58,714 nt of DNA from Candidatus Woesearchaeota archaeon (GTDB taxonomy: Archaea; Nanobdellota; Nanobdellia; Pacearchaeales; GW2011-AR1). How positions within the stretch are numbered: position 1 is the stretch's first letter; every line of letters starts with the position of its first letter. Made by a program: the position numbers and the translations under genes. The stretch is from positions 1-58,714 of the forward strand of contig CAYXTB010000001.1 in NCBI GenBank assembly GCA_964468255.1, in the 5' to 3' direction. The notes under the pieces were generated by a model. It was not told the origin of the DNA. It did not search any database and saw only the letters and a program-made list of their open reading frames with translations. Positions 1-58,714 of the stretch are shown piece after piece.

Positions 1-64
1 ATTATTATAAGGAATTTAAGGAAATGGAAGATATAGAGAAATATCTGTTTATTTCGTGTATAAG

Positions 65-1011
65 CCACTGACATATGTCGTAGGGACATATGTGTTGAAT
101 CACGTAAATCTAATTGGGTGTTAATTATATGATTCTTTAATGAGGAAAGAAGAAATAAGAAAAGAATTCTTCAAGTTAAAGAATAAAGGACATTCTTACT
201 CACAATGTAAGAAATTAATTCTTGCTCAGTTTGGTTATGAAGTTACAGCAAGAACTTTGCAAAGATGGGAAAGAAGATTAAGAACTGATAAATGGGATTT
301 ACAGGACGAATCAAGAAGACCTAAAAGGATTCATTACAAAGTTTCTCCTGAGACAGAACGAGAGATTGTTTCTATCAAGAAGCAAACTGGATGGGGAGCA
401 GAAAAAATAGAAGATGTTGTTGAAATTGGGCATACAACAATAAACAAAATTCTAAACAGACACAGGCTAACAAAGCCAAATGAAAACAGGAAAAAAAGAA
501 TCAAATATATTCGATGGCAAAGAGAACATCCAAACTCTCTATGGCAGATGGATATTAGTGACCAAAAAGTAGACAGCAAATACTTGTTCGCTGTTATTGA
601 TGATTGCTCAAGAGATTGTCTGGGATTGTTTGAGTTAAACAATATTTCAACTGCAATCATAACAAAATTATTGGATGATATTATCAAGATTCATGGCAAG
701 TCAAGAGAAATTTTAACTGACAATGGGAATGTTTTCGGATTGAGAAGCAAACATAGCAAGTTTGATAGATGGTGCAACAGAAGAGGAATAAAGCATATTA
801 GAACTGCAATTCATTCTCCAACTACAACAGGAAAGATAGAAAGATTCTTCCAGACTCTTGAGAAAGAATTGCCTTTCTGCAAGAATAACTTAGAGCTATT
901 TAGAATGAGGTATAATCACTTCAGACCCCATTCTAGTCTGCAAGGGAAAGCCCCTGCAGAGGTATATTTTGCGTTTAATAAGCTATTTTAGCTTACGACA
1001 TATGTCTATGG
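65..1011 (+). mobile_element. IS element (IS481/IS3-like, single DDE transposase) with imperfect terminal inverted repeats
   Basis: A single rve-type transposase ORF (140-991) is flanked by inverted repeats. 65-82 CCACTGACATATGTCGTA matches the reverse complement of 994-1011 (CCATAGACATATGTCGTA) at 16/18, with a perfect 13-bp core GACATATGTCGTA (70-82 / 994-1006). No clear target-site duplication was seen. Confidence 0.6.
140..991 (+). CDS. DDE transposase / integrase-core (rve) protein with N-terminal HTH
   Basis: 283 aa. It has an N-terminal HTH-like segment (TARTLQRWERRL), a D..D..E-type pattern (WQMDISD, LTDNGNVF, GKIERFFQTLEKE) and the C-terminal RPHSSLQGKAP typical of rve-family transposases. 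Confidence 0.85.
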   Translation: MRKEEIRKEFFKLKNKGHSYSQCKKLILAQFGYEVTARTLQRWERRLRTDKWDLQDESRRPKRIHYKVSPETEREIVSIKKQTGWGAEKIEDVVEIGHTTINKILNRHRLTKPNENRKKRIKYIRWQREHPNSLWQMDISDQKVDSKYLFAVIDDCSRDCLGLFELNNISTAIITKLLDDIIKIHGKSREILTDNGNVFGLRSKHSKFDRWCNRRGIKHIRTAIHSPTTTGKIERFFQTLEKELPFCKNNLELFRMRYNHFRPHSSLQGKAPAEVYFAFNKLF

Positions 1012-1068
1012 ATTGCACAAAGAGTTTTGCATAGATATATTTAAATAAGGTTTATTTGGTTTGTTTTT

Positions 1069-2238
1069 ATGGATTTGGTTGAAGATTTGTATGGCCAGGA
1101 AGACGTCTCCTTAAGGAAAATATGGGCTAAATATCCATTTGGTCTGTTTAGTCCAGATATGGGTTTTCTTGGTTTTAAGAATGTTAGGCGCGCTATTGAA
1201 GGAAAAGATGCAACATTTTTTATAAATAATATAAGAAATAATTTCTTTCCTGATAAAAGTCCAGAAAAAGTTTTAGATGGAAAAAGAAATGCAATAAACA
1301 GAGGAATAAACTCATTAAATGCCTTATGCAGGACTCATGTTCCAGAAGCTTTTTCACATTTGCGTATAGAGGCCTTATCTGCGCCTTACAATCCACTCGA
1401 AACAATGAGTGAAGCAAGAGAAAAATGGATTAAAGCAAGAAACGGAATGAATTCTCTCTCTGAATTAGCTAAAAAAATGCTTGCTGAAGGTAAGGGGTTG
1501 CATGCGGGCTTAAGAAATCCAGGGGCATCATTTGAAGCTTATAACGCAGTAAGAAATTGGGGTATAGGGCACTTTATTTTGATAATCGACGAATCTCCGG
1601 AAGTTTTTCATTCAGTTCATTATGAAGCAGCGGTCAATAGATGGCTTTTTGAGCGGTTTAAATTTGCTAATCCTATACAGTTTTCTGAAGGAGTTTATTC
1701 ATGGGAAACCAGTGCAGGAGTAAAAGTTCTCGGAACACAAAAACAACCGTTTAGACATAGGGCGAAAATTTATGACGACTACGGCCAAATAAGGTACGAC
1801 TCGCTCCTTATTAAGATGTTCTCCAAAGAAGGATTTTTAGATAGAATACATGATAATTACGGCATAGAGTTGGTTGTTAAAACAGATCAAGATGCAGGCG
1901 ATTTGATCCATTATATTCGTTATAATTTAAGGGGCTCAGCGTCTCTTGAAAAATATGAACACGTAGAGAAAAAAGAACCACCAGCATTTTGCTGCGATAA
2001 ATTTGTTTTGCGTGTGCCAGTAAGAGTTTCCGAAAGAATACGAGAAGAAGATATTGACGGGGGGTCAACAACAATGTTTCCACTTGAAAAATATGTCCGT
2101 TTGCCGATAGAGGTGCAGGTAAGGCGTCCTGATGGTCAGTATGACCATGCCTTATACAAGAAGCAGCAATATATGAAGGTATTTCCTTTGTGGTACCCCC
2201 GCGCTATTTACGAGCCAATACTGAGAGAAACCGCTTAA
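1069..2238 (+). CDS. hypothetical protein; the C-terminal third has RelA/SpoT-like nucleotidyltransferase motifs (tentative)
   Basis: 389-aa ORF, visibly GC-richer than its neighbours. The pattern HRAKIY...SLLIKMFSK...RIHDNYGIELVV...DAGDLIHYI...PIEVQVRR...HALYKK resembles the R-x-K, D-x-x-G-x-R-h-h, E-h-Q-h-R-T and H-x-x-YK blocks of the RelA/SpoT synthetase fold. This was not verified by search. Confidence 0.6.
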   Translation: MDLVEDLYGQEDVSLRKIWAKYPFGLFSPDMGFLGFKNVRRAIEGKDATFFINNIRNNFFPDKSPEKVLDGKRNAINRGINSLNALCRTHVPEAFSHLRIEALSAPYNPLETMSEAREKWIKARNGMNSLSELAKKMLAEGKGLHAGLRNPGASFEAYNAVRNWGIGHFILIIDESPEVFHSVHYEAAVNRWLFERFKFANPIQFSEGVYSWETSAGVKVLGTQKQPFRHRAKIYDDYGQIRYDSLLIKMFSKEGFLDRIHDNYGIELVVKTDQDAGDLIHYIRYNLRGSASLEKYEHVEKKEPPAFCCDKFVLRVPVRVSERIREEDIDGGSTTMFPLEKYVRLPIEVQVRRPDGQYDHALYKKQQYMKVFPLWYPRAIYEPILRETA

Positions 2239-2617
2239 TCACTTTTTGCTGCATAAATGCAACATCCAAAGTTCCTATTTCTTTTGGAGCAACCCATTCA
2301 TATTGAGACGACTCTTTATTTATATTAACTTTACCAGAACTTTTCCCTAAAAAATAAGATATAATGTATTTTTTATTATTTGCGTCTGTTTCTGTTAAAT
2401 TTTCAGAGAAAAACAAAAATTCCAATGAATCTAGTAAAAGGCCAGTTTCTTCTTTTATTTCACGCCTGCATGCTTCCTTAGCACTTTCTCCTTCGTTAAT
2501 TTTTCCTCCAGGGAGAGACCAGCGATTAGGCCATTTTTGACTGCTTGCGCGCTTTAACAGAAGTATTCTTCCTTTACTATCTTGAATAACAACACGAACA
2601 ACATTAATTGAATTCAT
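2204..2617 (-). CDS. NUDIX hydrolase
   Basis: 137 aa with a canonical Nudix box, GGKINEGESAKEACRREIKEETGL (GX5EX7REUXEEXGU). Its 3' end overlaps the convergent ORF 1069-2238 by 35 nt. Confidence 0.88.
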   Translation of the reverse strand: MNSINVVRVVIQDSKGRILLLKRASSQKWPNRWSLPGGKINEGESAKEACRREIKEETGLLLDSLEFLFFSENLTETDANNKKYIISYFLGKSSGKVNINKESSQYEWVAPKEIGTLDVAFMQQKVIKRFLSVLARK

Positions 2618-2647
2618 AAATCGAGAATAGAAATAAATATTATAAAG

Positions 2648-4837
2648 CTATTGGTTCTCCGCCAGCCCCTTCCTCTGCCTTATCTTCCTTATGACATCAA
2701 ACTGCAGTTCTGCAGGCAGTTTCTGGAAGTGCTGGTCCATCAAAGAAGAAACGCCCCTGCCTTCTGTGGCAGACCTTAAGTCATTGCTCCATCCAATCAT
2801 TTCTGCAACAGGAATTTTAGCTTTTATGAAAGTGTCATTGCCTTCCTGATGAACATCAATTAAAATTCCTCTTTTTGAGCCTATCAATCCATTTACTGTT
2901 CCCATAAAATCAACAGGAACTTCAATCAAATGAGTTTGTATGGGCTCTAATATGACTGCGCCGCCTTTCTTTATAGACTCGTGCATTCCTAATCTTATCG
3001 CAGGATAAATCTGAGCAGGCCCCCTATGCATATGGTCTACGTGTAATTTTGCATCATGAAGAATGAATTTTGTCTTCATCAAAGGCTCTTTTGCTAGGGG
3101 ACCTCCGTCAATGACTAACCTCCATCCGTCAATAATAGATTCAATTACTTCTGGCAATAAGACAAGCCCTCTTGTTCTATCCTGAAAAACATTTCCCTTG
3201 TAGATTTCCAAGTACTGCCTCGCTTCTTCGTTGCTGATGCCAAGAGAAGAAAGCTTCTTCCAAACATCTTCTGCTTTCTTTTTCAGGCGCATCTCAGGCA
3301 ATGCCCCAGATTCAATCGCGTCGTAAACTTCTTCTTCCAAAGGCTCAGCGCTTACAAAGAAAATGTTGTGTCCATTAGGAGTTCTGACTTCAACTTCCGG
3401 GCTTGCTTTGGCAATGCTTTCCCTGTAAACAACAATAGGATTTCCTGTTTTAACTTCAAGCCCCTTTTCTGTCTTGATTCTGCCTTCTATAATCTCCAAG
3501 TGCAATTCACCCATTCCAGAAATAAGATTTTCGCCTGTTTCCTCATTGATTTCAATTTTAATGCTTGGGTCTTCTTTTCCTACTTTTCTCAATACTTCAA
3601 TCAGCTTCGGTAAATCAGCAGACCTGACGATTTCTATGCTCTTTGTAATGACTGGCTGGAAAATGTGCCTTATTTCCTCAAACGGCATCTGTTCGTTCAA
3701 TGTAATAGTATCTCCAACGTCAGAATTCAAGCCAGATATTGCCAGAACATTTCCAGCAGGCACAGATTCCATCTGCTCTGGCTTTATGCCGTTATAAACT
3801 AAAACCTGCTGAACCCTGTATTTTTTCTTGAACATGTTGGAATAAACTTCCATTCCATTCGTAATTGTTCCAGAATAAAGCCTGCCGGCAGAAACTTCTT
3901 TTCCTGACTTTGGCTCTATAACAATTTTTGTAATAATAAAAGCCACTTCTCCTTTGCTATTGCAATTCAATAAATCTTGACCGAATTTGCTGTTCAAATC
4001 GCCTCTCCATATTTTAGGAATTCTATATTTTTGGGCCTGAATAGGATTAGGTAAATGTTTTACAGCCATATCTAAAACAACTTCATGCAAGGGGGCATTT
4101 TTCCAAACCCATTTCTTTCTTTCTTCCTCTGGCATTTCATAAATTCTATAAACATCTTTGAATGAAATATTTTTCTTCTTCATGAAAGGAATTGACAAAG
4201 CCCAGTTCTCCCTTGCTGAGCCGAAAGCAACGCTTCCATCATTAACATTGACTTTCCATTTTTCCTTATACTCTGGTTCAGCAATCTGCATAATTTTATT
4301 ATTAAATTCATTTATTAATTTTATAAAGCGTTCTTGCATTTGCTCTGGCCCAAGCTTCAATTCTTTGATTAATCTATCAACTTTATTAATAAATAAGACT
4401 GGCTTTACTCTCTCTCTTAATGCCTGCTTCAAAACAGTTTCTGTTTGTGGCATAATTCCTTCAACTGCACAAACGAGAACGAAAGTTCCATCAATAGCTC
4501 TCATAGCTCTCGTTACATTTCCCCCAAAATCAACATGCCCTGGAGTATCAATTAAATTAATTAAATATTCTTTTCCCAGATATTCGTGAGCCATAGAAAC
4601 ATTTGCAGCATCAACTGTCATTAATCTTTCCTGCTCATCAGCATGCTGCCATGTGGTCATTCCTTCTTCTAAATCTCCTGCTGCTTTTGTTGACATTAAT
4701 CCTGCGGCAGCCAAAAGTACGTCCGTGAAAGCGGTTTTTCCATGGTGAATATGTGCGCTTGTAGCTACATTCCTGATATTTTCCTGCTGATTTGTCAATC
4801 TTTCAATTTTCCTTATGCTTGTTTCTTTTTCTGTCAT
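2648..4837 (-). CDS. fusA: translation elongation factor 2 (aEF-2)
   Basis: 729 aa. It has the GTPase motifs AHIHHGKT, DTPGH and NKVD, an HRGPAQ diphthamide-loop region, and lies downstream of rps12-rps7 as in archaeal str-type operons. Confidence 0.96.
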   Translation of the reverse strand: MTEKETSIRKIERLTNQQENIRNVATSAHIHHGKTAFTDVLLAAAGLMSTKAAGDLEEGMTTWQHADEQERLMTVDAANVSMAHEYLGKEYLINLIDTPGHVDFGGNVTRAMRAIDGTFVLVCAVEGIMPQTETVLKQALRERVKPVLFINKVDRLIKELKLGPEQMQERFIKLINEFNNKIMQIAEPEYKEKWKVNVNDGSVAFGSARENWALSIPFMKKKNISFKDVYRIYEMPEEERKKWVWKNAPLHEVVLDMAVKHLPNPIQAQKYRIPKIWRGDLNSKFGQDLLNCNSKGEVAFIITKIVIEPKSGKEVSAGRLYSGTITNGMEVYSNMFKKKYRVQQVLVYNGIKPEQMESVPAGNVLAISGLNSDVGDTITLNEQMPFEEIRHIFQPVITKSIEIVRSADLPKLIEVLRKVGKEDPSIKIEINEETGENLISGMGELHLEIIEGRIKTEKGLEVKTGNPIVVYRESIAKASPEVEVRTPNGHNIFFVSAEPLEEEVYDAIESGALPEMRLKKKAEDVWKKLSSLGISNEEARQYLEIYKGNVFQDRTRGLVLLPEVIESIIDGWRLVIDGGPLAKEPLMKTKFILHDAKLHVDHMHRGPAQIYPAIRLGMHESIKKGGAVILEPIQTHLIEVPVDFMGTVNGLIGSKRGILIDVHQEGNDTFIKAKIPVAEMIGWSNDLRSATEGRGVSSLMDQHFQKLPAELQFDVIRKIRQRKGLAENQ

Positions 4838-4875
4838 TTTTATCTCCTGATAAATTATATGTCTCCGTCGCCATT

Positions 4876-5772
4876 ATGGATGCAGAGAACAAAAGCTCAT
4901 ATAAAAAGAGCTTTTTAAAGATTTGTACGCTTTCAAAAATAATAAGGAATGCCAAGATAATTATACTTGCAATACTTATTAGTATTATGGATAAATTACT
5001 ATGGTTTCAGGATACTTCAGAGTGTAAAGATAAGATAGAAATGGAAAGTATAAACCTCAATGATTTAGAAAAGAGGCTTTCCTCTTCAGGATGTTTTGCT
5101 ATACCAAAGAAAGTTAGAGTAGGCCGTTATGAAATAGAAATTTACTTGGAAGATAAAAGGCCTCAATCGTCTAAAATGTCGCCTGCAGATGCCCTGGAAT
5201 TATCACAAAAATATGGAGATACTGGTTGGTTTCCAAAATCAGAAATAGAAGCTCTTATAGAGGGCAAAGGATTCGTCGTTGTTAGTGCAATGTTTGATCT
5301 CGGATATGTAAAAGACCATTTAGGTAAATTAGCAAAGAAGGAAAAAGGCATGTTCGCTCCTTATAGGCAAAGAATTGCAGAATATGAGTCTAAAATTTTT
5401 AAAATTGCTCAAGTTAATGACGATATTGAAATATTACATGAAAATGAATTTGGAGATGGATGGAATAATACATTTGTCATAACTTCAGGATATAAAGGAA
5501 TGATTTGTGTTGCTACAAAAGTTGCAGAATTATGCTCTCCAGGAATCCAGCCACCTGTAATGCATATATCTCAAAATCAACCTTCTTTTATAATAAAGGC
5601 GAAAAATGTTGTAGCAAGGAGTAATCGCCTAGTGCTAGTTAATTTATTTCACCCTCAAGGCGAGGCAAATCCATTTTATCAATGCCTTTTTCCCTATAAT
5701 ATACCTCTAAAAAAATTCTCTGAACTAGAAAGAAAATTCATAGAGGAAGTTAATCAGAGAATTATTGCTTGA
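4876..5772 (+). CDS. hypothetical protein (start uncertain: ATG at 4876, 4987 or 5041)
   Basis: The long ORF 4792-5772 was trimmed because its first 15 codons overlap the aEF-2 start on the other strand. No recognisable motifs. It ends 1 nt before the displaced rps7 3' remnant. Confidence 0.5.
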   Translation: MDAENKSSYKKSFLKICTLSKIIRNAKIIILAILISIMDKLLWFQDTSECKDKIEMESINLNDLEKRLSSSGCFAIPKKVRVGRYEIEIYLEDKRPQSSKMSPADALELSQKYGDTGWFPKSEIEALIEGKGFVVVSAMFDLGYVKDHLGKLAKKEKGMFAPYRQRIAEYESKIFKIAQVNDDIEILHENEFGDGWNNTFVITSGYKGMICVATKVAELCSPGIQPPVMHISQNQPSFIIKAKNVVARSNRLVLVNLFHPQGEANPFYQCLFPYNIPLKKFSELERKFIEEVNQRIIA

Positions 5773-5814
5773 TTATCTTGCAGCATCAGCCTGCTTTTCA
5801 GACTCATTTTTCTT
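5772..5814 (-). repeat. displaced duplicate of the rps7 3' end (last 13 codons plus stop)
   Basis: 5772-5814 matches 7086-7128 at 39/43 nt, with a perfect 29-nt core (5780-5808 = 7094-7122). Read on the minus strand it encodes KKNESEKQADAAR-stop, identical to the S7 C-terminus. All 4 mismatches are synonymous third-position changes. Confidence 0.85.
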
Positions 5815-6286
5815 TGTCCTTGTCCATTTTTTCTTTTAATCTATTTTTTAAGTTTTTCAATATATCTTTACCAACACTATTCCAAAAATTAGTTATCTCT
5901 CTTGCCTGTGAAACTGAGATTTTAAATCCTCTATAATTAGCACTGTGTCTTATTGATTTAAATCTTTCAAGAGAATTCAGCTTAACTTTTTGCTCGCTCG
6001 AAATAAAGTCTAAATTTAAGTATGTATCTTTTAACATCTCAATTGAAACTTCATGATTTTGTGGATTGTATCCTTCAATCCACCATAATGCATCTCCCAA
6101 TTGCCTAATAGACTCATAAATCTCTCTGAATATTGTAGTTGCCCCCTTTTCATTCAATTCCATTTCCAAAGCAACTTCTCCTGTATTTTTAGCAGATTCT
6201 ATTAATGATAAAGCCCTTTCTTTGTCAGAGCTTACCTTAAGTAATTGTTTTGATTTAATTAATTGGGAGATTCTATCTTCTTTCAT
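5804..6286 (-). CDS. HEPN-domain protein (toxin-like partner of the upstream MNT)
   Basis: 160 aa and helical. It has a C-terminal SIRHSANYRG block resembling the HEPN R-x-x-x-x-Y/H motif. Its start overlaps the stop of the upstream nucleotidyltransferase gene by 4 nt. Confidence 0.7.
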   Translation of the reverse strand: MKEDRISQLIKSKQLLKVSSDKERALSLIESAKNTGEVALEMELNEKGATTIFREIYESIRQLGDALWWIEGYNPQNHEVSIEMLKDTYLNLDFISSEQKVKLNSLERFKSIRHSANYRGFKISVSQAREITNFWNSVGKDILKNLKNRLKEKMDKDKEK

Positions 6287-6867
6287 GGTTTGACCTCTAA
6301 GAAACCCATTAGTACTATCCCATTAGCTATATTATTAAAAACATGCAGATCAGCGTTTTTTCTATTAAACTCGTGAATTTGTATTTTTTTGCCTATCTGT
6401 TTTTCAAATTCTGAAAGCTCTCTAAATCCAATAGTTTTATATTCTTTTATCTCTTCTCGTTCTATTGCTATATCTATATCAGAATTTGATATATCTTCAC
6501 CCTTTCTAAAGCTCCCAAAGAGAATAATTGCCTTGGGGTTGTTATACATTTTATTTAGAAATTCTACTAATCCGCTTTGATAAATAAAGTTAAGATTGTA
6601 TATTATTTTATTTTTTTTATAAATCCATTGTTCTCTGTTAGCCTTTATTCTCCATATTTTAGTAAGCTTTTCAATTTGAATAAATCCAGCAGATTCCAAT
6701 TGTCCAAGAATGCTTCCAACATTTGCTTTAGCTACTCCGGCTTCCTTTGCGATGTCGCTTAAGCTAAATTCTTTTTCAGGAAATCTATATAGTACTTCCA
6801 GAACTTTTTGTACTCCGGTTTCTATATAGAACTTACGATAATCATTAATACTATGTGGTTTCTTCAT
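6283..6867 (-). CDS. winged-helix DNA-binding domain fused to a minimal nucleotidyltransferase (MNT)
   Basis: 194 aa. The N-terminus is wHTH-like (FSLSDIAKEAGVAKANVGSILGQLESAGFIQ). The NTase motif is ILFGSFRKGEDISNSDIDIAI (G-S-x10-D-x-D). Confidence 0.8.
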   Translation of the reverse strand: MKKPHSINDYRKFYIETGVQKVLEVLYRFPEKEFSLSDIAKEAGVAKANVGSILGQLESAGFIQIEKLTKIWRIKANREQWIYKKNKIIYNLNFIYQSGLVEFLNKMYNNPKAIILFGSFRKGEDISNSDIDIAIEREEIKEYKTIGFRELSEFEKQIGKKIQIHEFNRKNADLHVFNNIANGIVLMGFLEVKP

Positions 6868-6906
6868 ATAACATACGTTATATTATAGATATATAAATGT
6901 TTCTAT

Positions 6907-7073
6907 TGTCAAGAACCCTCAGACTAAAGTCTGGGGCGTGTTTGGGTTCTTGAGCACCTCGAGAATTCTGTTTGCTTCTTCAAAAACTTTCAGTTTTTGA
7001 GGCCTCAAAAATCCGCAAAAGATTTTTGAAGTCTCACGGACTAAAGTAGGGAGTTTACGCAAACAGAATTCTC
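6907..7073. repeat. hairpin-rich repeat element, copy A (possible MITE or structured RNA)
   Basis: The terminal hairpin 6907-6957 is TGTCAAGAACCC...GGGTTCTTGAGCAC. A perfect 15-bp inverted repeat (GAGAATTCTGTTTGC 6961-6975 / GCAAACAGAATTCTC 7059-7073) encloses two hairpins. A 33-mer, TTCTTCAAAAACTTTCAGTTTTTGAGGCCTCAA (6976-7008), is identical to 31644-31676. Confidence 0.6.
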
Positions 7074-7086
7074 TCAGTATTAAAAA

Positions 7087-7722
7087 TTACCTCGCAGCAT
7101 CAGCCTGCTTTTCAGACTCATTCTTTTTTATCATACAATAGCTGTCTCCTCCTCCCTTTGCAGCAGCCATTATTTCATTTGCTAAAGTATCTGCCATCTT
7201 GTTTCTTTTGCCAAAGCTTTTAGCATAAGCCCCCTGTACTATCCACCTGATTGCTAAATTAATTCTTCTTATCGGACTCGTGTCTACAGCTTGAGGATAT
7301 CTTGCCCCTGCCTGTTCAATAACAGTTATCTCATCCCTTGGCGAGCCATTCTCAATTGCATTCACTAATATTTGTACGGGATTTTGCCCTGTTTTTTTCT
7401 CTACAATATCTAGGGCTATAAGTATTGTTTTCATATTTCTGTTGTATTTTCCAGAACTCCATGAAGTAATTATTTTATGTTTCTTTCCAACATGTCCTGG
7501 CACAGCCAATCTATTTGCTAATCTTTCTACAATTGAAGCTTTCAAATAAGCAAGCTTTTCCAACTGCCTGCCATAGGACTTCGCCAAAAGTTTTCCCCTT
7601 AGGTTGATATATGGCCTCAGAGCATTATCTTTAACTTTTACTTCTTCAGTTGAATATTTATCAAATAGTTTGAATTCTTTTTCTATTGTTTGTTCTTGCT
7701 TTATTTGTTCAGGCATTGCCAT
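7087..7722 (-). CDS. rps7: 30S ribosomal protein S7 (uS7)
   Basis: 211 aa. The sequence is archaeal uS7-like, and the gene sits immediately (1 nt) downstream of rps12. Confidence 0.93.
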   Translation of the reverse strand: MAMPEQIKQEQTIEKEFKLFDKYSTEEVKVKDNALRPYINLRGKLLAKSYGRQLEKLAYLKASIVERLANRLAVPGHVGKKHKIITSWSSGKYNRNMKTILIALDIVEKKTGQNPVQILVNAIENGSPRDEITVIEQAGARYPQAVDTSPIRRINLAIRWIVQGAYAKSFGKRNKMADTLANEIMAAAKGGGDSYCMIKKNESEKQADAAR

Positions 7723-7723
7723 T

Positions 7724-8146
7724 TTATCTTCTTCCCTTTTCTATCTTGCCCTTCCATAAAAGATGCAAGGGCTGTTCATTTACTTTAATTACTTTAAACC
7801 TGATTCCTGGAATATCTCCGAAAGAGCGCCCCATTCTTCCGCCTATTCTTTCTATAATAACTTCATCGTGTTCATCAATAAATTTCTGCGCTAAATTGCC
7901 TGGTATAAAGGCACCAACTTGAACTCCATTTTTAATTAATTGGACTTTGCAGCATTTTCTCATAGCAGAGTTAGGCTGTCTTGCTTCTTTTTGGAACTTT
8001 GATATTACAATTCCCCTGGCTTGGGAAGCTCCTTTAAGAGGATCTGCCTTTACCTTCAATCTAAGAATTTTTGTCTTGTAAGCTCTCTGGCTCCATCTAA
8101 ACTTTCTCTGCTTTTTCAGTATTCTTCTTGCGCTCATTAATCCCAT
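7724..8146 (-). CDS. rps12: 30S ribosomal protein S12 (uS12)
   Basis: 140 aa with the [13 protein letters not shown] block characteristic of uS12. It occupies the conserved nusA-rps12-rps7 position. Confidence 0.95.
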
Positions 8147-8274
8147 TTTTGTCGTTAATTAATAATTTATACTAGCAATTATGCTTAATTTTTTTGCTTT
8201 TTAAACCCTTCTCCTATAGGACGCTGTAGCATTAAAAAGTGTTATCGCCATACCTAAAGATTTAAAAATAAGTT

Positions 8275-8628
8275 ATGGGTGTCTTTCCGATGTTAGAAAA
8301 ATGGCTTAAAACTTTAGAAGAGAAGGAGAAAAGATTATTGCAAGAAGTGCCGAATTTGATTAGTGATACAAAAACTATTGATTTAGCCCAAAGGGAAATA
8401 AAAATAAACGCCCAATCATGTAGAAATTATCTTGAAAAACTTAGTAAAGAAAGCCCTTTTCCCCTCACAGATAAATTACGTGAAGTCCAAGAGATTTATG
8501 ATAAAAGTGAGAATGAGCATTATAGAGCGTTAACTAATCATATTAATGGTCATTTATGGCGTATGAATAAAGTTATTGAACAATTAAGGGAAGGCTGCTT
8601 TGAACCAGTATTTGCTCATAACTACTAA
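8275..8628 (+). CDS. hypothetical protein (helical / coiled-coil-like)
   Basis: 117-aa ORF on the opposite strand between nusA and rps12. No recognisable motifs. Confidence 0.45.
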   Translation: MGVFPMLEKWLKTLEEKEKRLLQEVPNLISDTKTIDLAQREIKINAQSCRNYLEKLSKESPFPLTDKLREVQEIYDKSENEHYRALTNHINGHLWRMNKVIEQLREGCFEPVFAHNY

Positions 8629-8686
8629 TACAAGTAATTAATACGACTAACTCTAATCAATCCTAACCGCTTGTTAATTCCTAAAT

Positions 8687-9103
8687 CTAAATAACCCTTA
8701 GCTCCAAGCCAAAAGTATTCTTTAAAATTTCCTTTAATTCTTCAAACCTTTTCTTTTCCCTGCCAAGAAGCATTGCTTTATTTTGCATGCTTCCTGCCAT
8801 GATTATTATTTCCTTATCTCCCAATTCCAGAGACCTAAACTGCACAGGGCTTACAATATCTCTAATAAATCTTTCTGCATCTGAAATTCCAGATGCCTCT
8901 TTTATTATTTTGACTTTCTTGCCTAATTTTTCTTGTATATATCTGACATTTGACGCATTTACACCGATAGCTTTTGAAACCAAAAATCCAGGAACTGCAA
9001 ATATAATTATTCCTTTATACATGAAGCATTTGCTTGTCTTTACCCTTGACTTTTCATCAAGCAAATTTATATAACGAATAGTTTGTAAGTCTAGAACTGC
9101 CAT
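8687..9103 (-). CDS. nusA: archaeal NusA-like KH-domain transcription termination/antitermination protein
   Basis: 138 aa, the size and composition of archaeal two-KH NusA. It lies at the conserved position between rpoA and rps12. Confidence 0.8.
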   Translation of the reverse strand: MAVLDLQTIRYINLLDEKSRVKTSKCFMYKGIIIFAVPGFLVSKAIGVNASNVRYIQEKLGKKVKIIKEASGISDAERFIRDIVSPVQFRSLELGDKEIIIMAGSMQNKAMLLGREKKRFEELKEILKNTFGLELRVI

Positions 9104-9415
9104 CTTCTTTTATAATTCTCTTTCTTTGAAGAAGTTTATAAACCTTGTTATCTTTTATGCTGGTTGAGGTGCAGGAATTGGCTTTGCTTTGTACTTGTCA
9201 GCCACTTCAGCTAGTTTTTCCAAGCCTTTTTTTTAACTTCTATATTCTCGCTATAGCAATAAAGTCCACTTAAAGCACCACCTATTAACCAAAGATATTC
9301 ATTTTTTCTACAAGTAAAGCCCCTTTCATTATTAAGCCATCAATAGCATCATAGGATTTTCAGATTATATTTGTCATAGAAAAATTAGCCTAATTTTATA
9401 TTTAAACATTTGTAA

Positions 9416-12400
9416 CTATTTTGCCTTAGCCTTTTTCTTTTCAAGCTTTGGGTTTACCAAAGGTCCAGTAACTTCAACTAACAGGCCAGGAAGCCCAGTT
9501 CCAACAGGAATTGGTTGGTTTAACAAGATATTTTCAATTACAGAGCTTAACTCATCTCTTGCTCCTTGTATTGTCGCATTAATGAATTGCTTGTCAGGAG
9601 TTTCAAAAGTTGCCCTGGCAAGAACGCTTGCTTTATCAGAAATAATCCCCATTCTTGTTACTCCCTTTACAATTCCAGAAGAAGTCATTGCATCTGCTAC
9701 TAACTTCAAATGCCTCTTATCTATATCAAGGCCTTGAGACTCAATTACTTTCTTGATTTCATTTATTATTATCTGTCTTGCTGCTTCTATTCCAAGAACA
9801 TTTGCAACGTCATGTATATCATTTGACAAAATCCTTTCTCTATCAATGCCTTTCACTTCCATTATATCTTTCAAGTTTGAGCCAGACGTCAAAATTACAT
9901 AATCTTTGCCTCTGCTTGCAATAACTACTTGAGTAACTTTCTTTACTCCGGATATTATTGTTTCCTTCATTTTTTCCTTCAGCTTGTAAATTGCTTTAAA
10001 ATCCAAGTCAACAACGTTAACTGTTATTTTTAAGTCATTTCCTTTTACACTGAATCCTTTTTCCTGTAATCTCTCAACTATTCTTTGCGGCCCAATATGA
10101 ACACTCTTTATCGCCTTATTATCAAGCAAAATTTCAATTTTTTTGTTTGCAAAATCTATCTTTATTTCATTTATTATCTCTTTTAGCTTCATTTCTTTGA
10201 TTTTTTCTGCTATTATTTTGGATTCCTTTTCATTATTGTATTCTTTTTCAAGGTAAATTTCCATTTGGGGTGTTGAAGGCTGTTTTCTTGCATCAAGAAT
10301 CTCAATTAGTCTTGGCAATCCTAAAGTTATTTGTACTTGCGCAACTCCAGCATGATGAAATACATTTAATACCATTTGAGTTGAGGCCTCCCCAAAGCTC
10401 TGGGCAGTAATCACTCCCACGCACTCTCCTGCAGGAATTTTATTGTCTTTTAGATGCAGTTTTGAAATATCTTTTCCATCTTCTCCGTAAATAAATTGCA
10501 CCACATTTTCTGACGCATCTCTTACAGTTCCATCATAAGCAACCTTTAAGTCTTGCAAAGCAGAAACTAATCTTCTATACAAATATCCGGACTTTGGAGT
10601 TCTCAAAGCAGTATCCATTAAGGAATCCCTTCCAGTAATGGCTCCAAAGAAGAACTCGCTTGGCTTCAAACCTTTAAAGTAAGATGACTTTATGAATCCA
10701 TGCGCCTCTGCTCCTATATCATCTTTTTTGAAGAATGAAAGCGTCCGGTCATTATATCCAAAATTAATTCTCTTGTTCCATAAAGATTGTTGCCCTACAC
10801 AGCACGCTATTTGAGTTATATTAAGCATACTTCCAGAAGCTTTTGAATTTATCATTTTGCTTACATTTCCATCTGCCGGGAAATACTGCTGAACAACTTT
10901 TCCTATTTCAGTTATGACTTCATTTAATACCTGCAAGATTTTAATTTCCATTGTTTCCTCAAGAGTTTCTCCAGGAAGGTGATTCATTTTTCCTTCCTCA
11001 TATTCTTTTACTAATTCATACGTCTCCTTCTCGGCCTGCTCTAAAATTTCAGATGTTATTTTCTTTACTTTATCAGATACATTTAAGTCTTGAACTGATA
11101 AAGTGTATCCTTTTCTTGACAAATGAAGGGCCCCAAGAATAAATGCTCTATTTATTGATTCAACTGTTGCCTCTCTCCCAAATTCTTTATCAATTATCTT
11201 TATCATCTCTCCTTCTTCTGCGCCGAATGAATTACTTGCAGTTATTTCATTAGGAATCCTTATGCTCGAGCCTTTTGGAATAATTTGGGCAAAAACTTCT
11301 CTTCCATCAATTTCTTTGCTTTTAATAGAATTAATAACTCCTGATGCATACAAAAGCTGGTCAGCCTCCATTTTGACTATCTTCTCTTTTCCTAAAATAT
11401 AAGCTCCAGTGATAGAATCAGCTATTGTGCCGACAAGATTTATATTATTTTTAGAAGAAATAATATTCTGATTTACATTTAGCAATATTTTCGCTTCTGC
11501 TTTTGCCTCTTCTGTCTGTGGGCTGTGAATATTCATGGCGTCTCCGTCATAATCAGCATTATAAGGGAAGGCAGCTGCAGGATGAAGCCTAAATGTCCTA
11601 TGAGGTAAAACCCTTGTATAATGAGTCATAAGGCTTTGCTTATGCAGGCTCGGATGTCTATTGAAAAGCACAATATCGTCATCTCTTAAATGCCTCTCAA
11701 CTTTATATCCAGGCCGTAACTCATTGCAAAGCTCTTCTTTCAATTCCTCTGTCACCCTTTTTCTCTTCCCATCAGGTCTTATAACATAATTAGCCCCAGG
11801 ATATTTTTCTCCCTGCTTGATAAGAAATTTCATTTCATCTATGTTCAATGAAGTAACAGTCTCGGCAACTGTAATTATCTTTGCAACTTCAAATGGAACT
11901 CCAACTTCATTTATCTTAATAAAAGGGTCAGGAGAAATGACTGTTCTTGCAGAATAATTAACTCTCTTTCCAGCAAGATTATGCCTAATCCTGCCTTCTT
12001 TGCCTTTTATTCTCTCTGTAATTGTTTTTAATGGCTGCCCAGACCTATGTCTTGCAGGAGGAATTCTTGAAATATTATTGTCAAAAAATGTTGTTATATG
12101 GTATTGCAATAAATCCCACAAGTCTTCTATGATTACCTCTGGAGCTCCTGCATTCAAGTTCTCCCATAGTCTTTGATTTGATCTTATAATGTCAGAAAGC
12201 TTATGAGTTAAATCGTCTTCACTTCTCTCTCCAGTATCTAAGGTAATTGAAGGCCTTACGGTTACAGAAGGTACAAGAAGCAGGGATAAGACAGCCCATT
12301 CAGGTCTGCACGTTTTAGGATTAACTCCTATTTTTTTCAATTCGTCATCTGGAATCAAAACAAGCCTGTCCCTTGCGTCAATCGAATTCAATCTTTTTTT

Positions 12401-12859
12401 TCCAAGCATAAATGTGCTGGGCTTCTCAAGTTTTACTCTTTCTATATTTTCAGAGCAATGAGGGCATCTCTTTGCGTCTCTTGCCTTCTTTGCTCTTAAT
12501 ACAGGATTTAATTCTTTCTGCTTTTCATCACTTAAAGTCAGTTTTCCGCATTTTGGGCAGAAACTTCTCAAGCATAATTCAATTAGAGGAATATATTTTA
12601 TGTGCAAAACCGGCCTTGCAAGCTCAATAGAGCCAGAATGTCCAGGGCATTCCTTAACTCTTTTTCCGCAAGTTCTGCATCTAACTCCAGGATCAATTGC
12701 TCCAAGCCTTAAATCCATCAATCCTCCATCAACAGGAAATCCATCAATATCATAAAGTTCAGGAGTTACAATTTTTGCCGTGCTAAGCTTCTTAATTTTC
12801 TCCGGGCTAAGCAGGGAAAATCTTAATGCCTTTACCTGTTTTCTGAAATGAACTTCCAT
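9416..12859 (-). CDS. rpoA: DNA-directed RNA polymerase subunit A, with A' and A'' parts fused in one ORF
   Basis: One uninterrupted 1147-aa ORF. A'-type motifs are the zinc ribbon CRTCGKRVKECPGH, RHPSLH, and the catalytic loop NADYDGDAMN at 11531-11560. A''-type trigger-loop motifs are GEASTQMVLNVFHHAGVA and TLGLPRLIEI. Confidence 0.95.
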   Translation of the reverse strand: MEVHFRKQVKALRFSLLSPEKIKKLSTAKIVTPELYDIDGFPVDGGLMDLRLGAIDPGVRCRTCGKRVKECPGHSGSIELARPVLHIKYIPLIELCLRSFCPKCGKLTLSDEKQKELNPVLRAKKARDAKRCPHCSENIERVKLEKPSTFMLGKKRLNSIDARDRLVLIPDDELKKIGVNPKTCRPEWAVLSLLLVPSVTVRPSITLDTGERSEDDLTHKLSDIIRSNQRLWENLNAGAPEVIIEDLWDLLQYHITTFFDNNISRIPPARHRSGQPLKTITERIKGKEGRIRHNLAGKRVNYSARTVISPDPFIKINEVGVPFEVAKIITVAETVTSLNIDEMKFLIKQGEKYPGANYVIRPDGKRKRVTEELKEELCNELRPGYKVERHLRDDDIVLFNRHPSLHKQSLMTHYTRVLPHRTFRLHPAAAFPYNADYDGDAMNIHSPQTEEAKAEAKILLNVNQNIISSKNNINLVGTIADSITGAYILGKEKIVKMEADQLLYASGVINSIKSKEIDGREVFAQIIPKGSSIRIPNEITASNSFGAEEGEMIKIIDKEFGREATVESINRAFILGALHLSRKGYTLSVQDLNVSDKVKKITSEILEQAEKETYELVKEYEEGKMNHLPGETLEETMEIKILQVLNEVITEIGKVVQQYFPADGNVSKMINSKASGSMLNITQIACCVGQQSLWNKRINFGYNDRTLSFFKKDDIGAEAHGFIKSSYFKGLKPSEFFFGAITGRDSLMDTALRTPKSGYLYRRLVSALQDLKVAYDGTVRDASENVVQFIYGEDGKDISKLHLKDNKIPAGECVGVITAQSFGEASTQMVLNVFHHAGVAQVQITLGLPRLIEILDARKQPSTPQMEIYLEKEYNNEKESKIIAEKIKEMKLKEIINEIKIDFANKKIEILLDNKAIKSVHIGPQRIVERLQEKGFSVKGNDLKITVNVVDLDFKAIYKLKEKMKETIISGVKKVTQVVIASRGKDYVILTSGSNLKDIMEVKGIDRERILSNDIHDVANVLGIEAARQIIINEIKKVIESQGLDIDKRHLKLVADAMTSSGIVKGVTRMGIISDKASVLARATFETPDKQFINATIQGARDELSSVIENILLNQPIPVGTGLPGLLVEVTGPLVNPKLEKKKAKAK

Positions 12860-12861
12860 TT

Positions 12862-12975
12862 TTAATTATTTTCTATCTTTGGTGTTAAAAGACTTTCAAT
12901 AGTATTTATTACGATAGATCGTCTTTCATCTTTTCCATGCAATTTTTTTATTAATTCATCAATATCTATTTTCAT
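12862..12975 (-). CDS. small ORF (37 aa) embedded between rpoB and rpoA
   Basis: Hand translation gives MKIDIDELIKKLHGKDERRSIVINTIESLLTPKIENN-stop. Its ATG is 1 nt after the stop of ORF 12977-13303, and its stop is 2 nt before the rpoA ATG. It falls below the ORF-track length cutoff. Confidence 0.4.
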   Translation of the reverse strand: MKIDIDELIKKLHGKDERRSIVINTIESLLTPKIENN

Positions 12976-12976
12976 G

Positions 12977-13303
12977 TTATGCTCTCCTCACAACAAACAT
13001 AGGATGATTGACTATTTCATCAATTGTTCCATATAAAATAACTCTTTTTCCAAAAACATCAATAATTCCTCCCAAACATCTGAATCTCTGATGTACTCCA
13101 TAATTTTCTACTAATCTCTTTTTAAGTTCTTCTTGGCTATTATCATGATCAAGATAACTATATGTGTCTTCCGAACCTTCTCCTACAGCTATATTAGATT
13201 GACCAAATCTTTTTCTATACGTAGTTTCATTAACTACAACAGCGTTCCACGCTTTTTCTGCCCTGCTTGCTAAAGTTTTAGCATCTATATTTTCTTTTGT
13301 CAT
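12977..13303 (-). CDS. hypothetical protein (108 aa) embedded between rpoB and rpoA
   Basis: The ATG at 13303 lies 2 nt after the rpoB stop codon (13306-13308). The gene is on the same strand and tightly packed. No recognisable motifs. Confidence 0.65.
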   Translation of the reverse strand: MTKENIDAKTLASRAEKAWNAVVVNETTYRKRFGQSNIAVGEGSEDTYSYLDHDNSQEELKKRLVENYGVHQRFRCLGGIIDVFGKRVILYGTIDEIVNHPMFVVRRA

Positions 13304-13305
13304 GT

Positions 13306-16300
13306 TTATTGCTCAAATTTATTTTTTAATTCAAACGTAGTATGAATTCCAAGGCCAAGAAGCTCATCAACTAAAAGCTTAAAGGCATATGAAATCTCAA
13401 TTGGCTCTGTCTCGTTGCTTGAGCATATAGAGCAGGTAACTTTATTTCTGATTGTATCTTCATATGTCATGTTTCCGCATTCTTTGCATACATAAATAGT
13501 TGTCTTGTCAGAATCATATCTCTCTTTTAGAAGCAAAGATGCTCCATGTCCTACTAATGCCTGCTGCTCCATTTCTCCTAATCTTAGTGCGCCTCCTCTT
13601 GATCTTCCTTCAACAGGCTGCCTTGTCAAAAGAGTAACTTTTCCAGATGCTCTTGCGTGCAGAACATTTTTAACCATATATTTAAGCTTAAGATAATACA
13701 TATTTCCAATGTAGATTTTAACGCTCATTTTCTTGCCGGTGATTCCATTATACATTGTTTCCTTTCCGTCATATGACATCCCAAGCTCTCTTAATTGAGA
13801 TTCTAATTCTTCAATGCTCGCCCCCGAAAATGGAGTTCCATCAATAATTTTTCCTGTGGTTGTAGCTGCCTTGCTAGCAAGAAGCTCCATAAGATATCCG
13901 ACGCTCATTCTGCTTGGGATACCATGAGGGTTAAACATTAAATCAGGCTTTATTCCTCTTGAAGTGAAAGGAATATCTTCTGAATCAGCTATTAATCCCA
14001 CAACTCCCTTCTGTCCGTGAGGAGCTGAGAATTTATCTCCAGGCTCAGGCAATCTACTATCTCTCGTTCTAGCCTGCGCAACTTTGTTTCCTTCTTGGTC
14101 AACTGTGATAAATACAGCATCTAATGTGCCTCTTTCTTCTTGCCTTATTGCCGAGCTTGCTTCTTTCTTTGACTGAATATTAATGTCCTTGGCTTCACTT
14201 AAGAATTTAGGGGGAGTGATCTTGCCTATTACAACATCTCCTTCGCTCATATCTGCTTCAGGGTATGCAATGCCGTCATCCTCTAAAAATCTGTATGAAT
14301 TTTCAGTTCTGTATCCGGAGACATCCTTTTCAGGTATAACAATTTCGTCTGACAAGCCTCCTGCATATTGCAATTCTGTCGCTCCATAAGGCCTGAAATA
14401 TGTGCTTCTTCCCATGCCTCTGTCAACACTCGCCCTGCTTAATACAACTGCATCTCCCATGTTATATCCTTCAAATGGCATTATCGCAACAACTAAATTC
14501 TGTCCAGCAGGATAGACTTTAAGAGTGTCATAAAGAAAGCTTCTCACAATTGGCTTTTGAGGATAGTGTAATATAGAAACATCTGTATCTAATCTCACTA
14601 AATAATTAGCAGAGTAAATGCCAAGGCTCTGTTTTAAGGTCTTGCTTCCCTTATTTAATCTTGAAGACTGATCATGATTTGCAAAAGGCACTAGCCCTGT
14701 GATTAATCCAAAAACATCTATCAAATCAACTTCAAGATGAGTATGCTCTTTTGTTATTTCGTCTGCTGCCAATGTAGTTAAGGCATTGTCCTCTTCTGCA
14801 GCATCAATATATTCAATCACCCCTTCATTTACAAGGTCTGTCCACTTCATCTTATTATTTTCAAGCAAAACAAGATGCTCATCTTTCAGCTTGCTTGCTC
14901 CATCTTCAACAACAATTAAAGGCCTTAGAACTCTACCAACTTCACTTGACATAGTTATCTGATCAAGGAACTTATCATTCCTAACACTCAACTCTTTTGG
15001 AAGCTCTCCATTTCTCCTCAATTTTCTAACATTTTTAGCAAATTCCTCCGGATTTTCTACAAAACCTATAAACCTTCCATTGAAGAAAACATCTTTTCCT
15101 TTTTCCTTATTGACTCCAAGTTCTCCGAATTTCTTCATTACATCTGATTCATTAAATTCAACTGCAGTTGATATTTTTGCTAAGATGGCTAGATTTTTTC
15201 TTAATCCAATTTCAGTTCCTTCTGGAGTTTCAGTAGGGCAGAATCTTCCATAATGTGTAGGATGCAAAGTCCTTGCCATGAAATTTTCCTGCTCTCCAGG
15301 AAGCATTGAAGAAACCCTCTGCAATTGTGAAAGCATTGCAAGATAGTTTGTCTTGTCCATGTTTTGAGTTACTCCGGATCTCTCTCCAATCCAGCTGCCT
15401 GTAGCTATGGCACTTTCAATCCTATGTGTAAATAAAGTGGACTTTGCAATTGTCTTTATAGAATAAAATTTCTTTCTCTTTGCAACTTTCTGCAATGAAT
15501 ACTGGATATCCCTTATTAATATTCCAATATTGACTCTGAATAAATCAGCCATTAAATCTCCAGATAATTTAACTCTCTTGTTTGCATAATGGTCTTTATC
15601 TGTTCTTATTTTTTCATTTTCCTTTGACCTTAAATAAAGCCTGACTAATCTGCATAAAGTAAGAGCTTTTTCAGCTCTGGATGCTTTTTCTAAACCTATA
15701 TGAGGAAGGAAAAATGAATCTATTCTTTGTTTCACTCTGTCCAATATTTCCTTTTTTGTTCCCTGAATTCCTGATTTCTCCGCTATATACACCATTGCAT
15801 CTTCAGCGCTCTGGATCCCAGAAAACTCATAAAGATTGACTATTAGGCAATCATTTTCATGCCCTATATTCTTGGCAATTTCAAATTCTTTTATCAAGCC
15901 AAGAGCTTTTAAGACAACTATAGCAGGAATATTTTTTATTCTGCTGAAGCTTAATTCCAATATCCCTTCTGATGTTTCTGATATTGTTGTCGGGATTCTG
16001 TAAGAGCCTCTTTGCGAGAATACTCTCAAAGTCAGGCCAAGCCTTCCTTCCTCGATAAATGGCTGATTAGCTGCTAAGTCCTCTGACATAACCATAACCC
16101 TCTCATTTCCGTTAATTATAAAATATCCTCCAGGATCAAGAGGATCCATAAAATTCTCTCTCAATTCATCCCTATTCATTCCATATGTGTTGCATACAGC
16201 GCTTCTTACCATTACTGGAATTCTCCCAATCTCAACTTCAGAGCTGTCGGTCTGCCCGCCATATTTTATAGTCAGCTCAACAAAAACAGGCGCAGAATAA

Positions 16301-16554
16301 GTTAAGCTTCTTAGCCTAGCTATTGCCGGAGTGATTTTGCTGCTGCTTCCGTCAGACTCTACGATATTAGGCTTTTCAATTCTGACTTTGCCAATCCTTA
16401 TTTCAACCTCTTCATTATTTATAGAATTGTTAATTTCATTGACTATCTGCTGCATTCTCTTATTTATGAAATCATTGAAAGAAATAATATTAGATTCAAC
16501 TAAAGAGTGCTGTTCAATATATTTTTTTACGAGTGTATTTTTTAGTTTTTGCAT
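13306..16554 (-). CDS. rpoB: DNA-directed RNA polymerase subunit B (unsplit)
   Basis: 1082 aa. It has the GDKFSAPHGQKGV block and a C-terminal zinc ribbon (CKECGNM...CSICS), and is collinear with archaeal RpoB / Rpb2. Confidence 0.97.
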   Translation of the reverse strand: MQKLKNTLVKKYIEQHSLVESNIISFNDFINKRMQQIVNEINNSINNEEVEIRIGKVRIEKPNIVESDGSSSKITPAIARLRSLTYSAPVFVELTIKYGGQTDSSEVEIGRIPVMVRSAVCNTYGMNRDELRENFMDPLDPGGYFIINGNERVMVMSEDLAANQPFIEEGRLGLTLRVFSQRGSYRIPTTISETSEGILELSFSRIKNIPAIVVLKALGLIKEFEIAKNIGHENDCLIVNLYEFSGIQSAEDAMVYIAEKSGIQGTKKEILDRVKQRIDSFFLPHIGLEKASRAEKALTLCRLVRLYLRSKENEKIRTDKDHYANKRVKLSGDLMADLFRVNIGILIRDIQYSLQKVAKRKKFYSIKTIAKSTLFTHRIESAIATGSWIGERSGVTQNMDKTNYLAMLSQLQRVSSMLPGEQENFMARTLHPTHYGRFCPTETPEGTEIGLRKNLAILAKISTAVEFNESDVMKKFGELGVNKEKGKDVFFNGRFIGFVENPEEFAKNVRKLRRNGELPKELSVRNDKFLDQITMSSEVGRVLRPLIVVEDGASKLKDEHLVLLENNKMKWTDLVNEGVIEYIDAAEEDNALTTLAADEITKEHTHLEVDLIDVFGLITGLVPFANHDQSSRLNKGSKTLKQSLGIYSANYLVRLDTDVSILHYPQKPIVRSFLYDTLKVYPAGQNLVVAIMPFEGYNMGDAVVLSRASVDRGMGRSTYFRPYGATELQYAGGLSDEIVIPEKDVSGYRTENSYRFLEDDGIAYPEADMSEGDVVIGKITPPKFLSEAKDINIQSKKEASSAIRQEERGTLDAVFITVDQEGNKVAQARTRDSRLPEPGDKFSAPHGQKGVVGLIADSEDIPFTSRGIKPDLMFNPHGIPSRMSVGYLMELLASKAATTTGKIIDGTPFSGASIEELESQLRELGMSYDGKETMYNGITGKKMSVKIYIGNMYYLKLKYMVKNVLHARASGKVTLLTRQPVEGRSRGGALRLGEMEQQALVGHGASLLLKERYDSDKTTIYVCKECGNMTYEDTIRNKVTCSICSSNETEPIEISYAFKLLVDELLGLGIHTTFELKNKFEQ

Positions 16555-16559
16555 TATTT

Positions 16560-16766
16560 TTAAGCTACAATCCTGAAATAAACATTTATTTTGTCTTCGT
16601 CTTTTCTTTCAATCTTAACTATATCTCCCTGCTCGTATCCTTCCGGAATTACAGGATCATCTTTCTTTATTTTTGGCAATTGTGAGATAGAAATGTTATA
16701 CTTTTCCAGTAACTGCTTCGCCTCATTTAGCTTCAGTTTGGTATGTTTTGGCTGTAGGATATGCAT
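16560..16766 (-). CDS. rpoH: DNA-directed RNA polymerase subunit H (Rpb5 C-terminal homologue)
   Basis: 68 aa. The motifs HILQPKHTKL, ISQLPKI, DPV and GDIVKIER are typical of RpoH. The gene lies 5 nt upstream of rpoB. Confidence 0.9.
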   Translation of the reverse strand: MHILQPKHTKLKLNEAKQLLEKYNISISQLPKIKKDDPVIPEGYEQGDIVKIERKDEDKINVYFRIVA

Positions 16767-16949
16767 CTTAGGATTTTTTATTTAGTTAAATTGCGATACC
16801 TAGCAGTACAATTAGCTAAATATAGGCAATATGAAAATTTACAAAACTGCCCTTTTAAACCTTTCGTAGATGTTAAGTCCAATATCAAACTTAATTATTG
16901 AGAAAGCTAATATAATTATTGCAAGCCAAATTTTCATAATTTTTGCTTT

Positions 16950-19415
16950 TTATTGCTTCTTCTTTTTCTTTAATTTTTTTAAAATACTTGCCTTATTTTT
17001 AATAATATACAACAAAGTTGCTATACACCCAATTATCAATAAAGAATAAATAATTAACTTATTTGTAGCAATTTTATTATTTGCAGAAATAGCACTCCCA
17101 GTTATTCCAGGACTTATCTCTTCTTTAAAATCATTATTTTCCTCTTCTGATGCTCTTACAGAAAGATTTTCCACATTATTCAATGAGCCATTGACAAATT
17201 CGTTATTTTCTGTCAAGTTATTTTTAGCTGTAATATTCTTAGTAATATTTACTACAATGCTTCCACTTCCTCCACCGCCTCCACCGCCTCCATCTCCGCC
17301 ACCAGAATTTTGCTGCTGTACAATCTGCTGGAATGGAAGAGAATTAATAGTTATATTTCTCCCTGTGCTTTGCGCGCTATTTCCAGCCTTATCAAGACAT
17401 GTAATGCTCCAGGTGTAATTTCCAAGAGCTAAAGCATAAGAAAAGCTCTGATTTTCTCCCTCCATTGAAATATTTGAATTTGTTGAAGCAACTGAGTCAT
17501 TAATTAACAAATCACAACGCTCAATACCGAAATTATCGCTCTTAATGTAAATAAATGAAATATTTGCAGATTTTGATGTTTCTTCATGATTTTCTTCTGG
17601 AAAGATAAGTTCAATTGCTGGAGCAGTTTTATCATAATTTAAAGTAAAATTATTTTCAGCAGTTCTTTTTGTTCCATTGCTGTTTTCAAACACGCAGTTC
17701 CATTCATAATTACTCTCATTTTCAAAATCATAAGAAAAGTTGCTTTTGTTTTCACCTACTTCAAAGCTCTTATTCTCATTATAAACTATTGACACATTAT
17801 TCCAGATGGAAAACACAACGCTAATAACTGGAGAGTCTGTTTCTGCTCTGCACGTAAATTCCTGCCTACTCTGATTGCTAAATAATTTATTTTCAGGACT
17901 CCCTAAATGAACATTAAAATTATCTATTTCAAAAGTGTGATTTTCCGACGCAGATGCCCTGTTCGAGAGAGCATCTTCAAACAAGCAATTCCACTCGTAA
18001 TTTCCATATTCTAACTTATCCAAGTTTACTTCAAAGCTATAATTCTCTCCCTCTATATTTCTGCTTTCATTATGCAACAAAGCAGAATCCTTCCACAAGA
18101 AAAATTCTGCTTTTGAGAGCTGCCAGTCATTAGCCATGCAAGAAAAGCTCAAATTCCTAGAAAAAAATCTCTCATTATCAGAAGGCTTTTCTAATACAAC
18201 TTCTGGCTTATCTGAATCCAAAGACAACAGAGCATTATCAATATCAATCCTTGAAAAATTAAGTCCTGTTGTGCTGTCTGAAATTGTTTTGCCTGTTTTT
18301 AATAATACATTTTCCAATTCAATAGGAGTTTTTCGCTCTTCTTTTCCAGAAAGATATTGATTTAAGAGCAAAATAGCCCCGGTGACATGAGGAGAAGCCA
18401 TGCTTGTGCCAGAATGACTCCTATAGCTACCATCAAGCCATGTTGAATTAATATTTACTCCTGGAGCAATTAGTTTTACTTTTGAATTTCTATTGCTTTG
18501 CCCCCAGAAATCGTCATTTTTGTCAGAAGCAGCAACTCTTATTACATTTTTTAAGCACGCTGGCCAAGGCAGCTCATTTATAGAGGCGCCATTTCCTGAT
18601 GAAACAACAACGCTGATATTTTTTTCAATTGCTTCATTAAATACAGCAGAAGGCAGAATATCGTCGCAAAACTCGCTATATAAGCTGTCTGTTCCCAAGC
18701 TTAAACTAATAACACTTACATTAAATTCTCCAGCTTCTGCTATGCACCATTCTACACCCTTAATAACATCTGATGCGCGGCCAAATCCCTGAGCGTCCAG
18801 AACCTTTGCTGATAGAATGTTAGATTCAGGAGCTACACCAGTTATCCTGCCATTAGAAGAAACAATTCCAGCAATATGCGTTCCATGCCCATTTTCGTCG
18901 TCAGGAATAGAATCATTATTCAAAAAATCATATCCTTCTTTGTAATTAGAAACTAAGTCAGGGTGCTGCGCATAAATTCCAGTGTCAATAATACATATGC
19001 TTTGCCCATTTCCTTTTAGTTGAGAGTTAAAAATCTTTTTATTCCAGGTTTTCTGGGCGCCAATAAGCTCTGTAGACTCTGAAAGCTCTGATTTAACAGG
19101 AAAATCATAATAAATTCTCTTTATTCCAGGATTTTTAGCCAGCTCATTGAGTTCAGCAGAATTTATTTCATAGCTTATTATCTCATTCTTTCCTGTTATT
19201 TTTTTTGCTCTTTCTCTGCCATCATTATCAGAAGCCTTATTTAAAAACTGCCCCTTTTCAAATTCCAAAATAACCCTGACTTTATCCTCGGTTTTCAGCT
19301 TTTCTTTTACTATTTTATCAACTTTCTCATTATCTATGTGCCCTGCACTGGCAATGCTAAAGAATATTCCAAAGAATACAATACACAAAAGCATTTTCAA
19401 GTATTTCTTTGTCAT
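16950..19415 (-). CDS. secreted, membrane-anchored subtilisin-like serine protease (S8) with Ig-like repeats
   Basis: 821 aa. It has an N-terminal signal peptide and the catalytic triad blocks IDTGI, HGTHIAG and GTSMASPHV. Three repeat modules follow (YEWNCLFED, YEWNCVFEN, YTWSITCLDKAGN), then a poly-Gly linker, a C-terminal TM helix and a Lys-rich tail. Confidence 0.9.
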   Translation of the reverse strand: MTKKYLKMLLCIVFFGIFFSIASAGHIDNEKVDKIVKEKLKTEDKVRVILEFEKGQFLNKASDNDGRERAKKITGKNEIISYEINSAELNELAKNPGIKRIYYDFPVKSELSESTELIGAQKTWNKKIFNSQLKGNGQSICIIDTGIYAQHPDLVSNYKEGYDFLNNDSIPDDENGHGTHIAGIVSSNGRITGVAPESNILSAKVLDAQGFGRASDVIKGVEWCIAEAGEFNVSVISLSLGTDSLYSEFCDDILPSAVFNEAIEKNISVVVSSGNGASINELPWPACLKNVIRVAASDKNDDFWGQSNRNSKVKLIAPGVNINSTWLDGSYRSHSGTSMASPHVTGAILLLNQYLSGKEERKTPIELENVLLKTGKTISDSTTGLNFSRIDIDNALLSLDSDKPEVVLEKPSDNERFFSRNLSFSCMANDWQLSKAEFFLWKDSALLHNESRNIEGENYSFEVNLDKLEYGNYEWNCLFEDALSNRASASENHTFEIDNFNVHLGSPENKLFSNQSRQEFTCRAETDSPVISVVFSIWNNVSIVYNENKSFEVGENKSNFSYDFENESNYEWNCVFENSNGTKRTAENNFTLNYDKTAPAIELIFPEENHEETSKSANISFIYIKSDNFGIERCDLLINDSVASTNSNISMEGENQSFSYALALGNYTWSITCLDKAGNSAQSTGRNITINSLPFQQIVQQQNSGGGDGGGGGGGGSGSIVVNITKNITAKNNLTENNEFVNGSLNNVENLSVRASEEENNDFKEEISPGITGSAISANNKIATNKLIIYSLLIIGCIATLLYIIKNKASILKKLKKKKKQ

Positions 19416-19454
19416 ATTAGGTATTCTAATAAAGACTAGGCAGATTATAAATTT

Positions 19455-20303
19455 TTATGCTCTATTTCTCTTTCTTATTAAAACAACACCAATAACAATT
19501 ACCAATATAATAATCAGCAATAACCAAGGAAATCCTGTGCTTTCAGCTCCGTTTTCGCCAATAGCTCTTCCTGTAATGCCACCCCATAATCGCGAAAAGA
19601 AAGATTCAGAATTTTCTTCTGCTGCGATACTGCCTGCCTCTGCTCCATTTCCAGAAGCAGAACATTCTCTCTGTTCTATAGGCTTTACCCTTTCTGTGCC
19701 GCACGCATTCAAGTCCTTGCATTGCCTGGTTTGCTTTTTATCAACGCAATCGCTCCAAAACGTGCATTCCCATAATTCAATGCATATTTGTCTAATAGGT
19801 GTTGCAGAACCTCCGCCTCCTCCGCCACCGCCACCTCCTCCTCCGCCCCCGCCATCGCCGCCAGCAACAGGAATTGGAGATGGTAACGGAGCACCACAAT
19901 CAGCGCTGCAAGTGTTTGAATTCTCATTTCCCAAACAATAATTATCTCCGCAACTTGTTTCTATCTCTAAATTAAGATTAGTATACCCATTATTCTGGAA
20001 AACAAGGTTTTGAACAGACTTATAGTTGACAGAAATATTCATTATTTTTCCAGCCCTGTTTCCGTCAGGGTCTTCCACATTAAAAACATCAGGTGAATAT
20101 CCAAATTTTCCATTTTTCGTGAAAGTCGTGTAAGTATCTCCTTGGACTTGTACGATTACTCCAGTTCCATCAGGAACAGGCGCGCTGTTAATCGTCACAC
20201 TGCCATAAAGCTGGTGCGGAGTTCCAGGAGCAGCAGATATAGTCCCTAGCAGAAAGATAACTAACGCAAAAGAAAATAAGCTTGATAATGCTGTTTTTTT
20301 CAT
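19455..20303 (-). CDS. secreted Cys-rich surface protein with poly-Gly linker and C-terminal TM anchor
   Basis: Trimmed to MKKTALSSLFSFALVIFLLGTISA (signal peptide). The upstream extension to 20435 overlaps the 3' end of the preceding gene. It contains CGDNYC...CSADCG, a run of 14 Gly, WECTFWSDC...QTRQC...CG, and the tail GFPWLLLIIILVIVIGVVLIRKRNRA. Confidence 0.7.
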   Translation of the reverse strand: MKKTALSSLFSFALVIFLLGTISAAPGTPHQLYGSVTINSAPVPDGTGVIVQVQGDTYTTFTKNGKFGYSPDVFNVEDPDGNRAGKIMNISVNYKSVQNLVFQNNGYTNLNLEIETSCGDNYCLGNENSNTCSADCGAPLPSPIPVAGGDGGGGGGGGGGGGGGGSATPIRQICIELWECTFWSDCVDKKQTRQCKDLNACGTERVKPIEQRECSASGNGAEAGSIAAEENSESFFSRLWGGITGRAIGENGAESTGFPWLLLIIILVIVIGVVLIRKRNRA

Positions 20304-20347
20304 AGTTATTCTCTTTGTGAGAGATTTATAAATATTTAGTTGCTGGA

Positions 20348-23300
20348 CTAAAATCCAAAAAACCCGCACGTGTTTGAAGGCCCGTATAGATAATCTTCTT
20401 CTGGATTTGCTGCGCTCGTTTTGAGGAATATCCAATATCCTGCTCCAGGAGCCATGTTATCAAATCTTTCTACAGATATCCATTGGTTAGGATTTCTAAG
20501 CTCGCAATAAGTTTGCAGATTACTCCAGCGAGGACTGTTGCCAAAGCCTACAGGCTCTACAAGAGAATCAAGAGCGCAAATTGCTCTCTTTCCATCTGCT
20601 CCATCATCGCAGTCATAATTAGCTAATCTCTCTTCTTCTTCATCTTCATTGCCATAATACCCAATCAAGTTCCAGCCAGGCTCAAGTTCTCTTGCAGGAG
20701 GTGTTACTGCTCCAGGGCTGAATAAGCTTCCTCCGATTACAAGCTCGTCATAATCTCTCGATAATATCCAATATCCATGTCCAGGATGTACTTCAAATAA
20801 ATTGCTTGTATCTTCGTGTCCTGGCCTGTAAACAAACCATTTTCCAGCTGTCCCGTTGTGGGCCTCATAAGCCCAGACAACGTCAATGTTATCTGCAATG
20901 CTCTCAAATACTTTTGTAATGTTATTATCAGTCAAGACAAATGGAACTGAAATCAAATTCCACTTCTTGTTTATTTTTATCTTAAACTGCCTACCCTCAA
21001 CTTTGAATTTCTCTTCATCAACAGGACCAATATTTCCAAGAGCATCCTCGCAATAGAACTTTAAGTTATGCTCTGATTCTTCGTTGAAGTAAATTGTAAA
21101 TGGCGCTTCTGCTCCTGAAACAAAGCAATACCCATTTTCCTGCATTTCTCCCCCAACTTCTTCACAATATTCTTCCGTAATATCATCGCCGTCAAAATCA
21201 ACTTGGAAGTAAACTTTTTCTTTTCCAACAGGATGTGGGCCTGTTTCTTTGCAGTCAAGAGTTATTGGCGTATCAAGAGTAACTTTCCAGCATTCTATCT
21301 CGCCATTTTCTCTAGACCAGCAGCGCTCTGTCTCCTCAGGATAAAATACACTAAGAGGATCTCCATTTTCCCCAGGAGTCCAGAGGCTCTTTGGTTCTCC
21401 AACTGTTTTATTCGGCTCTGGTGCTGACAAATCAACATAAGCGCACTGCTTCTTGATTTGCTCTGTTTTATTAACATTATCAACGCTGTAATATTCAATC
21501 AAATGGCAGGATTCTTGATTCTTGTACTTCGGAATTCCTATCCATGGCTCCCATTCTCCTCTTCCTTCAGCTCGCTGGCATAGCTCTTGATTTCTGCAGT
21601 ATTGCTCTTCAACTAAAGTATTTCTATACCACGTCACATTTACTCCAGACGGATGCGGTTGAGGGTCATAAGCAGAAAACCATATCTGCGTATTATTGCT
21701 AATCCATTCTTCTCTAGTTTCCTCATTTATAATTATTGGCTCTCCGTATCTCTTCGTTGTTAGAGGAGGAGTTTTATCAACGATAAATTGCTCTTCGTCA
21801 TGCACTCTATTTCCAAGCGCATCTCTGCATTCTATAATTAATCTATGTCTTGATTCTTCAGGGAAATGAACAATGAAATTGCTTCCAAGTCCCTGCCCGC
21901 CAAATATCGGATCTCCGCCATCAACAGTATAAGCCCATCTGCAGCTAACATCATTAACAGGATGCGGCTCTGGATCAGTAACTTCAACGCTTATATTAGT
22001 AACACCATCAATATAACAACTATCTTCTTCATTTTCAGGAGGGCAATCTCCATACCAAGGACCAACTATTGTTTTCTTAATCTTTGGAGATTGAGATTCA
22101 ACAACAAATATTTCTTTGTCAACTTCTCCCTCATTTCCTAAAGCATCAACGCAATAAGCTTCTAAGACATGCCGAGAATCTTCCTTCTTTGTTACAACAG
22201 CAGAACCTTCTTCTTCTATATATGGAGGAATCTCTGTCGCATTTTCTAAATAATCTCTGTAGAATAATGTTGCGTGTTCAACAGGATGCTGTCCTCCATC
22301 AACACATCTCAAAGATATTTCAGTATTTTGCGTGATATAATAATCACAATTTTCTCCCTCTCTGCATTTTACTGCCGGCTCTCCAACTTCTTTTACAACG
22401 TCAGGTCCGGTATTATCAACAAACACGCATTGTCTATTAATATATTCTATATTATTTAATTTATCAACAGCATAAAACTCAATGAGATGGCAAGATTCTT
22501 CATTCTTGAATATTATGCCGTTATCTCCATCAATTTCATTCCAATCTCCTTCTCCTTCAAATTGTCTGCACGCGGCGATGCATTCCTCATCATCAACTTC
22601 TCTCAACAAAGTATTTCTCCATGTAATATTTTGTACGCCGACTTTGTTGTCAGTAGAATTAAATATTACAGGAGTGCTTGTGTTTATCCAGTGATAAAGG
22701 CCATTATCTATGAAAGGCTCTCCGTAAGTCTTTTCTGTCATAGGAGGCGTTGAATCAACCAAGAACGTCTCAATATCTTCTACTCTATTGCCCAAAGCAT
22801 CATTGCATGTTATTTCCAAGTCGTGCGTTGAATCTTCTCTAAATATAATTCTCTGTTCTTCACTGAATAAGCCAGATTCAACTAAGCACCTTCCATTATC
22901 ATCTATTTCTTCACATTCCGCAGTATTATTATGCCACCACACATTATAATTGCACTCTACTCTATCAACAGCGTGAATAGGCTCTTGGTCTTCAACAAAA
23001 ATATCAACTCCACTCTGCTCATTATCAGCGACATAACAGCTATCATTGCTGTCAGGCTTAGGAGGGCATTGTCCAAGCCAATTACCAAACATTCTCTTAG
23101 TTATATTTGGAGCAGCACTATCAACTTTATAATATTGAGTATGAACTGGAGTTTTCTTTTCTACTGCGTCTTCGCAGTAATATTCTAAGTTATGCATTGA
23201 ATCTTCTTCAAAGAAGAAATCAAAATCAATTGATGGACCAACTTCTTGCGGTATGCCTTGTCTGCAGCAATACCCTTCTTCATTTAAGTTTTCTGCGCCA

Positions 23301-24946
23301 TTGCAATACTGCTCTGTAATATATCTCCATTGAGGATAGTCATAAGATACTTTAAAGCATAATTTAACATCTCCAGACGGATGTGGCTGCTGGTCTTCGC
23401 ATGTAAATTTAATTGACATATTTTGCGTTATCCAGTGGAATTCACCTTCAGGATTTTGTTGAGTAAAGAAATTGTCTCTATCAAAATCAAGAATAGCATT
23501 TCCATTATCTTTTTCTAATAATGGAGGAGTTTTATCAACAAAGAAGCAGTTTGTGTTCATGCCTTCAACGTTTCCAAGATCATCAACTGCAAAGAACTGC
23601 AAAATATGGCATGATTCCTCGTCTTTTTGTATAGGTGTTCCATTATAAAGGTGCCATCTTGTATCAAATCCTTTATATTCACATTGCTCATGTATACTCT
23701 CTTCAACGCATTCTTCCCAGGTATCAAAAGTATTGCAAGCCCAATCAACACCTACTTCATGTGGAAAGCTGCAATTATTAGTGCAATATTCTTGCATATC
23801 ATTAATACATTGGGCTGTTTGAGGATAGTCATAAGGAGAACGTAATGGTGGATAGCATCTTTGTTGAGGGGACGAGCAAACATCCTCTGCTGGAGAAAGA
23901 ATATTCGCATACCATATTTTATCAACGCCAATATTACAATGATTTTCTGTAGGATCAGGGTCACTGCTTGTTAAAGTTACTGTTGTAACCCCATCAATCC
24001 ATTCGACACCATTCTCAATTTTCTTAGGTCCATTAAAGCTCTTGTTTGTTTCAGGAGGCGTTCCGTCAACTTTGTCTAATTCAACAATAGTATTAGACGG
24101 ATTGCCTGCTTTGTCGTAGCATACAGCTATAATTTTATGTTGAGAGTCTTCATTAAATTGCAAAGGCCAGTGTGTTTCATTCGCATCTGTATCATTCCTA
24201 TCACTATAAATGGAATCACTGCCGTCAATTAAGACTTCCCATTTGCAATAGTCTATGCCAGTATTGCATTTATCAGTCGTTTCGTTATCAAAAGCCCAGA
24301 ACTCTATAATAGAATTATTAGTTATCCAATAATCACATTCCTCTCCTTCTCCACACGTAATATTTGGCTCTCCAACCATTTTTTCTAATTCTGGTTCTGA
24401 GCAGTCAACTCTTAAATCACGATAAGTATTTACTTCAGTTCCATTGCCACTCCCAGTGACAATTGCCTCATTATCAAGAGTAGTTATTCTAAAAGTGCTT
24501 TTACAATCTGATTGGTTAACGCTTGCCTCGAATGTAAAGTTGAGGCTCTCTCCAACATCTATAGTATTGCTTGCTTGAGGGTCTGTTACATATTCGCAAT
24601 ACAAACCAAATTGAAAACCTAAAGAGTTCCAGCCAGAAGGTGCTAACCCACAAGTTAGACTATTAATATTAGGAGGGGCTTTGTAAATTTTAACATTATA
24701 TATGCCATATCCTCCGGTATTATTGATATTAACAGTAAATTGAGTTTGTAAATCTTGATTGCAATTTGCAATATTTGGGCTGAGAGTTATTTCTGGAGTA
24801 TGCGCAAAAGTTCCTATGCCATCAGAAAAAACATTGGCAGAAAAAACAGCTATGGCAAATACTGCTGTCAACATTAAAGTGAGGAGGTTAAAGCTTCCTG
24901 CGCCGAGCTTCACTTTCTTTTTTATAAAGATTGATGCAGGCACCAT
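20348..24946 (-). CDS. giant Cys-rich extracellular repeat protein (putative adhesin, HYR/Ig-like D-x-x-G-N modules)
   Basis: 1532 aa with an N-terminal signal/TM segment (LLTLMLTAVFAIAVFSANVFS). Nine modules each end in an ES-x-H...D-x-(L/A)-G-N-type block, for example ESCHLIEFYAVDKLNN and DSRHVLEAYCVDALGN. The distinct C-terminal domain of about 250 aa starts at KKWNLISVPF. Confidence 0.85.
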   Translation of the reverse strand: MVPASIFIKKKVKLGAGSFNLLTLMLTAVFAIAVFSANVFSDGIGTFAHTPEITLSPNIANCNQDLQTQFTVNINNTGGYGIYNVKIYKAPPNINSLTCGLAPSGWNSLGFQFGLYCEYVTDPQASNTIDVGESLNFTFEASVNQSDCKSTFRITTLDNEAIVTGSGNGTEVNTYRDLRVDCSEPELEKMVGEPNITCGEGEECDYWITNNSIIEFWAFDNETTDKCNTGIDYCKWEVLIDGSDSIYSDRNDTDANETHWPLQFNEDSQHKIIAVCYDKAGNPSNTIVELDKVDGTPPETNKSFNGPKKIENGVEWIDGVTTVTLTSSDPDPTENHCNIGVDKIWYANILSPAEDVCSSPQQRCYPPLRSPYDYPQTAQCINDMQEYCTNNCSFPHEVGVDWACNTFDTWEECVEESIHEQCEYKGFDTRWHLYNGTPIQKDEESCHILQFFAVDDLGNVEGMNTNCFFVDKTPPLLEKDNGNAILDFDRDNFFTQQNPEGEFHWITQNMSIKFTCEDQQPHPSGDVKLCFKVSYDYPQWRYITEQYCNGAENLNEEGYCCRQGIPQEVGPSIDFDFFFEEDSMHNLEYYCEDAVEKKTPVHTQYYKVDSAAPNITKRMFGNWLGQCPPKPDSNDSCYVADNEQSGVDIFVEDQEPIHAVDRVECNYNVWWHNNTAECEEIDDNGRCLVESGLFSEEQRIIFREDSTHDLEITCNDALGNRVEDIETFLVDSTPPMTEKTYGEPFIDNGLYHWINTSTPVIFNSTDNKVGVQNITWRNTLLREVDDEECIAACRQFEGEGDWNEIDGDNGIIFKNEESCHLIEFYAVDKLNNIEYINRQCVFVDNTGPDVVKEVGEPAVKCREGENCDYYITQNTEISLRCVDGGQHPVEHATLFYRDYLENATEIPPYIEEEGSAVVTKKEDSRHVLEAYCVDALGNEGEVDKEIFVVESQSPKIKKTIVGPWYGDCPPENEEDSCYIDGVTNISVEVTDPEPHPVNDVSCRWAYTVDGGDPIFGGQGLGSNFIVHFPEESRHRLIIECRDALGNRVHDEEQFIVDKTPPLTTKRYGEPIIINEETREEWISNNTQIWFSAYDPQPHPSGVNVTWYRNTLVEEQYCRNQELCQRAEGRGEWEPWIGIPKYKNQESCHLIEYYSVDNVNKTEQIKKQCAYVDLSAPEPNKTVGEPKSLWTPGENGDPLSVFYPEETERCWSRENGEIECWKVTLDTPITLDCKETGPHPVGKEKVYFQVDFDGDDITEEYCEEVGGEMQENGYCFVSGAEAPFTIYFNEESEHNLKFYCEDALGNIGPVDEEKFKVEGRQFKIKINKKWNLISVPFVLTDNNITKVFESIADNIDVVWAYEAHNGTAGKWFVYRPGHEDTSNLFEVHPGHGYWILSRDYDELVIGGSLFSPGAVTPPARELEPGWNLIGYYGNEDEEEERLANYDCDDGADGKRAICALDSLVEPVGFGNSPRWSNLQTYCELRNPNQWISVERFDNMAPGAGYWIFLKTSAANPEEDYLYGPSNTCGFFGF

Positions 24947-24968
24947 TGACCCTTACAACATCAGACAC

Positions 24969-24977
24969 TTTATATAT
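24969..24977 (-). promoter_or_regulatory. candidate TATA box for the giant surface-protein gene
   Basis: TTTATATAT lies 23-31 nt upstream of the ATG at 24946, a spacing compatible with an archaeal TATA box and a leaderless or short-leader mRNA. This rests on sequence pattern only. Confidence 0.3.
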
Positions 24978-25062
24978 CTTTTTATTTTTTAAAGTGAAAA
25001 ATGTTCTTACTTCAATCCAATAAAAATTTTGTAAAATAAAATAATTAATATCTCATTAACTT

Positions 25063-25284
25063 TCATTTTCTATCAATACCCATTACAATCAGCACAATTG
25101 CTATCAGTAAATACAATAATAGTATAAAAGGATTGTGAAAGATTACTATTCCTAAAAGGCTGTCCTCAACAATATAATTAGCTCCGCTTTCTGTATTAAT
25201 TTTAACAAAATAGCTTAGAGCTAAAAATACTGAAATTGCCAGGCCAAAATAAAGCCAAATTTTCTTTTTTATTTTATCTTTCAT
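25063..25284 (-). CDS. small membrane protein (two predicted TM helices)
   Basis: 73-aa ORF with two hydrophobic stretches. No family recognised. Confidence 0.4.
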   Translation of the reverse strand: MKDKIKKKIWLYFGLAISVFLALSYFVKINTESGANYIVEDSLLGIVIFHNPFILLLYLLIAIVLIVMGIDRK

Positions 25285-25363
25285 AAGGCATCCTAATAAA
25301 GATTTGTATACGTAAATCTTTAAATACTCTTACCTGCTCAAAATCATATAAAAAGAGGAAAAT

Positions 25364-25555
25364 ATGGCGAAGAATTGTATTTACTGCAAGAATAATATCG
25401 ATGAAAATTCAGTAATTGATTTCTGCCAGCGCTGCGGAATTGGAGTCTGGGGAGAAAAGATGCTTGCAGCTATTGTGCAGAGCATGGAAAAAGCCAGGGA
25501 TTCAGGAGATTTACACCAAGGCTCTGTTACGAACACTGTAATCACACAGAGATAA
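25364..25555 (+). CDS. small zinc-ribbon protein
   Basis: 63 aa with a CIYC...CQRC pair of CxxC knuckles. Confidence 0.55.
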   Translation: MAKNCIYCKNNIDENSVIDFCQRCGIGVWGEKMLAAIVQSMEKARDSGDLHQGSVTNTVITQR

Positions 25556-25589
25556 AAAGCTTTTTAAACCGCTTCTTTTACCTAAGTAT

Positions 25590-25847
25590 ATGCCAAAGCA
25601 TAAGAACCCAAGGCAAAAAGGAAAAATACCATTCAGCAAGTATTTTCAAGAATTCAAGACAGGAGATTCTGTAGCAGTGTCTATAGAACTTAGCATTCCG
25701 TTCCCTTACTTGAAAAGGATCCAGGGAAGAACCGGAAAGGTAATTGAAAAAAAAGGCTCTTCATATTATGTTGAGATTCCTGATTTAGGCAAATCAAAGC
25801 GATACTTAATAAAGCCAATTCACCTGAAAAAAATCTTAGCAAAATAA
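25590..25847 (+). CDS. rpl21e: 50S ribosomal protein L21e
   Basis: 85 aa with the N-terminus MPKHKNPRQKGK...F..GD.V typical of eL21. It is followed by rpoF and DUF655, as in the conserved archaeal cluster. Confidence 0.88.
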   Translation: MPKHKNPRQKGKIPFSKYFQEFKTGDSVAVSIELSIPFPYLKRIQGRTGKVIEKKGSSYYVEIPDLGKSKRYLIKPIHLKKILAK

Positions 25848-25848
25848 A

Positions 25849-26148
25849 ATGATACTAAATAGAAAACCTCTCACTCTTGCAGCCGCAAAATCCATGATTA
25901 AAAACTTGGATGAAAAAAAAGAATTGAATGCTTACATGAAGAAGTTCTCTTCTTTAACAAGTGAAAAAGCTGGAAAGCTTTTTGACGAAATAAAAACATT
26001 GAATAATCATAAGCTTAAGGAAGAAGGTATAGTAAAAATTGTGGATTTCCTGCCAAAAGATTCAGAGGATTTAAATAAGTTTCTTCCAGAAACAGGATTT
26101 TCAGAAGAGGAATCAAATGTTATTCTTGAAATTACAAAGAAATATTGA
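25849..26148 (+). CDS. rpoF: RNA polymerase subunit F (Rpb4 homologue), probable
   Basis: 99 aa, helical and acidic. It sits at the conserved position between rpl21e and the DUF655 gene. Confidence 0.6.
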   Translation: MILNRKPLTLAAAKSMIKNLDEKKELNAYMKKFSSLTSEKAGKLFDEIKTLNNHKLKEEGIVKIVDFLPKDSEDLNKFLPETGFSEEESNVILEITKKY

Positions 26149-26690
26149 AAATGACAGAGAAAGAAGATTATGCAATAGTATTAGATTATCTCCCATACGG
26201 CTATCCGATTGGCGGGAAAATGACTTCGATAGCCCAAGCTATAGGCGAGAAAACTCTTATCATTCTTGAATTAATCCCTAGAAGAGGAGTTTCCTTGGAA
26301 GTAAAAGAAAAGGTTTATATAGGCCCTGAAAAGAGAGATAAGATATATTACATTGCAGGCCGGCTTTCGAAAGAAAAGCTGACAGAGACTGCGAAGATCC
26401 AACTGCAGGAATTCATTGGGAAAGTAGTTGCGGAGCAGGAAAAGAAGTTTGTGGATTTCTTTAACAACGCTCAAGCGATAAATACAAGGCTACATCAAAT
26501 AGAACTTCTGCCAGGATTTGGAAAAAAACACACAAAGGAAATTTTGGAAGCAAGAGAGAAAAAATCTTTTGAGTCCTTTGAGAACATAAAAAGCAGAGTA
26601 AAGAATTTACCTGACCCGAAAAAAGCCGTTGAAAAAAGGCTGATTGAAGAGCTTTTAGAAAAACAAAGGTTCCATCTCTTTGCAAGATAA
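26145..26690 (+). CDS. DUF655 / COG1491-type nucleic-acid-binding protein (OB fold plus HhH)
   Basis: 181 aa. It has the VLDYLPYG N-terminal block and a C-terminal helix-hairpin-helix-like LLPGFGKKHTKEIL. Its start overlaps the rpoF stop (ATGA). Confidence 0.7.
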   Translation: MKMTEKEDYAIVLDYLPYGYPIGGKMTSIAQAIGEKTLIILELIPRRGVSLEVKEKVYIGPEKRDKIYYIAGRLSKEKLTETAKIQLQEFIGKVVAEQEKKFVDFFNNAQAINTRLHQIELLPGFGKKHTKEILEAREKKSFESFENIKSRVKNLPDPKKAVEKRLIEELLEKQRFHLFAR

Positions 26691-26691
26691 A

Positions 26692-27219
26692 ATGACAGAA
26701 AAAATAGAAAAACAAAAGAAAGAAAAGAGGAAGTTGGAGAAGGCTGAAAAGCAGGAAAAACATAAGCCTAATTTAGAAGAAGAAAGAAGCGAGATGTTAG
26801 TTAGAATTCATGGCTATGACATCCCTGGCTCAAAAAATGTTTATGCTGGGTTGACAAGAATAAAAGGAATTTCGTGGGCGGTATCAAATGCAGTTTGTTT
26901 GAAGCTTGACCTGGCAAAGAGCAAAAAAGTTTCTGAGCTGACAAAAGCTGACATTGCCAAAATAGAAAAATTCCTTGAGAATCCTGAAATGCCTGATTTC
27001 ATGAAGAATAGAAGACTTGACAATGAAACAGGAAAAACAGAGCATTACTTAAGCTCTGATTTAGATATTAAAAAGGAATTTGACATTAAGAGACTGAAAG
27101 AAATTCGCTCCTATAGAGGATTAAGACATGCTTTGAAATTGCCATCAAGGGGCCAGAGAACAAGGTCTCATTTTAGAAATAGAGGAATAACTTTGGGAGT
27201 TAAAAAGAAGAAAGCATGA
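26692..27219 (+). CDS. rps13: 30S ribosomal protein S13 (uS13) with Lys/Glu-rich N-terminal extension (alternative start 26794)
   Basis: The core is [24 protein letters not shown]...RGLRH...RGQRTR. The ATG at 26692 follows the DUF655 stop. The track ORF starts at a TTG at 26680. Confidence 0.88.
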
Positions 27220-27731
27220 TAAGAAAAAAGAAACTTTATGTCAAGCCAAGAAAGTCCTATGAAAAAGCCAGGATTCTAGAAGAGAATAAACTTTTGCAGA
27301 AATATGCTCTTAAAAATAAGAGAGAAATCTGGAAAACTCTGGCTAAAGTCAATTATTTCAGGCACAGGGCGATGGATCTTGTTAAAAAATCCAGGGAAGA
27401 ACAGGAAGTGTTTTTCAAAAAACTTAACAATCTTGGATTAAAAGTAAAAAGTGTTGCAGATATTTTAGCTTTAAAAGTTGAAAATATATTAGAAAGACGC
27501 CTTCCGTCCATTATTTTCAGAAAAGGCTATTCAAAAACTGCGAAAGAGGCAAGACAGCTTGTTTCCCATAGAAAAATCCTGGTAAATGGCAGAATTGTTG
27601 ATGTTCCTAGCTACATTGTTTCAGTTGCAGAAGAAAATAATATTTTTCTAAAACAAAGGAAAAAAGAACAAACAAAAATGCCGGAAAAAGAAAATAAAGA
27701 TGAATTGAGCATTCAAAATAGAGAAGCATGA
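27216..27731 (+). CDS. rps4: 30S ribosomal protein S4 (uS4)
   Basis: 171 aa. It has an S4 RNA-binding domain ([27 protein letters not shown]). There is an ATGA overlap with rps13. Confidence 0.9.
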
Positions 27732-28219
27732 AAATGGAAGAAAAACAACTTAAAGCAGAAAATGAGGCAAAGGAAGAAATACCTGAGAAACTGAAAGAGA
27801 AAGAATTGAAATATCCTGAAATTTTGGAAGAAAAAGAAAATAAAGATGAAAAAACAGGAATTGCATACATATTCACTTCTTCGAATAATACTATAGTTCA
27901 TATAACTGACTTATCAGGAAATACAATTTCCAGAGTTAGCGGAGGAATGGTTACAAAACATTCTAGATTGAAGGCTGACCCTACAGTTGCCATGTTCGTG
28001 GCAAGGAAAGCAGCTGAGAGGGCAAAAGATGTAGGAATTAGTGCTCTTTATATAAGAATGAGAGCCAAGACAGGAAGCATTGGACTTGGTCCTGGAGTTC
28101 ATTCTGCCATAAGAAGCCTAGGCAAACTAGGATTCCGCATTATAAATATTCTTGATACTACAAGAGTGCCAAGAGGTGGGCCGAAGAAGAAAGGCGGCAA
28201 GAGAGGTAGAAGAGTTTGA
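27728..28219 (+). CDS. rps11: 30S ribosomal protein S11 (uS11) with a ~45-aa Lys/Glu-rich N-terminal extension
   Basis: The core is [22 protein letters not shown]...[10 protein letters not shown]. There is no internal Met before the core, so the extension appears to be genuine. Confidence 0.9.
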
Positions 28220-28397
28220 TTTTCTTGCAAGGCGATTGGTATATTATTTAAAGTTTTTCTTTAAAAAAGTTTTATAAATCTTGCTTTTTATTATTTGGCT
28301 ATTTTCCATAAGCTTTCAAATAAGCTCTAAAAACCTTTAAAAACCATCTTCTCCCTGGAAGGAAAGGATTTAAAAGTCATCTTTTACAAATAATAAA

Positions 28398-29096
28398 ATG
28401 GAAGTCATTGAAAAAACACCTGAGAAATTAGTTTTAAAAATGGATGCAAATGAATCTTTGGCGAATGCAATCAGAAGGTCTGTAAGCGAGATTCCTGTTC
28501 TAGCAATAGATGAAGTTGAGATTTTTAAGAATGATTCTGCATTATATGATGAAGTTCTGGCTCATAGGCTTGGCCTTTTAGTGTTAAAAACTGAAAAGTC
28601 AATGTCTTCAAAAACGAAAATCGACCTTAAATTGTCAAAAACAGGGCCGTGCACGGTTTATGCGGAAGATTTTCAAGGTTCTGCTGATGTAGTTTATGGA
28701 AAAACGCCTATAACAATTCTTGGAGAGAATCACAAACTAGAATTGGTTGCGACAGCTGCTCTTGGAAAAGGAATTGAACACGCAAAATATATCCCTGGAT
28801 TATGCTATTACCGGCATCTTCTTGAGGTAAAATCATCTGCTGATATAGACAAAATAATCCAGAAGTCAAAACCTCTAGTTTTCAAAGCTGAAAAAACAGG
28901 AAATAAATGGCTTTGCGACTTAAATGATGCTGAAGTAAAAGAAATAGAAAAAATTGATAGTGGGGCTATTAAAGATTCCCAGGAGATTTTGTTTGTCATT
29001 GATTCTTATGGGACCATGCCTACAAAAGATATTTTTACAAAAGCAATTGGAGCTTTGGAAGATAATTTAGATGAGTTTGAGAAAGCTGTTAAATAA
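28398..29096 (+). CDS. rpoD: DNA-directed RNA polymerase subunit D (Rpb3 homologue)
   Basis: 232 aa with the LANAIRRSVSEIPVLAIDEVEIFKNDSAL block typical of RpoD/Rpb3. It follows rps13-rps4-rps11 as in archaea. No Fe-S cysteine cluster is evident. Confidence 0.85.
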   Translation: MEVIEKTPEKLVLKMDANESLANAIRRSVSEIPVLAIDEVEIFKNDSALYDEVLAHRLGLLVLKTEKSMSSKTKIDLKLSKTGPCTVYAEDFQGSADVVYGKTPITILGENHKLELVATAALGKGIEHAKYIPGLCYYRHLLEVKSSADIDKIIQKSKPLVFKAEKTGNKWLCDLNDAEVKEIEKIDSGAIKDSQEILFVIDSYGTMPTKDIFTKAIGALEDNLDEFEKAVK

Positions 29097-29209
29097 ATTA
29101 TCTGTTATAATGATCAGGATGATTAGATTGATTTACTTATTAAATGGACAGAATTATTCTTGCAAATATAACAAAAACTTTAAATCCCCTTGATTATTTA
29201 TCCTTTCAC

Positions 29210-29293
29210 GCGGGGATGCCGGAGCGGTCAAACGGGCGACGTTAAGGCCGTCGTAGCTTAGTGCTTGCGAAGGTTCGAATCCTTCTCCCCGCA
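29210..29293 (+). tRNA. class II tRNA (long variable arm), tRNA-Leu; anticodon reads AAG by canonical numbering
   Basis: Acceptor GCGGGGA/TCCCCGC, T arm GAAGG-TTCGAAT-CCTTC, anticodon stem CGACG/CGTCG with loop TTAAGGC, a 17-nt variable arm, and discriminator A. No encoded CCA. Confidence 0.8.
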
Positions 29294-29326
29294 TAGATTT
29301 AAATATGTTAAAAAAGGCATAAAATA

Positions 29327-29656
29327 ATGACAGACATTGCAGCTCTTGTTGCAGAGGCAGACGGAAAAAAGCTGGCTGGGCTTTTAAATGCCGTAGAATC
29401 AGAAGGCACTGAAAATTTATTTCACGGCGCATTTAATAATGAAAGCTGGGAATATATTGTTACCGACATGCTAAATGCAAGTACTGACAGAACTTCTTTT
29501 GTTCCATTGAGAGAAATAGACCCTTATTATGATTCAGAAGGAATGATTAAAGTAGGTTATCTTAGAAGAACTGAAAAAGGTTATGAATTAACAGAAGCAG
29601 GTTTGCAAAAAATAAGCCGATATTTGTCTTTAAAAATGAACGAGCTGGTTTTATAA
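29327..29656 (+). CDS. hypothetical protein (C-terminal winged-helix-like GYLRRTEKGYELTEAG)
   Basis: 109-aa ORF. It shares the pattern [FW]VP[LI].EI.P...GYL...GY with the next ORF. Confidence 0.5.
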   Translation: MTDIAALVAEADGKKLAGLLNAVESEGTENLFHGAFNNESWEYIVTDMLNASTDRTSFVPLREIDPYYDSEGMIKVGYLRRTEKGYELTEAGLQKISRYLSLKMNELVL

Positions 29657-29707
29657 AAGCTAAATCAGCATAGTTTTAAATAGATAATAACTTTAACAAA
29701 GAAGACG

Positions 29708-30091
29708 ATGATAAAGCGAGAGATGGTTGAGGCCGTTATTAGGGCCGCGCTGCTTCAGCATTTTACCAATTCTAATGCATCTCAAAGATCTGCTTGTAAT
29801 AATATATGTCCTTATGATTTCTTGCCTGCAGACAGGGGCGGCGATCCGTATGGAGGATTATTATGCAACCCGCACTTGGAAGGAATTGCTCTTCTTTTTA
29901 TAGCTAAAAGCCAGGACGAAGGGCACTGGGTTCCTATAGCAGAAATTAAGCCTGATGAACACGCAAAAGAACTTACTGCCCAAGGCTATTTAAATCAAGT
30001 GCCTGGCGGCTACGTGCCTGCACCTGAAGTCTTGTTGCGTATTTGGAATTGTGAAAGGGCTTTTTATTTCGAAAAGCCGCACCGAGTCTGA
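29708..30091 (+). CDS. hypothetical protein, paralogue of 29327-29656
   Basis: 127-aa ORF, visibly GC-richer than its surroundings. It contains HWVPIAEIKPDEH...LTAQGYLNQVPGGYVPAPE. Confidence 0.5.
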   Translation: MIKREMVEAVIRAALLQHFTNSNASQRSACNNICPYDFLPADRGGDPYGGLLCNPHLEGIALLFIAKSQDEGHWVPIAEIKPDEHAKELTAQGYLNQVPGGYVPAPEVLLRIWNCERAFYFEKPHRV

Positions 30092-30222
30092 TATAACGAG
30101 AAACTTAAATTTTTTCTCATAGCTATTTAACTTTCTCGAATATAGCAAACTAATCTTTGAGGAAATATTCACATCGCTTGCTATAGATAGCTTTAAAACA
30201 AATTATTTCTCTTTTATAATGA

Positions 30223-30297
30223 GCTCCCGTAGCTCAGCCCGGATAGAGCATTTGGGTCCTAACCAAAGGGTCGCAGGTTCAAATCCTGCCGGGAGCG
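30223..30297 (+). tRNA. tRNA-Arg (anticodon CCU)
   Basis: Cloverleaf: acceptor GCTCCCG/CGGGAGC, D arm GCTC-AGCCCGGATA-GAGC, anticodon stem TTTGG/CCAAA with loop GTCCTAA, T arm GCAGG-TTCAAAT-CCTGC, and discriminator G. Confidence 0.8.
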
Positions 30298-30312
30298 TTT
30301 TATAGAAATGTT

Positions 30313-30340
30313 TATATAGTCCTATTAATAGGACTATATA
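30313..30340. promoter_or_regulatory. perfect 28-bp palindrome upstream of the wHTH-MNT gene (candidate operator)
   Basis: TATATAGTCCTATT|AATAGGACTATATA spans 30313-30340. A third half-site-like copy, ATATAGGAC, lies at 30348-30356, 7 nt before the ATG at 30363. Confidence 0.45.
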
Positions 30341-30362
30341 GGTCTAAATATAGGACATTAAC

Positions 30363-30995
30363 ATGTATATCTTCAATGAAGAACATAAGATAGGCAAGGC
30401 TTTTCTAGAAAAGCCTTGGAAAAAGCTTACTTATTTGGAAGTGCGAAAGCTCTCGGGAAAAAAGTCTAAGAGTTATATTTATCGCGCACTAAACCATCTA
30501 ATGCATAACGAAATTATTATGACTGAACAAGTTGGCAGGTCTCTTTTATACTATCCGACACTGAATTTTTTACAGACGCAGTCTTACTTAGGGTCATTAA
30601 ATGAGCATCTTTCTTGGCAGGCAACCCATATACACAGCAATATCTTAGAAAGACTTGCTGATAAAATTATCAAAATTACGCCCTTTTTTATCTTGATTGT
30701 TGCTGGTAGCTATGCCAATAGAACACAGACAAAAAAATCAGACCTTGATGTCGTTATTATTTGCGACGACAAAATTAACCCGAAAACTATAATGGCTGAA
30801 ATTAAATTGGAGAGTGTTATGAGCATTCCACAAGTGCATCCTTTTGTTTTTACAAAAAAAGAATTTTTAGAGATGCTTACAAATAAAGGAATTAATTATG
30901 GAAAGGAAGTTGTAAATAATAATATGATTTTTTTCGGCGGAGAAAATTACTATAACATAATTAACGAGGCTATACAACATGGATTTAGAGGTTAG
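30363..30995 (+). CDS. winged-helix domain fused to a minimal nucleotidyltransferase (MNT)
   Basis: 210 aa with the NTase motif VAGSYANRTQTKKSDLDVVIICDD. It has the same architecture as 6283-6867. Confidence 0.78.
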   Translation: MYIFNEEHKIGKAFLEKPWKKLTYLEVRKLSGKKSKSYIYRALNHLMHNEIIMTEQVGRSLLYYPTLNFLQTQSYLGSLNEHLSWQATHIHSNILERLADKIIKITPFFILIVAGSYANRTQTKKSDLDVVIICDDKINPKTIMAEIKLESVMSIPQVHPFVFTKKEFLEMLTNKGINYGKEVVNNNMIFFGGENYYNIINEAIQHGFRG

Positions 30996-31455
30996 TCTAT
31001 TATTTGAAAGAGCAGAGAATGAGCTTCTTGCGGCTGAAGTACTTAAAAAGCTGAGTGAAGAAGCTGAAGCAAAGCAAGTCTTGGAAGTGCCTGCTGCAAC
31101 TACTTTTTATAGTTCTGTAATAAACCATGCTTATTACGCAATATTCTATAGCGCTAAGGCTTATCTAACTTTTAAAGGGTTTAAACTTCCAGAGCAAGGC
31201 CAACATCAGGCTGTTTATTATGAATTTAAGCGATTTGTGCAAAAAGGAGATCTTAAAAAAGAGTTGCTTGACTTATACGATGAAGTAAAGACTAAAGCTG
31301 AAACTTTGCTCTCGATTATACAAGAGGAAAGAGGCAAACGCGAAGAATATACATATAAAACTCTTCCTCAAGCAAACAAGGAGCCTGCGGAAAATTCCCT
31401 AAAGAATGCTCGCCTTTTTGTTTCACATATGAGGAGATTCAGCGAGAAAATATAA
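30979..31455 (+). CDS. HEPN-domain protein (partner of the MNT)
   Basis: 158 aa and helical, with an HAYYAIFYSAKAYL block typical of HEPN (PF05168-like). It overlaps the MNT gene by 17 nt. Confidence 0.68.
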   Translation: MDLEVSLLFERAENELLAAEVLKKLSEEAEAKQVLEVPAATTFYSSVINHAYYAIFYSAKAYLTFKGFKLPEQGQHQAVYYEFKRFVQKGDLKKELLDLYDEVKTKAETLLSIIQEERGKREEYTYKTLPQANKEPAENSLKNARLFVSHMRRFSEKI

Positions 31456-31508
31456 AGCTGAGACGATTATAGCAATATTTAAAACCACATATTAAATACT
31501 AAATATAA

Positions 31509-31611
31509 GCGCGATTAGTTAAATGGCAGAATAGCTGGTTTCCAAAATATAATGACTAATAGGCTATATTGAAACAACCAGCGGACACGGGTTCGATTCC
31601 CGTATCGCGCA
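31509..31611 (+). tRNA. intron-containing tRNA, most likely tRNA-Gly (UCC); Trp (CCA) is a less likely alternative
   Basis: Acceptor GCGCGAT/ATCGCGC, D arm GTTA-AATGGCA-GAAT with A14, G18G19 and A21, and T arm ACGGG-TTCGATT-CCCGT. The anticodon stem GCTGG/CCAGC encloses 39 nt, that is a 7-nt loop TTTCCAA plus a ~32-nt intron at about 37/38. Discriminator A. Confidence 0.75.
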
Positions 31612-31643
31612 TTTAAATCAAAAAAACGATGACAGGCACTCGT

Positions 31644-31778
31644 TTCTTCAAAAACTTTCAGTTTTTGAGGCCTCAAGAACTTCGTTCTTGAAGTTTGGAT
31701 GCAGCAAATTTGAAAAATTTGCTGAACAGAAAATGCAAGGCATTTTCTTGTGCTCAAGGAAATCAAATTCCTTGACAT
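31644..31778. repeat. hairpin-rich repeat element, copy B (five consecutive hairpins)
   Basis: The 33-mer 31644-31676 is identical to 6976-7008. The hairpins are TCAAAAACT/AGTTTTTGA, TCAAGAAC/GTTCTTGA, CAGCAAATTT/AAATTTGCTG, AGAAAATGC/GCATTTTCT and the terminal GTGCTCAAGGAA-ATCAAA-TTCCTTGACAT (31750-31778). Confidence 0.6.
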
Positions 31779-31833
31779 AAATAAATTTGATAAAGAGTAA
31801 ATTTAAAAGCACTTTAAATATATCTTATTTATA

Positions 31834-32742
31834 ATGGAAAATCAACAACCGCATCAGCAATTAGTACATCCTAAAAGCTGGTATGACAGAAACTATAAAT
31901 TGATTCTTATTATTCCTATTTTACTTTTATTTTTGTCCTTGGCTTATCTTTTTGTTTTTTACGCAAAAAATGGAGATATTCTGCATAAAGATGTTTCTTT
32001 AACTGGAGGAACAACTGTAACTGTCTTTGATTCTAATGTTGACATAGATGATTTAAAGAACTCGCTAAATGAGAATTTTCCTGACTTAATTGTAAGGCAA
32101 ATATCTGATATAAGGACAGGAACACTGCATGGCTTCTTTGTTGAAACTAACACGGAGGCTGAAAGTATAAAAAAAGCGCTTGAAGAGTATTTAGGATACC
32201 AATTAACAAATGATAATTCCAATGTTGAATTCTCCGGCTCTTCTTTGTCGTCTGGATTCTATCAGCAGTTAAGGCTCTCTATTATAATAGCGTTTGTGCT
32301 GATGGCAATAGTTGTCTTTTTTATTTTTAGGACATTTGTTCCAAGCTTAGCTGTTATCTTAGCTGGTTTTGCAGATATTGTTATGACTCTTGCTTTGGTT
32401 GATATGCTGGGAATTAGGATTTCGGCAGCTGGGATTATTGCATTTCTAATGCTTATAGGATATTCTGTTGATACTGACATCCTTCTAACAACCAGAGTAT
32501 TAAAAAATCGTGAAGGAAGTGTTAATGAAAGAATATTTGGTGCATTCAAGACTGGTATAACAATGACAATAGCGGCAATTGCGACTGTGGGAGTTTCTTT
32601 GGCAATTATTTATAATTTCTCTGACACCTTGAGGCAGATATTTGGAATCATGCTAATAGGTCTTTGCTTTGATATTATCAATACATGGGTTGCAAATGCA
32701 TCTATATTAAAATGGTATACGGAGGCAAAGAAAATATCATGA
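31834..32742 (+). CDS. secF: protein-export membrane protein SecF
   Basis: 302 aa with an N-terminal TM helix, a periplasmic-type domain and a C-terminal multi-TM bundle. An ATGA overlap links it to the following secD-like gene. Confidence 0.8.
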   Translation: MENQQPHQQLVHPKSWYDRNYKLILIIPILLLFLSLAYLFVFYAKNGDILHKDVSLTGGTTVTVFDSNVDIDDLKNSLNENFPDLIVRQISDIRTGTLHGFFVETNTEAESIKKALEEYLGYQLTNDNSNVEFSGSSLSSGFYQQLRLSIIIAFVLMAIVVFFIFRTFVPSLAVILAGFADIVMTLALVDMLGIRISAAGIIAFLMLIGYSVDTDILLTTRVLKNREGSVNERIFGAFKTGITMTIAAIATVGVSLAIIYNFSDTLRQIFGIMLIGLCFDIINTWVANASILKWYTEAKKIS

Positions 32743-34241
32743 AAATAGGATGGAGAATATGGATTCTTATTATTGCAATTTTATTATCTGTCTTGGCGAT
32801 AAAGCCTAGCTTTGAGTCAGGAATTTTGGTAAAATCAGTAGACGCCGATTCGGAAATTTTTCAAGATGGATTGAGAAGCGGAGAGATTATAAAATCTATA
32901 AATGGGCAGACAATTGAAAGCAAAGAAGATTATGCCAAATCCATAAGCAATATTTTCAAAGATAATGAGACGAAAAGGGTTGATATAAAGACAAAAGATA
33001 GTGAATATACTTTATTTACAAATCAAACTCCTGAGATAACCATAGATGATATTCCTAGAACAAGAATTAAGACCGGCTTGGATTTAAAAGGCGGGGCGAG
33101 AGCATTGGTGCAGCCTGATGTTTCTATTAATGATGCTCAATTGGATGATTTAATTGCAATAAGCAGAAACAAGTTTAATGTTTATGGATTAAGCGATGTG
33201 CAAATTAAAGGAGTCAGTGATTTGTCAGGAAATAAATTCATGCTAGTAGAAGTTGCCGGGGCAACTCCTGATGATTTGCAAGAGTTAGTGGCACAGCAGG
33301 GAAAGTTTGAAGCTAAGATTGGAAATAAGACTGTTTTTGAGGGCGGGAAAAGAGATGTGAGTAGTGTATGCAGAAATGATGCGACTTGTTCTGGAGTATA
33401 TCAATGCTCAGCTGTTGAAGGAGGATATAGCTGCACTTTTAGGTTTACAGTTTATTTAATAGAAGAAGCTGCGCAAAGGCATGCAGATATAACTAAAAAC
33501 ATCCAGGTAGATGAGAGCGGGCAGTATTTGTCAGAAAAGCTCTATCTTTATGTTGATGACAAAGAAGTTGATTCTTTACTCATAAGCCTTGATTTGAAAG
33601 GGCAAGTAACCACTCAAATTTCTATCCAGGGGCCTGGAACAGGAAAAACTCAGGAAGAAGCCCTGCAAAACGCAAGAGAGAGCATGAATAAATTGCAGAC
33701 TGTATTGATTACAGGAAGCCTGCCTTACAAGCTGAATATTGTTAAACTTGATACTATATCACCTAGTTTAGGAAATGAATTTATAAAATTAATATTGATA
33801 GCTGGAGCAGCTTCTTTAATAGTTGTTAGTATCCTTATATTCGTAAGATACAGGAAATTTAAGGCATCCTTGGCTCTGCTCTTAACTTCATTTTCAGAAC
33901 TTATAATTATACTTGGATTTGCTGCACTTATCAAATGGAATCTTGACTTGCCTTCAATTGCAGGCATTTTAGCTACTATTGGAACTGGAGTTGACAGCCA
34001 GATTGTCATTCTAGATGAAGCTAAAAGAGGAAAGCATATAGGAATTAAAGAAAGAATCAAAAGAGGGCTTTTCATCATTGCGTCTTCTTATGCAACTTCT
34101 CTTGCCTCCTTAATTCCTTTATATTGGGCAGGAGCAGGCTTGTTCAAAGGCTTTGCAATTACAACTATTGTTGGAATAACTGCCGGCATATTAATTTCAA
34201 GACCTGCATTCGCAGAAATGATAAGAAAAATGGAAGAGTAA
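32739..34241 (+). CDS. secD: protein-export membrane protein SecD
   Basis: Trimmed to MKIGWRIWILIIAILL (ATG 32739). It has a large extracytoplasmic domain (GLDLKGGARALV) and a C-terminal 5-6 TM bundle. Confidence 0.8.
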   Translation: MKIGWRIWILIIAILLSVLAIKPSFESGILVKSVDADSEIFQDGLRSGEIIKSINGQTIESKEDYAKSISNIFKDNETKRVDIKTKDSEYTLFTNQTPEITIDDIPRTRIKTGLDLKGGARALVQPDVSINDAQLDDLIAISRNKFNVYGLSDVQIKGVSDLSGNKFMLVEVAGATPDDLQELVAQQGKFEAKIGNKTVFEGGKRDVSSVCRNDATCSGVYQCSAVEGGYSCTFRFTVYLIEEAAQRHADITKNIQVDESGQYLSEKLYLYVDDKEVDSLLISLDLKGQVTTQISIQGPGTGKTQEEALQNARESMNKLQTVLITGSLPYKLNIVKLDTISPSLGNEFIKLILIAGAASLIVVSILIFVRYRKFKASLALLLTSFSELIIILGFAALIKWNLDLPSIAGILATIGTGVDSQIVILDEAKRGKHIGIKERIKRGLFIIASSYATSLASLIPLYWAGAGLFKGFAITTIVGITAGILISRPAFAEMIRKMEE

Positions 34242-34425
34242 ACTCTTCTTTAATAATCTCAAATAGTTATATTCGTCACTAAAAATGCAATAATTATCTC
34301 TAATCCCTCAATATTCTATATATTAGATTGATTTATTATTAATAAAATAGACAATTATATTTGATTTCCATAACGTTTTAAAACTCACCTTAATAGATAT
34401 AATAATAAAAGGTACAAAAATAAAA

Positions 34426-34863
34426 ATGCTGCCAAGATGGCATGTTTTGCTTGGAATATTATTTGCCCTACTAATCTTAATTATAAATCCTAACATCAAT
34501 AAGTTTTATATCATCCTTGTTTTTTTGGCTTCTGTATTTATTGACTTTGACCATTATCTTGTGGCAGTAAATAAAACAGGGAAAGCAGGGCTATTTCCTG
34601 CTTTTGACTATTATAAAAGAACCTCTGTTATACAGAAAAAAGAAAGGTCAAGAGGAATAAGAAGAAGAGGAGACTTCCATGTTTTTCATACACTAGAATT
34701 CCATTTGCTAGTCTTATTGCTTGGCTTTTTATGGATCGGCTTCCTTTTCATTTTTATAGGAATGCTTTTTCATTCATTATGCGACATCGTCTATTTGATT
34801 AAAAAGGATTATCTTTACAGAAGAGAGTTTTTCTTGGTTAATTGGATTAGAAAAAAGATTTGA
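34426..34863 (+). CDS. membrane protein, possibly a DUF457-type membrane-bound metal-dependent hydrolase
   Basis: 145 aa and hydrophobic, with His-rich positions (DFDHY, HVFHTLEFH). The functional call is weak. Confidence 0.45.
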   Translation: MLPRWHVLLGILFALLILIINPNINKFYIILVFLASVFIDFDHYLVAVNKTGKAGLFPAFDYYKRTSVIQKKERSRGIRRRGDFHVFHTLEFHLLVLLLGFLWIGFLFIFIGMLFHSLCDIVYLIKKDYLYRREFFLVNWIRKKI

Positions 34864-34870
34864 TATTATG

Positions 34871-35146
34871 CTAAAGAAAACTCACAAATCCCTTCGCGAG
34901 AAGGAAAAAAGCTGGAATCCAGAGCAAAATTGATGGAAGCATAAAAAAAATGGAGAGCAGAAGGACTATGGAAGAAAAAAAGTCGATAACACTTAAAATA
35001 TTCCCCTTAAAGACAAAAAGGCCTTTGAAGAAAAGCAAAACAGCGCAGAAAATTAAATAAGGGGAAAAGACAGAGATACCGAAAATAAGCATTAAAAAAG
35101 CCAGGGCTGAAACTAAATCTATACCTCCTAATATCTTGACTAGCAT
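34871..35146 (-). CDS. small membrane protein (about 3 TM helices)
   Basis: Trimmed to the internal Met (MLVKILGG...) so that it does not overlap the start of the divergent gene at 35188. Confidence 0.35.
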   Translation of the reverse strand: MLVKILGGIDLVSALAFLMLIFGISVFSPYLIFCAVLLFFKGLFVFKGNILSVIDFFSSIVLLLSIFFMLPSILLWIPAFFLLAKGFVSFL

Positions 35147-35187
35147 GAAAAACTGGCAAAAAGAGAGTTTATATAGTTTTATTTTTT

Positions 35188-35922
35188 GTGAAAAAGGTGA
35201 AACTGAATCTTTATGAGCATGAATTAAGAAAGAATAAGAACTCAATTATAGAGATATTTGGGCTTCCAAAGTCAGGGAAAACAAGCCTGATGAAAGAGCT
35301 TAAAAGCAGAGGATTTAATGTTGCGCTTTCGAAATACCAGAGGAATCCAAACAATCCTGAAGACAGGAATGTTGTTAAAACAGAATCAACTCTAAAAAAA
35401 ACTTTATTCTTCTTAAGGCATTTTTTGATGCATCCTTGGAAATCTATTTATTTATTTTACAAGCTAAACAGCAACTGGATTATTATTCCAGGATTAAATG
35501 GCATTGACTATATTAAAATAGGCATTATGAGAAACAAATACCTTGCTGCCGTTCTTGGAAGATATTATCTAGTAGAAAAGATGAATGAAAAAATTTTTAT
35601 TGATGAATTTATTTTCCAGAGTTTGTTTATGATTCTTCAGAAAAAGTCAGATGAAAAGGAAATAAAAAGAGTTTTGAGATGCCTTCCTGAAGCTTATAAG
35701 ATACTTGTTATTGAAATAGATAAAAAAGAAAGGGAAAGAAGGATGAGAAAAAGCATCTCTGAGGGGCAGACCATAATATTAAAAAATGAGTATATAAAAG
35801 ATAGAGATAAAAATCAGACTTTCAATTATGATATTATAAAAAGAATCATGGATAAGGAATATGGGCCTACTAAGAAGATGAGCAAAAAGGATTTGTTTAA
35901 ATTAAAATATTCTGGCGAATAA
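35188..35922 (+). CDS. P-loop NTPase / kinase-like protein (paralogue group 1 of 4)
   Basis: 244 aa with a GTG start and the Walker A motif GLPKSGKTS near the N-terminus. Confidence 0.6.
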   Translation: MKKVKLNLYEHELRKNKNSIIEIFGLPKSGKTSLMKELKSRGFNVALSKYQRNPNNPEDRNVVKTESTLKKTLFFLRHFLMHPWKSIYLFYKLNSNWIIIPGLNGIDYIKIGIMRNKYLAAVLGRYYLVEKMNEKIFIDEFIFQSLFMILQKKSDEKEIKRVLRCLPEAYKILVIEIDKKERERRMRKSISEGQTIILKNEYIKDRDKNQTFNYDIIKRIMDKEYGPTKKMSKKDLFKLKYSGE

Positions 35923-36068
35923 TTATCTCCAATTACTCATTACCTATCGTTATTATAATACGTTATACTTAACCATCTATATTTATACATCATAATTATT
36001 TACGATGCGAAAAACAATATGAAAAGGAGAAGCATATTGTTTAAATAGCCTTGATTTTACCTAAAAAA

Positions 36069-37469
36069 ATGCAAAAAACCATTATATTAGGGGCAGGGCC
36101 TGCAGGGCTTGCAGTCGCCTATAAGATTTCAGAAGAAGGCAAAGAATCGTTAATTATTGAAAAGGAAAAGAGAGTTGGCGGGCTTTCTAAGTCATTTAAA
36201 TATAAGGGATTTACTTTTGATATAGGCCCACATTTATTCAAGACAAGAAATAAAGAAATAACTGCGCTCTGGGATGTAATGTCAAAAAAGAAATATGCTG
36301 ATAATAAACATGCGCCTGCAATGCTTTACAATAAAAAAGTATATGAAAGCATGACTGATATTATCTATAGCCTTCCAAAACTTAAATTTCTTGCTGCTGC
36401 TTTAAGCACACTTTCTGCAAAAATATTTGATAAGAAAATTAATTCTGGAGAAGATTGGATATCTGCAACAAGAGGCAGGATTATTTATAAAAAATTTTAC
36501 AAACCGAGAGAAGAAAAATTCTGGGGAACGAGCCTGGATAAAATAGATAAAGAATGGTATGAAAAAAGATTCGGAGAGCATAAATTAAAAGGCTTATTTG
36601 CAGGATTCAAAAACAGGATTCTCGGAAAATCTGGAAATAATAGAGCAATAGACACAACATATCATCCTCAAAAAGGGGCTGGAAGCATGTATGAGGCACT
36701 TGCTTCCATTATAAAGAAAAGAAAAAAAAGCAGGTTTATTTTCAATTCTGTTCCTGAAAAGATAAAACATAAAGGAAAGAAGATAAAATCAATTATTATT
36801 AGAAATTTAAAAACTGGCAGATTAAGAGAGATTAAGGCAGGAGAATTAATATCAAGCATTCCTATAATGGAATTAATTAAAAAGCTTGAGCCAAAAGCTC
36901 CGGAAGAAATACTTGAAATCTGCAAAGAATTAAAATATAGGGATTTAATTCTGGTTAATTTAATTGCTGAATTAAAAGGAGAAATGAAACATAGCTTCTT
37001 TAATGTTTATTCAAATGATATTAAGGCATTTAGAATAACGAATTTTGAGAATCTTTCTGAAAAAATGGGAAACGGGACAAAAATGAAGCCAATATGCATT
37101 GAATATAATTGCCTCAAAAATGATTTCTTATGGAATATGAATAAAAAGAAAATTATAGAAATGGCAAAGGAAGAGCTGGAAAAAATTGGATTTACAAAAA
37201 AAAACAAGATAAAGAATGGCTTTGTAGTTAAAATTGAGAATGCCTACCCAATACACTCAATTGGCTTTCAGGAAAAAACTAGGAAATTAAGGGAATATTT
37301 AATGAGATTTGAGAATTTGCAGAGCATTGGCAGAAATGGAGTATTTACTTATAATCAAATGAGGCATTCAGTTGAATCAGGATTAAGGGCAGGGGAAAAA
37401 GCCCTTGGAATAAGAAAAGATTTTGGAAAAATAGAAACAACTGATGAGGGAAGGGATGTTCTGGATTGA
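36069..37469 (+). CDS. FAD/NAD(P)-dependent oxidoreductase (amine oxidase / UDP-galactopyranose mutase-like fold)
   Basis: It has the Rossmann dinucleotide motif IILGAGPAGLAVAY...IIEKEKRVGG. The start was moved to the ATG at 36069 because the track ORF starts at a TTG at 36051. Confidence 0.75.
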   Translation: MQKTIILGAGPAGLAVAYKISEEGKESLIIEKEKRVGGLSKSFKYKGFTFDIGPHLFKTRNKEITALWDVMSKKKYADNKHAPAMLYNKKVYESMTDIIYSLPKLKFLAAALSTLSAKIFDKKINSGEDWISATRGRIIYKKFYKPREEKFWGTSLDKIDKEWYEKRFGEHKLKGLFAGFKNRILGKSGNNRAIDTTYHPQKGAGSMYEALASIIKKRKKSRFIFNSVPEKIKHKGKKIKSIIIRNLKTGRLREIKAGELISSIPIMELIKKLEPKAPEEILEICKELKYRDLILVNLIAELKGEMKHSFFNVYSNDIKAFRITNFENLSEKMGNGTKMKPICIEYNCLKNDFLWNMNKKKIIEMAKEELEKIGFTKKNKIKNGFVVKIENAYPIHSIGFQEKTRKLREYLMRFENLQSIGRNGVFTYNQMRHSVESGLRAGEKALGIRKDFGKIETTDEGRDVLD

Positions 37470-37508
37470 GTAAAGAGATAAATTTAAAAGTTTAAGATAG
37501 GAAGCAAG

Positions 37509-38639
37509 ATGATGATAAACTGCGGGAAATTTTATAAAGCACTTATAGATAGAAAGATAGAGTTTTTTACAGGAGTTCCTGATTCTTTGTTAAAAGATAT
37601 ATGCGCTTACATAACTGATAATACTCCTAAAGAAAGAAATATTATTGCTGCAAATGAGGGAGGAGCAATTGCCCTTGCTTCTGGATATTATTTAGCAACT
37701 GGAAAAATGCCTTTGGTTTACATGCAGAATTCTGGACAGGGAAATTCCATCAATCCTTTAGCTTCTTTAACAGACAAGGAAGTTTATAGCATTCCAATGC
37801 TGTTAATGATAGGATGGAGGGGAGAGCCGGGAAAGGAAGACGAGCCGCAACATAGAAAACAGGGCAGGATTACTTTAGATTTATTAAAAGTCCTTGAAAT
37901 TCCATATGAAATATTGTCTGATAAGAGCAATGGAATTGAGGATTACATTGACCGGGCGGTTACTCATATGAAAAAGAAAAACAGCTCTTATGCGTTCGTC
38001 GTGAGAAAAGGAACATTTGAGTCGTATGCTTTGAAAAATGACGGGGAGGAAAGGTACAAATTAACAAGAGAAGAAGCAATAAAATTGGCTGCCGAAAAAT
38101 TGGATGGAAGAGAAGTTATAATTTCTACAACCGGCATGATTTCAAGAGAGCTTTTTGAATATAGAAAGGGCAAAAATCAAAATTTGGGTAGAGATTTTTT
38201 AACAGTGGGATCAATGGGGCATGCTTCCCAGATAGCTCTCGGCATTGCGTTATCAAAGCCAAACAGAGAAGTTTATTGTTTTGACGGGGATGGCTCTGTA
38301 ATAATGCATCTTGGCTCTCTTGCTGTTATCGGAGAAAAAAAGCCGAGAAATTTTAAGCATATAGTTTTTAATAATGGAGTGCATGATTCAGTTGGCGGTC
38401 AACCAACTGCCGGCTTCTCAATAAATATCCCTGAAATTGCAAAGGCATGTGGTTACAAAGAAACATGGAGCGCTGAAACAGCCGAAGAAGCTGAGGAAAA
38501 GATAGAATTGCTGAAGAAAGCTGAAGGCCCTTCTCTTCTTGAAATAAAGGTCAGAAAGGGGCATAGAAAAAATCTCAGCAGACCAGACAAGAGCCCAGAG
38601 GAAAATAAAAATAATTTCATGAATTTCCTTGAAGAATAG
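37509..38639 (+). CDS. aepY: phosphonopyruvate decarboxylase
   Basis: 376 aa. It has the N-terminal FFTGVPDSLLKD block and the ThDP motif GDGSVIMHLGSL...VFNNGVHDSVGGQPT, both typical of Ppd. It is flanked by the AEP transaminase gene and lies near the PEP mutase gene. Confidence 0.85.
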   Translation: MMINCGKFYKALIDRKIEFFTGVPDSLLKDICAYITDNTPKERNIIAANEGGAIALASGYYLATGKMPLVYMQNSGQGNSINPLASLTDKEVYSIPMLLMIGWRGEPGKEDEPQHRKQGRITLDLLKVLEIPYEILSDKSNGIEDYIDRAVTHMKKKNSSYAFVVRKGTFESYALKNDGEERYKLTREEAIKLAAEKLDGREVIISTTGMISRELFEYRKGKNQNLGRDFLTVGSMGHASQIALGIALSKPNREVYCFDGDGSVIMHLGSLAVIGEKKPRNFKHIVFNNGVHDSVGGQPTAGFSINIPEIAKACGYKETWSAETAEEAEEKIELLKKAEGPSLLEIKVRKGHRKNLSRPDKSPEENKNNFMNFLEE

Positions 38640-38787
38640 CTAATTCAGCAAATATTATATCTTAATTATCTGCAGTTCTCTAACATTATCTTCATTAAGT
38701 TAATTATTGTTTCTAATTTCAGATATAATTCCTAGTTTGCTCTTAAAGATAGGGCAAGAGAATAAATATATTTATAAAAGGAGCAAA

Positions 38788-39936
38788 ATGCTGAATAAGA
38801 TGGAACCTCTGGAATTAAAAGTTAAGAGAAATATATTGTTAAATCCTGGGCCTGGAACAACGACTTACAGCGTTAAAATGGCTCAATTAGTTCCCGATAT
38901 CTGTCATAGAGAGAAGGAATTCTGCCTTCTTCTTGATGGTATAAGAAAAGACCTTGTTAAAATAGCCTCTAAAAGCCAAGAGGATCATACTGCTGTTCTT
39001 TTTGCAGGTTCTGGGACTGCTGCTGTTGAATCAGTTATAATATCTGCCATACCCGATAATAAAAAACTTCTTGTCATTAATAATGGGGCGTATGGAGACA
39101 GAATTGCAAAAATAGCCAGAACATTTGGAATAAATTTAGAGGAGCAAAAATATTCTTGGAATCAAGGGCCTGATTTGGAGAGAGTAAGGAGAGCTGTAAG
39201 TGAAAGTGGAATTGAATATATCGCGGCAGTCCATCATGAAACAACCTCTGGATTGCTAAATCCTATAAGAAAGCTCGGAGAAATAGCAAAGGCAAATGGA
39301 TGCAAATTTATTGTAGATGCAATGTCCAGCTTTGCAGGGATTGCTTTTAAAATGGAAGAGAATAATATAGATTACTTAATTTCCTCTGCAAACAAATGCT
39401 TACAAGGAATGCCTGGCATTTCATTTGTTATAGCAAAAAAAGATGAAATTGAAAAATTAAAAGATGGAAAAAAGAAATGTTTTTATCTTGATTTGCATGC
39501 GCAATATGAATCCTTGGAAAAACAGCAGCAAATGCGCTTTACTCCTCCTGTTCAAACTGCCTATGCATTGAGAAAGGCAATAGACGAGTTTTTTGAGGAA
39601 GGAGCTGAAAGAAGGCAGGAAAGATATTTCAAAAGCTGGCAGACTCTTACATCTGGATTGCATGAAATAGGATTTAAGCTTTTAATTGAAGATGAAAGGA
39701 TGCAGTCAAGAATATTGACTTCTGTAGTTGAGCCTAAGAATCAAGAGTATGATTTTGATAGACTGCATGATAGATTATATGAAAAAGGATTTACTATTTA
39801 TCCAGGCAAAATTGGAAACATGAATACATTTAGAATAGCAAATATGGGAGCAATAGATTATAGAGATATTGAAAACTTCCTTTCTGCTTTAAAAGATTCT
39901 TTAAAATGTATGGGAATTGAGAAATTAGTTTATTAA
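38788..39936 (+). CDS. phnW: 2-aminoethylphosphonate:pyruvate aminotransferase (class V aminotransferase)
   Basis: It has NPGPGTTT near the N-terminus and the PLP-lysine block SSANKCLQGMPG. The start was set at the ATG at 38788, which is preceded by AAAGGAG. The track ORF begins at a TTG at 38707. Confidence 0.8.
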   Translation: MLNKMEPLELKVKRNILLNPGPGTTTYSVKMAQLVPDICHREKEFCLLLDGIRKDLVKIASKSQEDHTAVLFAGSGTAAVESVIISAIPDNKKLLVINNGAYGDRIAKIARTFGINLEEQKYSWNQGPDLERVRRAVSESGIEYIAAVHHETTSGLLNPIRKLGEIAKANGCKFIVDAMSSFAGIAFKMEENNIDYLISSANKCLQGMPGISFVIAKKDEIEKLKDGKKKCFYLDLHAQYESLEKQQQMRFTPPVQTAYALRKAIDEFFEEGAERRQERYFKSWQTLTSGLHEIGFKLLIEDERMQSRILTSVVEPKNQEYDFDRLHDRLYEKGFTIYPGKIGNMNTFRIANMGAIDYRDIENFLSALKDSLKCMGIEKLVY

Positions 39937-39977
39937 ACTTTCATAATATTTATATATGGAGCTTTGCAGGAAGAAAA

Positions 39978-40838
39978 ATGGAAGCACAAGGAAAAACGCG
40001 GGAAGAAGAACAGAAAGATTTTTTTAGGGAGAATTGCTATTTGCTCGTGAGAGATTTTTTCTCTGAAGAACAAGTCAGGTTATTAAGAAGATATGCTGAT
40101 GAAATGGGCGAGCAATCGCAAAGAGTATTGAATGCTGCCCCACAATCAAGTATGGATATTAATTCTTTTCAAAATGCATTTAAAGGATTAATAGTTGTGC
40201 CAGAAAAAGAAAAGCCTAATCAGGTATGCAGAGTAGAGGATATGCTTTCGTATAGCAGAGGCCTTTATCATTTGGTCTTGGGAAGCGTTACTCCTTTTAT
40301 TTCAGATGTTCTTGGGGAAGAATATGTTCCATTCAAGGATAAGCTTAACTTCAAATGGCCTGGAGGAGGAGCTTTTAAGCCTCATCAAGATTATCCTGCT
40401 TATGACTTGTTTGGGCCGAAAGAGCATGTAACTGCTATGATAAGCATTGATCCATCAACTTTGGAAAATGGCTGCCTTAAAGTTGCCCATAATTACAGGA
40501 AGCCTTTAATAGCAAATGAAAGAATAGAGCAAAAATCTTTATTGCTGGGAAAACCAATAATACCATATAATGGAGATACTATGGAGCAAGAATTTGTTGA
40601 TGTGTTTGATTGGAGGCCTATTGCAACAATGCCAAGGGATTTATTAATATTTGATTCCTATGTTCCTCATGCATCTGAGGCAAATGCCAGCAATTTCCCA
40701 AGAAGAGCAATGTTCATAACGCACAACAGGCTTGCTGAAGGAGAATGGAGAAAAGCATATTACGATTTGAAGAGGAGAGACCCCTTAAATCCTAAGTTTC
40801 ATTTTGCAAATCCAACTACAAAGAGAGAGGAAAAGTAA
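39978..40838 (+). CDS. PhyH-family Fe(II)/2-oxoglutarate dioxygenase
   Basis: 286 aa with an HQD facial-triad start (KPHQDYPAY) and a distal His (YVPHASEAN). It sits inside the phosphonate cluster, where PhnY*-type AEP hydroxylases belong to this family. Confidence 0.7.
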   Translation: MEAQGKTREEEQKDFFRENCYLLVRDFFSEEQVRLLRRYADEMGEQSQRVLNAAPQSSMDINSFQNAFKGLIVVPEKEKPNQVCRVEDMLSYSRGLYHLVLGSVTPFISDVLGEEYVPFKDKLNFKWPGGGAFKPHQDYPAYDLFGPKEHVTAMISIDPSTLENGCLKVAHNYRKPLIANERIEQKSLLLGKPIIPYNGDTMEQEFVDVFDWRPIATMPRDLLIFDSYVPHASEANASNFPRRAMFITHNRLAEGEWRKAYYDLKRRDPLNPKFHFANPTTKREEK

Positions 40839-40865
40839 TAAATAGTGTTTTTTTCTTTGATTTAA

Positions 40866-41393
40866 ATGAAAGGAAAATTAATAGTTTTTGAGGGAGCTGA
40901 CGGCTCTGGAAAAACATCTACAATAGATGCTCTAATGCCTCTGTTGGAAAACCATGGATTTTCTGTTAAGAGAATTTATTTTAGCTCTTTATTGAGAAAA
41001 AGGACTATATTAAGAAGGGCCTTTTCACTTTTTGGAAAGCTGCTCCTGGCTTATTTCAGTTTAATTACCGGAAAATTAATTTTAGCTGATAGGTATATTT
41101 ATTTAACATTCAGGAAAAATGAAATATTGAAAAAAATAGTAAGAACTTTATATCCTAGGGCTGACAAGGTTTTTGTTATGAAGGCAAGCCCTAAAGTATT
41201 AAGAAAAAGGAGGGAGATTTATGAGGGAATTGGGAATAAGCTTTTAAAAAGAAAGGCTGAATTGCAAAGCATTAAAGAGATAAATGAATTGTATAGAATC
41301 TACGAATCTGTACCTAAAGCAATAGTAATCAATATGGAAAAGCCGAGAAAATCAAATTTAAATATTATAATAAATGAAATAAAACAATTATAA
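40866..41393 (+). CDS. thymidylate-kinase-like P-loop kinase (paralogue group 2 of 4)
   Basis: 175 aa with the blocks LIVFEGADGSGKTS, LADRYIYLTFRKN and VFVMKASPKVLRKRR. Confidence 0.7.
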   Translation: MKGKLIVFEGADGSGKTSTIDALMPLLENHGFSVKRIYFSSLLRKRTILRRAFSLFGKLLLAYFSLITGKLILADRYIYLTFRKNEILKKIVRTLYPRADKVFVMKASPKVLRKRREIYEGIGNKLLKRKAELQSIKEINELYRIYESVPKAIVINMEKPRKSNLNIIINEIKQL

Positions 41394-41395
41394 AA

Positions 41396-42283
41396 ATGAG
41401 AAATAATAACACTTTATCTAGAGTTTTTGATGCTTTTAATGGAAAAAAGGCCAGTTATATTGTTAGGACTAGCTATGAAAAATTGCCTTACTCATTGAAT
41501 GGGAAAGATGTTGATTTGCTTGTTGCAAGAGAGGATTTTCTAATTGTGAGAGAAATTTTGAAAAAAGAGGGATTTATTTTTTATCCTTTTACAGAGCCGC
41601 ATTATCTCTATTATTTCTATGATTCAAAATTAGGATTAATAGAGATTGATATTTTGCTTGCTTCTAAAATTCCAAAAAGAAAAAAGTACAGGAATTTTTA
41701 TATACTGAAAGAAGAAAAGAAATATAATTATAATAAAAGCTTTCCCTATAAATTAAAAACAGGAATAAAAAGAAAACTACACTTTTTATTTAAGGGCAAG
41801 CTTGTGTGCTTTATAGGTCCTGATGGCTCTGGAAAAACGACATCTATGAATGCTGTTTTTGATTCATTGAAAAATTTTCCTGTTAGAAAAGAAAGAATGC
41901 TCTTTGGGGCTTTAAAACCTTCTCCAATCCAGAGAGCATTGAGCAGAATTGGAAGCATAATTAAGGTTTATATGAATATATTTTCAGGAAAACTAACTTT
42001 GACTGACCGCTATTTATATCTAACTTTCAGGAAAAGTCATCCTATCTTTAGAAAGATTTTCAGGGCAATTGCACCGAAGCCGAATATTGTTTTTGTAATG
42101 AAAGCTTCTTACTCTTTGCTAAAGAAGAGAAGAAAAGATGATGTATTAGATGAGAAGACAGTAAATGATTTGTATAGATTATTTGAGAAAATTAAAAATG
42201 CCGAATGGATTGATACTTCTAAAAATTACAAGAAAAATATTGATTTTATGATTAAAAGGGTTCTTGATTTATATAGAAGATAA
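41396..42283 (+). CDS. two-domain protein: N-terminal nucleotidyltransferase-like region plus Tmk-like P-loop kinase (paralogue group 3 of 4)
   Basis: 295 aa. The N-terminus has GKDVDLLVAREDF. The C-terminus has FIGPDGSGKTT, LTDRYLYLTFRKS and VFVMKASYSLLKKRR, closely parallel to 40866-41393. Confidence 0.65.
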   Translation: MRNNNTLSRVFDAFNGKKASYIVRTSYEKLPYSLNGKDVDLLVAREDFLIVREILKKEGFIFYPFTEPHYLYYFYDSKLGLIEIDILLASKIPKRKKYRNFYILKEEKKYNYNKSFPYKLKTGIKRKLHFLFKGKLVCFIGPDGSGKTTSMNAVFDSLKNFPVRKERMLFGALKPSPIQRALSRIGSIIKVYMNIFSGKLTLTDRYLYLTFRKSHPIFRKIFRAIAPKPNIVFVMKASYSLLKKRRKDDVLDEKTVNDLYRLFEKIKNAEWIDTSKNYKKNIDFMIKRVLDLYRR

Positions 42284-42335
42284 ATAAAGAATTTAATTTC
42301 ATTTTATATATAAAGCCCTTACCCTTAGAAAGTAG

Positions 42336-42773
42336 ATGAAAAAGGAGACAGGAACAATAACGCCAGAAGAGACTACTAATAACATTTTAAATCTTAATTC
42401 ATTTTGTATTATAGCCACTGCATCTGAAAAAGGAGAGCCAGAAGCGGCAACTATTGAATACATGAGAGGAGATGAGTATGATTTATATTTCAAAACATTT
42501 AGTGACAGCAGGAAATATAAAAATCTCTGCTTAAATCATAGGGCAAGCATTGTTGTAAATTTTCTGCCGCATTCTTTGCAGATGAATGGTATTATTTTCG
42601 AATTAGAAGGCAACGAAAAGGAGAAGATTAAAGAAAGATTTATGAAAGAGAACGGAAAGGAAAATTGGTATAATTATCCTGAAACCAAATTTCTTAAATT
42701 TTCTCCTAATTGGATAAGGCTTTTTGTGCCAAACAAATTTTTTCCTATAAAGCAGATTATTAATAAAACTTAA
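42336..42773 (+). CDS. pyridoxamine 5'-phosphate oxidase-like FMN-binding split-barrel protein
   Basis: 145 aa. The pattern FCIIATASEKGEPEAATIEY...LYFKTFSDSRKYKNL..N.RASIVV is typical of the PNPOx-like family. Confidence 0.65.
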   Translation: MKKETGTITPEETTNNILNLNSFCIIATASEKGEPEAATIEYMRGDEYDLYFKTFSDSRKYKNLCLNHRASIVVNFLPHSLQMNGIIFELEGNEKEKIKERFMKENGKENWYNYPETKFLKFSPNWIRLFVPNKFFPIKQIINKT

Positions 42774-42822
42774 AGCATTATTTAGCTATCATTATAATTA
42801 TCTTATACACTGATGTAATTGT

Positions 42823-42861
42823 CAGCAATTCTCTTGTGCTCAAGGTCAAGTTCCTTGACAT
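42823..42861. repeat. hairpin repeat element, copy C (solo terminal module)
   Basis: CAGCAATTCTCTTGTGCTCAAGG-TCAAG-TTCCTTGACAT matches the right end of copy B (31745-31778). It also matches the reverse complement of the left end of copy A. Confidence 0.55.
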
Positions 42862-42948
42862 GATAAATTACCTATAAATAAACTGAAAGGATTGAACTAT
42901 AAGATAAAGTACAGGTATATTTAAAAAAGGCTCTATTTCTTGAATTAA

Positions 42949-43764
42949 ATGGATAATAAATTAAAAGAATTGGTTATAAAAGAATATGACAGCGATTTTG
43001 CCAAAAAGTCGTATGAGAAGATTATAAAAGAAGGGCTTTTTGAGAGCGAGAAATATTTTATTGGCAAGTATTTCAAGAAAAAAGAGAAGGTTCTTGACAT
43101 AGGATGCGGGACAGGAAGAGCATCTATCCAGTTGCATAAGCTTGGATATAAAATGACTGGCATTGATATAGTTAAAAGCATGATTGAAAAAGCCAAAGAG
43201 ATTGCTAAAAGAAATAAGCTGAAAATAAAATATAAGGTTGGAGACGCAACTTCATTGCAATTTAAAGACAAAGAGTTTGATTATGCCTTATTCACATATC
43301 AAGGATGGACTAAGATTCCAGGAAAAGAAAACAGGCAAAAAGCCTTGAATGAGGCATTTAGGGTATTAAAGAAGGGAGGAATATTTTTATTGACTGCAAG
43401 AAGAAGAATATGGACTGGAAGGCATTTATTTATATGGCTCTGGAACTGGATAAGATTTTACATATTAAAAAGAATTGGATTTAAAATCTGGGAAAAAGAT
43501 TTCGGCGACAGAATGTGGATTGATAAAGGATTCATCAAATGGCTAAAATCCAGGATTTTGAAGAGCATCGGATTTAAAATTGAGGATAATTATGCAAGAT
43601 ATAATACAAATCAATATTACCATATTCCTTCTGTTGAGGAAGTAAAAAGGCAGATAAGAGCTTCTGGATTTAAAATTTTAGAGATAAATAACAGGATAGA
43701 AAGGCAAAAATGGCAGAAAGCCAATAAGCATAGCCCATTATTTTATGTCTGCGAGAAAATTTAA
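42949..43764 (+). CDS. class I SAM-dependent methyltransferase
   Basis: It has the motif I block VLDIGCGTGRASIQL and the post-I acidic residue (GIDIV). The C-terminus contains an internally repeated GFKIWEKDF / GFKIEDNY segment. Confidence 0.8.
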   Translation: MDNKLKELVIKEYDSDFAKKSYEKIIKEGLFESEKYFIGKYFKKKEKVLDIGCGTGRASIQLHKLGYKMTGIDIVKSMIEKAKEIAKRNKLKIKYKVGDATSLQFKDKEFDYALFTYQGWTKIPGKENRQKALNEAFRVLKKGGIFLLTARRRIWTGRHLFIWLWNWIRFYILKRIGFKIWEKDFGDRMWIDKGFIKWLKSRILKSIGFKIEDNYARYNTNQYYHIPSVEEVKRQIRASGFKILEINNRIERQKWQKANKHSPLFYVCEKI

Positions 43765-45479
43765 ACTTTATTAAAATACTGGCTTAAAAGAACAAAATCA
43801 TTTTCATTATGAAGCTCAAGCCAGCCCTTATGAGTCTCAATGAAATTTATTTTGAAGCCTCTATATATCATTTCCTGGAAAATGTCTGTAAAATCAGCTT
43901 TATGAATTGATTCTACTTCATGAAAAGAGCCTTTATGATTTAAAATGCAGTCTTCATAAACCTTGATAAAATTCTTTGCTCCTTCTTCTGTAAATTTTAT
44001 AAAGCTTAAAGCTTCATGAGTTGCTTCATTTATGTCTATCTTCTTTCCTATTTTCTTTACTTCATTATTTTTTGGCTTTATCTCTCTCAAAGCAAAGGAT
44101 GATTCTTTCGCTGCAATCAAATCAAGTTCTTTATCTATATTATGCTTATGATAAGCATAAGAATTATCAGCAACTATAACAATGTCTCCTTCTGCTTTCA
44201 ATAGATTAGACATTAATTTATTATCAAAAATAATATCTGGATTAATATAAATAAAGCCCAATTTCATCTTATTTTTTGCGAGCATCATGCCGTATAAGGC
44301 ATAAGTTTCCTGCCATTTTTCATTCCTTATGTAATTAGCTCCAGGAATGTTAAACATTTCTGCCTTATAGCCAGTTACGACATTTATATCAGAAAGACCT
44401 GCTTCTTTTAGCAGATCTATTTGTTTCTGAAGCAAAGGAGTGCCATTTATTTTTACAAGAGCTTTTGGAATATCTCCTTGGTTTAATTTTACAGGAAGAA
44501 AATCGTGACCTGCTGCAGTAATTATGACTGGCAGAGAAATAGATCTTAATTTGTCTTTTTCGGTTATATCAGTAAAACCTACAATTTCAAAGACTTTCTT
44601 TAATGGAACACAGAGAGAATTCGCTTCATAAGACCTATCATTGAATAAAATTGACTCGCAAGCTTTTTCCATAGAATGATATGCTGACCTTAAAAGATGA
44701 TTGGCATGGATAACAATGTTGAAACCAAGCTCTCTCAATTCAGAATCATAAATTCTATTATATGTTGTCGGAACTGCTACTAATGGCTTGCCGAAGCCGA
44801 TTGTATTTGAAAATAGGGATTTATATCTCTTTGCGAACTCTATTATTTTCTCTGGAGAATCGTCTTTGGAATGAATCATTATTCCATCAACTCCTGCTTT
44901 TAAATAAATTTCAGCTCTTTTTAATGCATCATCTAAATCCTTGCCGGCTATAAAACTCTCAATTCTGGCAATTATCATGAAATCTCTGAATTTTTGCACT
45001 TTCTTGCCTGCTTTTATTTTTTCCGCAAATATTTTTGGATCTTCTAAATCTTGCTTTGCCCCTTGGAAAAGAGAGTTTCTTTTTGGAAATATTTTGTCCT
45101 CTATTATAACTGCTGAAACTCCTATGGCCTCCAATCTTGGAATCAAATATTCAAATTGGCTTATATCTCCTCCTGTATCGCCGTCAAATATAATTGGCTT
45201 TGAAGTGACTCTTGTAATTTGCTCTGTTGTTGATAGTCTGGAATCCATGCTGACTAGTTCCACATCTGGCATGCCTTTTGAGGCAGAATCTGTCAAAGAG
45301 GATTCCCAAAGAGCATCAAATTCTAAAGATTCAAGATCTTTTTCTATTTTGAGATCATTTGCTATTATTCCTGATAGTCCATTATGCACTTCTATTGCTC
45401 TGATAAAGCCTTTTCTATTTAATATTTCCTTCAACTTGGGTATTCTTTCAGATGATGAAATTAGGTTCTTTAATGTCAT
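43761..45479 (-). CDS. aepX: phosphoenolpyruvate mutase fused to a C-terminal nucleotidyltransferase domain
   Basis: 572 aa. The N-terminal half has EVHNGLSGIIAN and the diagnostic EDKIFPKRNS block of PEP mutase. The C-terminal half has an NTP-transferase-like start, VIITAAGHDF...PKALVKINGTPLL. Confidence 0.85.
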   Translation of the reverse strand: MTLKNLISSSERIPKLKEILNRKGFIRAIEVHNGLSGIIANDLKIEKDLESLEFDALWESSLTDSASKGMPDVELVSMDSRLSTTEQITRVTSKPIIFDGDTGGDISQFEYLIPRLEAIGVSAVIIEDKIFPKRNSLFQGAKQDLEDPKIFAEKIKAGKKVQKFRDFMIIARIESFIAGKDLDDALKRAEIYLKAGVDGIMIHSKDDSPEKIIEFAKRYKSLFSNTIGFGKPLVAVPTTYNRIYDSELRELGFNIVIHANHLLRSAYHSMEKACESILFNDRSYEANSLCVPLKKVFEIVGFTDITEKDKLRSISLPVIITAAGHDFLPVKLNQGDIPKALVKINGTPLLQKQIDLLKEAGLSDINVVTGYKAEMFNIPGANYIRNEKWQETYALYGMMLAKNKMKLGFIYINPDIIFDNKLMSNLLKAEGDIVIVADNSYAYHKHNIDKELDLIAAKESSFALREIKPKNNEVKKIGKKIDINEATHEALSFIKFTEEGAKNFIKVYEDCILNHKGSFHEVESIHKADFTDIFQEMIYRGFKINFIETHKGWLELHNENDFVLLSQYFNKV

Positions 45480-45605
45480 TTTTTGTAAAAATTCAATATT
45501 ATGAGGTTTTATAAATATATATGAAAGATGATTCCATAGACTTGTATTATCTGTTACAATGATTCTTGTTTGGGATATTAGAGGGCAATCATAAATGTTT
45601 ATAAA

Positions 45606-46382
45606 ATGCCTTTTATTGATTTTTCTATGGATAATTCAAAGTACCATGTCTTAATTTTAGCTGCTGGAAAAAGCACAAGATTGGCTCATTTAACTAGAGG
45701 AAAGCCAAAATGCTTTTTGGAAATAGGAGGAAAAAGCATAATTGGACGCATGCTTGACTGCCTTAGTGAAAGAGGAATTAAGGAAGCGACTATAGTTATA
45801 GGCTATATGAGTGAATTTTTTATGAAAACCCTTGGAAATAAATACAAAAATATTGATATTGATTATATAGTAATGGATGATTATGCGACTACTCTGCATG
45901 GATGGGGGTTTTATCTTACCAAAGATAGATGGCAAAAAAGTAAAAAGCCAGTTATCTTTATGGACGCAGATAATATTTTTGATCCAAAATTAATAGATAA
46001 GCTTTTGGAAGAAAATAATGATAATGTTTCCTTAATTGATAACAATCCAGAGAACAAGAATACTGAAGAAGAGCTTGTTATTGGAGATAAAGAAGAAATA
46101 AAAGGCTTTGAAAGAGGAATCTTTTCAAAAGATAAGAAGTTCCTCGGTGAATTCGTCGGAATAAACAAATTTTCTCCTGAATTTATGGAAAACTTGTATA
46201 AGTTTATGGACTCTTTAGGAGATAAAATTAAGATCCTTAAATATGAAAAAGTCTTTGATAAATTCATTAATTTCACCAAAAATAAAATTAATTATTTAAA
46301 AACCGGCGGATTGAAATGGGTAAATGTTAATAATGAATATAGCTTTGAAAAAGCAAAAAAATTAGCCTTGTTTGAATTTTAA
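45606..46382 (+). CDS. sugar/alcohol-phosphate nucleotidyltransferase (LicC-like)
   Basis: 258 aa with the N-terminal ILAAGKSTRL...GKPKCFLEIGGKSII signature of the NTP_transferase family. Confidence 0.78.
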   Translation: MPFIDFSMDNSKYHVLILAAGKSTRLAHLTRGKPKCFLEIGGKSIIGRMLDCLSERGIKEATIVIGYMSEFFMKTLGNKYKNIDIDYIVMDDYATTLHGWGFYLTKDRWQKSKKPVIFMDADNIFDPKLIDKLLEENNDNVSLIDNNPENKNTEEELVIGDKEEIKGFERGIFSKDKKFLGEFVGINKFSPEFMENLYKFMDSLGDKIKILKYEKVFDKFINFTKNKINYLKTGGLKWVNVNNEYSFEKAKKLALFEF

Positions 46383-47039
46383 TTAGTATTTTCTATAGAC
46401 CCAGAACTTAAATATCCAAAAGGCGTTTGCTATTAGGCCGAATATAAATAACAGTGGCAGACTTGCAAAAAATATTGATATAGAGACCAGCCATCTTTGG
46501 ATACCATCTGTAAATCCTATAACTATTTTTCTTTTTCCAAATAATTTCTCTCTAACACTTTTTGCTATTTTATTTTTTTGCTTGAAAAAGGCAGCAGCGT
46601 AACCTGCGCTTAGGATTACCATAAACAGGCCAAACATTGCAAACAGGCCAACCCATATGTTTCCTAAAAAGTAGCCTGCAAAGAAAACAATTAGCGTGAA
46701 GCCGACTGTTCCTACAACACTGTCTAAATAAGCCCCGAAATTCCCATATTTCTTTCCCTTCTTGTAAGCATAATATCTCGCAACGTCCCCATCGCAACAG
46801 TCTAAAACGGCGGCAAGATGGACAAGAATCCCTGCAAAAATCCATTGATTTATATACATAAGATAAATAACTAGAAAATCGGCCAGAACAACTAATATAT
46901 TTACTATTATTGGCGATACTCTCAAAGAAATAAAAATCATGTTAAGGAAGATTGAAATTCTCCTGTAAAAATAATAGTCCATCCAAACCTCTGGATGATA
47001 ATCTTTTCTTAGATTTTTCAGCTCTTTGTATAATGACAT
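46383..47039 (-). CDS. CDP-alcohol phosphatidyltransferase family membrane protein
   Basis: 218 aa with multiple TM helices. It has DCCDGDVARY...G...D, matching the D-G-x2-A-R...G-x3-D-x3-D family motif. Confidence 0.8.
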   Translation of the reverse strand: MSLYKELKNLRKDYHPEVWMDYYFYRRISIFLNMIFISLRVSPIIVNILVVLADFLVIYLMYINQWIFAGILVHLAAVLDCCDGDVARYYAYKKGKKYGNFGAYLDSVVGTVGFTLIVFFAGYFLGNIWVGLFAMFGLFMVILSAGYAAAFFKQKNKIAKSVREKLFGKRKIVIGFTDGIQRWLVSISIFFASLPLLFIFGLIANAFWIFKFWVYRKY

Positions 47040-47102
47040 AACTCAATCTATTAATATGCATTTATAAGCATTGGCATTTTTACCCGTAATAGACATTTAT
47101 TT

Positions 47103-47807
47103 TTATATTTCTGGTTTATAAAATATTAAATTACATTTTGATGGGTAACCGTTTTTATATCTTAATGACTTCTGCAAAAATCCATAAAAACCATAGTCCT
47201 GTAACAAATCAAATATTTTCCCAAATGAAGTAATACCTTTATGTGCTCTTTGCAAATGCTTTTCTATTATAATAACATCAATTTCTTTTAATCTGTTCTG
47301 AAAACCTTTCAGTGCTTCATACTCTGCTCCTTCAACATCTATCTTTAACAAACATGGTTCAATTATCTTTATAGGCAAATGATCAAATCTCCTTTTATTA
47401 ACTTTTATTTTTTTAACTATTTCATTATCATAATCTATATTATGTTCAGAGTATTCAAACAAGGAGCTGTTAGCACTTCTTCTCTTATTTATATAGAATA
47501 TGCATTTGTTCTCGTCTTTATCCCATAAAGCGATTGGAAATGCCACCGCACCATATTTTTTAGCAACAGAATCGCATAAATCCTTTATAGGATCAATAGC
47601 ATAAATAAATCGCGCGTTCGGAAACAAAGATTTAAATGCTTTTATGTAAGATCCTTCATTACAACCCGCATCAATATATGTTTTAAAATCTTTTTTTGAA
47701 ATGTCTCTCGCCCATAAAATCTCAAAATAAGCGGCAGGTTTTACTTTCTTAATTAAAGATAAAATTGCCTTTGGTTGTTCTATCGCATTAATTATTTTTT
47801 GTTTCAT
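47103..47807 (-). CDS. FkbM-family methyltransferase
   Basis: It has the blocks IDAGCNEGSY and LLKIDVEGAEYEALKG. The start was trimmed to MKQKII (ATG 47807). Confidence 0.78.
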   Translation of the reverse strand: MKQKIINAIEQPKAILSLIKKVKPAAYFEILWARDISKKDFKTYIDAGCNEGSYIKAFKSLFPNARFIYAIDPIKDLCDSVAKKYGAVAFPIALWDKDENKCIFYINKRRSANSSLFEYSEHNIDYDNEIVKKIKVNKRRFDHLPIKIIEPCLLKIDVEGAEYEALKGFQNRLKEIDVIIIEKHLQRAHKGITSFGKIFDLLQDYGFYGFLQKSLRYKNGYPSKCNLIFYKPEI

Positions 47808-47877
47808 TGTTTTAACATCTTGTTTATGACAAAATTGGAGCAAAAGGGTTTATAAAACTCTCTTTTATAATGAATGA

Positions 47878-49401
47878 ATGAAAGAAAATAAAAAGATAAG
47901 CATAGCAAATCAAGCAATAGGAAACTCTATATTAGATATTATATCCTCATTTGTACAAAGAATAGGCGGCCTGATATTTACAATTATTGTTGCAAGAATT
48001 CTGATGCCTGAAGGATTTGGAATTTATGGCCTCGCAATTTCAATAGCTTCTGTATTTATGGTTTTTGGAAAGATGGGAATTGATGAGACATTTATCAGAT
48101 ATTTCTCAGAATTTTCTAGGAATAAGAAGATGGCAAGCGCTTATTTTAAATTTATAATGAAAATTAAGTTAATTGTTCTTCTTGTGTTATTAACAATTAT
48201 CTTTTTAAGTTCGCATGTATTAGTAAATTTAGTATTTAAAAAACCAGCTCTTTTTCTTCCTCTTCTTCTCTGCGCAGGATACATGTTCATTCTCTCCATA
48301 GAAGGACTCTTTACCTCATTCTTTATAGCAATAAGGAAAATAAAATATGTTGTGTATAAAGAAAGCCTGTTCCAATTCTTAAGAATAATACTTGTTGTTA
48401 TAATGGTTGCCATATTTGTTAAAAATCCTGACATTATTAACACATTTTTATCTCTGATATTGGCTTCCATTGTTACTTTTCTTTTTGTAATATTTAAAAT
48501 AAAGGCAATGTCTCCCAATTTGTTCAAAAAAGCTGGAAAATTGGATAAAAAAGATAAAAAAAGAATAATTCACTTCTTTGGTTATTTCACATTTACTTCA
48601 ATTTCATTAGTTTTCTTTGGAAATATAGATAGTGTAATGATTGGTTATCTTATAGAAAATGCAAGTGCAATTGGATTTTACAAGGCTGCATTTACAATCT
48701 CATCAAGTATAGCCGGATTTTTAGGATTTGGAATGGTTTTATTGCCTTTATTTATTCAAAAGAAGAAGAAACTTGAATATGTTTATAATATTGTATTAAA
48801 ATATTTAATGATTCTGGCTATTCCTGCCACATTCGGTATAATAGCACTGGCAAGCCATTTTGTTGTTCTTATATATGATTATGAATATATAGAATCAACG
48901 CTGCCACTTATATTTCTTGCATTTACAATAATCTTGACTGTTTATGTAAGTTCTGTAGTGCAATTATTCCTAACAAAAGAAAAGCCACAAGGTTATTTTA
49001 AACTGCTTTTATCTGTAATTATAATAAATATTATACTAAATTATATTTTAATAACTTCTTTGTTAAGATACTCAATTATATGGGGTGTTAGTGGAGCAGC
49101 AATTGCAACTGTTTTAAGCTGGCTTATTTATGCTGTTGGAATTAATATTTTAGCAAAAAAGAAATTAGGCATAAGAACAAAGATAAGAGTTATGATTAAA
49201 CCTTTTTTCGCCTCTCTAGTGATGTTTGCAGTTATTTATCTTATAAAAAAACAATATTACGATATAAGCCTATTGTCAGGATTTCTGCTTGTAATTACTG
49301 GGGCAGTTATTTATCTTATAATTATGCTCGTAATTAAAGGTATTGTAAAAGAGGATATTTTAATATTTAGAGATTTTATTAAAAACAGTAATTTGATTTG
49401 A
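47878..49401 (+). CDS. polysaccharide/oligosaccharide flippase (Wzx-like, MOP superfamily)
   Basis: 507 aa with about 12-14 predicted TM helices. The size and hydrophobic pattern fit polysaccharide biosynthesis transporters, and the gene sits in a glycosylation cluster. Confidence 0.7.
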   Translation: MKENKKISIANQAIGNSILDIISSFVQRIGGLIFTIIVARILMPEGFGIYGLAISIASVFMVFGKMGIDETFIRYFSEFSRNKKMASAYFKFIMKIKLIVLLVLLTIIFLSSHVLVNLVFKKPALFLPLLLCAGYMFILSIEGLFTSFFIAIRKIKYVVYKESLFQFLRIILVVIMVAIFVKNPDIINTFLSLILASIVTFLFVIFKIKAMSPNLFKKAGKLDKKDKKRIIHFFGYFTFTSISLVFFGNIDSVMIGYLIENASAIGFYKAAFTISSSIAGFLGFGMVLLPLFIQKKKKLEYVYNIVLKYLMILAIPATFGIIALASHFVVLIYDYEYIESTLPLIFLAFTIILTVYVSSVVQLFLTKEKPQGYFKLLLSVIIINIILNYILITSLLRYSIIWGVSGAAIATVLSWLIYAVGINILAKKKLGIRTKIRVMIKPFFASLVMFAVIYLIKKQYYDISLLSGFLLVITGAVIYLIIMLVIKGIVKEDILIFRDFIKNSNLI

Positions 49402-49590
49402 TATTATTTTTCTGTGAGTGCATGTTAGTTTATATGTCAACTAACCAGTGATTCTTAACATTGTATCAAGGAGGAAAAATGAAGATATCTTATGTTAAAC
49501 AGAATTTAACGAGAATGTAATAACTATCAATTATGTTAAGTTTGATATTAGACTTAATATTATAGATAATTTTAAAAGGAAGTCTTTATT

Positions 49591-50370
49591 GTGAGCAGAA
49601 TGATTTTTAAGATTAGGCAGTGCTTAGAAGTGATTAGAATAATAAAAAATTTTCCTCTATATTTTGCAAACTATTTCAAACTGGTTAATAAAAAATATAT
49701 TATTTATAAGTTAAGAAATGGCATTAAATATAAAACAAGGTCTGGCACTACAGACCGAGGAATAATTAATGAGATATTTATTTATAAAGAGTATAATCCA
49801 AGAGGATTTGAAATTAAAAAGGATGATGTTGTAATAGATATTGGCGGGCATATAGGAATATTTACAATTCTTGCCTCAAAACTTGCTGAGAATGGAAAGA
49901 TATATGTTTTTGAGCCCATGCCAGAGAATTTTAATCTTCTTTTAGAGAATATCAGAATTAATAATAGAAGTAATGTAGTCGCTTTCAAAAAAGCAGTTGC
50001 TAGTAAAAATGAAAAAAAAGATCTTTTTCTCTCAGAAGGGGAAAATAAGGGAGGAAACTCATTTTATAAGAAAAATGAAAATTCTAGGAAAATAGAAGTT
50101 GAAACCTTGGCTTTTCAAGATTTTATCAAGAAAAATAAGATAAAAAAGATAGATTTTTTGAAAATGGATTGCGAGGGAGGTGAATATGACATTTTATTTA
50201 AATGCCCTAAGGAAACATTGAAGAAAATTAGCAAAATAAGCATGGAATACCATAATCTTAGCAATAAAAATAATGGCGAAAGATTAAAGGCATTTCTGGA
50301 AAAATCTGGATTTATAGTAATAAAGAAAGAATTGAGAAAAAGGGGTATGATTTATGCAAAGAGAGAATAA
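49591..50370 (+). CDS. FkbM-family methyltransferase
   Basis: It has the blocks VVIDIGGHIGIFT and FLKMDCEGGEYDILF. It has a GTG start; an alternative ATG lies at 49600. Confidence 0.78.
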   Translation: MSRMIFKIRQCLEVIRIIKNFPLYFANYFKLVNKKYIIYKLRNGIKYKTRSGTTDRGIINEIFIYKEYNPRGFEIKKDDVVIDIGGHIGIFTILASKLAENGKIYVFEPMPENFNLLLENIRINNRSNVVAFKKAVASKNEKKDLFLSEGENKGGNSFYKKNENSRKIEVETLAFQDFIKKNKIKKIDFLKMDCEGGEYDILFKCPKETLKKISKISMEYHNLSNKNNGERLKAFLEKSGFIVIKKELRKRGMIYAKRE

Positions 50371-50378
50371 CAATGTTT

Positions 50379-51389
50379 TTAAGATTTTTTTGCTAAAATC
50401 TCATCTATTTTTTCTGTTATTTCGCTAACTTTTATCTTTTTAAGCTCAGCATAAATGTAATGCCCATTTTTCCCAAGAGGCTCTATATATTCCAAAGGAA
50501 GATATTTCTCTATAAGGGCAAGAGTTGGGGATCTTCCAACCCATGCTATATGCATCGGACCGCCATCATGCGCTATAATTAAGCTACTTTTTTTAAAAAG
50601 TAAATAAAGAACCCTTAAATTTTCCTTTATTAATACAATAATTTGCGGATGTTTTTTCTTTAACCAATCAATTTTCTTTTTATCTGTTCCTAATATTAAA
50701 ATCTTTTTTTCTGGATAATTTTTTTCAAAATGCTTTATTAACAAATCAAATTTTTCTATTGGCATTGCTTTTTTTTCCATGCTACTATCTGGAACAATAC
50801 ATATAAACTGCTTCTTCTTTAAACCATTCTTTTTCATAAGCTTATTCGTATATTTTTCATCTCCTTTATCAGTCCAAATTTCTGGCCAGTAATTTTTTCT
50901 ATTCAAACCTAGTCCATTATTAATTAAATCAAGTCTTTGTAAAACACAATGCCTTTTTTTATTTTCATAATCTTTTTTTGTCTTGCCGTAGTGCAAAAGA
51001 AATTTTCCATAATATTGGCTGTAAAAGCCTATTCTATATTTAATCCCTGGCAGAAACATAAGGAAAAAGATGTTAGAAAAACTGCCACGTAGCTCTACAC
51101 CAAGGTCATATTTTTCTTTCCTGATTTTTATAGAGGCTTTTAAATATGATAAGAAGTCTTTAAAAGTTCTTGGCGCAGAATTTAAAACTATAATCTCTTC
51201 AAAGTAAGGGTTTTTTTCAACTAAAGATTTATTCAATTCAGAGCAAACTAGAGTTATCTTTGCTTTGGGAAATTCCTCCCTTAATTCCCTAAACACGTTA
51301 GAAGACAAAATAATGTCCCCTATCATATCATTTTTTATCAAAAGTATTTTCTTTACTTTCTTCTTGTCAAAATATTTGTTTAAAAGCAT
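50379..51389 (-). CDS. glycosyltransferase family 9 (heptosyltransferase-like)
   Basis: 336 aa. The N-terminus has KKILLIKNDMIGDIILS and the C-terminus has IIAHDGGPMHIAWVGRSPTLALI, both typical of GT9. Confidence 0.75.
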   Translation of the reverse strand: MLLNKYFDKKKVKKILLIKNDMIGDIILSSNVFRELREEFPKAKITLVCSELNKSLVEKNPYFEEIIVLNSAPRTFKDFLSYLKASIKIRKEKYDLGVELRGSFSNIFFLMFLPGIKYRIGFYSQYYGKFLLHYGKTKKDYENKKRHCVLQRLDLINNGLGLNRKNYWPEIWTDKGDEKYTNKLMKKNGLKKKQFICIVPDSSMEKKAMPIEKFDLLIKHFEKNYPEKKILILGTDKKKIDWLKKKHPQIIVLIKENLRVLYLLFKKSSLIIAHDGGPMHIAWVGRSPTLALIEKYLPLEYIEPLGKNGHYIYAELKKIKVSEITEKIDEILAKKS

Positions 51390-51474
51390 TTTTTTATAAG
51401 CTTAGGGCTATTTTTAAATTTAACACTTATATTTAAAAAGCAGAGATTATTAAAATTTTCATTACACAAATAAG

Positions 51475-52260
51475 ATGAACGGAAAACAACAAATGAGTGA
51501 TAAGGAATTTGCAGAATGGATGCGTGAATTTTACAATAAAAAAGCAAAAAGCGTTTTTAAAGGAGATTATGAATGCTACAGATGGTTCAGTACGCCCATA
51601 AAAAAAAGGCAATATGCTTTTACTACTTTAAGCTTACTTTATCATTTGAGAGATATAAGATTCAAAAATTGTCTTGAAATCGGATGCGGTGCAGGAACAT
51701 GGACAAAACTTCTAATCAAAAAATATCCAAAAGCGAGATTTACTTGTCTGGATATTTCAAAAGAAATGATAAAACAATTTAAAATTAAAATCAAATCAAA
51801 AAGAGTTAAAATAATAATAAATAATTTCTTGGATCAGGAGTTTAAAAGTAAATATGATTTTATATTCTGCTCAAGAGCTATTGAATATATTCCAAACAAG
51901 CCAGAAGTAATAAAAAAGTTTTATGAGCTTCTTCTTCCAGGAGGAAATGGAATAATTGTGAGCTCTTCACCGCATCCTGTTTTCTTTCGCATTAAGAAAC
52001 TATTTAAAAGAAAGATTAATCTACAGCATACACAAAGAATATCTGTAAAAGATTTGTATAAATTGTTAAAAAATGCTGGTTTTGTAAATATTGAGTTCTA
52101 TCCTATTCTCTTCAGTGAGCTTAAGGTGATACCAACAAAAAGACTCTTTAAGAATTTATATAAAAAAAAATTCGGCATATTATCTAGAATTTTCGCTACC
52201 GGCTACATAACAAAGTTTAAAAAATTCGTTTATTCTGAAGAAAAGAATGAAAAAATTTAA
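51475..52260 (+). CDS. class I SAM-dependent methyltransferase
   Basis: It has the motif I block CLEIGCGAGTWTKLL and the post-I residue CLDIS. Confidence 0.8.
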   Translation: MNGKQQMSDKEFAEWMREFYNKKAKSVFKGDYECYRWFSTPIKKRQYAFTTLSLLYHLRDIRFKNCLEIGCGAGTWTKLLIKKYPKARFTCLDISKEMIKQFKIKIKSKRVKIIINNFLDQEFKSKYDFIFCSRAIEYIPNKPEVIKKFYELLLPGGNGIIVSSSPHPVFFRIKKLFKRKINLQHTQRISVKDLYKLLKNAGFVNIEFYPILFSELKVIPTKRLFKNLYKKKFGILSRIFATGYITKFKKFVYSEEKNEKI

Positions 52261-52831
52261 AATAGTATTTATCGGAGCAGAGGAAAGCGGCAAGACAACA
52301 TTTATCAATTACATAAAAGAAGAACTTGAAAAGGAAGGAAAAAAAGTAAGTATCTTGTTAATGGGCTGGAAAAATTTTATAAATCCTTTTTTAAGAATCT
52401 TTTCAAAGATGTATCTAAAAAATAAAAAAGGTTCTGCAAGCCGGAGAATTATAGAACATAAAAAAAGATCTTTCCTTTTTTTTATGATATATTATTCTGA
52501 GCTTTGGTTAAGATATATGAAAGCTCTTCTTTCCAAAAATAATATTATACTTATTGATAGATATTTTTACGATGAACTTGCCTTTGCAAATGGAATAAAA
52601 TTTAAGATATTCAAATTAATAACGCCTGAGCCAGACTTATGCATAATAATGGTGGCTCCTGTTTCTGTTATGAGAAAAAGGGGGCTATTAGTAAATAAAA
52701 AAGACTTTTATGGTTTTTATGAAAGACTTAAAAGAGTTGCAAAATTAGGAAATTTAATCTACATTAATAGCTCTAAAAATTTAAAAAATAATTACTTTAT
52801 CTTAAGAAATGCAATCTCTAAATTTATATGA
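52247..52831 (+). CDS. thymidylate-kinase-like P-loop kinase (paralogue group 4 of 4)
   Basis: 194 aa with the blocks IVFIGAEESGKTT, LIDRYFYDELAF and CIIMVAPVSVMRKRG. It overlaps the preceding methyltransferase gene by 14 nt. Confidence 0.65.
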   Translation: MKKFKIVFIGAEESGKTTFINYIKEELEKEGKKVSILLMGWKNFINPFLRIFSKMYLKNKKGSASRRIIEHKKRSFLFFMIYYSELWLRYMKALLSKNNIILIDRYFYDELAFANGIKFKIFKLITPEPDLCIIMVAPVSVMRKRGLLVNKKDFYGFYERLKRVAKLGNLIYINSSKNLKNNYFILRNAISKFI

Positions 52832-53000
52832 AGTTAAATTCTGTAACTCGCTGTTTCTTATGAATAGGATATTTTTAGAATCTTTTTAGCATTGAAGGAT
52901 TCTGTTAGATTAAAAGGTAATGAACTGACTAAATAGTTATAAAAAGCCTATTGAAGCGCAGTATAAGAATCTATAAAAACTAATATTGGAAAAAGGGTTT

Positions 53001-53381
53001 ATGATAAAATGGCTTGAAAGAAGAAATAAAATTTCTTGGCTTATAACTTTGCTAATAGCTGCTGCTATTTCCTATATATCTACAATTACCTTCCCTTCTT
53101 CTCCTTATTCTGGGTTTGGAATAAAAGCAATTTTGTATCACATAATTGCCTTTTTCCTTTTTACCATTTTTTTAATGGCTTCTCTATCAAAAGGAAAATC
53201 TAGAATTTTATTAATTATAGCTTTTTTCATCTCTCTTTTTTATGGAGTAATTGATGAATTGCATCAGTCTTTTGTTCCTGGAAGAGATGCTTCTTTATAT
53301 GATTTTATGTTAAATTCTATTGGCATTATTTATGCTTTCTTTATTTATATGATTTCCTTGGCTTATAGAAAGAATAAGTAG
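53001..53381 (+). CDS. VanZ-like membrane protein
   Basis: It has four hydrophobic helices and the GVIDELHQSFVPGRDASLYDFMLNSIG block typical of the VanZ family. The start was set at the ATG at 53001; the track ORF starts at a TTG at 52986. Confidence 0.7.
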   Translation: MIKWLERRNKISWLITLLIAAAISYISTITFPSSPYSGFGIKAILYHIIAFFLFTIFLMASLSKGKSRILLIIAFFISLFYGVIDELHQSFVPGRDASLYDFMLNSIGIIYAFFIYMISLAYRKNK

Positions 53382-53427
53382 AAGTGAATGCATAAATGCT
53401 TATAAAGCCCTGCTCTCAGGGATTTTC

Positions 53428-54570
53428 ATGAGAAAATTAAAAATTGCGCATGTATGCTCTGAATATTTTCCTGCTATAAGCGGAGTTGGACAGGTAGTTG
53501 AGGAATTGGCTAAAAGGCAGGCAAAAGAAGGGCACGAAGTGCATGTTTTTGCTCCTGATTGGGATAAGAAAAAGAGAATAAAAATAAAAGAAGAAATAAT
53601 TGGCGGAATTTTTGTGCATAGATGTAGGCATATAGCAAGAATTGCAAATTTTGCCAGTATTTGGCCGTCTGTCTTCTTTAGAATTTTAAAAGGAAATTTT
53701 GATATCGTGCATAGCCATGTTTTTGGGCATCTGCATTTTGTGCTTGCTGCTTTTGCTTCAAAAATGAAAAAAGCAAAGCATATACATACAACCCATTGCC
53801 CATGGACAGATGCTTACAGGTCATTATTAGGAAGAATCGGAATTTTAATTAGCTATAATATTTTTTCAAGAATTGCATTGAAAATGACTGATAAAATAAT
53901 TGCAATAACCCCTTGGGAAATTGATTTTATCAAAAAATATGGGGGGAAAAAAGAGCAGATAAATATATTGCCTAATGGAATGAGCAATGATTTCTTTAAA
54001 AAAATAAAGAAAAATGATTTCAAAAGGAAAAATGGGATAAAAGGAAAAATGATTTTGTTCTTTGGAAGATTAAATGTGACAAAAGGGCCTGATAAATTTG
54101 TTGATATTGCAAAGCTTGTTTTAAAGGAAAGAAATGCAAGTTTTGTTATAAGAGGGCCTGATGAGGGCATGCTTGAAATTGTGAAGAATAAAATAGGAAA
54201 TGAAAAAAGAATTAAGCTGATGGAAGCGACAAGAGATAGAAAAGAAATATTGAAAATGTATCAATCTGCTGATATTTTTGTAATGCCGAGCTTCAGAGAA
54301 GGTCTTCCTTTAACTTTGTTTGAAGCAATGGCTTCTGGAATTCCAGTAGTTGCTTCTCCTGTAAATGGAATTCCGTTTGAAATGAAGGAAAAGGAGAATG
54401 GATTTCTTGTTGAGTATGAAAATAATGAAAAATTTTCACAAAGAATAAAAGAATTACTTGATAATAAGAAGCTAAGAGATAAAATGAGGAGAAATAATAT
54501 AAAAAAGGCAAAGAATTACAGATGGGATGATATATGTAAAAAGACTCTGGAGATTTATGAAATAGAATAA
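53428..54570 (+). CDS. glycosyltransferase family 4 (GT-B, retaining)
   Basis: 380 aa with the C-terminal EGLPLTLFEAMASGIPVVAS block (E-x7-E). Confidence 0.85.
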   Translation: MRKLKIAHVCSEYFPAISGVGQVVEELAKRQAKEGHEVHVFAPDWDKKKRIKIKEEIIGGIFVHRCRHIARIANFASIWPSVFFRILKGNFDIVHSHVFGHLHFVLAAFASKMKKAKHIHTTHCPWTDAYRSLLGRIGILISYNIFSRIALKMTDKIIAITPWEIDFIKKYGGKKEQINILPNGMSNDFFKKIKKNDFKRKNGIKGKMILFFGRLNVTKGPDKFVDIAKLVLKERNASFVIRGPDEGMLEIVKNKIGNEKRIKLMEATRDRKEILKMYQSADIFVMPSFREGLPLTLFEAMASGIPVVASPVNGIPFEMKEKENGFLVEYENNEKFSQRIKELLDNKKLRDKMRRNNIKKAKNYRWDDICKKTLEIYEIE

Positions 54571-54653
54571 AAATATTTGGCTAAATTTTATTTACTGATA
54601 TGTGACAAAAGTTCTGATTAAGCTTTATATATAGAGGTTATAGATTTATTGAT

Positions 54654-55598
54654 ATGATATTAGAAGATGACGTCTTAAGCTTTGATAGTCCTGGCAGATT
54701 TAGGACAAGAAGAGTATTGGCAAGAGAAAAAATATCTCAAAGAAAAGGTAAGGAATCTTATTTTGATTTGACACCTATTGGCAAGGACCTAAATTTTGAT
54801 TATATGACTGCCGGTAGAGTTAAAGTCGGGGCTAGTGAAATAGCTGGCAATCTTAAGGGCAGAGGGCATCTTTTCGCTAATTTAGGAGTTGGAGGAGTTT
54901 TTGTTATTAATATTGAAGGTAGAGTTTACTTGATCGGCTTAAATCAGGACAGGCCAGAATTTGGCGATTCTGTTGTTAATTTTATATCTGGATATGTACA
55001 TTCAAACCATCTAGGAAAGCCAAAAAAAGCTTTGGATGAGGAAATCTCTGAAGAGCTTTTGCTTGTAACAAAAGACTGGAAATTAGTCAGATTCTCAAGA
55101 TATGGATATGGACTACCAAGAACTTTTGAAAGTAAATTTGAGGATTATCGACAGAAAATAGATATTCATGATGGTATTGGATTTAAACTACCAAACTTAA
55201 AGCAGGTAGCAATAGAAGGCAAAAATTTAGAAAACGCAGGTGTATTTTTTGAGCCCGCCAGAAATGCGGCAAAAATTATTTATTTTGGAAGATTTGAACA
55301 TGAGATTGACTTTAGGGGACAGGGTATTTCTATGAATAATGGAAGAGATAGATTTAATTATGATGAAAAAAGAATTGAAATAATATACAAACCTGGAAAT
55401 ATTTTATTATTTGCTTTGGAAAACGAAGCACTTACTGATGGAGTTTATAAGATGCTTAATGGAAACTTGACTGCTCTTAATCCTAGAGCATTAGTATTAA
55501 ACGAGGCATTCAACATAGACGAGAGAGGACTAGCTAGGGGAAGTCAAATAAAATTAATGGATTATCTTAAAATGCAGAAGAGTAGCAGAGAAGCATGA
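54654..55598 (+). CDS. hypothetical protein
   Basis: 314-aa ORF with coding-like composition and no recognisable motif. It lies between the GT4 gene and the NDP-sugar module. Confidence 0.5.
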   Translation: MILEDDVLSFDSPGRFRTRRVLAREKISQRKGKESYFDLTPIGKDLNFDYMTAGRVKVGASEIAGNLKGRGHLFANLGVGGVFVINIEGRVYLIGLNQDRPEFGDSVVNFISGYVHSNHLGKPKKALDEEISEELLLVTKDWKLVRFSRYGYGLPRTFESKFEDYRQKIDIHDGIGFKLPNLKQVAIEGKNLENAGVFFEPARNAAKIIYFGRFEHEIDFRGQGISMNNGRDRFNYDEKRIEIIYKPGNILLFALENEALTDGVYKMLNGNLTALNPRALVLNEAFNIDERGLARGSQIKLMDYLKMQKSSREA

Positions 55599-55645
55599 AA
55601 ATAAATAAAAGGAATGTTTAAAAGCAAGGCATATTTAAAATTTCA

Positions 55646-56536
55646 ATGACAGAAGAAGACAAAACTATCTTATTGGCTGCAGACCACAATGGAGTTGAGC
55701 TGAAAAAGCACTTGACAGATTATTTAAAGAGTATGGGCTATAAATGCATTGATTTGGGCCCATTTAATGACAAGCAAAAGGTAGATTATACTGACTATGC
55801 GTTTCAACTCGGAAATATCATAAATAATGGAGACGCCAAAAGAGGAATTTTAATATGCGGGACAGGAGTTGGAATGAGCATTGCTGCAAACAGATTTCCT
55901 AATGTAAGGGCTGCTTTGATACATAATTTAGAAAGCGCTCCAAAAAGCAGGGAGCATAATGATTCAAATGTGCTTTGTTTGGGAGCATGGATTACTGCCC
56001 CTGAAATAGCGAAACAAATTCTTGATAGCTGGATTAATGCTTCATTTGAAGAGGGAAGGCATGTGAAAAGAGTTGAAAAGATTTCTGAGCATAAACCAAA
56101 TAAAATTGTTTTTACAAATGGAGTTTTTGATGTTTTACATAAAGGACATATTGAACTGCTGAATTTTTCCAAAAGTTTAGGCGATAAACTAATTGTAGGA
56201 ATAAATTCTGACAGAGCGACTAAAGAGCTTAAGGGAGCTACCAGACCTATTAATAATGAAGAGGACAGAAAAAAAGTCCTTGAATCAATAAAAGAAGTCG
56301 ATGAAGTTGTGATTTTTGATGACACAAAAACAATTGATATTATAAGCAAAATAAAGCCCCATATTGTTGTTAAAGGAGGAGAGTGGACTGCTGAAGAAGT
56401 AAGAAAAAGAGACCAGATTCCTGACGAAATTGAAATAAAAATATGCCCACTTAAAAAAGATTATTCAACGACAAATATATTGAAAAGAGCGCATGAAAAG
56501 GGCTGGATAAAGAAAGATGAAGCTAATAATAATTAG
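55646..56536 (+). CDS. fusion of an RpiB/LacA-type sugar-phosphate isomerase with a cytidylyltransferase-fold nucleotidyltransferase (RfaE domain II-like)
   Basis: 296 aa. The N-terminal ~145 aa has AADHNGVELK, GILICGTGVGMSIAANRF, HNDSNVLCLG and EGRHVKRV (RpiB). The C-terminus has FTNGVFDVLHKGHIELL (H-x-G-H) and VVKGGEW. Confidence 0.82.
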   Translation: MTEEDKTILLAADHNGVELKKHLTDYLKSMGYKCIDLGPFNDKQKVDYTDYAFQLGNIINNGDAKRGILICGTGVGMSIAANRFPNVRAALIHNLESAPKSREHNDSNVLCLGAWITAPEIAKQILDSWINASFEEGRHVKRVEKISEHKPNKIVFTNGVFDVLHKGHIELLNFSKSLGDKLIVGINSDRATKELKGATRPINNEEDRKKVLESIKEVDEVVIFDDTKTIDIISKIKPHIVVKGGEWTAEEVRKRDQIPDEIEIKICPLKKDYSTTNILKRAHEKGWIKKDEANNN

Positions 56537-56586
56537 CATATATTTCAATACCATAAATGTTTTAAAGCTATTATATAAGTGATTTT

Positions 56587-57576
56587 ATGGAAACTTTGGA
56601 TAGAATTGCAGTTCAAGAGGTATTTAATGGCTTTGTGGATAAGAGAGTTTTGGTTGTTGGAGACTCTATTTTGGACAGGCATGTTTATGGGGAGGTTATA
56701 GGAACTTCATTAGAAACCCCGACATTGAAATTGAAACATGGAAGGACAGAAATTTCATATGGCGGAGCTGCAAATGTTGTAAACAATATTCTCGGCTTGG
56801 GAGGAAGAGTTGACTTTATAACTCTTCTTGGCAATGACCAGGGCGCGGAACATTTTAGGCAATTCAAACACGAAAATCTTAGATTTCATCCTGTAATTGA
56901 ACCTGGAAGGACAACAACTGTAAAAGAAAGAACATGGGCAATGAGAGGAAATACTTCTTATAAAGTATTGCAAGTTGATTATTTAGACAATAGAGATATT
57001 AGCGATAAATCTCTTAAAGAAATTAGAGATAAATTTATGCAAGCAGTTCAACAAAGTTATATTGTTCTTTTTGTTGATTATAAACATGGTATGATGACTC
57101 CTACTCTAATGAGGTATTTGCAACAGTGTTCTAGAAGAGTTGGAAAGAAGACAATTGCAACTTTCCAGCTTTCTCAAAGAGACATAAAACCAGAAGATTA
57201 TGCAGGAAATTATCTTGTATGCATGAATGCAAAAGAAGCAAAAGCGATTGATCCTGCGTTCTCTCCTGACGTAGAATTTTCTGAATTGGAAAGAAAATTA
57301 AAAACACATATCTGCGTAACTCTTGGAAATAAGGGCTCTGTTTTATATTTAAATGGCAAAACATACAAGGCAGATGCAATCAAAGTTGAAGAAAAAGATT
57401 CATGCGGAGCAGGAGATTCTTTTTTAGCTGCCTTGGCTTTAGGAGATATTGAAAAACATCCTATAGAATCCTTGTATATTGCAAATGCGTGGGCTGGCTT
57501 GTTTGTGCAGCAAATAGGAACAACTGTACCAAAAAAAGAAGACTTGATTAGTATGTTCAAGAATCAACATGGATAA
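56587..57576 (+). CDS. PfkB-family sugar(-phosphate) kinase (RfaE domain I / heptose-7-phosphate kinase-like)
   Basis: 329 aa with the blocks VLVVGDSILDRHVYGEV, GGAANVVNNILGLGG and DSCGAGDSFLAALA. Confidence 0.8.
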   Translation: METLDRIAVQEVFNGFVDKRVLVVGDSILDRHVYGEVIGTSLETPTLKLKHGRTEISYGGAANVVNNILGLGGRVDFITLLGNDQGAEHFRQFKHENLRFHPVIEPGRTTTVKERTWAMRGNTSYKVLQVDYLDNRDISDKSLKEIRDKFMQAVQQSYIVLFVDYKHGMMTPTLMRYLQQCSRRVGKKTIATFQLSQRDIKPEDYAGNYLVCMNAKEAKAIDPAFSPDVEFSELERKLKTHICVTLGNKGSVLYLNGKTYKADAIKVEEKDSCGAGDSFLAALALGDIEKHPIESLYIANAWAGLFVQQIGTTVPKKEDLISMFKNQHG

Positions 57577-58291
57577 TAATTTTAGAGCAAGAGTTGTGGA
57601 CGCGAATAAGGCATTATATGATAAAGGACTTGTCGCTGATAAAGTACTTACTTGGGGCAATGCAAGTGCGTATGATAAAAAAACCGGACTAGTTCATATA
57701 AAGCCATCTGGTGTTCCTTACGATTGTCTTAGTGTAGAAAAAATTGTGGCTGTTAATTTTCAAGGAAAATTTGAAGGCAAACATAAGCCTTCTGTTGACA
57801 CACCTACGCATATTGAATTATATAAGGCTTTTCCTGAAATAAGCGGAATTGTGCATACTCACTCTCATTATGCAACTGTTTTTGCGCAGGTAAAAATGCC
57901 GATTCCATGCTTGGGAACAACACATGCCGACTATTTTAGAGGAAATATTCCTATCAGCCTGGAATTAAGTGAAGAAGAAATAGAAAAAAATTATGAGCAA
58001 TCAATTGGAAAGAGAATAGCAGAATCGCTTAGAACTTTAAAATTAAATCCGCTAGAGATAAGAGCAATGTTGATACCGAGCCATGGAATATTTACATGGG
58101 GGAAAACAATAGAAGAAGCTTTGAAATGCGCGGTTGTTGCCGAAGAAGTTGCAAGGCTTGCTTATCATCAGATATTGCTTGAAAGAGCTTCTGGTTTTGA
58201 TGTGAATACTCCAAAAGAAAAGCTTAAAAGCAAGCACTGGAAGAGAATGCAAGGAAAAAGAAGATATTACGGACAGGAGGAGAAAAAATAA
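57569..58291 (+). CDS. class II aldolase/epimerase (L-ribulose-5-phosphate 4-epimerase-like)
   Basis: 240 aa with the AraD-like blocks WGNASAYD, IKPSGVPY, PSVDTPTHIELY and GIVHTHSHYATVFAQ. Confidence 0.8.
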   Translation: MDNNFRARVVDANKALYDKGLVADKVLTWGNASAYDKKTGLVHIKPSGVPYDCLSVEKIVAVNFQGKFEGKHKPSVDTPTHIELYKAFPEISGIVHTHSHYATVFAQVKMPIPCLGTTHADYFRGNIPISLELSEEEIEKNYEQSIGKRIAESLRTLKLNPLEIRAMLIPSHGIFTWGKTIEEALKCAVVAEEVARLAYHQILLERASGFDVNTPKEKLKSKHWKRMQGKRRYYGQEEKK

Positions 58292-58714
58292 TGGCATATG
58301 GATTAAATATTCAAGATGTGGAAAAAAACAGAAAAAGAGCTGAATTAAAAGCAACAGATCTTGGACACTCTGCTCTTGTTGTTGATGAGCCTGAATTTGG
58401 ATTAGTGAAAATGCATGCTGAAAAAGGAAAAAATGGATTATGGCATGACACAAACAGACATGGATTTTTTTATATTGAAGAAGGAAGAGTCATAGTAAGA
58501 ATTAATGCAGGTGGGAAAAAATTTGAAATTCCTCTTGGAAAAGGAGAAGTGTTAAAAATGGAAAGAGGAATTAGATACAAACTTCAGGCAGAAGATGAAA
58601 GCACACTTTATGTCTTTTTAGGAAAATATGAATATCATAAACCGCAAGATGAGCTGGACTTGTCATGTTCAGATCCAGTTGTTTCTAAAACTCATGATTT
58701 TAGAGATAAATATT
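58291..58714 (+). CDS. hypothetical protein, possibly a cupin-like small beta-barrel (3' end truncated by the window)
   Basis: The reading frame is open from the ATG at 58291 (TAATG overlap with the previous gene) to the window end (141 codons, MAYGLNIQDVEKNRK...). It was hand-translated and is absent from the ORF track because it has no stop. Confidence 0.55.
   Translation, partial: MAYGLNIQDVEKNRKRAELKATDLGHSALVVDEPEFGLVKMHAEKGKNGLWHDTNRHGFFYIEEGRVIVRINAGGKKFEIPLGKGEVLKMERGIRYKLQAEDESTLYVFLGKYEYHKPQDELDLSCSDPVVSKTHDFRDKY

Follow-up and report, generated by a model that had tools for sequence, protein, structure and literature searches.

In a DPANN (Pacearchaeota/Woesearchaeota-like) archaeon, the stop codon of rps7, the gene of ribosomal protein uS7, is directly followed by a self-contained toxin-antitoxin cassette. 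The window, meaning the whole stretch of DNA analysed (58.7 kb), contains the following features around the cassette:

2648-4837, minus strand: aEF-2 (Pfam GTP_EFTU, EFG_III, EFG_IV and EFG_C)
4876-5772, plus strand: called gene of 298 aa, convergent, without a Pfam family
5772-5818: direct repeat copy B, an orphaned rps7 3' end (13 codons, stop and 1 nt) without the S7 body; from repeat search and translation
5804-6286, minus strand: HEPN-like partner, 160 aa, with a 4-nt overlap with the MNT gene
5815-5834: A-rich junction filler of ~20 nt, from the end of cassette homology (about 5835) to copy B; from blastn against L028, a related cassette, and sequence reading
6283-6867, minus strand: wHTH-MNT, 194 aa (Pfam Polbeta 8e-11 (7.7e-11), NTP_transf_2 3e-9, MarR 4e-5)
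6868-6906, minus strand: cassette promoter/operator, with a purine-rich element, a TATA box TTTATATA and a palindrome ATAACGTATGTTAT ending at the MNT start codon
6907-7073: hairpin-rich spacer separating the rps7 stop from the cassette promoter; from inverted repeats and folding
7086-7132: direct repeat copy A, comprising the 3' end of the live rps7 gene and 1 nt past the stop; from repeat search
7087-7722, minus strand: rps7 (uS7), intact (Pfam Ribosomal_S7, E=6e-33, profile position 148/148 reached)

The uS7 product comprises 209/211 aa, its last 13 codons and stop (7087-7128) being part of copy A, and the C-terminus K[KR][NT][ED]xE[KR]QADxAR-stop is present in 21/21 relatives. The two copies of the repeat (5772-5814 and 7086-7128) are identical at 39 of 43 positions, differ at repeat positions 5, 8, 38 and 41, and share a perfect 29-nt core, GCAGCATCAGCCTGCTTTTCAGACTCATT; looser matching extends the repeat to 47 nt at 89% identity (5772-5818 versus 7086-7132). 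Translated from the minus strand, each copy gives KKNESEKQADAAR-stop, the four differences being synonymous A/G exchanges in the third codon position (AAA/AAG, AAG/AAA, GCG/GCA and AGG/AGA). Homology between the copies stops one base past the rps7 stop codon. In the S7 frame, a stop codon and unrelated sequence precede the orphan copy. The core 27-mer, searched with up to 3 mismatches, occurs at only two sites in the window (0.00 expected from 100 shuffles), and sequences resembling the 29-mer (up to 6 mismatches) were found in 16 of the 30 other distinct loci, once in each and only at genuine rps7 ends.

In four relatives (L010, L015, L020 and L026), rps7 and the EF-2 gene are separated by 46-119 nt, which indicates that DNA has been added in the window. 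The rps7 end is unoccupied in 21/21 relatives, among which its DNA is well conserved (1-6 mismatches over 29 nt). The stop codon of the orphan (5773-5775) abuts the stop codon (5770-5772) of the convergent 298-aa ORF, and for this reason the ORF is probably the original neighbour of the rps7 end; no homologue of it was found in the corresponding loci of the 21 relatives. The original prediction, made from the sequence before any comparison, had described a 43-nt repeat with a 29-nt core and synonymous-only mismatches, and had taken 7086-7128 for the live end of rps7 and 5772-5814 for an orphan. Both points were borne out, the latter by the S7 profile, which runs to its last position in the live gene, and by the missing S7 body of the orphan. 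The repeat also proved to be rare when checked against the possibility of a common low-complexity sequence. An insertion between rps7 and EF-2 agrees with the short gaps in the four relatives. The statement that the insert parts rps7 from aEF-2 is accurate as to the position of the insert and incomplete otherwise, as the unrelated 298-aa ORF is located there too.

The insert between the repeats is 1.27 kb long and consists of the hairpin-rich spacer, the wHTH-MNT gene and the HEPN-like gene. The product of the former gene combines an N-terminal MarR/TrmB-like winged helix with a C-terminal minimal nucleotidyltransferase and is predicted to be an antitoxin and autoregulator. It has 1072 homologues; the 120 listed are 64-78% identical to it and mostly 193-194 aa long, and the motif GSFRxGED...SDxD is invariant in 24 homologues. 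The HEPN-like protein of the window has no Pfam match; a paralogue matches PF05168 (E=6.5e-4). An AF2 single-sequence model of the protein (pLDDT 73.5) gave the HEPN toxins 8yuf, 2hsb, 8xdj and 8xeh as top Foldseek matches with a probability of 0.87-0.98, but with E of at least 0.15 and TM of 0.45-0.59. For the MNT/HEPN pair originally proposed inside the repeats, Pfam supports the MNT, and the paralogue and the Foldseek matches suggest a HEPN-like partner. Homologues of the partner lie 3' of the MNT gene in 8/8 contexts (48-71% identity), and the 4-nt gene overlap is found in all contexts compared.

The Rx4-6H RNase motif was not found in the HEPN homologues, which have no His at the expected spacing; the conserved motif of the partner is I-R-x-x-x-N-Y-[RK]-G (R113, N117, Y118). 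The pair resembles type VII HepT/MntA in possessing a minimal nucleotidyltransferase with GS...DxD and a partner that may have a HEPN fold, and differs in the N-terminal winged helix of the MNT and in R-x3-N-Y in place of the canonical Rx4-6H. As expected for this family, the resident cassette presumably acts as a type VII-like HEPN/MNT module, and self-repression by the wHTH would take place at the palindrome of the promoter.

The promoter/operator is conserved in 8/8 cassette contexts compared, and the palindrome is found at the 5' end of the cassette only. The spacer forms two hairpins, one of 43 nt (6911-6953) and one of 113 nt with a perfect 15-bp stem (6961-6975/7059-7073), with folding z-scores of -7.6 and -8.2 on the two strands. 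It matches no Rfam family, and its 36-nt segment 6976-7011 is repeated at 31644-31679. The spacer lies outside the conserved cassette, since DNA homology to other cassettes stops at 6903, and homology to seven other contexts covers only 5835-6903 of the window. About 180 nt of hairpin-rich DNA and ~20 nt of filler arrived together with the cassette. At the far junction, the A-rich filler may reflect microhomology (AAAGAAAAA) or slippage; the repeat itself is homologous DNA, and its boundary coincides with the rps7 stop. The HEPN-like gene terminates at a TGA (5804-5806) inside the orphan rps7 copy, in another frame, and the HEPN genes of the other contexts end 11-20 codons earlier, at 140-149 aa. 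The last ~10-15 codons of the gene (roughly ...NRLK onward) are non-native and run through the junction into the orphan.

Homologues of the cassette form a large, strongly conserved family and occupy unrelated sites in DPANN genomes. In three further contexts, the local target is duplicated over 21, 35 and about 183 nt, with the cassette in either orientation relative to the duplicated gene, and in all three the duplication leaves the neighbouring gene end or core promoter intact. In L035, the duplicate of ~183 nt (87% identity) corresponds to the last ~60 codons and the stop of a 396-aa gene convergent with the cassette. Its mismatches are scattered over the 183 nt without a core-and-arms pattern, and the decay of the orphan is near-neutral and AT-biased (6/5/13 changes by codon position; 6 synonymous versus 11 non-synonymous codons). 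In L036-L039 and L050-L054, a perfect 35-nt duplicate begins at the TATA box of a NusA-like gene and ends at its ATG, and a related species (L055/L056) has this segment only once and lacks the cassette. In L040-L047, the duplicate is a perfect 21-nt one. The repeat ends at the stop codon in L035 and one base past it in the window, and at the TATA edge at one boundary in L036. Such ends would be expected of two alleles with different neighbours, the similarity of which would end there. Altogether, flanking repeats were found in 4/12 cassettes (flank-versus-flank scores 21-103), compared with 2 independent sites among 503 control segments. The three other loci come from independent ENA, JGI and NCBI assemblies. 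The ends of the inserts vary. Those of L035 and L040 are almost exactly promoter-to-stop, the HEPN stop codon has been lost in the window and in L028, the L036 insert contains 620 nt of extra DNA, and the L048 cassette is recombinant inside the HEPN gene.

The original prediction interpreted the locus as the product of site-specific integration at an att-like site, with no integrase inside the insert. The latter observation was confirmed by a Pfam scan of ~50 window ORFs, which covered the non-overlapping ORFs of 110 aa or more with three exceptions and revealed no tyrosine or serine recombinase, either in the insert or among the other ORFs scanned. The sole recombinase-like gene is an rve DDE transposase (140-991) belonging to a separate IS at 57-1019, the terminal-repeat motif of which is absent from the insert. 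The flanking repeats do rebuild the target gene, as att-type repeats would, leaving rps7 intact through its stop. Related elements do not share the site or the target: rps7-like sequence is absent from all other cassettes, and the 29-mer occurs at genuine rps7 ends only. Nor were cassette-related copies found in IMG/VR viral contigs. Given also the local duplications elsewhere, site-specific integration is not supported, and the locus looks like a recurring integrase-free insertion rather than an rps7-specific integration site. A DDE/HUH transposon or insertion sequence does not fit, as neither a transposase nor terminal inverted repeats were found in the insert, the palindrome is at the 5' end only, the hairpins are on one side and not conserved with the cassette, and the repeats range from 21 to about 183 nt. 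An integron gene cassette does not fit either, as the hairpin spacer is upstream of the promoter and absent from other copies, and the scanned ORFs include no IntI.

Tentatively, and with somewhat less than an even chance of being correct, it is proposed that the cassette was inserted by homology-driven displacement through host recombination, with no dedicated site-specific integrase. The donor would be DNA of a related genome, in which an rps7 3' end was followed by the cassette and which paired with the resident rps7 via the conserved gene. What followed may have been homologous recombination at one end only, as in homology-facilitated illegitimate recombination, or else circularisation of the fragment and a Campbell-type crossover, the non-homologous far end being joined 43-47 nt upstream of the resident stop. 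The resident rps7 end would have been pushed downstream as the orphan, which is now 1.3 kb away and supplies a stop to the HEPN gene that lost its own; the copy joined to the gene keeps rps7 intact. Presumably, an event persists only if the tightly packed genes on either side stay intact, and this would account for the finding of duplications instead of deletions. The unrelated targets, both orientations, ragged ends, the lack of an integrase in the window and the absence of rps7-like sequence from other cassettes favour a homology-driven process over a site-specific one. The synonymous-only pattern, a signal of four sites only in a finding picked for looking striking, is mildly unlikely for a fresh duplicate that decayed (P about 0.01-0.05 under in situ duplication with a neutral orphan) and fits two once-functional rps7 ends. 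Homologous recombination over 43 nt at 91% identity would be inefficient if this were the sole homology.

A comparable displacement leaving orphaned 3' regions has been proposed for T6SS and Rhs loci (PMC5361080). As in the Rhs/CDI/T6SS effector-immunity systems, a conserved anchor gene receives an incoming module with its own 3' end and the resident end is orphaned downstream. Here, unlike there, the anchor is a ribosomal protein gene (promoter or intergenic DNA at the other cassettes) and not a polymorphic toxin gene, the orphan has 13 codons and the host is an archaeon; in both systems the mechanism is inferred. Several results count against displacement. The donor arrangement (rps7-spacer-MNT-HEPN without an orphan) was not found among the 21 relatives. 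The perfect 35- and 21-nt repeats and the AT-drifting L035 orphan fit plain target-site duplication equally well. Moreover, the almost promoter-to-stop inserts of L035 and L040 suggest an element with defined ends, not a random fragment. The data contain no strain-level empty site, the closest S7 being 81% identical, and no mosaic signal was seen in rps7, for which the relatives are too distant to give power.

Target-site duplication at a staggered break is a doubtful alternative, in which the cassette would be ligated into nicks 43-47 nt apart and fill-in would copy the rps7 end. The copies would at first be identical and drift later, the live one changing at synonymous sites only; the activity responsible could be transposase-like or belong to a repair pathway, and IS1549/IS1634 would be comparable. 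These elements make direct repeats of 8-514 bp (PMC2266710) and so provide a precedent for long flanking duplications of variable length, and they possess a DDE transposase and terminal inverted repeats, whereas the cassette has neither. The perfect repeats of L036-L039 and L040, the single copy of the 35-nt segment in a related species, the near-neutral decay of the L035 orphan and the exact inserts of L035 and L040 all suit such a duplication. It is less compatible with the one-sided palindrome, the absent IS motif, the ragged insert ends in the window, L028 and L036, the 4/4 synonymous differences, and the boundaries at a stop codon or TATA edge in 3/4 cases, a pattern not expected of nicks at random positions.

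It is quite unlikely that a site-specific (tyrosine) integrase, the gene of which lies elsewhere or has been lost, acted on an attP that mimics the rps7 3' end. The 29-nt core would then be the crossover region, copy A being supplied by the element and copy B being the host's original end. With its 43-47 nt and perfect 29-nt core, the repeat has the usual dimensions of an archaeal att site, and integration into 3'-distal parts of protein genes with the reading frame rebuilt is documented: 14/68 thaumarchaeal elements are located in such parts, and crenarchaeal att sites measure 29-69 bp (PMC6563490). The synonymous-only differences, the end of homology one base past the stop and the well-conserved rps7 end among relatives fit as well. 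Like archaeal iMGEs with SSV/pNOB8-type tyrosine integrases (PMC6563490), the locus has direct repeats of ~45 nt, a target 3' end rebuilt with its stop and a displaced partial copy at the far end. Unlike them, the insert is 1.27 kb of essentially one toxin-antitoxin operon without an integrase, and the homologous cassettes lack the rps7-like 'att', lie at unrelated targets in either orientation and have repeats that range in length from 21 to about 183 nt. The integrase explanation is further weakened by the empty rps7 end in 21/21 relatives, by the lack of viral-contig matches and by the L035 mismatches, which show no core-and-arms pattern. It is highly improbable that the arrangement came about without a biological insertion, whether as a chimera of the assembly at the 29-nt repeat, by chance matching, or as what remains of a local tandem duplication. 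The locus is indeed known from a single MEGAHIT-style contig (k139_260516), with no second assembly over the junctions, and L002 contains only the MNT gene and part of the HEPN gene. A chimera formed at a shared 29-mer, however, would produce a single junction, not an insert flanked by two copies. By chance, 0.00 occurrences are expected, the same architecture recurs at three other loci from independent assemblies, and tandem duplication does not account for the foreign cassette that separates the copies.

To our knowledge, the movement of toxin-antitoxin modules between chromosomal sites is largely unexplained, and the label 'mobile' derives mainly from their patchy distribution. DPANN archaea have tiny, tightly packed genomes with few recognised mobile elements. 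The physical scar of insertion described here, a duplicated neighbouring gene end or core promoter, is seen at four sites that are independent and unrelated, and the insert contains no recombinase gene. If upheld in a larger survey, it would offer a testable footprint of cassette-level gene flow in DPANN and would show how insertions beside essential genes such as rps7 can be tolerated. It also follows that an att-like duplicate of a gene 3' end is insufficient evidence for an integrase-type element.

A broader reading, which we regard as unlikely, is that the wHTH-MNT/HEPN pair is a discrete promoter-to-stop mobile unit without an integrase, spread DPANN-wide, which nests at housekeeping gene ends and core promoters and spares essential neighbours by duplicating targets of differing length (from 21 to about 183 nt). 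It would then be a minimal selfish cassette of a new class, residing in streamlined archaeal genomes. Its insertion might be aided by host replication or repair or by the cassette's own DNA-binding nucleotidyltransferase, and the duplicated gene ends could be portable homology for excision and re-integration into relatives. In the parts of the source consulted, the DPANN-specific MNT-HEPN cluster cls.004259 (NEQ050) is described as unusually conserved and located in a housekeeping gene context, with no mention there of flanking target duplications (PMC6393860). By this description, the cassette resembles the cluster in its unusual conservation and housekeeping context, the latter of which the footprint, if upheld in the larger survey, would help to explain, and it differs in being two overlapping genes rather than a fusion (PMC6393860).

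The window holds one case of a recurrent, integrase-free scar around a conserved DPANN toxin-antitoxin cassette. The 3′ end of rps7 is present twice, at 5772-5814 and 7086-7128, as direct repeats matching at 39 of 43 positions and sharing a perfect core of 29 nt; the match can be extended to 47 nt at 89% identity. A search with a 27-mer of the core, allowing up to three mismatches, recovered two sites in the window, the repeats themselves, with 0.00 expected from shuffled sequences, and the repeat is neither a chance match nor a low-complexity repeat. Both copies read KKNESEKQADAAR-stop on the minus strand, and their four differences are third-position A/G changes, all synonymous. The copy at 7087-7128 is the genuine uS7 end, to the final position of which the Pfam S7 model aligns, and the C-terminal motif is common to all 21 relatives examined. 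The other copy is an orphan: in the S7 frame, a stop codon and unrelated DNA come before it. The original prediction of a live end, an orphan and a synonymous-only duplicate was thus confirmed, and the proposal that the insertion preserved rps7 by duplicating its end is supported. The arrangement, in minus-strand order, is as follows.

Features between rps12 and aEF-2 in the window
7724-8146, rps12, located before rps7
7087-7722, minus strand, rps7 (uS7)
6911-6953 and 6961-7073, hairpins of the spacer, which comes after rps7 and a run of five T; the latter hairpin is closed by a perfect 15-bp stem
TATA box of the cassette and palindrome ATAACGTATGTTAT, the latter at the MNT start codon
6283-6867, minus strand, wHTH-MNT gene, 194 aa, with Polbeta/NTP_transf_2 and MarR-like matches
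5804-6286, minus strand, HEPN-like partner gene, 160 aa, overlapping the MNT gene by 4 nt
A-rich filler of about 20 nt between the HEPN-like gene side and the orphan
5772-5814/5818, orphan rps7 end, directly adjoined by the stop of the convergent ORF
4876-5772, convergent ORF, 298 aa, no assigned function
2648-4837, aEF-2

Written as a degenerate DNA pattern, the rps7 end is AARAAYGARNNNGARAARCARGCNGAYNNNGCNMGNTRR. The rps7-like 29-mer was confined to true rps7 ends and never adjoined other cassettes, and a second rps7 end was absent from all relatives' rps7 loci examined. The orphan abuts the convergent ORF without a spacer, which suggests that it is probably the resident rps7 end. The rps7 end of the nearest relative, L025, differs from the orphan at 2 of 42 positions and from the live copy at 4 of 42, this relative being too distant to polarise the changes. 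The junction of a would-be circle of the insert would comprise, in order, the HEPN tail, the core and TTTTTAATACTGAG.

The window contig corresponds to k139_260516 of ENA ERZ27284378. Its S7 relatives are Pacearchaeota, Woesearchaeota or ‘Nanoarchaeota’ MAGs with 60-81% identity, the nearest other S7 being 81% identical; in the collections the exact S7 was found on one contig only, and no strain-level variant or empty site of the window organism was present. An empty rps7-fusA site in relatives was a check proposed with the original prediction; EF-2 is close to rps7 in four relatives, none of them at strain level. In these four (L010, L015, L020 and L026) EF-2 follows rps7 after 46-119 nt, the gap in L026 being 119 nt, and this indicates that the 2.25-kb spacer of the window, made of the convergent ORF and the MNT/HEPN insert, is added DNA. 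Other relatives have 0.9 to >6 kb of unrelated ORFs between rps7 and EF-2, and unrelated ORFs also lie there in L025 and L027.

Across the 21 relatives (L005-L027), variation is concentrated in the rps7-EF-2 spacer, the length of which ranges from 46 nt to >6 kb and the ORFs of which are mutually unrelated. The convergent ORF showed no BLAST similarity to the post-rps7 ORFs of L012 and L016, which were considered as possible homologs. The rps7 gene of L016 is followed, some 4.3 kb downstream, by a gene that resembles a tyrosine recombinase by eye and is a candidate for one. What seemed in tblastn to be a duplicated EF-2 5′ end in L009 was rejected as such, being a mini-intein in the P-loop (GK|CISG...VIHN|TAF) of the 921-aa EF-2 of this Woesearchaeota MAG (2054-4819).

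The wHTH-MNT protein has 1072 homologs with an E-value of 1e-5 or better; the best 120 of them share 64-78% identity, and most have a length of 193-194 aa, a conservation approximately that of S7 itself. A metagenome contig search with the single MNT protein as the query returned four loci. DNA homology to the window cassette, as found in seven other contexts, is limited to 5835-6903, a span that begins some 36 nt before the ATG and reaches roughly codon 150 of HEPN, and the conserved part upstream of the MNT ATG includes a purine-rich element, the TATA box and the palindrome. This DNA comparison places both the hairpin spacer and the tail of HEPN outside the conserved unit. The family is similar in its described properties to the MNT-HEPN cluster that Makarova et al. 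present as DPANN-specific, unusually conserved and ‘typically in house-keeping context’ (PMC6393860).

The HEPN-like gene is always located 3′ of the MNT gene, including in the seven other contexts (L028-L036, L040). A distant paralog of the partner matches PF05168, and a single-sequence AF2 model (pLDDT 73.5) found its best structural matches, weak ones, among HEPN toxins and HEPN-MNT complexes; a profile search with the HEPN alignment against PDB sequences gave nothing significant. The conserved motif of the partner is R-x3-N-Y, not Rx4-6H. Elsewhere the HEPN partners end at 140-149 aa, and in the window junction sequence and the orphaned rps7 fragment supply the last ~10-15 codons and the TGA stop. 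The HEPN gene of L028 has likewise lost its own stop and continues into a C39 peptidase domain. Presumably, the pair acts as an MNT antitoxin and a HEPN toxin, and the winged helix presumably represses its own promoter at the palindrome (ATAACATATGTTAT). The non-canonical HEPN motif and the unusual conservation of the family would also be compatible with another role, linked to housekeeping.

The L028 cassette (8582-9634) is the closest on a long contig, its MNT being 78% identical, and the in-frame HEPN-C39 fusion encodes 350 aa; in the strain variant L029 the reading frame differs at the fusion. The window also encodes a second, distantly related pair at 30363-31455, a 210-aa wHTH-MNT and a 158-aa HEPN protein (PF05168, E=6e-5), with its own palindromic operator TATAGTCCTATTAATAGGACTATA. 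It is located between tRNA-Arg(CCT) (30223-30297) and another tRNA and has no flanking direct repeat. Just upstream of the L032 MNT-HEPN cassette, five tandem copies of a 32-nt unit are present at 992-1183.

Duplications flank related cassettes at unrelated targets. The L035 cassette (5961-7016) is bracketed by two ~183-nt copies of the last ~60 codons and stop of a 396-aa gene, with 87% identity and one in-frame 3-nt indel; the live end is at 7018-7200 and the orphan at 5775-5960. The homology stops at the stop codon, as in the window, and the cassette and the duplicated gene are oriented convergently, whereas the window has the opposite arrangement. In L036-L039 and L050-L054 (assemblies from ENA, JGI and NCBI), 1742 nt, consisting of the cassette and ~620 nt of extra DNA, lie between perfect 35-nt repeats that run from the TATA box of a NusA-like gene to its ATG+1. 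The related species represented by L055/L056 has one copy of the 35-nt segment (29/35 identical) and lacks the cassette; no strain-level empty site was found, since all 24 contigs read carry the cassette. In L040-L047, a perfect 21-nt repeat (30 nt at 90%) surrounds the cassette alone. No flanking repeat was detected in L028 (both pairs), L032, L033, L034, L048, the second pairs of L035 and the window, or the L021b cassette, which is one of the L028 pairs. In a common flank-against-flank test, 4 of 12 cassettes scored 21-103 against a shuffled maximum of ≤16, and among 503 cassette-size control segments from 22 sequences two independent sites reached 19. The literature reached by keyword search offered no description of such a scar.

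It seems, tentatively, that homology-driven displacement is the foremost explanation. DNA from a related genome, carrying the neighbour’s end and then the cassette, would pair with the resident gene; illegitimate joining of the opposite end slightly upstream would leave the resident gene end downstream as an orphan. The same outcome would be expected from a Campbell-type crossover of a circularised fragment. A displacement model has been put forward for orphaned 3′ regions of T6SS and Rhs loci (PMC5361080). The reading is favoured by the repeat boundaries, which fall at the stop codon in L035, one base beyond it in the window and at the TATA edge in L036, as would be expected of the end of similarity between two alleles with different neighbours. 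It is also favoured by the ragged insert ends and by recombination inside the L048 cassette. L048 is identical to L040 through the left flank, MNT and HEPN to about codon 118, past which the HEPN 3′ ends and right flanks differ; this indicates recombination, or chimeric assembly, inside the cassette. No mosaic structure was seen in rps7, one and the same relative being closest, or almost level with the closest, over most of its length. A less probable origin is genuine duplication of the target by fill-in of a staggered break, after which the orphan decayed. Target repeats of 8-514 bp are made by IS1549/IS1634 (PMC2266710). In favour of this origin, the repeats of 35 and 21 nt have no mismatches, the divergence of the L035 orphan is near-neutral with an AT bias, and the insert runs almost exactly from promoter to stop in L035 and L040. 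The four synonymous differences out of four, however, have P ~0.01-0.05 under this model, which argues for displacement.

The original prediction of site-specific integration at an att site is not supported, although its statement that an integrase is lacking is, as no tyrosine or serine recombinase was found among the window ORFs scanned. A trans-acting or lost integrase is doubtful because the targets are unrelated, the repeats vary from 21 to ~183 nt and either orientation occurs; searches of IMG/VR for a virus or plasmid bearing an attP, with the 27-mer, the MNT protein and the MNT profile, gave no match. An assembly artefact is very unlikely, since a chimera at the shared 29-mer would not yield two copies around an insert and the architecture recurs in independent assemblies. 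A classical transposon was rejected, the insert having no transposase, no terminal inverted repeats (the operator palindrome is at the 5′ end of the cassette only) and ragged ends. Mobilisation by the insertion sequence at 57-1019 was rejected as well, its terminal-repeat motif being restricted to its own ends and absent from the insert. This element, bounded by imperfect terminal inverted repeats of 26 nt (57-82 and 994-1019), has an ORF (140-991) for a DDE transposase with HTH_28, rve and rve_3 domains. No other recombinase-like gene was found among the window ORFs covered by the scan.

The hairpin spacer is strongly structured, with folding z-scores of about -8 on both strands, yet not conserved with the cassette. 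An RNA gene was considered there and dismissed, as no tRNA was found and no Rfam family matched at E-values of up to 10. A 36-nt hairpin segment of the spacer (6976-7011) recurs with 35/36 identity at 31644-31679, ~190 nt downstream of the second MNT/HEPN pair and just 3′ of a tRNA, and its 17-nt core AAAAACTTTCAGTTTTT is also found at 246-262 of L033, an unrelated DPANN contig, beside tRNA-Arg(CCT). The segment may be a terminator or processing hairpin common to these sites, or else a small palindrome that is mobile. A 103-nt tRNA at 31509-31611 (Rfam, 53 bits), missed by ARAGORN, probably holds an intron, and its anticodon loop, read by eye, has the appearance of CCA (Trp).

A phosphonate-type biosynthesis cluster occupies 36051-47039. 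It also encodes a PhyH dioxygenase and a CDP-alcohol phosphatidyltransferase, followed by glycosyltransferase and methyltransferase genes, in addition to the following.

Genes of the phosphonate-type cluster
37509-38639, TPP-dependent decarboxylase-like gene
38707-39936, aminotransferase
43761-45479, PEP mutase-nucleotidyltransferase fusion

The archaeal large RNA polymerase subunit is usually split into A′ and A″. In the window organism it appears to be unsplit, with Rpb1 domains 1-5 in one 1147-aa ORF (9416-12859).

What the first reader, a model, noticed from the sequence alone, without database searches (positions are those of the whole stretch)
6907..7073. Hairpin-rich repeat family with compensatory stem changes (copy A, upstream of MNT/HEPN)
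Copy A shares an identical 33-mer with copy B (6976-7008 = 31644-31676), containing the hairpin TCAAAAACT-TTC-AGTTTTTGA. The next hairpin differs between copies but keeps its pairing: A has TCAAAAATC/GATTTTTGA and B has TCAAGAAC/GTTCTTGA. The terminal hairpin has conserved flanks, GTGCTCAAG...CTTGACA, but covarying stems: A, in inverted orientation, has CAAGAACCC/GGGTTCTTG, B has CAAGGAA/TTCCTTG and C has CAAGG/CCTTG. In A, a perfect 15-bp inverted repeat (6961-6975 / 7059-7073) closes the central part. Structure-preserving variation argues for a functional RNA/DNA structure or a MITE-like mobile element rather than chance similarity. Both long copies sit next to MNT/HEPN modules.
Basis: seen in the sequence. 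Interest (0 to 1): 0.66.

Follow-up and report, generated by a model that had tools for sequence, protein, structure and literature searches.

The report
Nested palindromic repeat family, Woesearchaeal genome
Copy A is a diverged member of a lineage-specific family of modular, hairpin-within-hairpin DNA repeats that sit just behind genes in a few Woesearchaeota (DPANN archaea) genomes; the family behaves like bacterial REP/BIME or MITE-type selfish DNA rather than a dedicated RNA gene, and its position next to MNT/HEPN-type genes looks incidental.

Summary
The 33-mer, the three GTGCTCAAG...CTTGACA hairpins and the 15-bp inverted repeat lie at the stated coordinates, and chance would give none.

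The window is a metagenome contig of a Woesearchaeota-like archaeon. Searches of public genomes and metagenomes, plus a covariance model, found about 15 more copies in related MAGs and metagenome contigs.

The family is modular. A conserved 5' end (ATCAAAAAAACGATG) and conserved linkers join up to six hairpin modules, and the element ends in CTTGACAT. Modules are present or absent independently, and hairpin doublets sit inside the loops of other hairpins.

- Stems change only from one Watson-Crick pair to another.
- G-U pairs are about 4.5% on both strands.
- Loops flip between copies.
- No reading frame is conserved, and there is no Rfam or viral match.

Two copies in one MAG are 220/221 identical with unrelated flanks, and they have no target-site duplication or terminal inverted repeats. 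Copies usually start 1-15 nt after an upstream gene and point the same way.

Best reading: a REP/BIME- or MITE-like palindromic interspersed repeat maintained at the DNA level and co-transcribed as a 3' trailer. Copy A lies on the minus strand, with its central doublet inverted, at the edge of an insertion between rpS7 and EF-2. The MNT/HEPN link is not general.

The parts
6905..7085 (-). Copy A, whole composite element. Read on the minus strand: degenerate 5' module, double hairpin, collapsed P5, GAGGTGC linker, P6 with a nested hairpin, then CAAT.
   Evidence: CM R1 scores 70.4 bits at 6967-7046. Module order compared.
6907..6957 (-). P6 terminal unit hairpin: GTGC-TCAAGAACCC...GGGTTCTTGA-CA, with the nested hairpin CCCCAGAC-TTTA-GTCTGAGG. 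It lies 39 nt upstream of the MNT ATG, and a TTTATATA box sits between them.
   Evidence: An A-type relative is at L092 8134-8184.
6961..6975 (.). Left arm of the perfect 15-bp inverted repeat. On the minus strand it reads GCAAACAGAATTCTC, which corresponds to linker GAAC plus a collapsed P5 (AGAATTCT).
6978..7031 (.). Double hairpin (P2/P3 doublet): CTTCAAAAACT-TTC-AGTTTTTGAGG CC TCAAAAATC-CGCAAAA-GATTTTTGAAG. It is inverted as a block relative to copy B and contains the 33-mer shared with B.
   Evidence: D12.
7034..7058 (-). Remnant of the 5' nested-hairpin module. It shares GACTAAAGT with the P6 nested hairpin.
   Evidence: A relative is at L092 8080-8110.
7059..7073 (.). Right arm of the 15-bp inverted repeat.
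31617..31778 (+). Copy B, a canonical full element (P1 without cap, P2, P3, P4, P5, P6). It starts 5 nt after tRNA-Gly and ends 55 nt before the secF ATG.
   Evidence: CM R1 scores 98.1 bits.
42817..42862 (+). Copy C, a 3' fragment (P5-like hairpin, TTGTGC linker, P6). It starts 44 nt after the stop of the PNPOx-like gene and ends 88 nt before the methyltransferase ATG.
   Evidence: (D3).
7086..7132 (-). Direct repeat DR2. This is the functional 3' end of rpS7 (...KKNESEKQADAAR*), and it abuts copy A.
   Evidence: D7.
5772..5818 (-). Direct repeat DR1. This is a displaced duplicate of the rpS7 3' end (89% identical), lying after the HEPN-like gene. It marks the far edge of a 1.3-kb insertion made of copy A, the NTase gene and its partner gene.
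   Evidence: D7. Relatives have rpS7 followed directly by EF-2.
6283..6867 (-). wHTH-nucleotidyltransferase (MNT-type) gene downstream of copy A.
   Evidence: Pfam Polbeta/NTP_transf_2 plus MarR-like HTH. PADLOC PDC-M05A, 1.4e-19.
5804..6286 (-). Partner gene of the NTase (HEPN-like by context).
   Evidence: No Pfam HEPN hit. PADLOC PDC-M05B, 1.6e-4.
7087..7722 (-). Ribosomal protein S7 gene. Copy A lies in its 3' trailer.
31509..31611 (+). Intron-containing tRNA (anticodon UCC, Gly) immediately upstream of copy B.
   Evidence: Rfam, 53 bits.

Best explanation
Copy A is a diverged, partly rearranged member of a lineage-specific family of interspersed palindromic DNA repeats in Woesearchaeota-type DPANN archaea. 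The family is comparable to bacterial REP/BIME/REPIN or MITE elements.

Shown:
- The elementary unit is a 20-50 nt perfect hairpin with a conserved foot, TG(C)TCAAR...YTTGA-CA.
- Units occur as inverted doublets, ...TTGAGG|CCTCAA... or ...TTGAGCAT|GCTCAA....
- Composites of 50-380 nt are built from optional modules joined by conserved linkers: 5' ATCAAAAAAACGATG, P1, P2-P3, AGTTTGGATGC, P4, GAAC, P5, TTGTGC, P6, CAT.
- Doublets are found inside the loops of other hairpins.
- Near-identical composites sit at unrelated sites. Their ends are exact, with no target duplication and no terminal inverted repeat.

Inferred:
- Copies spread as DNA. The likely route is single-stranded hairpin intermediates handled in trans by an HUH/Y1-type transposase, as for REP-RAYT and IS200/IS605. 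Replication template switching is the alternative.
- Template switching or recombination within a palindrome would also flip loops and whole doublets, and would keep the stems perfect.
- Copies persist only in the small harmless slot of a compact genome: just behind a stop codon or the 3' end of an RNA gene, and ahead of the next promoter.
- They persist mostly in the orientation that keeps the T7 run (an archaeal terminator signal) off the sense strand.
- They are therefore co-transcribed as structured 3' trailers. There they may incidentally block 3'-5' decay or read-through.

Copy A itself lies in the rpS7 trailer, at the edge of a 1.3-kb NTase/HEPN-like insertion flanked by a duplicated rpS7 3' end.
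For: Family and distribution:
- The 29-mer occurs in 3 loci of 2 Woesearchaeota MAGs among 185,579 species genomes.
- The 20-mer gives 3 true loci in JGI metagenomes.
- A spurious ORF led to locus L013.
- CM R1 found further copies: L004b, L004c and L003b.
- In loci fetched through rpS7, and so not selected for the element, copies lie at L092 2300-2355, L092 8060-8190 and L094 10691-10807.

Modularity and nesting:
- L094 has P1+P6 without the doublet.
- L005 lacks the P1 cap and P4-P5.
- L009 and L011 have the doublet alone.
- In L003b, a doublet is inserted in the loop of the hairpin nested inside P6.
- In L004b, a 51-nt insert sits in the P1 loop relative to L004a.

Maintenance at the DNA level:
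- Plus and minus strands fold equally well. G-U is 38/806 pairs on the plus strand and 35/807 on the minus strand.
- P3 is 100% paired, with 4 of 9 pairs changed on both sides and none changed on one side only.
- Loops are reverse-complemented between copies that share the same stems: TTC/GAA, TCC/GGA, AGATA/TATCT.

Mobility or recent duplication:
- L004b and L004c are 220/221 identical. Their flanks match at 14/40 positions, which is chance level. The shared ends are exactly ATCAAAAAAACG...CCTTGACAT.
- Occupancy of orthologous spacers varies. The rpoH-rpoB spacer is filled in L005 and is 5 nt and empty in the window. The rpS7-EF-2 spacer differs in content in the window, L092, L094 and L095.

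Not coding, not a known RNA, not viral:
- No conserved frame on either strand.
- No Rfam match.
- No viral match.

Position and orientation:
- 7 of 9 P1-bearing copies start 1-15 nt after the upstream gene.
- 11 of 14 orientable copies point the same way as that gene.

Literature: a MITE census reported a Woesearchaeal genome with 105 MITEs per Mb (PMC11602168).
Against: - No transposase that could mobilise the family was seen. The only transposase in the window is an rve/DDE IS whose TIRs are unrelated. None is annotated in the related loci.
- No conserved target sequence or target duplication was found.
- Linkers are better conserved than hairpin stems, for example in L003b. That could instead mean the linkers are functional, as in a structured RNA.
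- Orientation bias and tight placement behind stop codons would also fit a selected RNA 3'-end element.
- Complete genomes were not available, so copy number per genome is an extrapolation.
- Copies were partly ascertained with exact words from P2, so the conservation of P2 is inflated.
Confidence: 0.55

Rival explanations
1. A selected cis-acting RNA element of mRNA and stable-RNA 3' trailers. The stack of stable hairpins directly behind the stop codon protects the upstream transcript from 3'-5' exonucleases, or it insulates or terminates transcription before the next promoter. The repeats are kept because of that function. This is compatible with a mobile origin.
For: - Copies start 1-15 nt after the upstream gene's end and stop 39-193 nt before the next start codon, with TATA-like boxes in between.
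- 11 of 14 copies are co-oriented with the upstream gene.
- An element lies in the rpS7-EF-2 spacer in three different genomes.
- Folding is very stable, z = -4 to -7.6.
- Linkers are conserved.
Against: - Pairing is equally good on the antisense strand, and G-U pairs are nearly absent.
- Loops flip.
- Module content is haphazard: L092 has P6 only, and L095 has nothing in the same spacer.
- Three copies are antisense to, or divergent from, their neighbours (L003a, L013b, L004c).
- Placement behind stop codons is also what purifying selection on insertions in a compact genome would produce.
Confidence: 0.2
2. A multi-copy family of independently transcribed small non-coding RNAs. Conserved single-stranded linkers would form the functional core and variable hairpins would act as spacers. 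Transcription could come from the plus strand, using the A/T-rich ATAAT-like 5' flank. It could also come from the minus strand, starting in the TATA-rich spacer and ending at the T7 run.
For: - Linkers are conserved while stems are exchanged.
- P1 covaries in L003a: GCGCC/GGCGC and ACACGA/UCGUGU, against GUGCC/GGCAC and AAACGA/UCGUUU.
- The T7 run on the minus strand is a good archaeal terminator.
- An A/T-rich motif lies upstream of the 5' end in several copies.
Against: - No Rfam family matches, even at E <= 10.
- No promoter motif lies at a fixed distance in the 3' flanks.
- On the plus strand, the upstream gene or tRNA ends only 1-15 nt before the element.
- Every module, including the linkers next to it, can be missing.
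- Strand-neutral pairing.
- Fragments and rearranged copies such as A and C are typical of repeats, not of RNA genes.
Confidence: 0.1
3. A protein-binding or recombination site tied to the neighbouring gene cassette. The P6 palindrome upstream of the MNT gene would be the operator of the wHTH-NTase. Alternatively, the element would be an attC/att-like site at which the NTase/HEPN-like cassettes were integrated.
For: - The NTase next to A has an N-terminal MarR-like wHTH.
- P6 sits about 15 nt upstream of its TATA-like box.
- A and B both lie next to PDC-M05-type pairs.
- L013 has a P6-type hairpin in front of another NTase gene.
- A lies at the edge of an insertion flanked by 47-nt direct repeats (D7).
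Against: - The three NTases are only remotely related.
- Most copies have no NTase/HEPN neighbour.
- Arm spacing in the palindromes varies from 3 to more than 30 nt, which does not suit a dimeric operator.
- There are no integron core sites, and no integrase is nearby.
- The direct repeats are rpS7 sequence, not element sequence.
Confidence: 0.07

Closest known systems
REP / BIME / REPIN elements of bacteria (mobilised by RAYT, an IS200/IS605-type Y1 HUH transposase)
   Same: - Short extragenic palindromes with a conserved stem foot and a variable tip.
- Occur singly, as inverted doublets (REPIN-like, e.g. L092 8060-8190 and L011 3345-3460) and as mosaics with conserved linkers (BIME-like).
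- Lie in transcribed 3' regions and between genes of operons.
- No TIR or TSD.
   Different: - No GTAG or CGTC tag at the foot. That tag is defining according to PMC3733652; here the foot is TG(C)TCAAR.
- Stems are perfect rather than imperfect.
- Hairpins are nested inside the loops of other hairpins.
- The host is archaeal.
- No RAYT gene was seen in the sequence available.
MITEs and small bacterial repeats (Correia/NEMIS, ERIC/IRU, RUP, BOX, enterobacterial RU). A MITE census noted a MITE-rich Woesearchaeal genome (PMC11602168).
   Same: - Small, non-coding, intergenic, multi-copy.
- Strongly folding and co-transcribed with neighbours.
- Lineage-specific.
- The 48-nt doublet has inverted ends, CTTCAA.../...TTGAAG.
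   Different: - The composite element has no terminal inverted repeats (5' ATCAAAAA; the 3' end reverse-complemented reads ATGTCAAG) and no target-site duplication.
- No parent IS with matching ends. The IS in the window has different TIRs.
IS200/IS605-derived non-autonomous elements (PATEs of haloarchaea and cyanobacteria; from my own knowledge)
   Same: - No TIR and no TSD.
- Subterminal hairpins.
- Strand-specific insertion.
- Known in archaea.
   Different: - No conserved 4-5 nt target 5' of the element: the left flanks are CGAG, CTAA, TTAA, TGAC, CAAA....
- Much smaller and more modular.
- No TnpA or TnpB partner was found.
Rickettsia palindromic elements (RPE)
   Same: - Palindromic repeats of about 100-150 nt.
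- Found in intergenic DNA and next to RNA genes.
- One copy (L004a) lies in frame in the 5' end of a protein gene.
   Different: - No frame is kept open across the family.
- No CGTC tag.
- Insertion inside a gene was seen only once, and an internal ATG could bypass it.

Membership tests
REP/REPIN-RAYT | Short extragenic palindromes, repeated, in single and inverted-doublet form | tested here: met
   Unit hairpins and doublets found. All are intergenic in the window.
REP/REPIN-RAYT | Conserved GTAG (or CGTC) tetranucleotide at one end of the palindrome | tested here: not met
   The foot is TG(C)TCAAR...YTTGACA in all copies. The defining tag is described in PMC3733652.
REP/REPIN-RAYT | A RAYT (Y1 HUH transposase) gene in the genome, flanked by the repeats | not testable with these tools
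   None among the window ORFs scanned or in the Pfam annotations of the related loci. Whole genomes could not be retrieved.
MITE | Terminal inverted repeats | tested here: not met
   Composite ends are ATCAAAAAAACG... and ...CCTTGACAT. Only the internal 48-nt doublet has inverted ends.
MITE | Target-site duplication | tested here: not met
   The nearly identical copies L004b and L004c have flanks CGAG|...|TATA and CTAA|...|AATT. Other copies show only A-rich similarity.
MITE | Autonomous IS with the same ends | tested here: not met
   The IS at window 57-1019 (rve transposase) has TIRs TGTATAAGCCACTGACATATGTCGTA, unrelated to the element. Only the sequence in hand was tested.
IS200/IS605-derived elements (PATE) | Insertion 3' of a fixed tetra- or pentanucleotide; subterminal hairpins; no TIR or TSD | tested here: inconclusive
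   Hairpins are present and TIR/TSD are absent, so those features are met. No fixed left-flank target was found among 9 copies.
Any Rfam RNA family (C/D, H/ACA, ribozymes, SRP, RNase P and others) | Match to a curated covariance model | tested here: not met
   No hit on the elements at gathering score in the window or 9 loci. At E <= 10 there were only chance snoRNA hits of 13-17 bits.
Integron attC | R''/R' core sites (RYYYAAC ... GTTRRRY) bounding an imperfect palindrome, with cassette arrays and IntI | tested here: not met
   The ends do not fit the core sites. No integrase lies near A or B. No cassette array is present.
Protein-coding small ORF or translated insertion | One reading frame conserved across copies | tested here: not met
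   Stops occur in every frame in some copy, and the same nucleotides are read in different frames in different copies.

The most novel reading that the evidence does not exclude
The family may be an undescribed class of archaeal mobile DNA. In this reading, a ~20-50 nt hairpin or a 48-nt hairpin doublet is the transposing unit, and it preferentially lands in the loops and linkers of earlier copies. This would build hierarchical hairpin-in-hairpin composites that then move as wholes. The enzyme would be an unknown hairpin-specific (ssDNA) one in DPANN archaea. Frequent loop and doublet inversion would be a by-product.
Probability: 0.25. Interest if true: 0.65.

Novelty: new variant of a known kind. 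Interest (0 to 1): 0.45.

Why it matters
DPANN archaea have tiny, compact genomes, and the content of their intergenic DNA is hardly described. This family may occupy much of the non-coding space in its lineage: about 7 loci in 95 kb of sequence that was not selected for the element. It sits behind core genes (rpS7, rpoH, 5S rRNA, tRNAs).

Why that is useful to know:
- It breaks assemblies. A Logan contig ends inside the P6 hairpin.
- It generates spurious ORFs.
- It can lie inside gene starts (L004a).

If a dedicated hairpin-recognising transposase exists, it would extend REP/RAYT-type biology to Archaea. If the hairpins act as 3'-end stabilisers, they bear on mRNA decay and operon punctuation in archaea.

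For the original finding, the practical message concerns method. Perfect compensatory changes in palindromes, with flipped loops and no G-U pairs, should not be read as RNA covariation.

Tried and rejected
- **Protein coding.** A Tat-like RRSFLQKL peptide and minus-strand MSR... ORFs looked tempting. They were rejected because frames shift between copies and stops occur. A peptide search of 5.8 billion proteins gave one spurious ORF.
- **Known RNA.** Rfam gave nothing at gathering score or at E <= 10.
- **C/D-box or K-turn closure** (CGAUGA...YUGA), H/ACA (terminal ACA) and a bulge-helix-bulge intron were checked by hand. The spacing and the required G-A pairs or bulges do not fit.
- **Viral or plasmid origin.** The 18-mer has 0 hits in IMG/VR. 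The 78 hits to a 15-mer are all chance.
- **Segmental duplication of an MNT/HEPN-plus-element block.** The two pairs are unrelated in sequence, and there are no direct repeats at locus B.
- **Derivation from the IS in the window.** The TIRs are unrelated.
- **Target-site duplication.** Only an 8-nt coincidence in L012; none in the young pair L004b/L004c.
- **Strand assignment by folding energy or G-U content.** No difference between strands.
- **Strain-level comparison.** The only other contigs with identical proteins (L002, L096) stop at or before the elements. P0002 could not be looked up.
- **MAFFT alignment of whole elements.** It mis-aligns modules, so module comparisons rest on direct reading and on the P2-P3 alignment.
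- **More copies in the window.** The weak CM hits at 25923 and 55208 are noise, and 43073-43097 lies in the VLDIGCG motif of a methyltransferase.
Full report
**1. Observation**

- 6976-7008 equals 31644-31676 (D12).
- GTGCTCAAG-N-CTTGACA occurs three times: 6907-6957 on the minus strand, 31750-31777 and 42836-42860. None appeared in 100 shuffles.
- The 15-bp inverted repeat 6961-6975/7059-7073 is perfect.
- Copy A folds far better than shuffled sequence: z = -6.1 with DNA parameters and -7.6 with RNA parameters. Copy B gives z = -5.5.
- All the hairpins share one foot, TCAAR...YTTGA. There are 8 such hairpins in the window against 2.15 expected.

**2. Context**

The window is part of an ENA metagenome contig, ERZ27284378 k139_260516, 62.5 kb. 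It comes from a low-GC archaeon (34% GC).

The minus strand carries the gene string rpoH-rpoB-rpoA-nusA-S12-S7 ... EF-2. One tRNA contains an intron. The closest S7 proteins come from Woesearchaeota, Pacearchaeota and 'Nanoarchaeota' MAGs at 72-81% identity.

- Copy A lies between the rpS7 stop (7087) and the start of a wHTH-nucleotidyltransferase gene (6867).
- Copy B lies between tRNA-Gly(UCC) and secF.
- Copy C lies between a PNPOx-like gene and a methyltransferase gene.

**3. More copies elsewhere**

- The 29-mer from the shared hairpin occurs in only three loci of two Candidatus Woesearchaeota MAGs among 185,579 species genomes.
- A 20-mer gave three true loci in JGI metagenomes (L009, L011, L012) plus four chance hits.
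- A peptide translated from the element pulled out one spurious ORF, and with it a third contig of the first MAG (L013).
- A covariance model of the double hairpin (R1) then found three more full copies. L004b and L004c flank a tRNA-Leu. L003b lies directly behind a 5S rRNA.
- Loci fetched through rpS7, and so not selected for the element, also carry copies: L092 2300-2355, L092 8060-8190 and L094 10691-10807.
- IMG/VR has none.

**4. Anatomy**

Full copies read as follows:
- 5' ATCAAAAAAACGATG.
- P1: AAACGA(U)GYGCC ... GGCRC-UCGUUU, optionally capped by nested hairpins and UUUGUGAYA.
- P2: CTTCAAAAACT-loop-AGTTTTTGAGG.
- CC.
- P3: TCAAGAAC-loop-GTTCTTGA.
- AGTTTGGATGC.
- Optionally P4, GAAC, P5, TTGTGC.
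- P6: TCAAGG..CCTTGA, optionally with a nested hairpin and GGTTTTCGTCAAG.
- CAT.

Every module can be absent.
- L005 has no P1 cap and no P4-P5.
- L094 has P1+P6 but no P2-P3: CTCGTGT|TTGGGATGT where others carry the 48-nt doublet.
- L092 2300-2355 is P6 alone.
- Window copy C is P5+P6.
- L009 and L011 are the doublet alone.

Hairpin doublets also sit inside the loops of other hairpins.
- In L003b, two TCAAG..CTTGA units joined by CGGCCG interrupt the loop of the hairpin nested in P6.
- In L003a, L004b and L013, two hairpins interrupt the TTAAAA loop of the P1 cap that is intact in L004a.
- L092 8060-8190 and L011 3345-3460 are inverted doublets of the form ATG-TCAAR..YTTGA-GCATGC-TCAAR..YTTGA-CAT.

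**5. Copy A re-read**

On the minus strand, A follows the canonical order: a degenerate 5' module (with a nested ..AC-TTTA-GT.. hairpin), the P2/P3 doublet, AAGCAAAC, AGAATTCT (P5 collapsed to its stem), CGAGGTGC, P6 (TCAAGAACCC..GGGTTCTTGA with a nested hairpin), then CAAT. It points the same way as rpS7 and the NTase gene.

The doublet is quasi-palindromic as a block: CTTC..GAGG CC TC..GAAG. In A it is inverted relative to B. The AAAAACT/AGTTTTT hairpin sits in the P3 slot with its loop reading GAA. This explains why the 33-mer matches B on the plus strand while P6 matches on the minus strand.

The 15-bp inverted repeat around the doublet is the P5/linker region plus an inverted copy of it. 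A-type relatives of the nested hairpins and of P6 exist in L092.

**6. DNA or RNA?**

Several observations point to palindromes maintained as DNA, or at least with no preference for one strand.
- Across 11 copies, predicted pairs on the plus strand are 768 Watson-Crick and 38 G-U. On the minus strand they are 772 and 35. Folding energies of the two strands are the same within a few kcal/mol.
- In the P2-P3 alignment of 11 sequences, P3 pairs in 100% of cells. Four of its nine pairs change on both sides and none changes on one side only. The observed covariation score (0.195, against a shuffled mean of 0.097) was reached by 0 of 500 shuffles.
- Between copies that share identical stems, loops are reverse-complemented. 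P2 is TTC in six copies and GAA in L013, L004b and L004c. P3 is TTC, but GAA in L003a. A P1 inner loop is TCC in L003a and GGA in L013. P5 is AGATA in L003a and TATCT in L013.
- The one conserved wobble (U-G in P2) is mirrored by a C-A mismatch at the equivalent place in P3. The asymmetry therefore belongs to the larger palindrome and not to one strand.

Perfect stems, flipped loops and flipped doublets are what template switching or recombination within palindromes produces. They do not need selection on an RNA.

No reading frame is conserved on either strand. No Rfam model matches.

**7. Mobility**

- L004b and L004c, 499 bp apart on either side of a tRNA-Leu, are 220/221 identical. Their flanks match at 14/40 positions, which is chance level. 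Identity begins exactly at ATCAAAAAAACG and ends at CCTTGACAT. There is no target duplication and no terminal inverted repeat.
- Other pairs of full copies are 77-83% identical over gapped alignments.
- Orthologous spacers differ in occupancy. rpoH-rpoB holds a 117-nt element in L005 and is 5 nt long in the window. rpS7-EF-2 holds P6 only in L092, P1+P6 in L094 and nothing in L095. In the window it holds copy A plus 2 kb of inserted genes.
- No candidate transposase was found. The window's only transposase is an rve/DDE IS (57-1019) with unrelated TIRs.

**8. Placement**

Seven of nine P1-bearing copies begin 1-15 nt after the end of the upstream gene or RNA:
- rpS7, about 10-13 nt;
- tRNA-Gly, 5 nt;
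- 5S rRNA, about 15 nt;
- the S-layer-like ORF, 8 nt;
- rpoH, 9 nt;
- the pilin-like ORF, 1 nt;
- the lysozyme gene, 9 nt.

The distance to the next start codon is 39-193 nt and contains TATA-like boxes.

By my reading of the gene maps, 11 of 14 orientable copies point the same way as the upstream gene. A one-sided binomial test gives about 0.03.

Both features fit an RNA 3'-trailer role. They also fit survival of insertions only in the one harmless slot of a compact genome, in the orientation that keeps the T7 run (the complement of the 5' A7) off the sense strand.

**9. The MNT/HEPN link**

Both gene pairs match the PADLOC candidate system PDC-M05 A/B. The NTases have Pfam NTP_transf_2/Polbeta domains. 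The one at A also has a MarR-like wHTH. The partner at B hits HEPN, while the partner at A has no Pfam hit.

The two pairs are nevertheless almost unrelated in sequence. The NTase next to a P6-type hairpin in L013 is unrelated to both. Most copies elsewhere have no such neighbour. I treat the association as incidental, or at most as shared use of permissive insertion spots.

The NTase/partner pair at A, together with A, is bracketed by 47-nt direct repeats, 5772-5818 and 7086-7132 (89% identical). Both encode the rpS7 C-terminus KKNESEKQADAAR* (D7). In three relatives rpS7 is followed directly by EF-2. The block is therefore an insertion into the rpS7 3' end.

**10. Comparison with known systems, and verdict**

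The family works most like REP/BIME/REPIN and MITE-type small repeats. It fails their membership tests:
- no GTAG or CGTC tag (PMC3733652);
- no TIR or TSD;
- no matching IS;
- no fixed target, unlike IS200/IS605 derivatives.

A MITE census noted a Woesearchaeal genome with 105 MITEs per Mb (PMC11602168). High repeat load in this clade is therefore already on record, but this architecture is not described there.

I rate it a new variant of a known kind, of moderate interest. The probabilities are:
- 0.55 for selfish palindromic DNA that is co-transcribed;
- 0.20 for a selected cis-acting RNA trailer;
- 0.10 for an independent ncRNA family;
- 0.07 for an operator or att site.

Noticed in passing
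window 5772-5818 and 7086-7132; whole block 4838-7086: The last ~43-47 nt of rpS7 (encoding KKNESEKQADAAR*) are duplicated at 89% identity on the far side of the NTase/HEPN-like pair. In three relatives rpS7 is followed directly by EF-2. About 2.25 kb (copy A, the NTase gene, its partner gene and a 298-aa ORF of unknown function on the opposite strand) is therefore inserted DNA. The stop codon of the HEPN-like gene lies inside the duplicated piece.
   Followed up: partly
window 57-1019: Insertion sequence with an rve (DDE) transposase ORF at 140-991 and 26-nt terminal inverted repeats (57-82 / 994-1019, 81% complementary). It is unrelated to the hairpin family.
   Followed up: partly
window 6283-6867 / 5804-6286 (minus) and 30363-30995 / 30979-31455 (plus): Both wHTH-NTase plus partner pairs match the PADLOC candidate defence system PDC-M05 (A: 1.4e-19 and 9.4e-11; B: 1.6e-4 and 5e-3). 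They are almost unrelated to each other in sequence. The second pair is bracketed by tRNA-Arg(CCT) and an intron-containing tRNA-Gly(UCC).
   Followed up: partly
window 31509-31611: A tRNA with a ~32-nt intron in the anticodon loop (anticodon UCC). Rfam found it at 53 bits; ARAGORN missed it.
   Followed up: partly
window 36069-47039: Phosphonate-type biosynthesis cluster in a DPANN-like genome:
- PEP phosphomutase fused to an NTP-transferase (43761-45479, minus strand);
- TPP-dependent decarboxylase-like gene (37509-38639);
- class V aminotransferase (38788-39936);
- PhyH dioxygenase (39978-40838);
- MobA-like NTP transferase (45606-46382);
- CDP-alcohol phosphatidyltransferase (46383-47039).
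   Followed up: partly
window about 25000-25600: Gene orientation and GC skew both switch here. Genes are on the minus strand to the left and on the plus strand to the right, and cumulative skew reaches its minimum here. All three repeat copies point the same way as the genes on their side. Whether this is a replication origin was not examined.
   Followed up: no
L004 3152-3330: One copy (L004a) lies in frame inside the annotated 5' end of a 497-aa secreted-protein ORF. The ATG overlaps the upstream stop codon (TAATG). Removing the element would leave a normal signal peptide, MKNIKK-KKVILYAGILIFF.... An internal ATG in the element could also serve as the start.
   Followed up: partly
L003 5141-5255 and 5270-5650; L004 5027-5110: In the related MAG, elements directly follow a 5S rRNA gene, and two nearly identical copies flank a tRNA-Leu(GAG). 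Stable-RNA genes seem to be frequent neighbours, as with copy B in the window.
   Followed up: partly
L002 (Logan SRR8863434_172326), position 1: An independent assembly of the same organism breaks exactly inside the nested hairpin of copy A's P6. This suggests that the palindromes fragment short-read assemblies.
   Followed up: no

Follow-up and report, generated by a model that had tools for sequence, protein, structure and literature searches.

Between rpoB and rpoA, the genes for the two catalytic subunits of RNA polymerase (RNAP), a contig from an archaeon of the order Pacearchaeales carries two small open reading frames, ORF108 and ORF37. The best explanation, to which we give a probability of roughly 60%, is that ORF108, still intact and evolving fast, is a dispensable accessory gene of DUF5678-like type in a cargo slot of the RNAP operon, and that ORF37 is the remnant of a tandem paralogue. 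The family to which they belong is patchily distributed among close relatives, as would be expected of dispensable cargo that hitchhikes in the operon but not of a core RNAP subunit.

Anatomy of the RNAP operon in the window

The window, by which we mean the whole 58,714-nt stretch of DNA that was analyzed, has a GC content of 33.9% and comes from a Pacearchaeota/Nanoarchaeota (DPANN) archaeon. The best homologues of its RpoA are 75-82% identical and all derive from metagenome-assembled genomes annotated as Pacearchaeota, Nanoarchaeota or Woesearchaeota. The RNAP genes lie on the minus strand (Table 1), with rpoH as the first gene of the operon and 5 nt separating it from rpoB. RpoA is a fusion of the A' and A'' parts, and its best 120 homologues are all about 1096-1156 aa long. 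The slot between the two catalytic subunit genes is walled upstream by the rpoB stop codon (TAA, 13308-13306), which is followed by AC, and downstream by the rpoA ATG at 12859. Read along the minus strand, the spacers are TAA-AC-ATG (2 nt), TAA-C-ATG (1 nt), and TAA-AA-ATG (2 nt). The positions and tight spacing reported for both ORFs in a preliminary description of this DNA proved exact, and our translations were identical to those given there. Downstream of rpoA, a 312-nt gap is followed by genes for a NusA-like KH protein, S12, and S7.

Table 1. Features at and around the rpoB-rpoA junction, in window coordinates
Feature	Position	Strand	Detail
rpoH (Rpo5/Rpb5 C-terminal domain)	16560..16766	-	Pfam RNA_pol_Rpb5_C, 68.5 bits
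rpoB, unsplit, 1082 aa	13306..16554	-	Pfam Rpb2 domains 1-7
ORF108	12977..13303	-	ATG at 13303; stop TAA 12979-12977, then C
GAGGAG Shine-Dalgarno-like motif for ORF37	12984..12989	-	Read from sequence
ORF37	12862..12975	-	ATG at 12975; stop TAA 12864-12862, then AA
rpoA, single 1147-aa A'+A'' fusion	9416..12859	-	Pfam Rpb1 domains 1-5

This packing exceeds what chance would produce, because ORF108 has a homologue in the same position elsewhere, ORF37 matches the C-termini of same-slot proteins in two genomes, a GAGGAG motif precedes ORF37, and there is no convincing terminator. The motif lies 8 nt 5' of the ORF37 ATG and is embedded in the final codons of ORF108 (VVRRA). Oligo-T runs were not in excess between rpoB and rpoA, where we found a single T5 run at a density comparable to that in rpoB. 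We asked whether the insert might hold a terminator or promoter and rejected the idea, as the only candidates were this T5 run and a 5-bp hairpin that lacks a T tail. Both ORFs probably have no promoter of their own and would be transcribed with the RNAP operon. Given the spacing of only 1 or 2 nt between stop and ATG and the Shine-Dalgarno (SD) motif inside the 3' end of ORF108, we infer that they are translated by coupling.

The rpoB-rpoA junction across Pacearchaeales

To place this arrangement in context, we compared 80 GTDB species-representative loci and 80 metagenome loci around the RpoA N-terminus, a total of 160 junctions that were dereplicated to 134. Among the species representatives, rpoB abutted rpoA in 49 of 79 cases (gap of -8 to +54 nt), and 92-1262 bp lay between the two genes in 30 of 79. 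The dereplicated set contained 63 junctions with a gap of at most 10 nt, 7 with 11-60 nt, and 64 with more than 60 nt. The earlier assumption that archaeal rpoB and rpoA are normally contiguous therefore holds in only about half of this order, in the 63 tight junctions but not in the 64 that carry longer inserts. With conserved flanks and contents that differ between relatives, the rpoB-rpoA junction is hypervariable in Pacearchaeales.

The inserts of the 64 occupied junctions measured 70-1262 bp and consisted almost entirely of same-strand ORFs (median coding coverage of 99%). Together, the cargo comprised 81 unique ORFs encoding proteins of 25-156 aa, which fell into 56 phmmer clusters, including 45 singletons; the family of ORF108 was the largest cluster. 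Other occupants included a genuine MntA/HepT pair (L046 and L155-158; HepT-like 73 bits, NTP_transf_2 69 bits), stand-alone nucleotidyltransferases (NTases; L044 and L055), a tRNA_bind-domain protein (L043), Cys-rich families, and a transmembrane family. The finding of MntA/HepT or NTases in the exact slot of other Pacearchaeales bears out the general idea, raised in the preliminary description, that selfish or accessory genes can shelter in an essential operon.

The geometry seen in the window was also typical of occupied slots (n = 65, the 64 junctions plus the window). In 55 of the 65, no more than 4 nt separated the rpoB stop from the first cargo ATG, and in 50 the last cargo stop overlapped the rpoA ATG or lay within 4 nt of it. 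This prevalence of closely spaced stop and start codons supports the earlier proposal of co-transcription and translational coupling. Junctions of the TAA-n-ATG or ATGA kind were common to both empty (clean) and occupied sites. We detected no signature of mobility in the slot (integrase, IS element or att repeats), and only the TAA-n-ATG microhomology of coupled genes was apparent.

An SD-like 4-mer was found 5' of rpoA in only 2 of 63 empty sites but in 29 of 51 coupled occupied sites (57%), and in 5 of 21 uncoupled slots. Because 57% of coupled cargo 3' ends carry the motif, compared to 3% of empty sites, cargo 3' ends seem often to supply the SD of rpoA. Still, 16 of 135 junctions had neither tight coupling nor an SD-like motif, so rpoA can apparently be translated in the absence of both, and coupling is not obligatory for it. 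No SD-like 4-mer was found upstream of rpoA in the window itself.

Variability was not confined to this junction. Intervals of more than 90 nt occurred in 11% of rpoH-rpoB, 56% of rpoA-NusA, and 53% of NusA-S12 junctions, and we accordingly dropped the notion that the rpoB-rpoA slot is uniquely variable within the super-operon. At the S7-EF-2 junction of the window, a wHTH-NTase gene and its partner gene form an MNT/HEPN-like pair; the former matched component A of the PADLOC candidate system PDC-M05 at 68.8 bits and the latter component B at 19.7 bits.

A slot-resident family related to DUF5678

Neither ORF108 nor ORF37 could be annotated directly with Pfam, NCBIfam, PADLOC or a search of PDB sequences. 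The only Pfam line, "Beta defensin 50" at 19.6 bits, was discarded as below the cut-off and implausible. A word-indexed search of 5.8 billion proteins returned the query alone, and tblastn of ORF108 against phages gave no match. A single relative emerged when 1.84 billion cluster representatives were scanned exhaustively with HMMER: P0122, a protein of 107 aa with 56% identity to ORF108 (E = 6e-28). The only contig on which P0122 occurs, L081, carries the 3' end of rpoB, then P0122, then the 5' end of rpoA. In this contig, the P0122 stop overlaps the rpoA ATG and there is no counterpart of ORF37.

The preliminary description had proposed comparing dN/dS across homologues, and the pair of ORF108 and P0122 made this possible. 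We obtained a pN of 0.26, a pS of 0.57, and a dN/dS of about 0.30, compared to 0.07 and 0.04 for the flanking parts of rpoB and rpoA in these two contigs, where amino-acid identity was 86-87%; these ratios are rough, because dS exceeded 1 (saturation). ORF108 is under constraint, yet it evolves much faster than its rpoB and rpoA neighbors. Third-position GC content was low in ORF108 (0.165) and ORF37 (0.105) compared to 0.28-0.30 in rpoA and rpoB.

An AlphaFold2 model of ORF108, built from a 7-sequence alignment, was compact (pLDDT 84.3, pTM 0.77). The predicted order of elements is alpha-alpha-beta-beta-alpha-beta-beta-beta-alpha, in which two N-terminal helices lead into a beta-hairpin, and a further helix precedes three strands and a short final helix. 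An 18-residue insertion, predicted to form two extra strands, is specific to ORF108 and P0122. The model of L003_86, an 86-aa member of the B-type, showed the same core without this insertion (pLDDT 86.8). Taken together, the homologue in the same slot, the excess of pS over pN, and the confident model establish that ORF108 is a real, intact protein-coding gene. Foldseek searches of both models against the PDB, and of ORF108 against BFVD, returned nothing better than E = 0.03 or a TM-score of about 0.4 and revealed no similarity to RNAP subunits or factors in the PDB. A profile search of PDB sequences gave only weak TauD matches (E = 0.011), which are biologically meaningless.

More distant relatives came from the junction loci themselves. 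Full-length alignments with ORF108 were obtained for L018_99, L003_86, L027_99, L082_113, L082_84, L097_85, L107_97, and L009_74, and the family comprises at least 9 small proteins of about 85-113 aa. ORF108 and L018_99 shared 26.5% identity over 98 aligned residues, and an alignment of 7-9 members yielded the motif YG..YiAv.e..GViDsD.d..eL.kRl....vii.TId.lLn. When a family HMM was built without ORF108, P0122, and ORF37, it recovered all three (E = 3.1e-5, 0.012, and 0.01, respectively) as its top non-training matches among 23,840 six-frame ORFs. Across the window and 165 loci, all 18 of 18 family matches lay within the rpoB-rpoA slot on the same strand. Likewise, a profile search of the 5.8-billion-protein set found seven proteins, all of them slot genes, and the genomic contexts of both P0122 and P0126 were in the slot. 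The isoelectric points of members ranged from 5.1 to 9.3, with neither charge nor pI conserved.

The consensus of 9 family members matched the Pfam domain DUF5678 (PF18929) at 28.6 bits (E = 1.3e-6), above the gathering score of 23.2, and covered positions 1-36 of the 49-position model. The match held at 25.2 bits when the consensus was built without ORF108 and P0122, and P0126 has a precomputed PF18929 match. Five single members scored below the threshold (15.2-21.7 bits), ORF108 and P0122 had no match at E <= 1, and ORF37 had none either. Placing ORF108 in DUF5678 is therefore transitive, since the family consensus passes the cut-off and ORF108 alone does not. On this profile evidence, we regard the slot family as a divergent branch of DUF5678, an uncharacterized domain of small archaeal and bacterial proteins. 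The two have in common a core of beta-hairpin, helix, and strand and the motif y.A...g.vvd.d.d..eL. The slot family differs in having an N-terminal two-helix extension, and ORF108 and P0122 further add their 18-residue insertion. The earlier view of two unknown proteins without a family has thus given way to a single family, of which ORF37 is a truncated member.

One canonical DUF5678 gene was observed at L035:10160-10402 (33.6 bits), elsewhere in its genome. The gene downstream, with which it shares a 4-nt overlap, encodes a DTGS motif and has weak matches to aspartyl proteases. Slot members have no such partner. This single instance hints that DUF5678 proteins may act as small partner or antitoxin-like modules. 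A jackhmmer search started from the L035 protein recovered no further copies among the examined loci, and tblastn against plasmids returned nothing. Our best guess for the DUF5678-like proteins is a small protein-binding or regulatory (antitoxin-like) module rather than an enzyme.

ORF37 was 51-54% identical to the C-terminal 35-39 residues of L003_86 and L082_84, and tblastn against L003 gave 46% identity over 39 aa (E = 1.4e-5). Both of these proteins are encoded directly upstream of rpoA in their own genomes. Moreover, the L082 slot holds two tandem members, of 113 aa and then 84 aa, the same two-gene order as ORF108 followed by ORF37. Aligned with the 84-86-aa B-type members, ORF37 (GC content of 0.22) retains only their last helix, last strand, and tail (the C-terminal ~30-35 residues) and lacks ~45-49 residues, corresponding to the N-terminal helices and the beta-hairpin. 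We therefore read ORF37 as a truncated paralogue and not as a second kind of protein. The rpoA-proximal copy has lost about 45-49 codons. What is left of it is probably in decay, with an open frame that still carries translation over into rpoA.

Two origins of ORF37 are compatible with its A-rich sequence. An internal in-frame deletion is possible, and the first 22 nt of ORF37 matched the 5' end of L003_86 at 18 positions in a by-eye comparison (MKIDIDE vs. MKININE in the protein). A 5' truncation in which a formerly out-of-frame ATG became the start codon is also possible. Independently, L009_74 has lost about 40 codons relative to L082_113 through an internal deletion that kept the reading frame. 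Decay of the family is thus seen in at least two lineages, with start and stop junctions left intact.

This relationship also bears on the proposal that ORF108 and ORF37 form a two-gene toxin-antitoxin (TA) or addiction cassette sheltered in the essential operon. The two genes are small and tightly coupled, and several neighbors and relatives invite the comparison: the type VII MntA/HepT (nucleotidyltransferase/HEPN) pairs in the same slot, the related pair between S7 and EF-2 in the window, and the TA-like layout of the L035 DUF5678 gene with its protease-like neighbor. However, a TA pair consists of distinct partners with recognizable toxin and antitoxin domains, and this is not what we found. 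ORF108 and ORF37 are paralogues of one another, ORF37 being a fragment without the core of the fold, and neither has similarity to NTase or HEPN proteins, carries a toxin or antitoxin domain, or matches PADLOC, Pfam or NCBIfam. The lack of a phage match for ORF108, and of a plasmid match for the L035 protein, further counts against a selfish cassette. The paralogy, combined with the solitary ORF108-type gene in L081, essentially excludes a TA pair, and we rate this reading as highly improbable.

Probable dispensable cargo and its alternatives

If ORF108 were a lineage-specific RNAP subunit, as had been suggested, its family would be expected throughout the clade that shares the polymerase. Instead, 49 of 79 species representatives have no insert, and only some 8 of 48 close relatives have the family, with empty slots scattered among them. 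The low GC3 of ORF108 and ORF37 compared to the flanking genes also speaks for dispensability. In a neighbor-joining tree based on the RpoB C-terminus and RpoA N-terminus of relatives with at least 78% identity, family carriers (the window, L009, L082, L003, L081, L018, and L107) were scattered among lineages with empty slots or unrelated cargo. The preliminary description had reasoned that its account would fail if related genomes had abutting rpoB and rpoA and no conserved homologues of the two ORFs. Many relatives do show the former, but conserved homologues exist. Given the absence of the family from most close relatives and the large in-frame deletions in two lineages, the proposal of subunits was not upheld.

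A broader version of that proposal holds that ORF108, with or without ORF37, is a clade-specific accessory or regulatory factor that would be made in step with the catalytic subunits and would bind RNAP, whether to help in its assembly, to modulate it or to guard it against viral inhibitors. All detectable family members lie between rpoB and rpoA, ORF108 and ORF37 are putatively coupled to both catalytic subunit genes, purifying selection is detectable, and the predicted compact domain is confident and has no known structural homologue. Against this, rpoB and rpoA cleanly abut in most close relatives, ORF108 has retained 56% identity where RNAP has retained 86-87% at equal divergence, and the window and L009 still carry copies from which large in-frame portions are missing. 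Furthermore, 55 other unrelated clusters, including TA modules, use the same slot, and the unconserved charge and pI of members add to these objections. We consider an RNAP factor of this kind unlikely.

A different reading is that the main reason why slot ORFs, perhaps ORF108 among them, stay open is that translation has to run through to rpoA, their products having little or no function and the slot serving as a nursery of spacer ORFs. This could account for the near-complete same-strand coding coverage, the predominance of singletons (45 of 56 clusters), the very low GC3, the SD-like motifs in cargo 3' ends, and the truncated derivatives that retain their start and stop junctions. It is harder to reconcile with conservation of the ORF108 family at the amino-acid level (pN < pS), its confident compact fold predictions, and its relationship to an established domain family, as well as with cargo genes that have clear domains and the 16 junctions without coupling or an SD-like motif. 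The idea suits ORF37 and many of the singletons among the cargo ORFs far better than it does ORF108, for which it is a poor fit, and as an account that includes ORF108, we hold it to be quite unlikely. For ORF37, selection would probably favor an open, translated frame up to the rpoA ATG. Because rpoA in the window has no SD of its own, a non-functional remnant may persist as an ORF if the frame is needed to deliver translation. We put forward this coupling-bridge idea only tentatively.

The strict residence of the family in one slot does not sit easily with dispensable cargo, since it extends to species in which the RpoA N-terminus is as little as 74% identical to that of the window (L027). 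One family confined to one slot in diverged species could instead reflect a functional link to RNAP. A combined view is that the rpoB-rpoA junction is a dedicated coupled cargo slot in which selection for ribosomes to reach rpoA keeps inserts open. It would then be a shelter or nursery for fast-evolving or new small proteins, some of which, the DUF5678-like family with ORF108 among them, would have been recruited as RNAP-interacting modulators. We regard this as unlikely.

Under the preferred reading of ORF108 as dispensable cargo, turnover in the slot would consist of gain, replacement, and clean loss. It would probably proceed either by homologous recombination through the rpoB and rpoA sequences on both sides, which are highly conserved, or by deletion between the TAA-n-ATG repeats.

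Bacterial genomes are familiar examples of variable islets or integration hotspots flanked by conserved core genes, such as hotspots for defense or TA genes. The rpoB-rpoA slot resembles them in its conserved flanks, patchy distribution, and variable contents that include TA- or defense-type modules (MntA/HepT and NTases). By contrast, it lies inside an essential, co-translated RNAP operon, between both catalytic subunit genes, and its cargo is tiny, always on the same strand, apparently promoterless, joined by stop-1/2 nt-ATG junctions, and free of the integrases, att sites, and IS elements that we looked for. A second comparison is with Rpo8 and Rpo13 of Crenarchaeota, small lineage-specific RNAP subunits that co-purify with the polymerase and are found across the whole of their clades. 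Proteins of the ORF108 family are similarly small and restricted to one archaeal lineage, and here they are encoded with the RNAP genes. However, the family is missing from most close relatives.

Islets of variable content between core genes have been known before, as have TA modules that hitchhike in operons. What is new is a same-strand, coupled micro-gene slot between the catalytic RNAP genes that holds dozens of unrelated families and is occupied in about half of an archaeal order. Our literature search on DUF5678, the Pacearchaeota RNAP fusion, a link between retropepsins and antitoxins, and operon insertions in DPANN returned nothing relevant, and we found no earlier description of the rpoB-rpoA slot or of DUF5678 biology.

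In a whole DPANN order, the archaeal rpoB-rpoA junction, although supposedly invariant, is therefore among the most variable spots of the core operon, where dozens of unrelated micro-genes ride on the expression of RNAP. DUF5678-like proteins gain their first reproducible genomic context, and remnants of the ORF37 type should not be annotated as independent protein families. The slot also supplies about 80 small proteins as candidates for RNAP binding or for toxin-antitoxin or defense activity. More generally, it offers natural examples of how accessory, selfish or new genes persist in the essential operons of extremely reduced genomes.

Other occupants of the rpoB-rpoA slot

Small same-strand genes of other types occupied the rpoB-rpoA junction in loci of related genomes and metagenomes (numbered L001-L165; table). 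Cys-rich small proteins of 58-106 aa recur as slot occupants in other Pacearchaeales. These carry 4-6 Cys, arranged for instance as CP-x5-6-C-x10-14-C-x6-8-C, make up several small phmmer clusters, and gave no match in a Pfam search; they could be metal-binding. A further recurrent family of ~80-90 aa has two predicted hydrophobic helices and the motif 'ILNILFWI..IG..L.WRIFG..P.DL', and it is unexpected that an RNAP operon would code for predicted membrane proteins.

In one related locus (L035), a canonical DUF5678 gene (80 aa) shares a 4-nt overlap with a 143-aa gene, the product of which has a DTGS motif and weak matches (~17 bits) to retropepsin-like aspartyl proteases. The two genes may form a conserved module, one that offers a clue to what DUF5678 proteins do.

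Features in the window and in related loci
Feature	Location	Strand	Remarks
tRNA	31509-31611		103 nt; Rfam call
tRNA-Leu	29210-29293		ARAGORN call
1532-aa ORF	20348-24946	minus
Subtilase, 821 aa	16950-19415	minus	Peptidase_S8
RpoA, 1147 aa	9416-12859	minus	Rpb1 domains 1-5
Gap, 312 nt	9104-9415		apparently non-coding
Orphan 117-aa ORF	8275-8628	plus	between NusA-KH gene and S12
S7	7087-7722	minus	module flank
Module gene 1, 194 aa	6283-6867	minus	winged helix-turn-helix + MntA-like nucleotidyltransferase
Module gene 2, 160 aa	5804-6286	minus	R-x5-H motif
EF-2	2648-4837		module flank
DUF5678 gene + partner	L035:10160-10830		DUF5678 match, 33.6 bits
Two-helix slot family	L034:5689-5964, L113:2506-2742, L135:4450-4704, L151:4492-4761		between rpoB and rpoA
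Cys-rich slot proteins	L029, L032/L127, L054, L067, L118, L122, L134/L136, L145, L146, L151, L135		rpoB-rpoA slots

RpoA and its surroundings

Upstream of rpoA, we scanned 135 dereplicated junctions (L001-L165 and the window) and found a Shine-Dalgarno-like 4-mer in 3% of empty slots; the share was 57% where slots were occupied and coupled, and 24% where they were uncoupled. Many cargo proteins in these slots end in '..GG..' because their last codons embed the GGAGG motif for rpoA.

Archaeal rpoA is usually split. In the window, A' and A'' are fused in one polypeptide, and RpoB is likewise unsplit. The RpoA fusion is a lineage trait, since all 120 best homologues are ~1096-1156 aa long. In archaeal operons, L30e is often found after rpoA; here, the gap follows directly. 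The rpoA-NusA and NusA-S12 junctions vary among relatives, exceeding 90 nt in 56% and 53% of cases, respectively, and a Pfam search of the orphan ORF at the latter gave no match.

The RNAP operon lies immediately downstream of the 1532-aa ORF, for which a Pfam search gave no match, and the nearby subtilase, which is secreted or anchored and has a poly-Gly tract. The 103-nt tRNA, missed by ARAGORN, probably contains an intron; the tRNA-Leu is absent from the Rfam gathering-threshold list.

A two-gene module between S7 and EF-2

The str operon of the window holds a two-gene module (5804-6867) with a 4-nt overlap between its genes. Gene 1 matches PADLOC PDC-M05A (68.8 bits) and NTP_transf_2, and gene 2 matches PDC-M05B (19.7 bits). 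The two genes probably form a TA or defence pair of the MNT/HEPN type that shelters at another essential operon junction.

Follow-up and report, generated by a model that had tools for sequence, protein, structure and literature searches.

Clusters for phosphonyl tailoring are already known in bacteria, and the closest described to the locus analysed here is Burkholderiales_CDP-OH. This group corresponds to the Group 1 phosphonolipid clusters of Yu et al.; its core comprises a fusion of PEP mutase (Ppm) with PntC, phosphonopyruvate decarboxylase (Ppd), 2-aminoethylphosphonate (AEP) transaminase (AEPT), a 2OG oxygenase, a second PntC and a CDP-OH transferase, and its predicted product is a 1-hydroxy-AEP conjugate (Li & Horsman 2022, PMC8942020). 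As with the present locus, that product has never been isolated. In the Pnt pathway of Treponema denticola, Atopobium rimae and Olsenella uli, PntC makes CMP-AEP and transfer to the glycan is LicD-like (Rice et al. 2019, PMC6697681).

The stretch of 58,714 nucleotides analysed here (the window) contains the same parts list as Burkholderiales_CDP-OH, with Ppm fused to a PF12804 nucleotidyltransferase (NTase), in a DPANN-type archaeon, presumably with a small genome, rather than in bacteria. Compared with the Burkholderiales_CDP-OH example on the Mycetohabitans rhizoxinica megaplasmid (locus L092), identity was 35% for Ppd and AEPT, 28% for the Ppm fusion and 23% for the PntC-like protein (E 5e-13). 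The window shares with the Pnt pathway an AEP core, CTP activation by a LicC-like NTase, the combination of a Ppm-fused and a second NTase, and a glycan neighbourhood; however, its transfer enzyme has the CDP-alcohol-phosphotransferase (CDP-AP) fold, while that of Pnt is LicD. We consider it probable from the sequence that the locus is a Pnt-type cell-surface phosphonyl tailoring cluster, with a lipid-linked glycan as acceptor, a CDP-AP-fold transferase and hydroxylation by a PhyH enzyme. Every ORF named in the first-pass annotation was found in place, and the features are as follows.

36051..37469, + strand, FAD protein, PRK07208/UDP-galactopyranose-mutase-like (NF005548 323.6, below the cut-off of 389)
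37509..38639, + strand, phosphonopyruvate decarboxylase (Ppd/AepY; TIGR03297, TPP_enzyme_N and TPP_enzyme_C)
38788..39936, + strand, 2-aminoethylphosphonate:pyruvate transaminase (AEPT/AepZ; TIGR03301, PRK13479)
39978..40838, + strand, PhyH-family Fe(II)/2-oxoglutarate dioxygenase, PhnY*-like (PF05721, E 2e-17)
40866-41393 and 41396-42283, + strand, pair of neighbouring dTMP-kinase-like P-loop ORFs (with Walker A and DRY motifs)
42336-42773, + strand, PNPOx-like protein (Pfam)
42949..43764, + strand, class I SAM methyltransferase (PF13649, E 1e-23)
43761..45479, - strand, Ppm-NTase fusion, 572 aa (TIGR02320, PF13714, PF12804, PDB matches)
44577-45434, - strand, PEP mutase domain of the fusion (aa 16-301)
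43764-44549, - strand, LicC-like nucleotidyltransferase domain of the fusion (about aa 311 to the C-terminus)
45606..46382, + strand, stand-alone LicC/PntC-like cytidylyltransferase (PDB matches, motif)
46383..47039, - strand, CDP-alcohol-phosphotransferase-fold membrane protein, 218 aa (PF01066 33.8 bits, cut-off 22)
47103..54570, flanking glycan genes (Pfam), itemised below with the flippase
47103-47843, - strand, and 49591-50370, + strand, FkbM methyltransferases (Pfam)
47878..49401, + strand, Wzx-type polysaccharide flippase (PF01943, E 8e-26)
50379-51389, - strand, GT9 (Pfam)
51475-52260, + strand, methyltransferase (Pfam)
52247-52831, + strand, P-loop ORF
52986-53381, + strand, VanZ (Pfam)
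53428-54570, + strand, GT4 (Pfam)

The window is archaeal: it encodes SecF/SecD, has RNA polymerase and ribosomal genes of archaeal type, and carries an intron-type tRNA (103 nt, 31509-31611). The nearest named relatives of its Ppm are from Parvarchaeota and Nanoarchaeota. In addition, the stretch from Ppm to Wzx recurs as an identical copy on an independent 7.2-kb assembly (locus L001). The minimum length of the ORFs scanned was 150 aa in the first 33 kb, 140 aa at 34-49.5 kb and 100 aa further on.

A complete AEP pathway had been proposed in the first-pass annotation, and all three ORFs scored above NCBI curated equivalog cut-offs. The Ppm fusion reached 336.3 bits with TIGR02320 (cut-off 319.55), compared with 146.7 for phosphonopyruvate hydrolase, 98.9 for methylisocitrate lyase and 43.9 for CPEP mutase; it also matched PF13714 (E 3e-51) and PF12804 (E 4e-7) and, in the PDB, 5unc (E 4e-51), 1m1b (E 1e-44) and LicC 1jyk (E 6e-11). 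Its block IEDKIFPKRNS, most of which had been read as a mutase signature, fits EDKXXXXXNS, and all 11 Mytilus Ppm active-site residues checked were kept (W58, S60, D72, D99, D101, E127, K133, N135, S136, R172 and H203) and invariant across 23 homologues. By model score and residues it is a true mutase and not another member of the superfamily, and at the level of family and catalytic residues its Ppm domain would turn PEP into phosphonopyruvate. Ppd scored 503.2 with TIGR03297 (cut-off 312.5) and only 131.1 with sulfopyruvate decarboxylase beta, and carried the expected GDGS-x24-NN motif from residue 260; its decarboxylation of phosphonopyruvate to phosphonoacetaldehyde would draw the unfavourable equilibrium forward. 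AEPT, which would transaminate phosphonoacetaldehyde to AEP, scored 438.8 with TIGR03301 (cut-off 360.8) and 370.4 with PRK13479 (cut-off 296), and the PLP-lysine motif SSANKCLQG was confirmed. Its longest ORF opens at TTG 38707, but the model aligns only from residue 43 onward, which makes ATG 38788 the likely start. Neither enzyme thus resolved as a generic ThDP decarboxylase or aminotransferase. We regard three equivalog-level matches to consecutive pathway steps within 8 kb as not due to chance. Ppd homologues were present in 58 of 85 ppm loci. The run Ppd-AEPT-PhyH-Ploop-Ploop-PNPOx on the + strand is tightly packed (intergenic gaps of 2-148 nt); the Ppm gene lies on the strand opposite to Ppd and AEPT, which counts against our reading.

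Gaps of 41 nt and 27 nt separate the PhyH gene from AEPT upstream and from the ORF that follows it, all three on one strand. The sole NCBIfam match of its product was the methylphosphonate hydroxylase PhnY* (124.7 bits, E 4e-36), below the cut-off of 500. H136-x-D138, H231 and R242 were invariant in 36 homologues, and the nearest structures to the predicted model (pLDDT 91.8) were small-molecule hydroxylases. Like PhnY*, which comprises 2-aminoethylphosphonate/methylphosphonate alpha-hydroxylases, it has the PhyH fold, an HxD...H iron triad and a 2OG-binding Arg; it differs in falling far under the model cut-off, in having no PhnZ partner and in its biosynthetic rather than catabolic setting, and its substrate is putative. 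It is therefore a candidate AEP C1-hydroxylase and the sole credible tailoring enzyme with a phosphonate link, which may add a hydroxyl at C1, so that some or all of the AEP pool becomes 1-hydroxy-AEP. The L092 counterpart is a 235-aa '2OG-Fe(II) oxygenase' of a different family with no BLAST similarity.

It is possible, though doubtful, that plain AEP is attached and that PhyH, the methyltransferase, the P-loop kinases, the PNPOx-like protein and the FAD protein are passengers of a glycan island. None of these five gene types had a ppm-adjacent homologue in the 85 loci first examined, and PhyH, PNPOx and FAD homologues were absent from about 110 other related loci (ppm and CDP-AP-subfamily loci); the closest PhyH homologues (about 50% identity) include three in bacterial settings without phosphonate genes. 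Against this stand the position of PhyH beside AEPT, its curated-model match to a phosphonate alpha-hydroxylase, the 2OG oxygenase in the analogous bacterial core (PMC8942020), and the recurrence of P-loop homologues in CDP-OH-type ppm loci. The earlier set of tailoring candidates thus stood for PhyH but not for two of its companions. The FAD protein has UDP-galactopyranose mutases as its closest solved relatives (E 1e-12), and a glycan-precursor role is more likely; the PNPOx-like protein found no supporting evidence for a role in phosphonate tailoring. The methyltransferase at 42949..43764 had no specific NCBIfam assignment and resembled methyltransferases of other ppm loci weakly and unspecifically (25-32%), and is a weak candidate for possible N-methylation of the amine. 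The P-loop ORF at 41396-42283 has a weak PF14907-like N-terminal region; a P-loop ORF profile matched thymidylate kinase (2yof, E 8e-8), and paralogues lie at 35188-35922 and 52247-52831. Homologues of the P-loop pair were seen in L089, L090, L091, L095, L103 and L109.

Two nucleotidyltransferases had been named as candidates for activation, of which the stand-alone one held up. It matched LicC (1jyk, E 3e-10) and Tde1415 PntC-AEPT (6pd1, E 3e-9, residues 15-216), and its GKSTR-x8-PK at residue 21 corresponds to GXG(T/S)RX4-8PK, the one departure being Ser for Gly at position 3; it retains both the Arg and the Lys at which substitutions drop PntC activity below 10%. The fused domain instead reads AAGHDFL at the place of LicC AAGLGTR and lacks the GXG(T/S)R arginine; the stand-alone NTase is therefore the better PntC candidate, and the role of the fused domain is uncertain. 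We propose 45606..46382 as a candidate CTP:AEP cytidylyltransferase, which would convert the phosphonate and CTP into CMP-phosphonate. Homologues of it were found in 28 of 85 ppm loci. Tde1415 PntC (6pd1), which it matches, is biochemically proven.

The new element of the cluster is the transferase. The 218-aa protein, predicted to be a helical-bundle membrane protein, had AF2299 (4o6m, E 1e-6) and IPCT-DIPPS as top sequence and fold matches (model pLDDT 83.2; Foldseek to AF2299 TMq 0.72-0.73, probability 1.00). It shares D1xxD2GxxAR...GxxxD3 with AF2299, IPCT-DIPPS and PgsA1, its own motif being D80xxD83GxxAR88...G102xxxD106xxxG110. In contrast to these enzymes, the fourth signature Asp (D4) is replaced by Gly110, as in 21 of 21 subfamily members examined, while D1, D2, G, A, R and D3 are invariant within the D4-less subfamily. 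In PgsA1 the fourth Asp is a Mg-2 ligand and the presumed catalytic base (PMC6506517), so canonical catalysis by the window protein is not assured. An invariant, subfamily-specific Asp54, 26 residues upstream of D1, never co-occurs with the D4 Asp and may, from the preceding helix, replace D4 in its role. The earlier assignment as a CDP-alcohol phosphatidyltransferase thus stood for the fold and the D1/D2/D3 signature, but the missing D4 makes the protein a noncanonical member of the family. The L092 transferase shows no significant BLAST similarity and keeps D4 (GHFYDLAAD). The D4-less subfamily is very small: at E<=1e-5 there are 17 clusters among 5.8 billion, and at E<=1e-10 there are 17 representatives among 1.84 billion. 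It is almost confined to phosphonate-gene neighbourhoods, and at 10 of 14 informative loci its gene has ppm or ppd next to it: six adjoin an NTP transferase, Ppd and Ppm (L089, L090, L091, L095, L108 and L109) and four are with Ppd and/or Ppm (L097, L105, L106 and L107). We put 46383..47039 forward as a candidate phosphonyl transferase; working at the cytoplasmic face, it would take the phosphonyl group off CMP and attach it to a hydroxyl on an acceptor bound to the membrane.

It is unlikely that this enzyme makes a phosphonolipid by placing (hydroxy)AEP as head group on a lipid alcohol (archaeol, for example, or a diacylglycerol-type lipid obtained by scavenging). Lipid head groups are the classical products of CDP-alcohol phosphotransferases, the second-best NCBIfam match was archaetidylinositol phosphate synthase (41.5 bits), the eukaryotic CMP-AEP:diacylglycerol transfer is analogous, and the bacterial cluster that shares these parts has been placed in the class Group 1 phosphonolipid (PMC8942020). 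However, the best matches, AF2299 and IPCT-DIPPS, use soluble CDP-alcohol donors, and the cytidylyltransferase and CDP-AP-fold genes neighbour the Wzx flippase and glycosyltransferases, where Burkholderiales_CDP-OH has an LPG-synthase-like lipid gene; Wzx and glycan genes are constant neighbours, and in L089, L090, L091 and also L005 a Polysacc_synt gene lies next to the CDP-OH gene or close by. To our knowledge, DPANN archaea are generally without lipid synthesis, which we also count against a phosphonolipid. A lipid-linked glycan, assembled by the products of the GT4, GT9 and methyltransferase genes nearby, is the most likely acceptor, and the decorated glycan would be exported by the Wzx flippase for display on the envelope. 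The earlier proposal of a phosphonate-decorated envelope, with an AEP pathway, activation and a membrane transferase, withstood all tests run.

More doubtful still is that the D4-less protein is dead or handles another CDP-alcohol of a glycan pathway, an unrecognised enzyme attaching the phosphonate. Loss of the Mg-2 ligand and presumed base would fit this, as would the use of LicD by closely related DPANN-type ppm clusters; however, no LicD was found in the window, the invariance of the remaining signature argues for a kept function, Asp54 co-varies perfectly with D4 loss, and the gene, besides its association with ppm or ppd, directly adjoins the PntC-like gene both here and in L089-L091, either overlapping it or at most a few bases away. 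Salvage or catabolism of environmental AEP, or a secreted small-molecule phosphonate, is very improbable: TIGR03301 spans biosynthetic AepZ and catabolic PhnW, and PhnY* enzymes are known in AEP catabolism, but Ppm and Ppd are biosynthetic, the scanned ORFs included no PhnX, PhnZ, PhnA or C-P lyase, the window showed neither a phosphonate transporter nor genes for peptide ligases or other natural-product functions, and nucleotidyl activation, membrane transferase and flippase point to a surface conjugate.

The closest Ppm relatives of the window (L002, L004, L093 and L094) carry LicD; the locus thus joins a Ppm of the LicD lineage with a Ppd/NTase/CDP-OH module of another lineage. Furthermore, the window GT4 is 60-70% identical to the Ppm-adjacent GT4 in these four DPANN-type loci, and homologues of MT3, GT9 and FkbM2 occur in L090, L091, L095 and L109. 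Phosphonate production had been called unexpected in a reduced genome, a view weakened by the recurrence of Ppm loci in Nanoarchaeota, Woesearchaeota, Aenigmatarchaeota and Patescibacteria and by a count of Ppm-NTase fusion proteins that exceeds 7,900.

Twelve ORFs lie across 35188-47039, those located by the first-pass annotation being found as given, and the three committed steps of 2-aminoethylphosphonate (AEP) biosynthesis that it had proposed were each matched by an NCBIfam equivalog model above the curated cut-off:

43761-45479, minus strand: PEP mutase (Ppm), TIGR02320 score 336.3, cut-off 319.55
37509-38639: phosphonopyruvate decarboxylase (Ppd), TIGR03297 score 503.2, cut-off 312.5
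38788-39936: AEP:pyruvate transaminase (AEPT), TIGR03301 score 438.8, cut-off 360.8

The Ppm score was far above those obtained with models of isocitrate lyase-superfamily paralogues (phosphonopyruvate hydrolase, 146.7; methylisocitrate lyase PrpB, 98.9; carboxy-PEP (CPEP) mutase, 43.9). When the Ppm domain was aligned to the Mytilus enzyme 1M1B (E 1e-44), the catalytic residues W58, S60, D72, D99, D101, E127, K133, N135, S136, R172 and H203 were all found to be kept (Mytilus W44, S46, D58, D85, D87, E114, K120, N122, S123, R159 and H190, in the same order), and these 11 residues, from W58 to H203, were invariant across an alignment of 23 homologues. In addition, the EDKXXXXXNS motif, which sets Ppm apart from its superfamily in the literature (PMC6697681), is present as IEDKIFPKRNS. 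The protein is thus predicted from its sequence to be a PEP mutase that converts PEP to phosphonopyruvate. Ppd was likewise distinguished from sulfopyruvate decarboxylase, since the beta/ComE-like (131.1, cut-off 221.5) and ComD-like (86.9, cut-off 147.95) models scored well below TIGR03297, and its ThDP motif GDG-x24-NN was confirmed. The PLP-lysine motif SSANK is present in AEPT; this ORF reaches a TTG at 38707, but the start is probably the ATG at 38788 because the model match begins at residue 43. The original observation is real and was correctly read, and the core of the cluster is ordinary.

Two nucleotidyltransferase (NTase) domains could activate the phosphonate with CTP. The first is a C-terminal PF12804 domain of the Ppm ORF (43764-44549); about one Ppm protein in three is a Ppm-NTase fusion (PMC6697681), and our search with this fusion returned at least 7,997 homologues. 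The fused domain departs from the motif GXG(T/S)RX4-8PK: it reads AAGHDFLPVKLNQGDIPK, with AAGHDFL...PK at the consensus site, so that it lacks the Arg but retains the PK. Nor does this Arg appear in the consensus of 23 homologues, and substitution of the Arg lowered the activity of the phosphonate cytidylyltransferase Tde-PntC to under 10% (PMC6697681). The fused domain may therefore not be a conventional cytidylyltransferase. In contrast, the stand-alone ORF 45606-46382 on the plus strand satisfies the motif as GKSTR-x8-PK, with the Arg and Lys kept and Ser in place of Gly at the third position. It matches LicC (E 3e-10) and Tde1415 PntC (6pd1; E 3e-9 over about 200 residues, Tde1415 residues 5-198), an enzyme characterised structurally and kinetically, whose specificity for AEP versus phosphocholine is steric (PMC6697681). 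Because the Arg motif is kept here and missing in the fused domain, and given the LicC and PntC matches, we infer that CMP-AEP formation falls primarily to the stand-alone enzyme.

To our knowledge, the steps past CMP activation are uncharacterised in any organism, and the window offers a compact candidate for the transfer step. The 218-aa membrane protein encoded at 46383-47039 on the minus strand passes Pfam CDP-OH_P_transf (PF01066; 33.8 versus a cut-off of 22) and aligns to AF2299 and IPCT-DIPPS, and its predicted model (pLDDT 83.2) matched AF2299 in Foldseek with a TMq of 0.72-0.73 and a probability of 1.00. The CDP-alcohol phosphotransferase signature, D1xxD2GxxAR...GxxxD3xxxD4, is incomplete in this protein, which reads D80xxD83GxxAR88...G102xxxD106xxxG110; D80, D83, G84, A87, R88, G102 and D106 are kept, and Gly occupies the D4 position. 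In PgsA1 this fourth Asp is a Mg-2 ligand and the presumed catalytic base (PMC6506517). The subfamily is tiny (17 clusters at E<=1e-5 among 5.8 billion, and 17 representatives at E<=1e-10 among 1.84 billion), and all 21 subfamily loci collected have both Gly at D4 and an Asp 26 residues before D1 (Asp54). Among 166 wider relatives with intact D1-D3, which share kinship so that the counts are not independent events, Asp54 is paired with Gly110 in 30 sequences and with Asp110 in none. The small size of the subfamily, the agreement of all 21 loci and the Asp54/Gly110 pairing argue that the Gly is a subfamily property and not a sequencing accident, and the pairing suggests that a neighbouring helix now supplies the catalytic carboxylate, at Asp54. 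The exchange of D4 for Gly together with a new invariant Asp provides a clear mutational hypothesis. In about 26 other relatives, the D4 position is occupied by His.

The subfamily keeps consistent company. At three of the fetched loci (L089, L090 and L091), its gene is flanked by a Wzx flippase and an NTP transferase, after which come Ppd and Ppm; in these loci Ppm is fused to a PF01467 NTase, and an aldehyde dehydrogenase sometimes stands in place of AEPT. Among 17 further metagenome loci, Ppd and/or Ppm was present in every one with enough relevant flank (L095, L097, L105, L106, L107, L108 and L109). Overall, 10 of the 14 loci of at least 3.5 kb had the subfamily near Ppd and/or Ppm; three of the other four were truncated, and the fourth, L110, had an NTase and Wzx only. 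These results demonstrate that the D4-less transferase subfamily, almost exclusively ppm-linked, is tied to phosphonate genes. Canonical D4-bearing CDP-OH genes were found in seven ppm loci of other lineages.

The first-pass annotation had also listed a PhyH-type dioxygenase, an FAD oxidoreductase, a PNPOx-like flavoprotein and SAM methyltransferases as tailoring candidates; only the first stood up as plausible. The PhyH ORF begins 41 nt after AEPT, and its sole NCBIfam match is the PhnY*-type methylphosphonate hydroxylase model NF052437 (E 4e-36), at 124.7 bits against a curated cut-off of 500. The Fe(II)/2OG facial triad (H136, D138 and H231) and the 2OG-binding R242 are invariant in 36 sequences. 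Foldseek placed the predicted model (pLDDT 91.8) with generic small-molecule amino-acid hydroxylases (proline hydroxylase H11, EctD and GriE), a comparison for which no PhnY* structure was available. The nearest homologues are bacterial and only about 50% identical, and none of the three homologue contexts examined contained phosphonate genes; we thus regard the JGI/NCBI name '2-aminoethylphosphonate dioxygenase' as homology-based only. No PhyH homologue was found in about 110 other related loci. These homologue and locus results weigh substantially against a phosphonate role, yet C1-hydroxylation of AEP by PhyH, as a locus-specific step, would be plausible. The nearest solved relatives of the FAD protein are UDP-galactopyranose mutases (E 1e-12), so we reassigned it to glycan synthesis and rejected the alternative of a PbfB-D-type amine oxidase. 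Neither the PNPOx-like protein nor the class I SAM methyltransferase gained specific support.

Four paralogous P-loop ORFs, all inside an 18-kb span, show Walker A and DRY motifs:

35188-35922: dTMP-kinase-like P-loop ORF
40866-41393: dTMP-kinase-like P-loop ORF
41396-42283: dTMP-kinase-like P-loop ORF
52247-52831: dTMP-kinase-like P-loop ORF

One of them has a weak N-terminal PF14907-like region. Homologues recur in ppm/CDP-OH loci (L089, L090, L091, L095, L103 and L109), and in a published inventory (PMC8942020) thymidylate kinase and PF14907 NTase genes flank one ppm family. A defence role for the four ORFs was rejected, the PADLOC matches being only marginal.

Among described systems, the nearest is the 'Burkholderiales_CDP-OH' group, or Group 1 phosphonolipids. 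Its core comprises seven genes, namely those for a Ppm-PntC fusion, Ppd and AEPT, those for a 2OG oxygenase and a second PntC, and two of phospholipid type; the predicted product, a 1-hydroxy-AEP conjugate, has yet to be isolated (PMC8942020). Comparison of cluster architecture showed six of these seven functions in the window, with the oxygenase and the transferase lacking detectable orthology. In the Mycetohabitans rhizoxinica megaplasmid example (L092), Ppd, AEPT, the Ppm-NTase fusion and PntC are homologous to those of the window at 23-35% identity. However, its oxygenase, annotated '2OG-Fe(II) oxygenase', has no BLAST similarity to the window PhyH; its CDP-OH transferase is canonical, with D4 present, and has no significant similarity to the window transferase; and its LPG-synthase-like gene is absent from the window, where the context is glycan and not lipid. 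The predicted PhyH C1-hydroxylation agrees with the 1-hydroxy-AEP prediction for the Burkholderiales core. By analogy, the window cluster would work like the Burkholderiales system, partly from non-orthologous parts, and it adds a new archaeal member to the Pnt-type clusters already known for AEP surface decoration. One possible, still doubtful reading is that the D4-less, Asp54-bearing subfamily is a dedicated phosphonyl transferase acting on CMP-phosphonates, with its carboxylate relocated to the neighbouring helix, and is the missing transfer step of one Pnt branch; here it would place 1-hydroxy-AEP, made by a PhyH family otherwise unseen in the examined ppm clusters, on a flipped surface glycan. 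If true, a host-dependent DPANN cell would gain a phosphatase-resistant surface. The transferase subfamily and the locus-specific PhnY*-like dioxygenase are the parts of the cluster worth follow-up.

The window Ppm (66-71% identity) and GT4 (60-70%) have their nearest relatives in a LicD-using cluster family of DPANN type, whereas those of Ppd (57-62%), the transferase (53-55%), the P-loop ORFs and several glycan genes belong to the CDP-OH-type family. By these identities, the locus appears to be a mosaic of two cluster families. The LicD-type loci with the closest Ppm relatives (L002/L003, L004, L093 and L094; 66-72% identity) carry the Ppm-NTase fusion, an equivalog-level AEPT, an NTase fused to a CobD-like PLP domain, and LicD. 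No Ppd (ThDP enzyme) was found within 10 kb in these loci; either Ppd is encoded elsewhere in those genomes or a Ppd-independent route is used, e.g. via phosphonoalanine decarboxylation.

The left half of the window carries archaeal core genes (RNA polymerase subunits A, B and D; ribosomal proteins S7, S13, S4 and S11; EF-2; SecF/SecD), and the 47-58 kb part holds glycan genes (a Wzx flippase, two FkbM methyltransferases, GT9 and GT4 glycosyltransferases and heptose-type nucleotide-sugar genes). PhnX, PhnZ, PhnA, C-P lyase and phosphonate transporter genes were absent among the scanned window ORFs; with the glycan genes, this points to a biosynthetic, surface-glycan island, and a catabolic reading was rejected as no PhnX, PhnZ, PhnA or C-P lyase was found. 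GC content across the window is 0.28-0.40, with 0.275-0.32 in the glycan/phosphonate island (44000-54000) and 0.33-0.40 in the core-gene half. The low GC and the best relatives from two cluster lineages are consistent with a mosaic surface-glycan island that has undergone exchange.

The best Ppm homologues share 66-73% identity, the nearest named ones being from 'Candidatus Parvarchaeota' (68%) and 'Nanoarchaeota' (53-56%), and an independent assembly (L001) carries an identical 7.2-kb stretch. The named relatives, the gene content and an intron-type tRNA of 103 nt found by Rfam at 31509-31611 (+) make a DPANN-type archaeon a fair description. A search of species-representative genomes with the single Ppm protein gave no match, and the closest match in an alignment-based scan was only 52% identical; thus, the lineage is not among the species representatives.

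Phosphonate synthesis had been called unexpected in a reduced genome, a view that is now weakened. In published surveys, about 4-5% of bacterial genomes and 1.6% of archaeal ones encode Ppm (PMC8942020), and we found ppm loci in species-representative genomes of Nanoarchaeota (L037 and L038), Woesearchaeota (L063), Aenigmatarchaeota (L030) and four Patescibacteria (L043, L047, L066 and L076), which shows that the trait recurs in ultra-small, host-dependent lineages. We found no paper in the searchable literature that discusses phosphonate biosynthesis in DPANN archaea; the genes are already annotated in databases. Through this locus, DPANN archaea join the likely phosphonate producers. Phosphonate decorations of the cell surface are thought to protect against enzymes, phages and grazers, and they contribute to the environmental C-P pool; a phosphonate-bearing envelope could alter the contact surface between DPANN cells and their hosts.

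Several other features of the window were recorded. The tRNA at 31509-31611, presumably intron-bearing, was missed by ARAGORN, and a tRNA-Leu at 29210-29293 was reported by ARAGORN and is absent from the Rfam list at the gathering threshold. RNA polymerase subunit A is divided into A' and A'' in most archaea; here it is one 1147-aa ORF with Rpb1 domains 1 to 5 (9416-12859, minus strand), apparently with no A'/A'' split, and RpoB (13306-16554) is likewise unsplit. A sigma-70 promoter/terminator scan was disregarded (73 sites versus 69 +/- 8 in shuffled sequence), the method being unsuited to archaea. The heptose-type genes, here in an archaeon, include a GT9 heptosyltransferase-family gene (50379-51389) and, across 55646-58291, RpiB fused to an RfaE-domain-II-like adenylyltransferase, an RfaE-domain-I-like kinase and an AraD-like epimerase; the 314-aa ORF 54654-55598 has no Pfam match. 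Two minimal-nucleotidyltransferase pairs are present: in one (30363-31455, plus strand) the partner ORF 30979-31455 matches HEPN, and in the other (5804-6867, minus strand) the NTase bears a MarR-like N-terminal region, and no Pfam match was obtained for the partner ORF 5804-6286. An rve-family integrase lies at the left edge (140-991, plus strand). Finally, a 1532-aa ORF with no Pfam match (20348-24946, minus strand) adjoins an 821-aa S8 subtilase with an Ig-like domain (16950-19415, minus strand), and both may be surface or secreted proteins.
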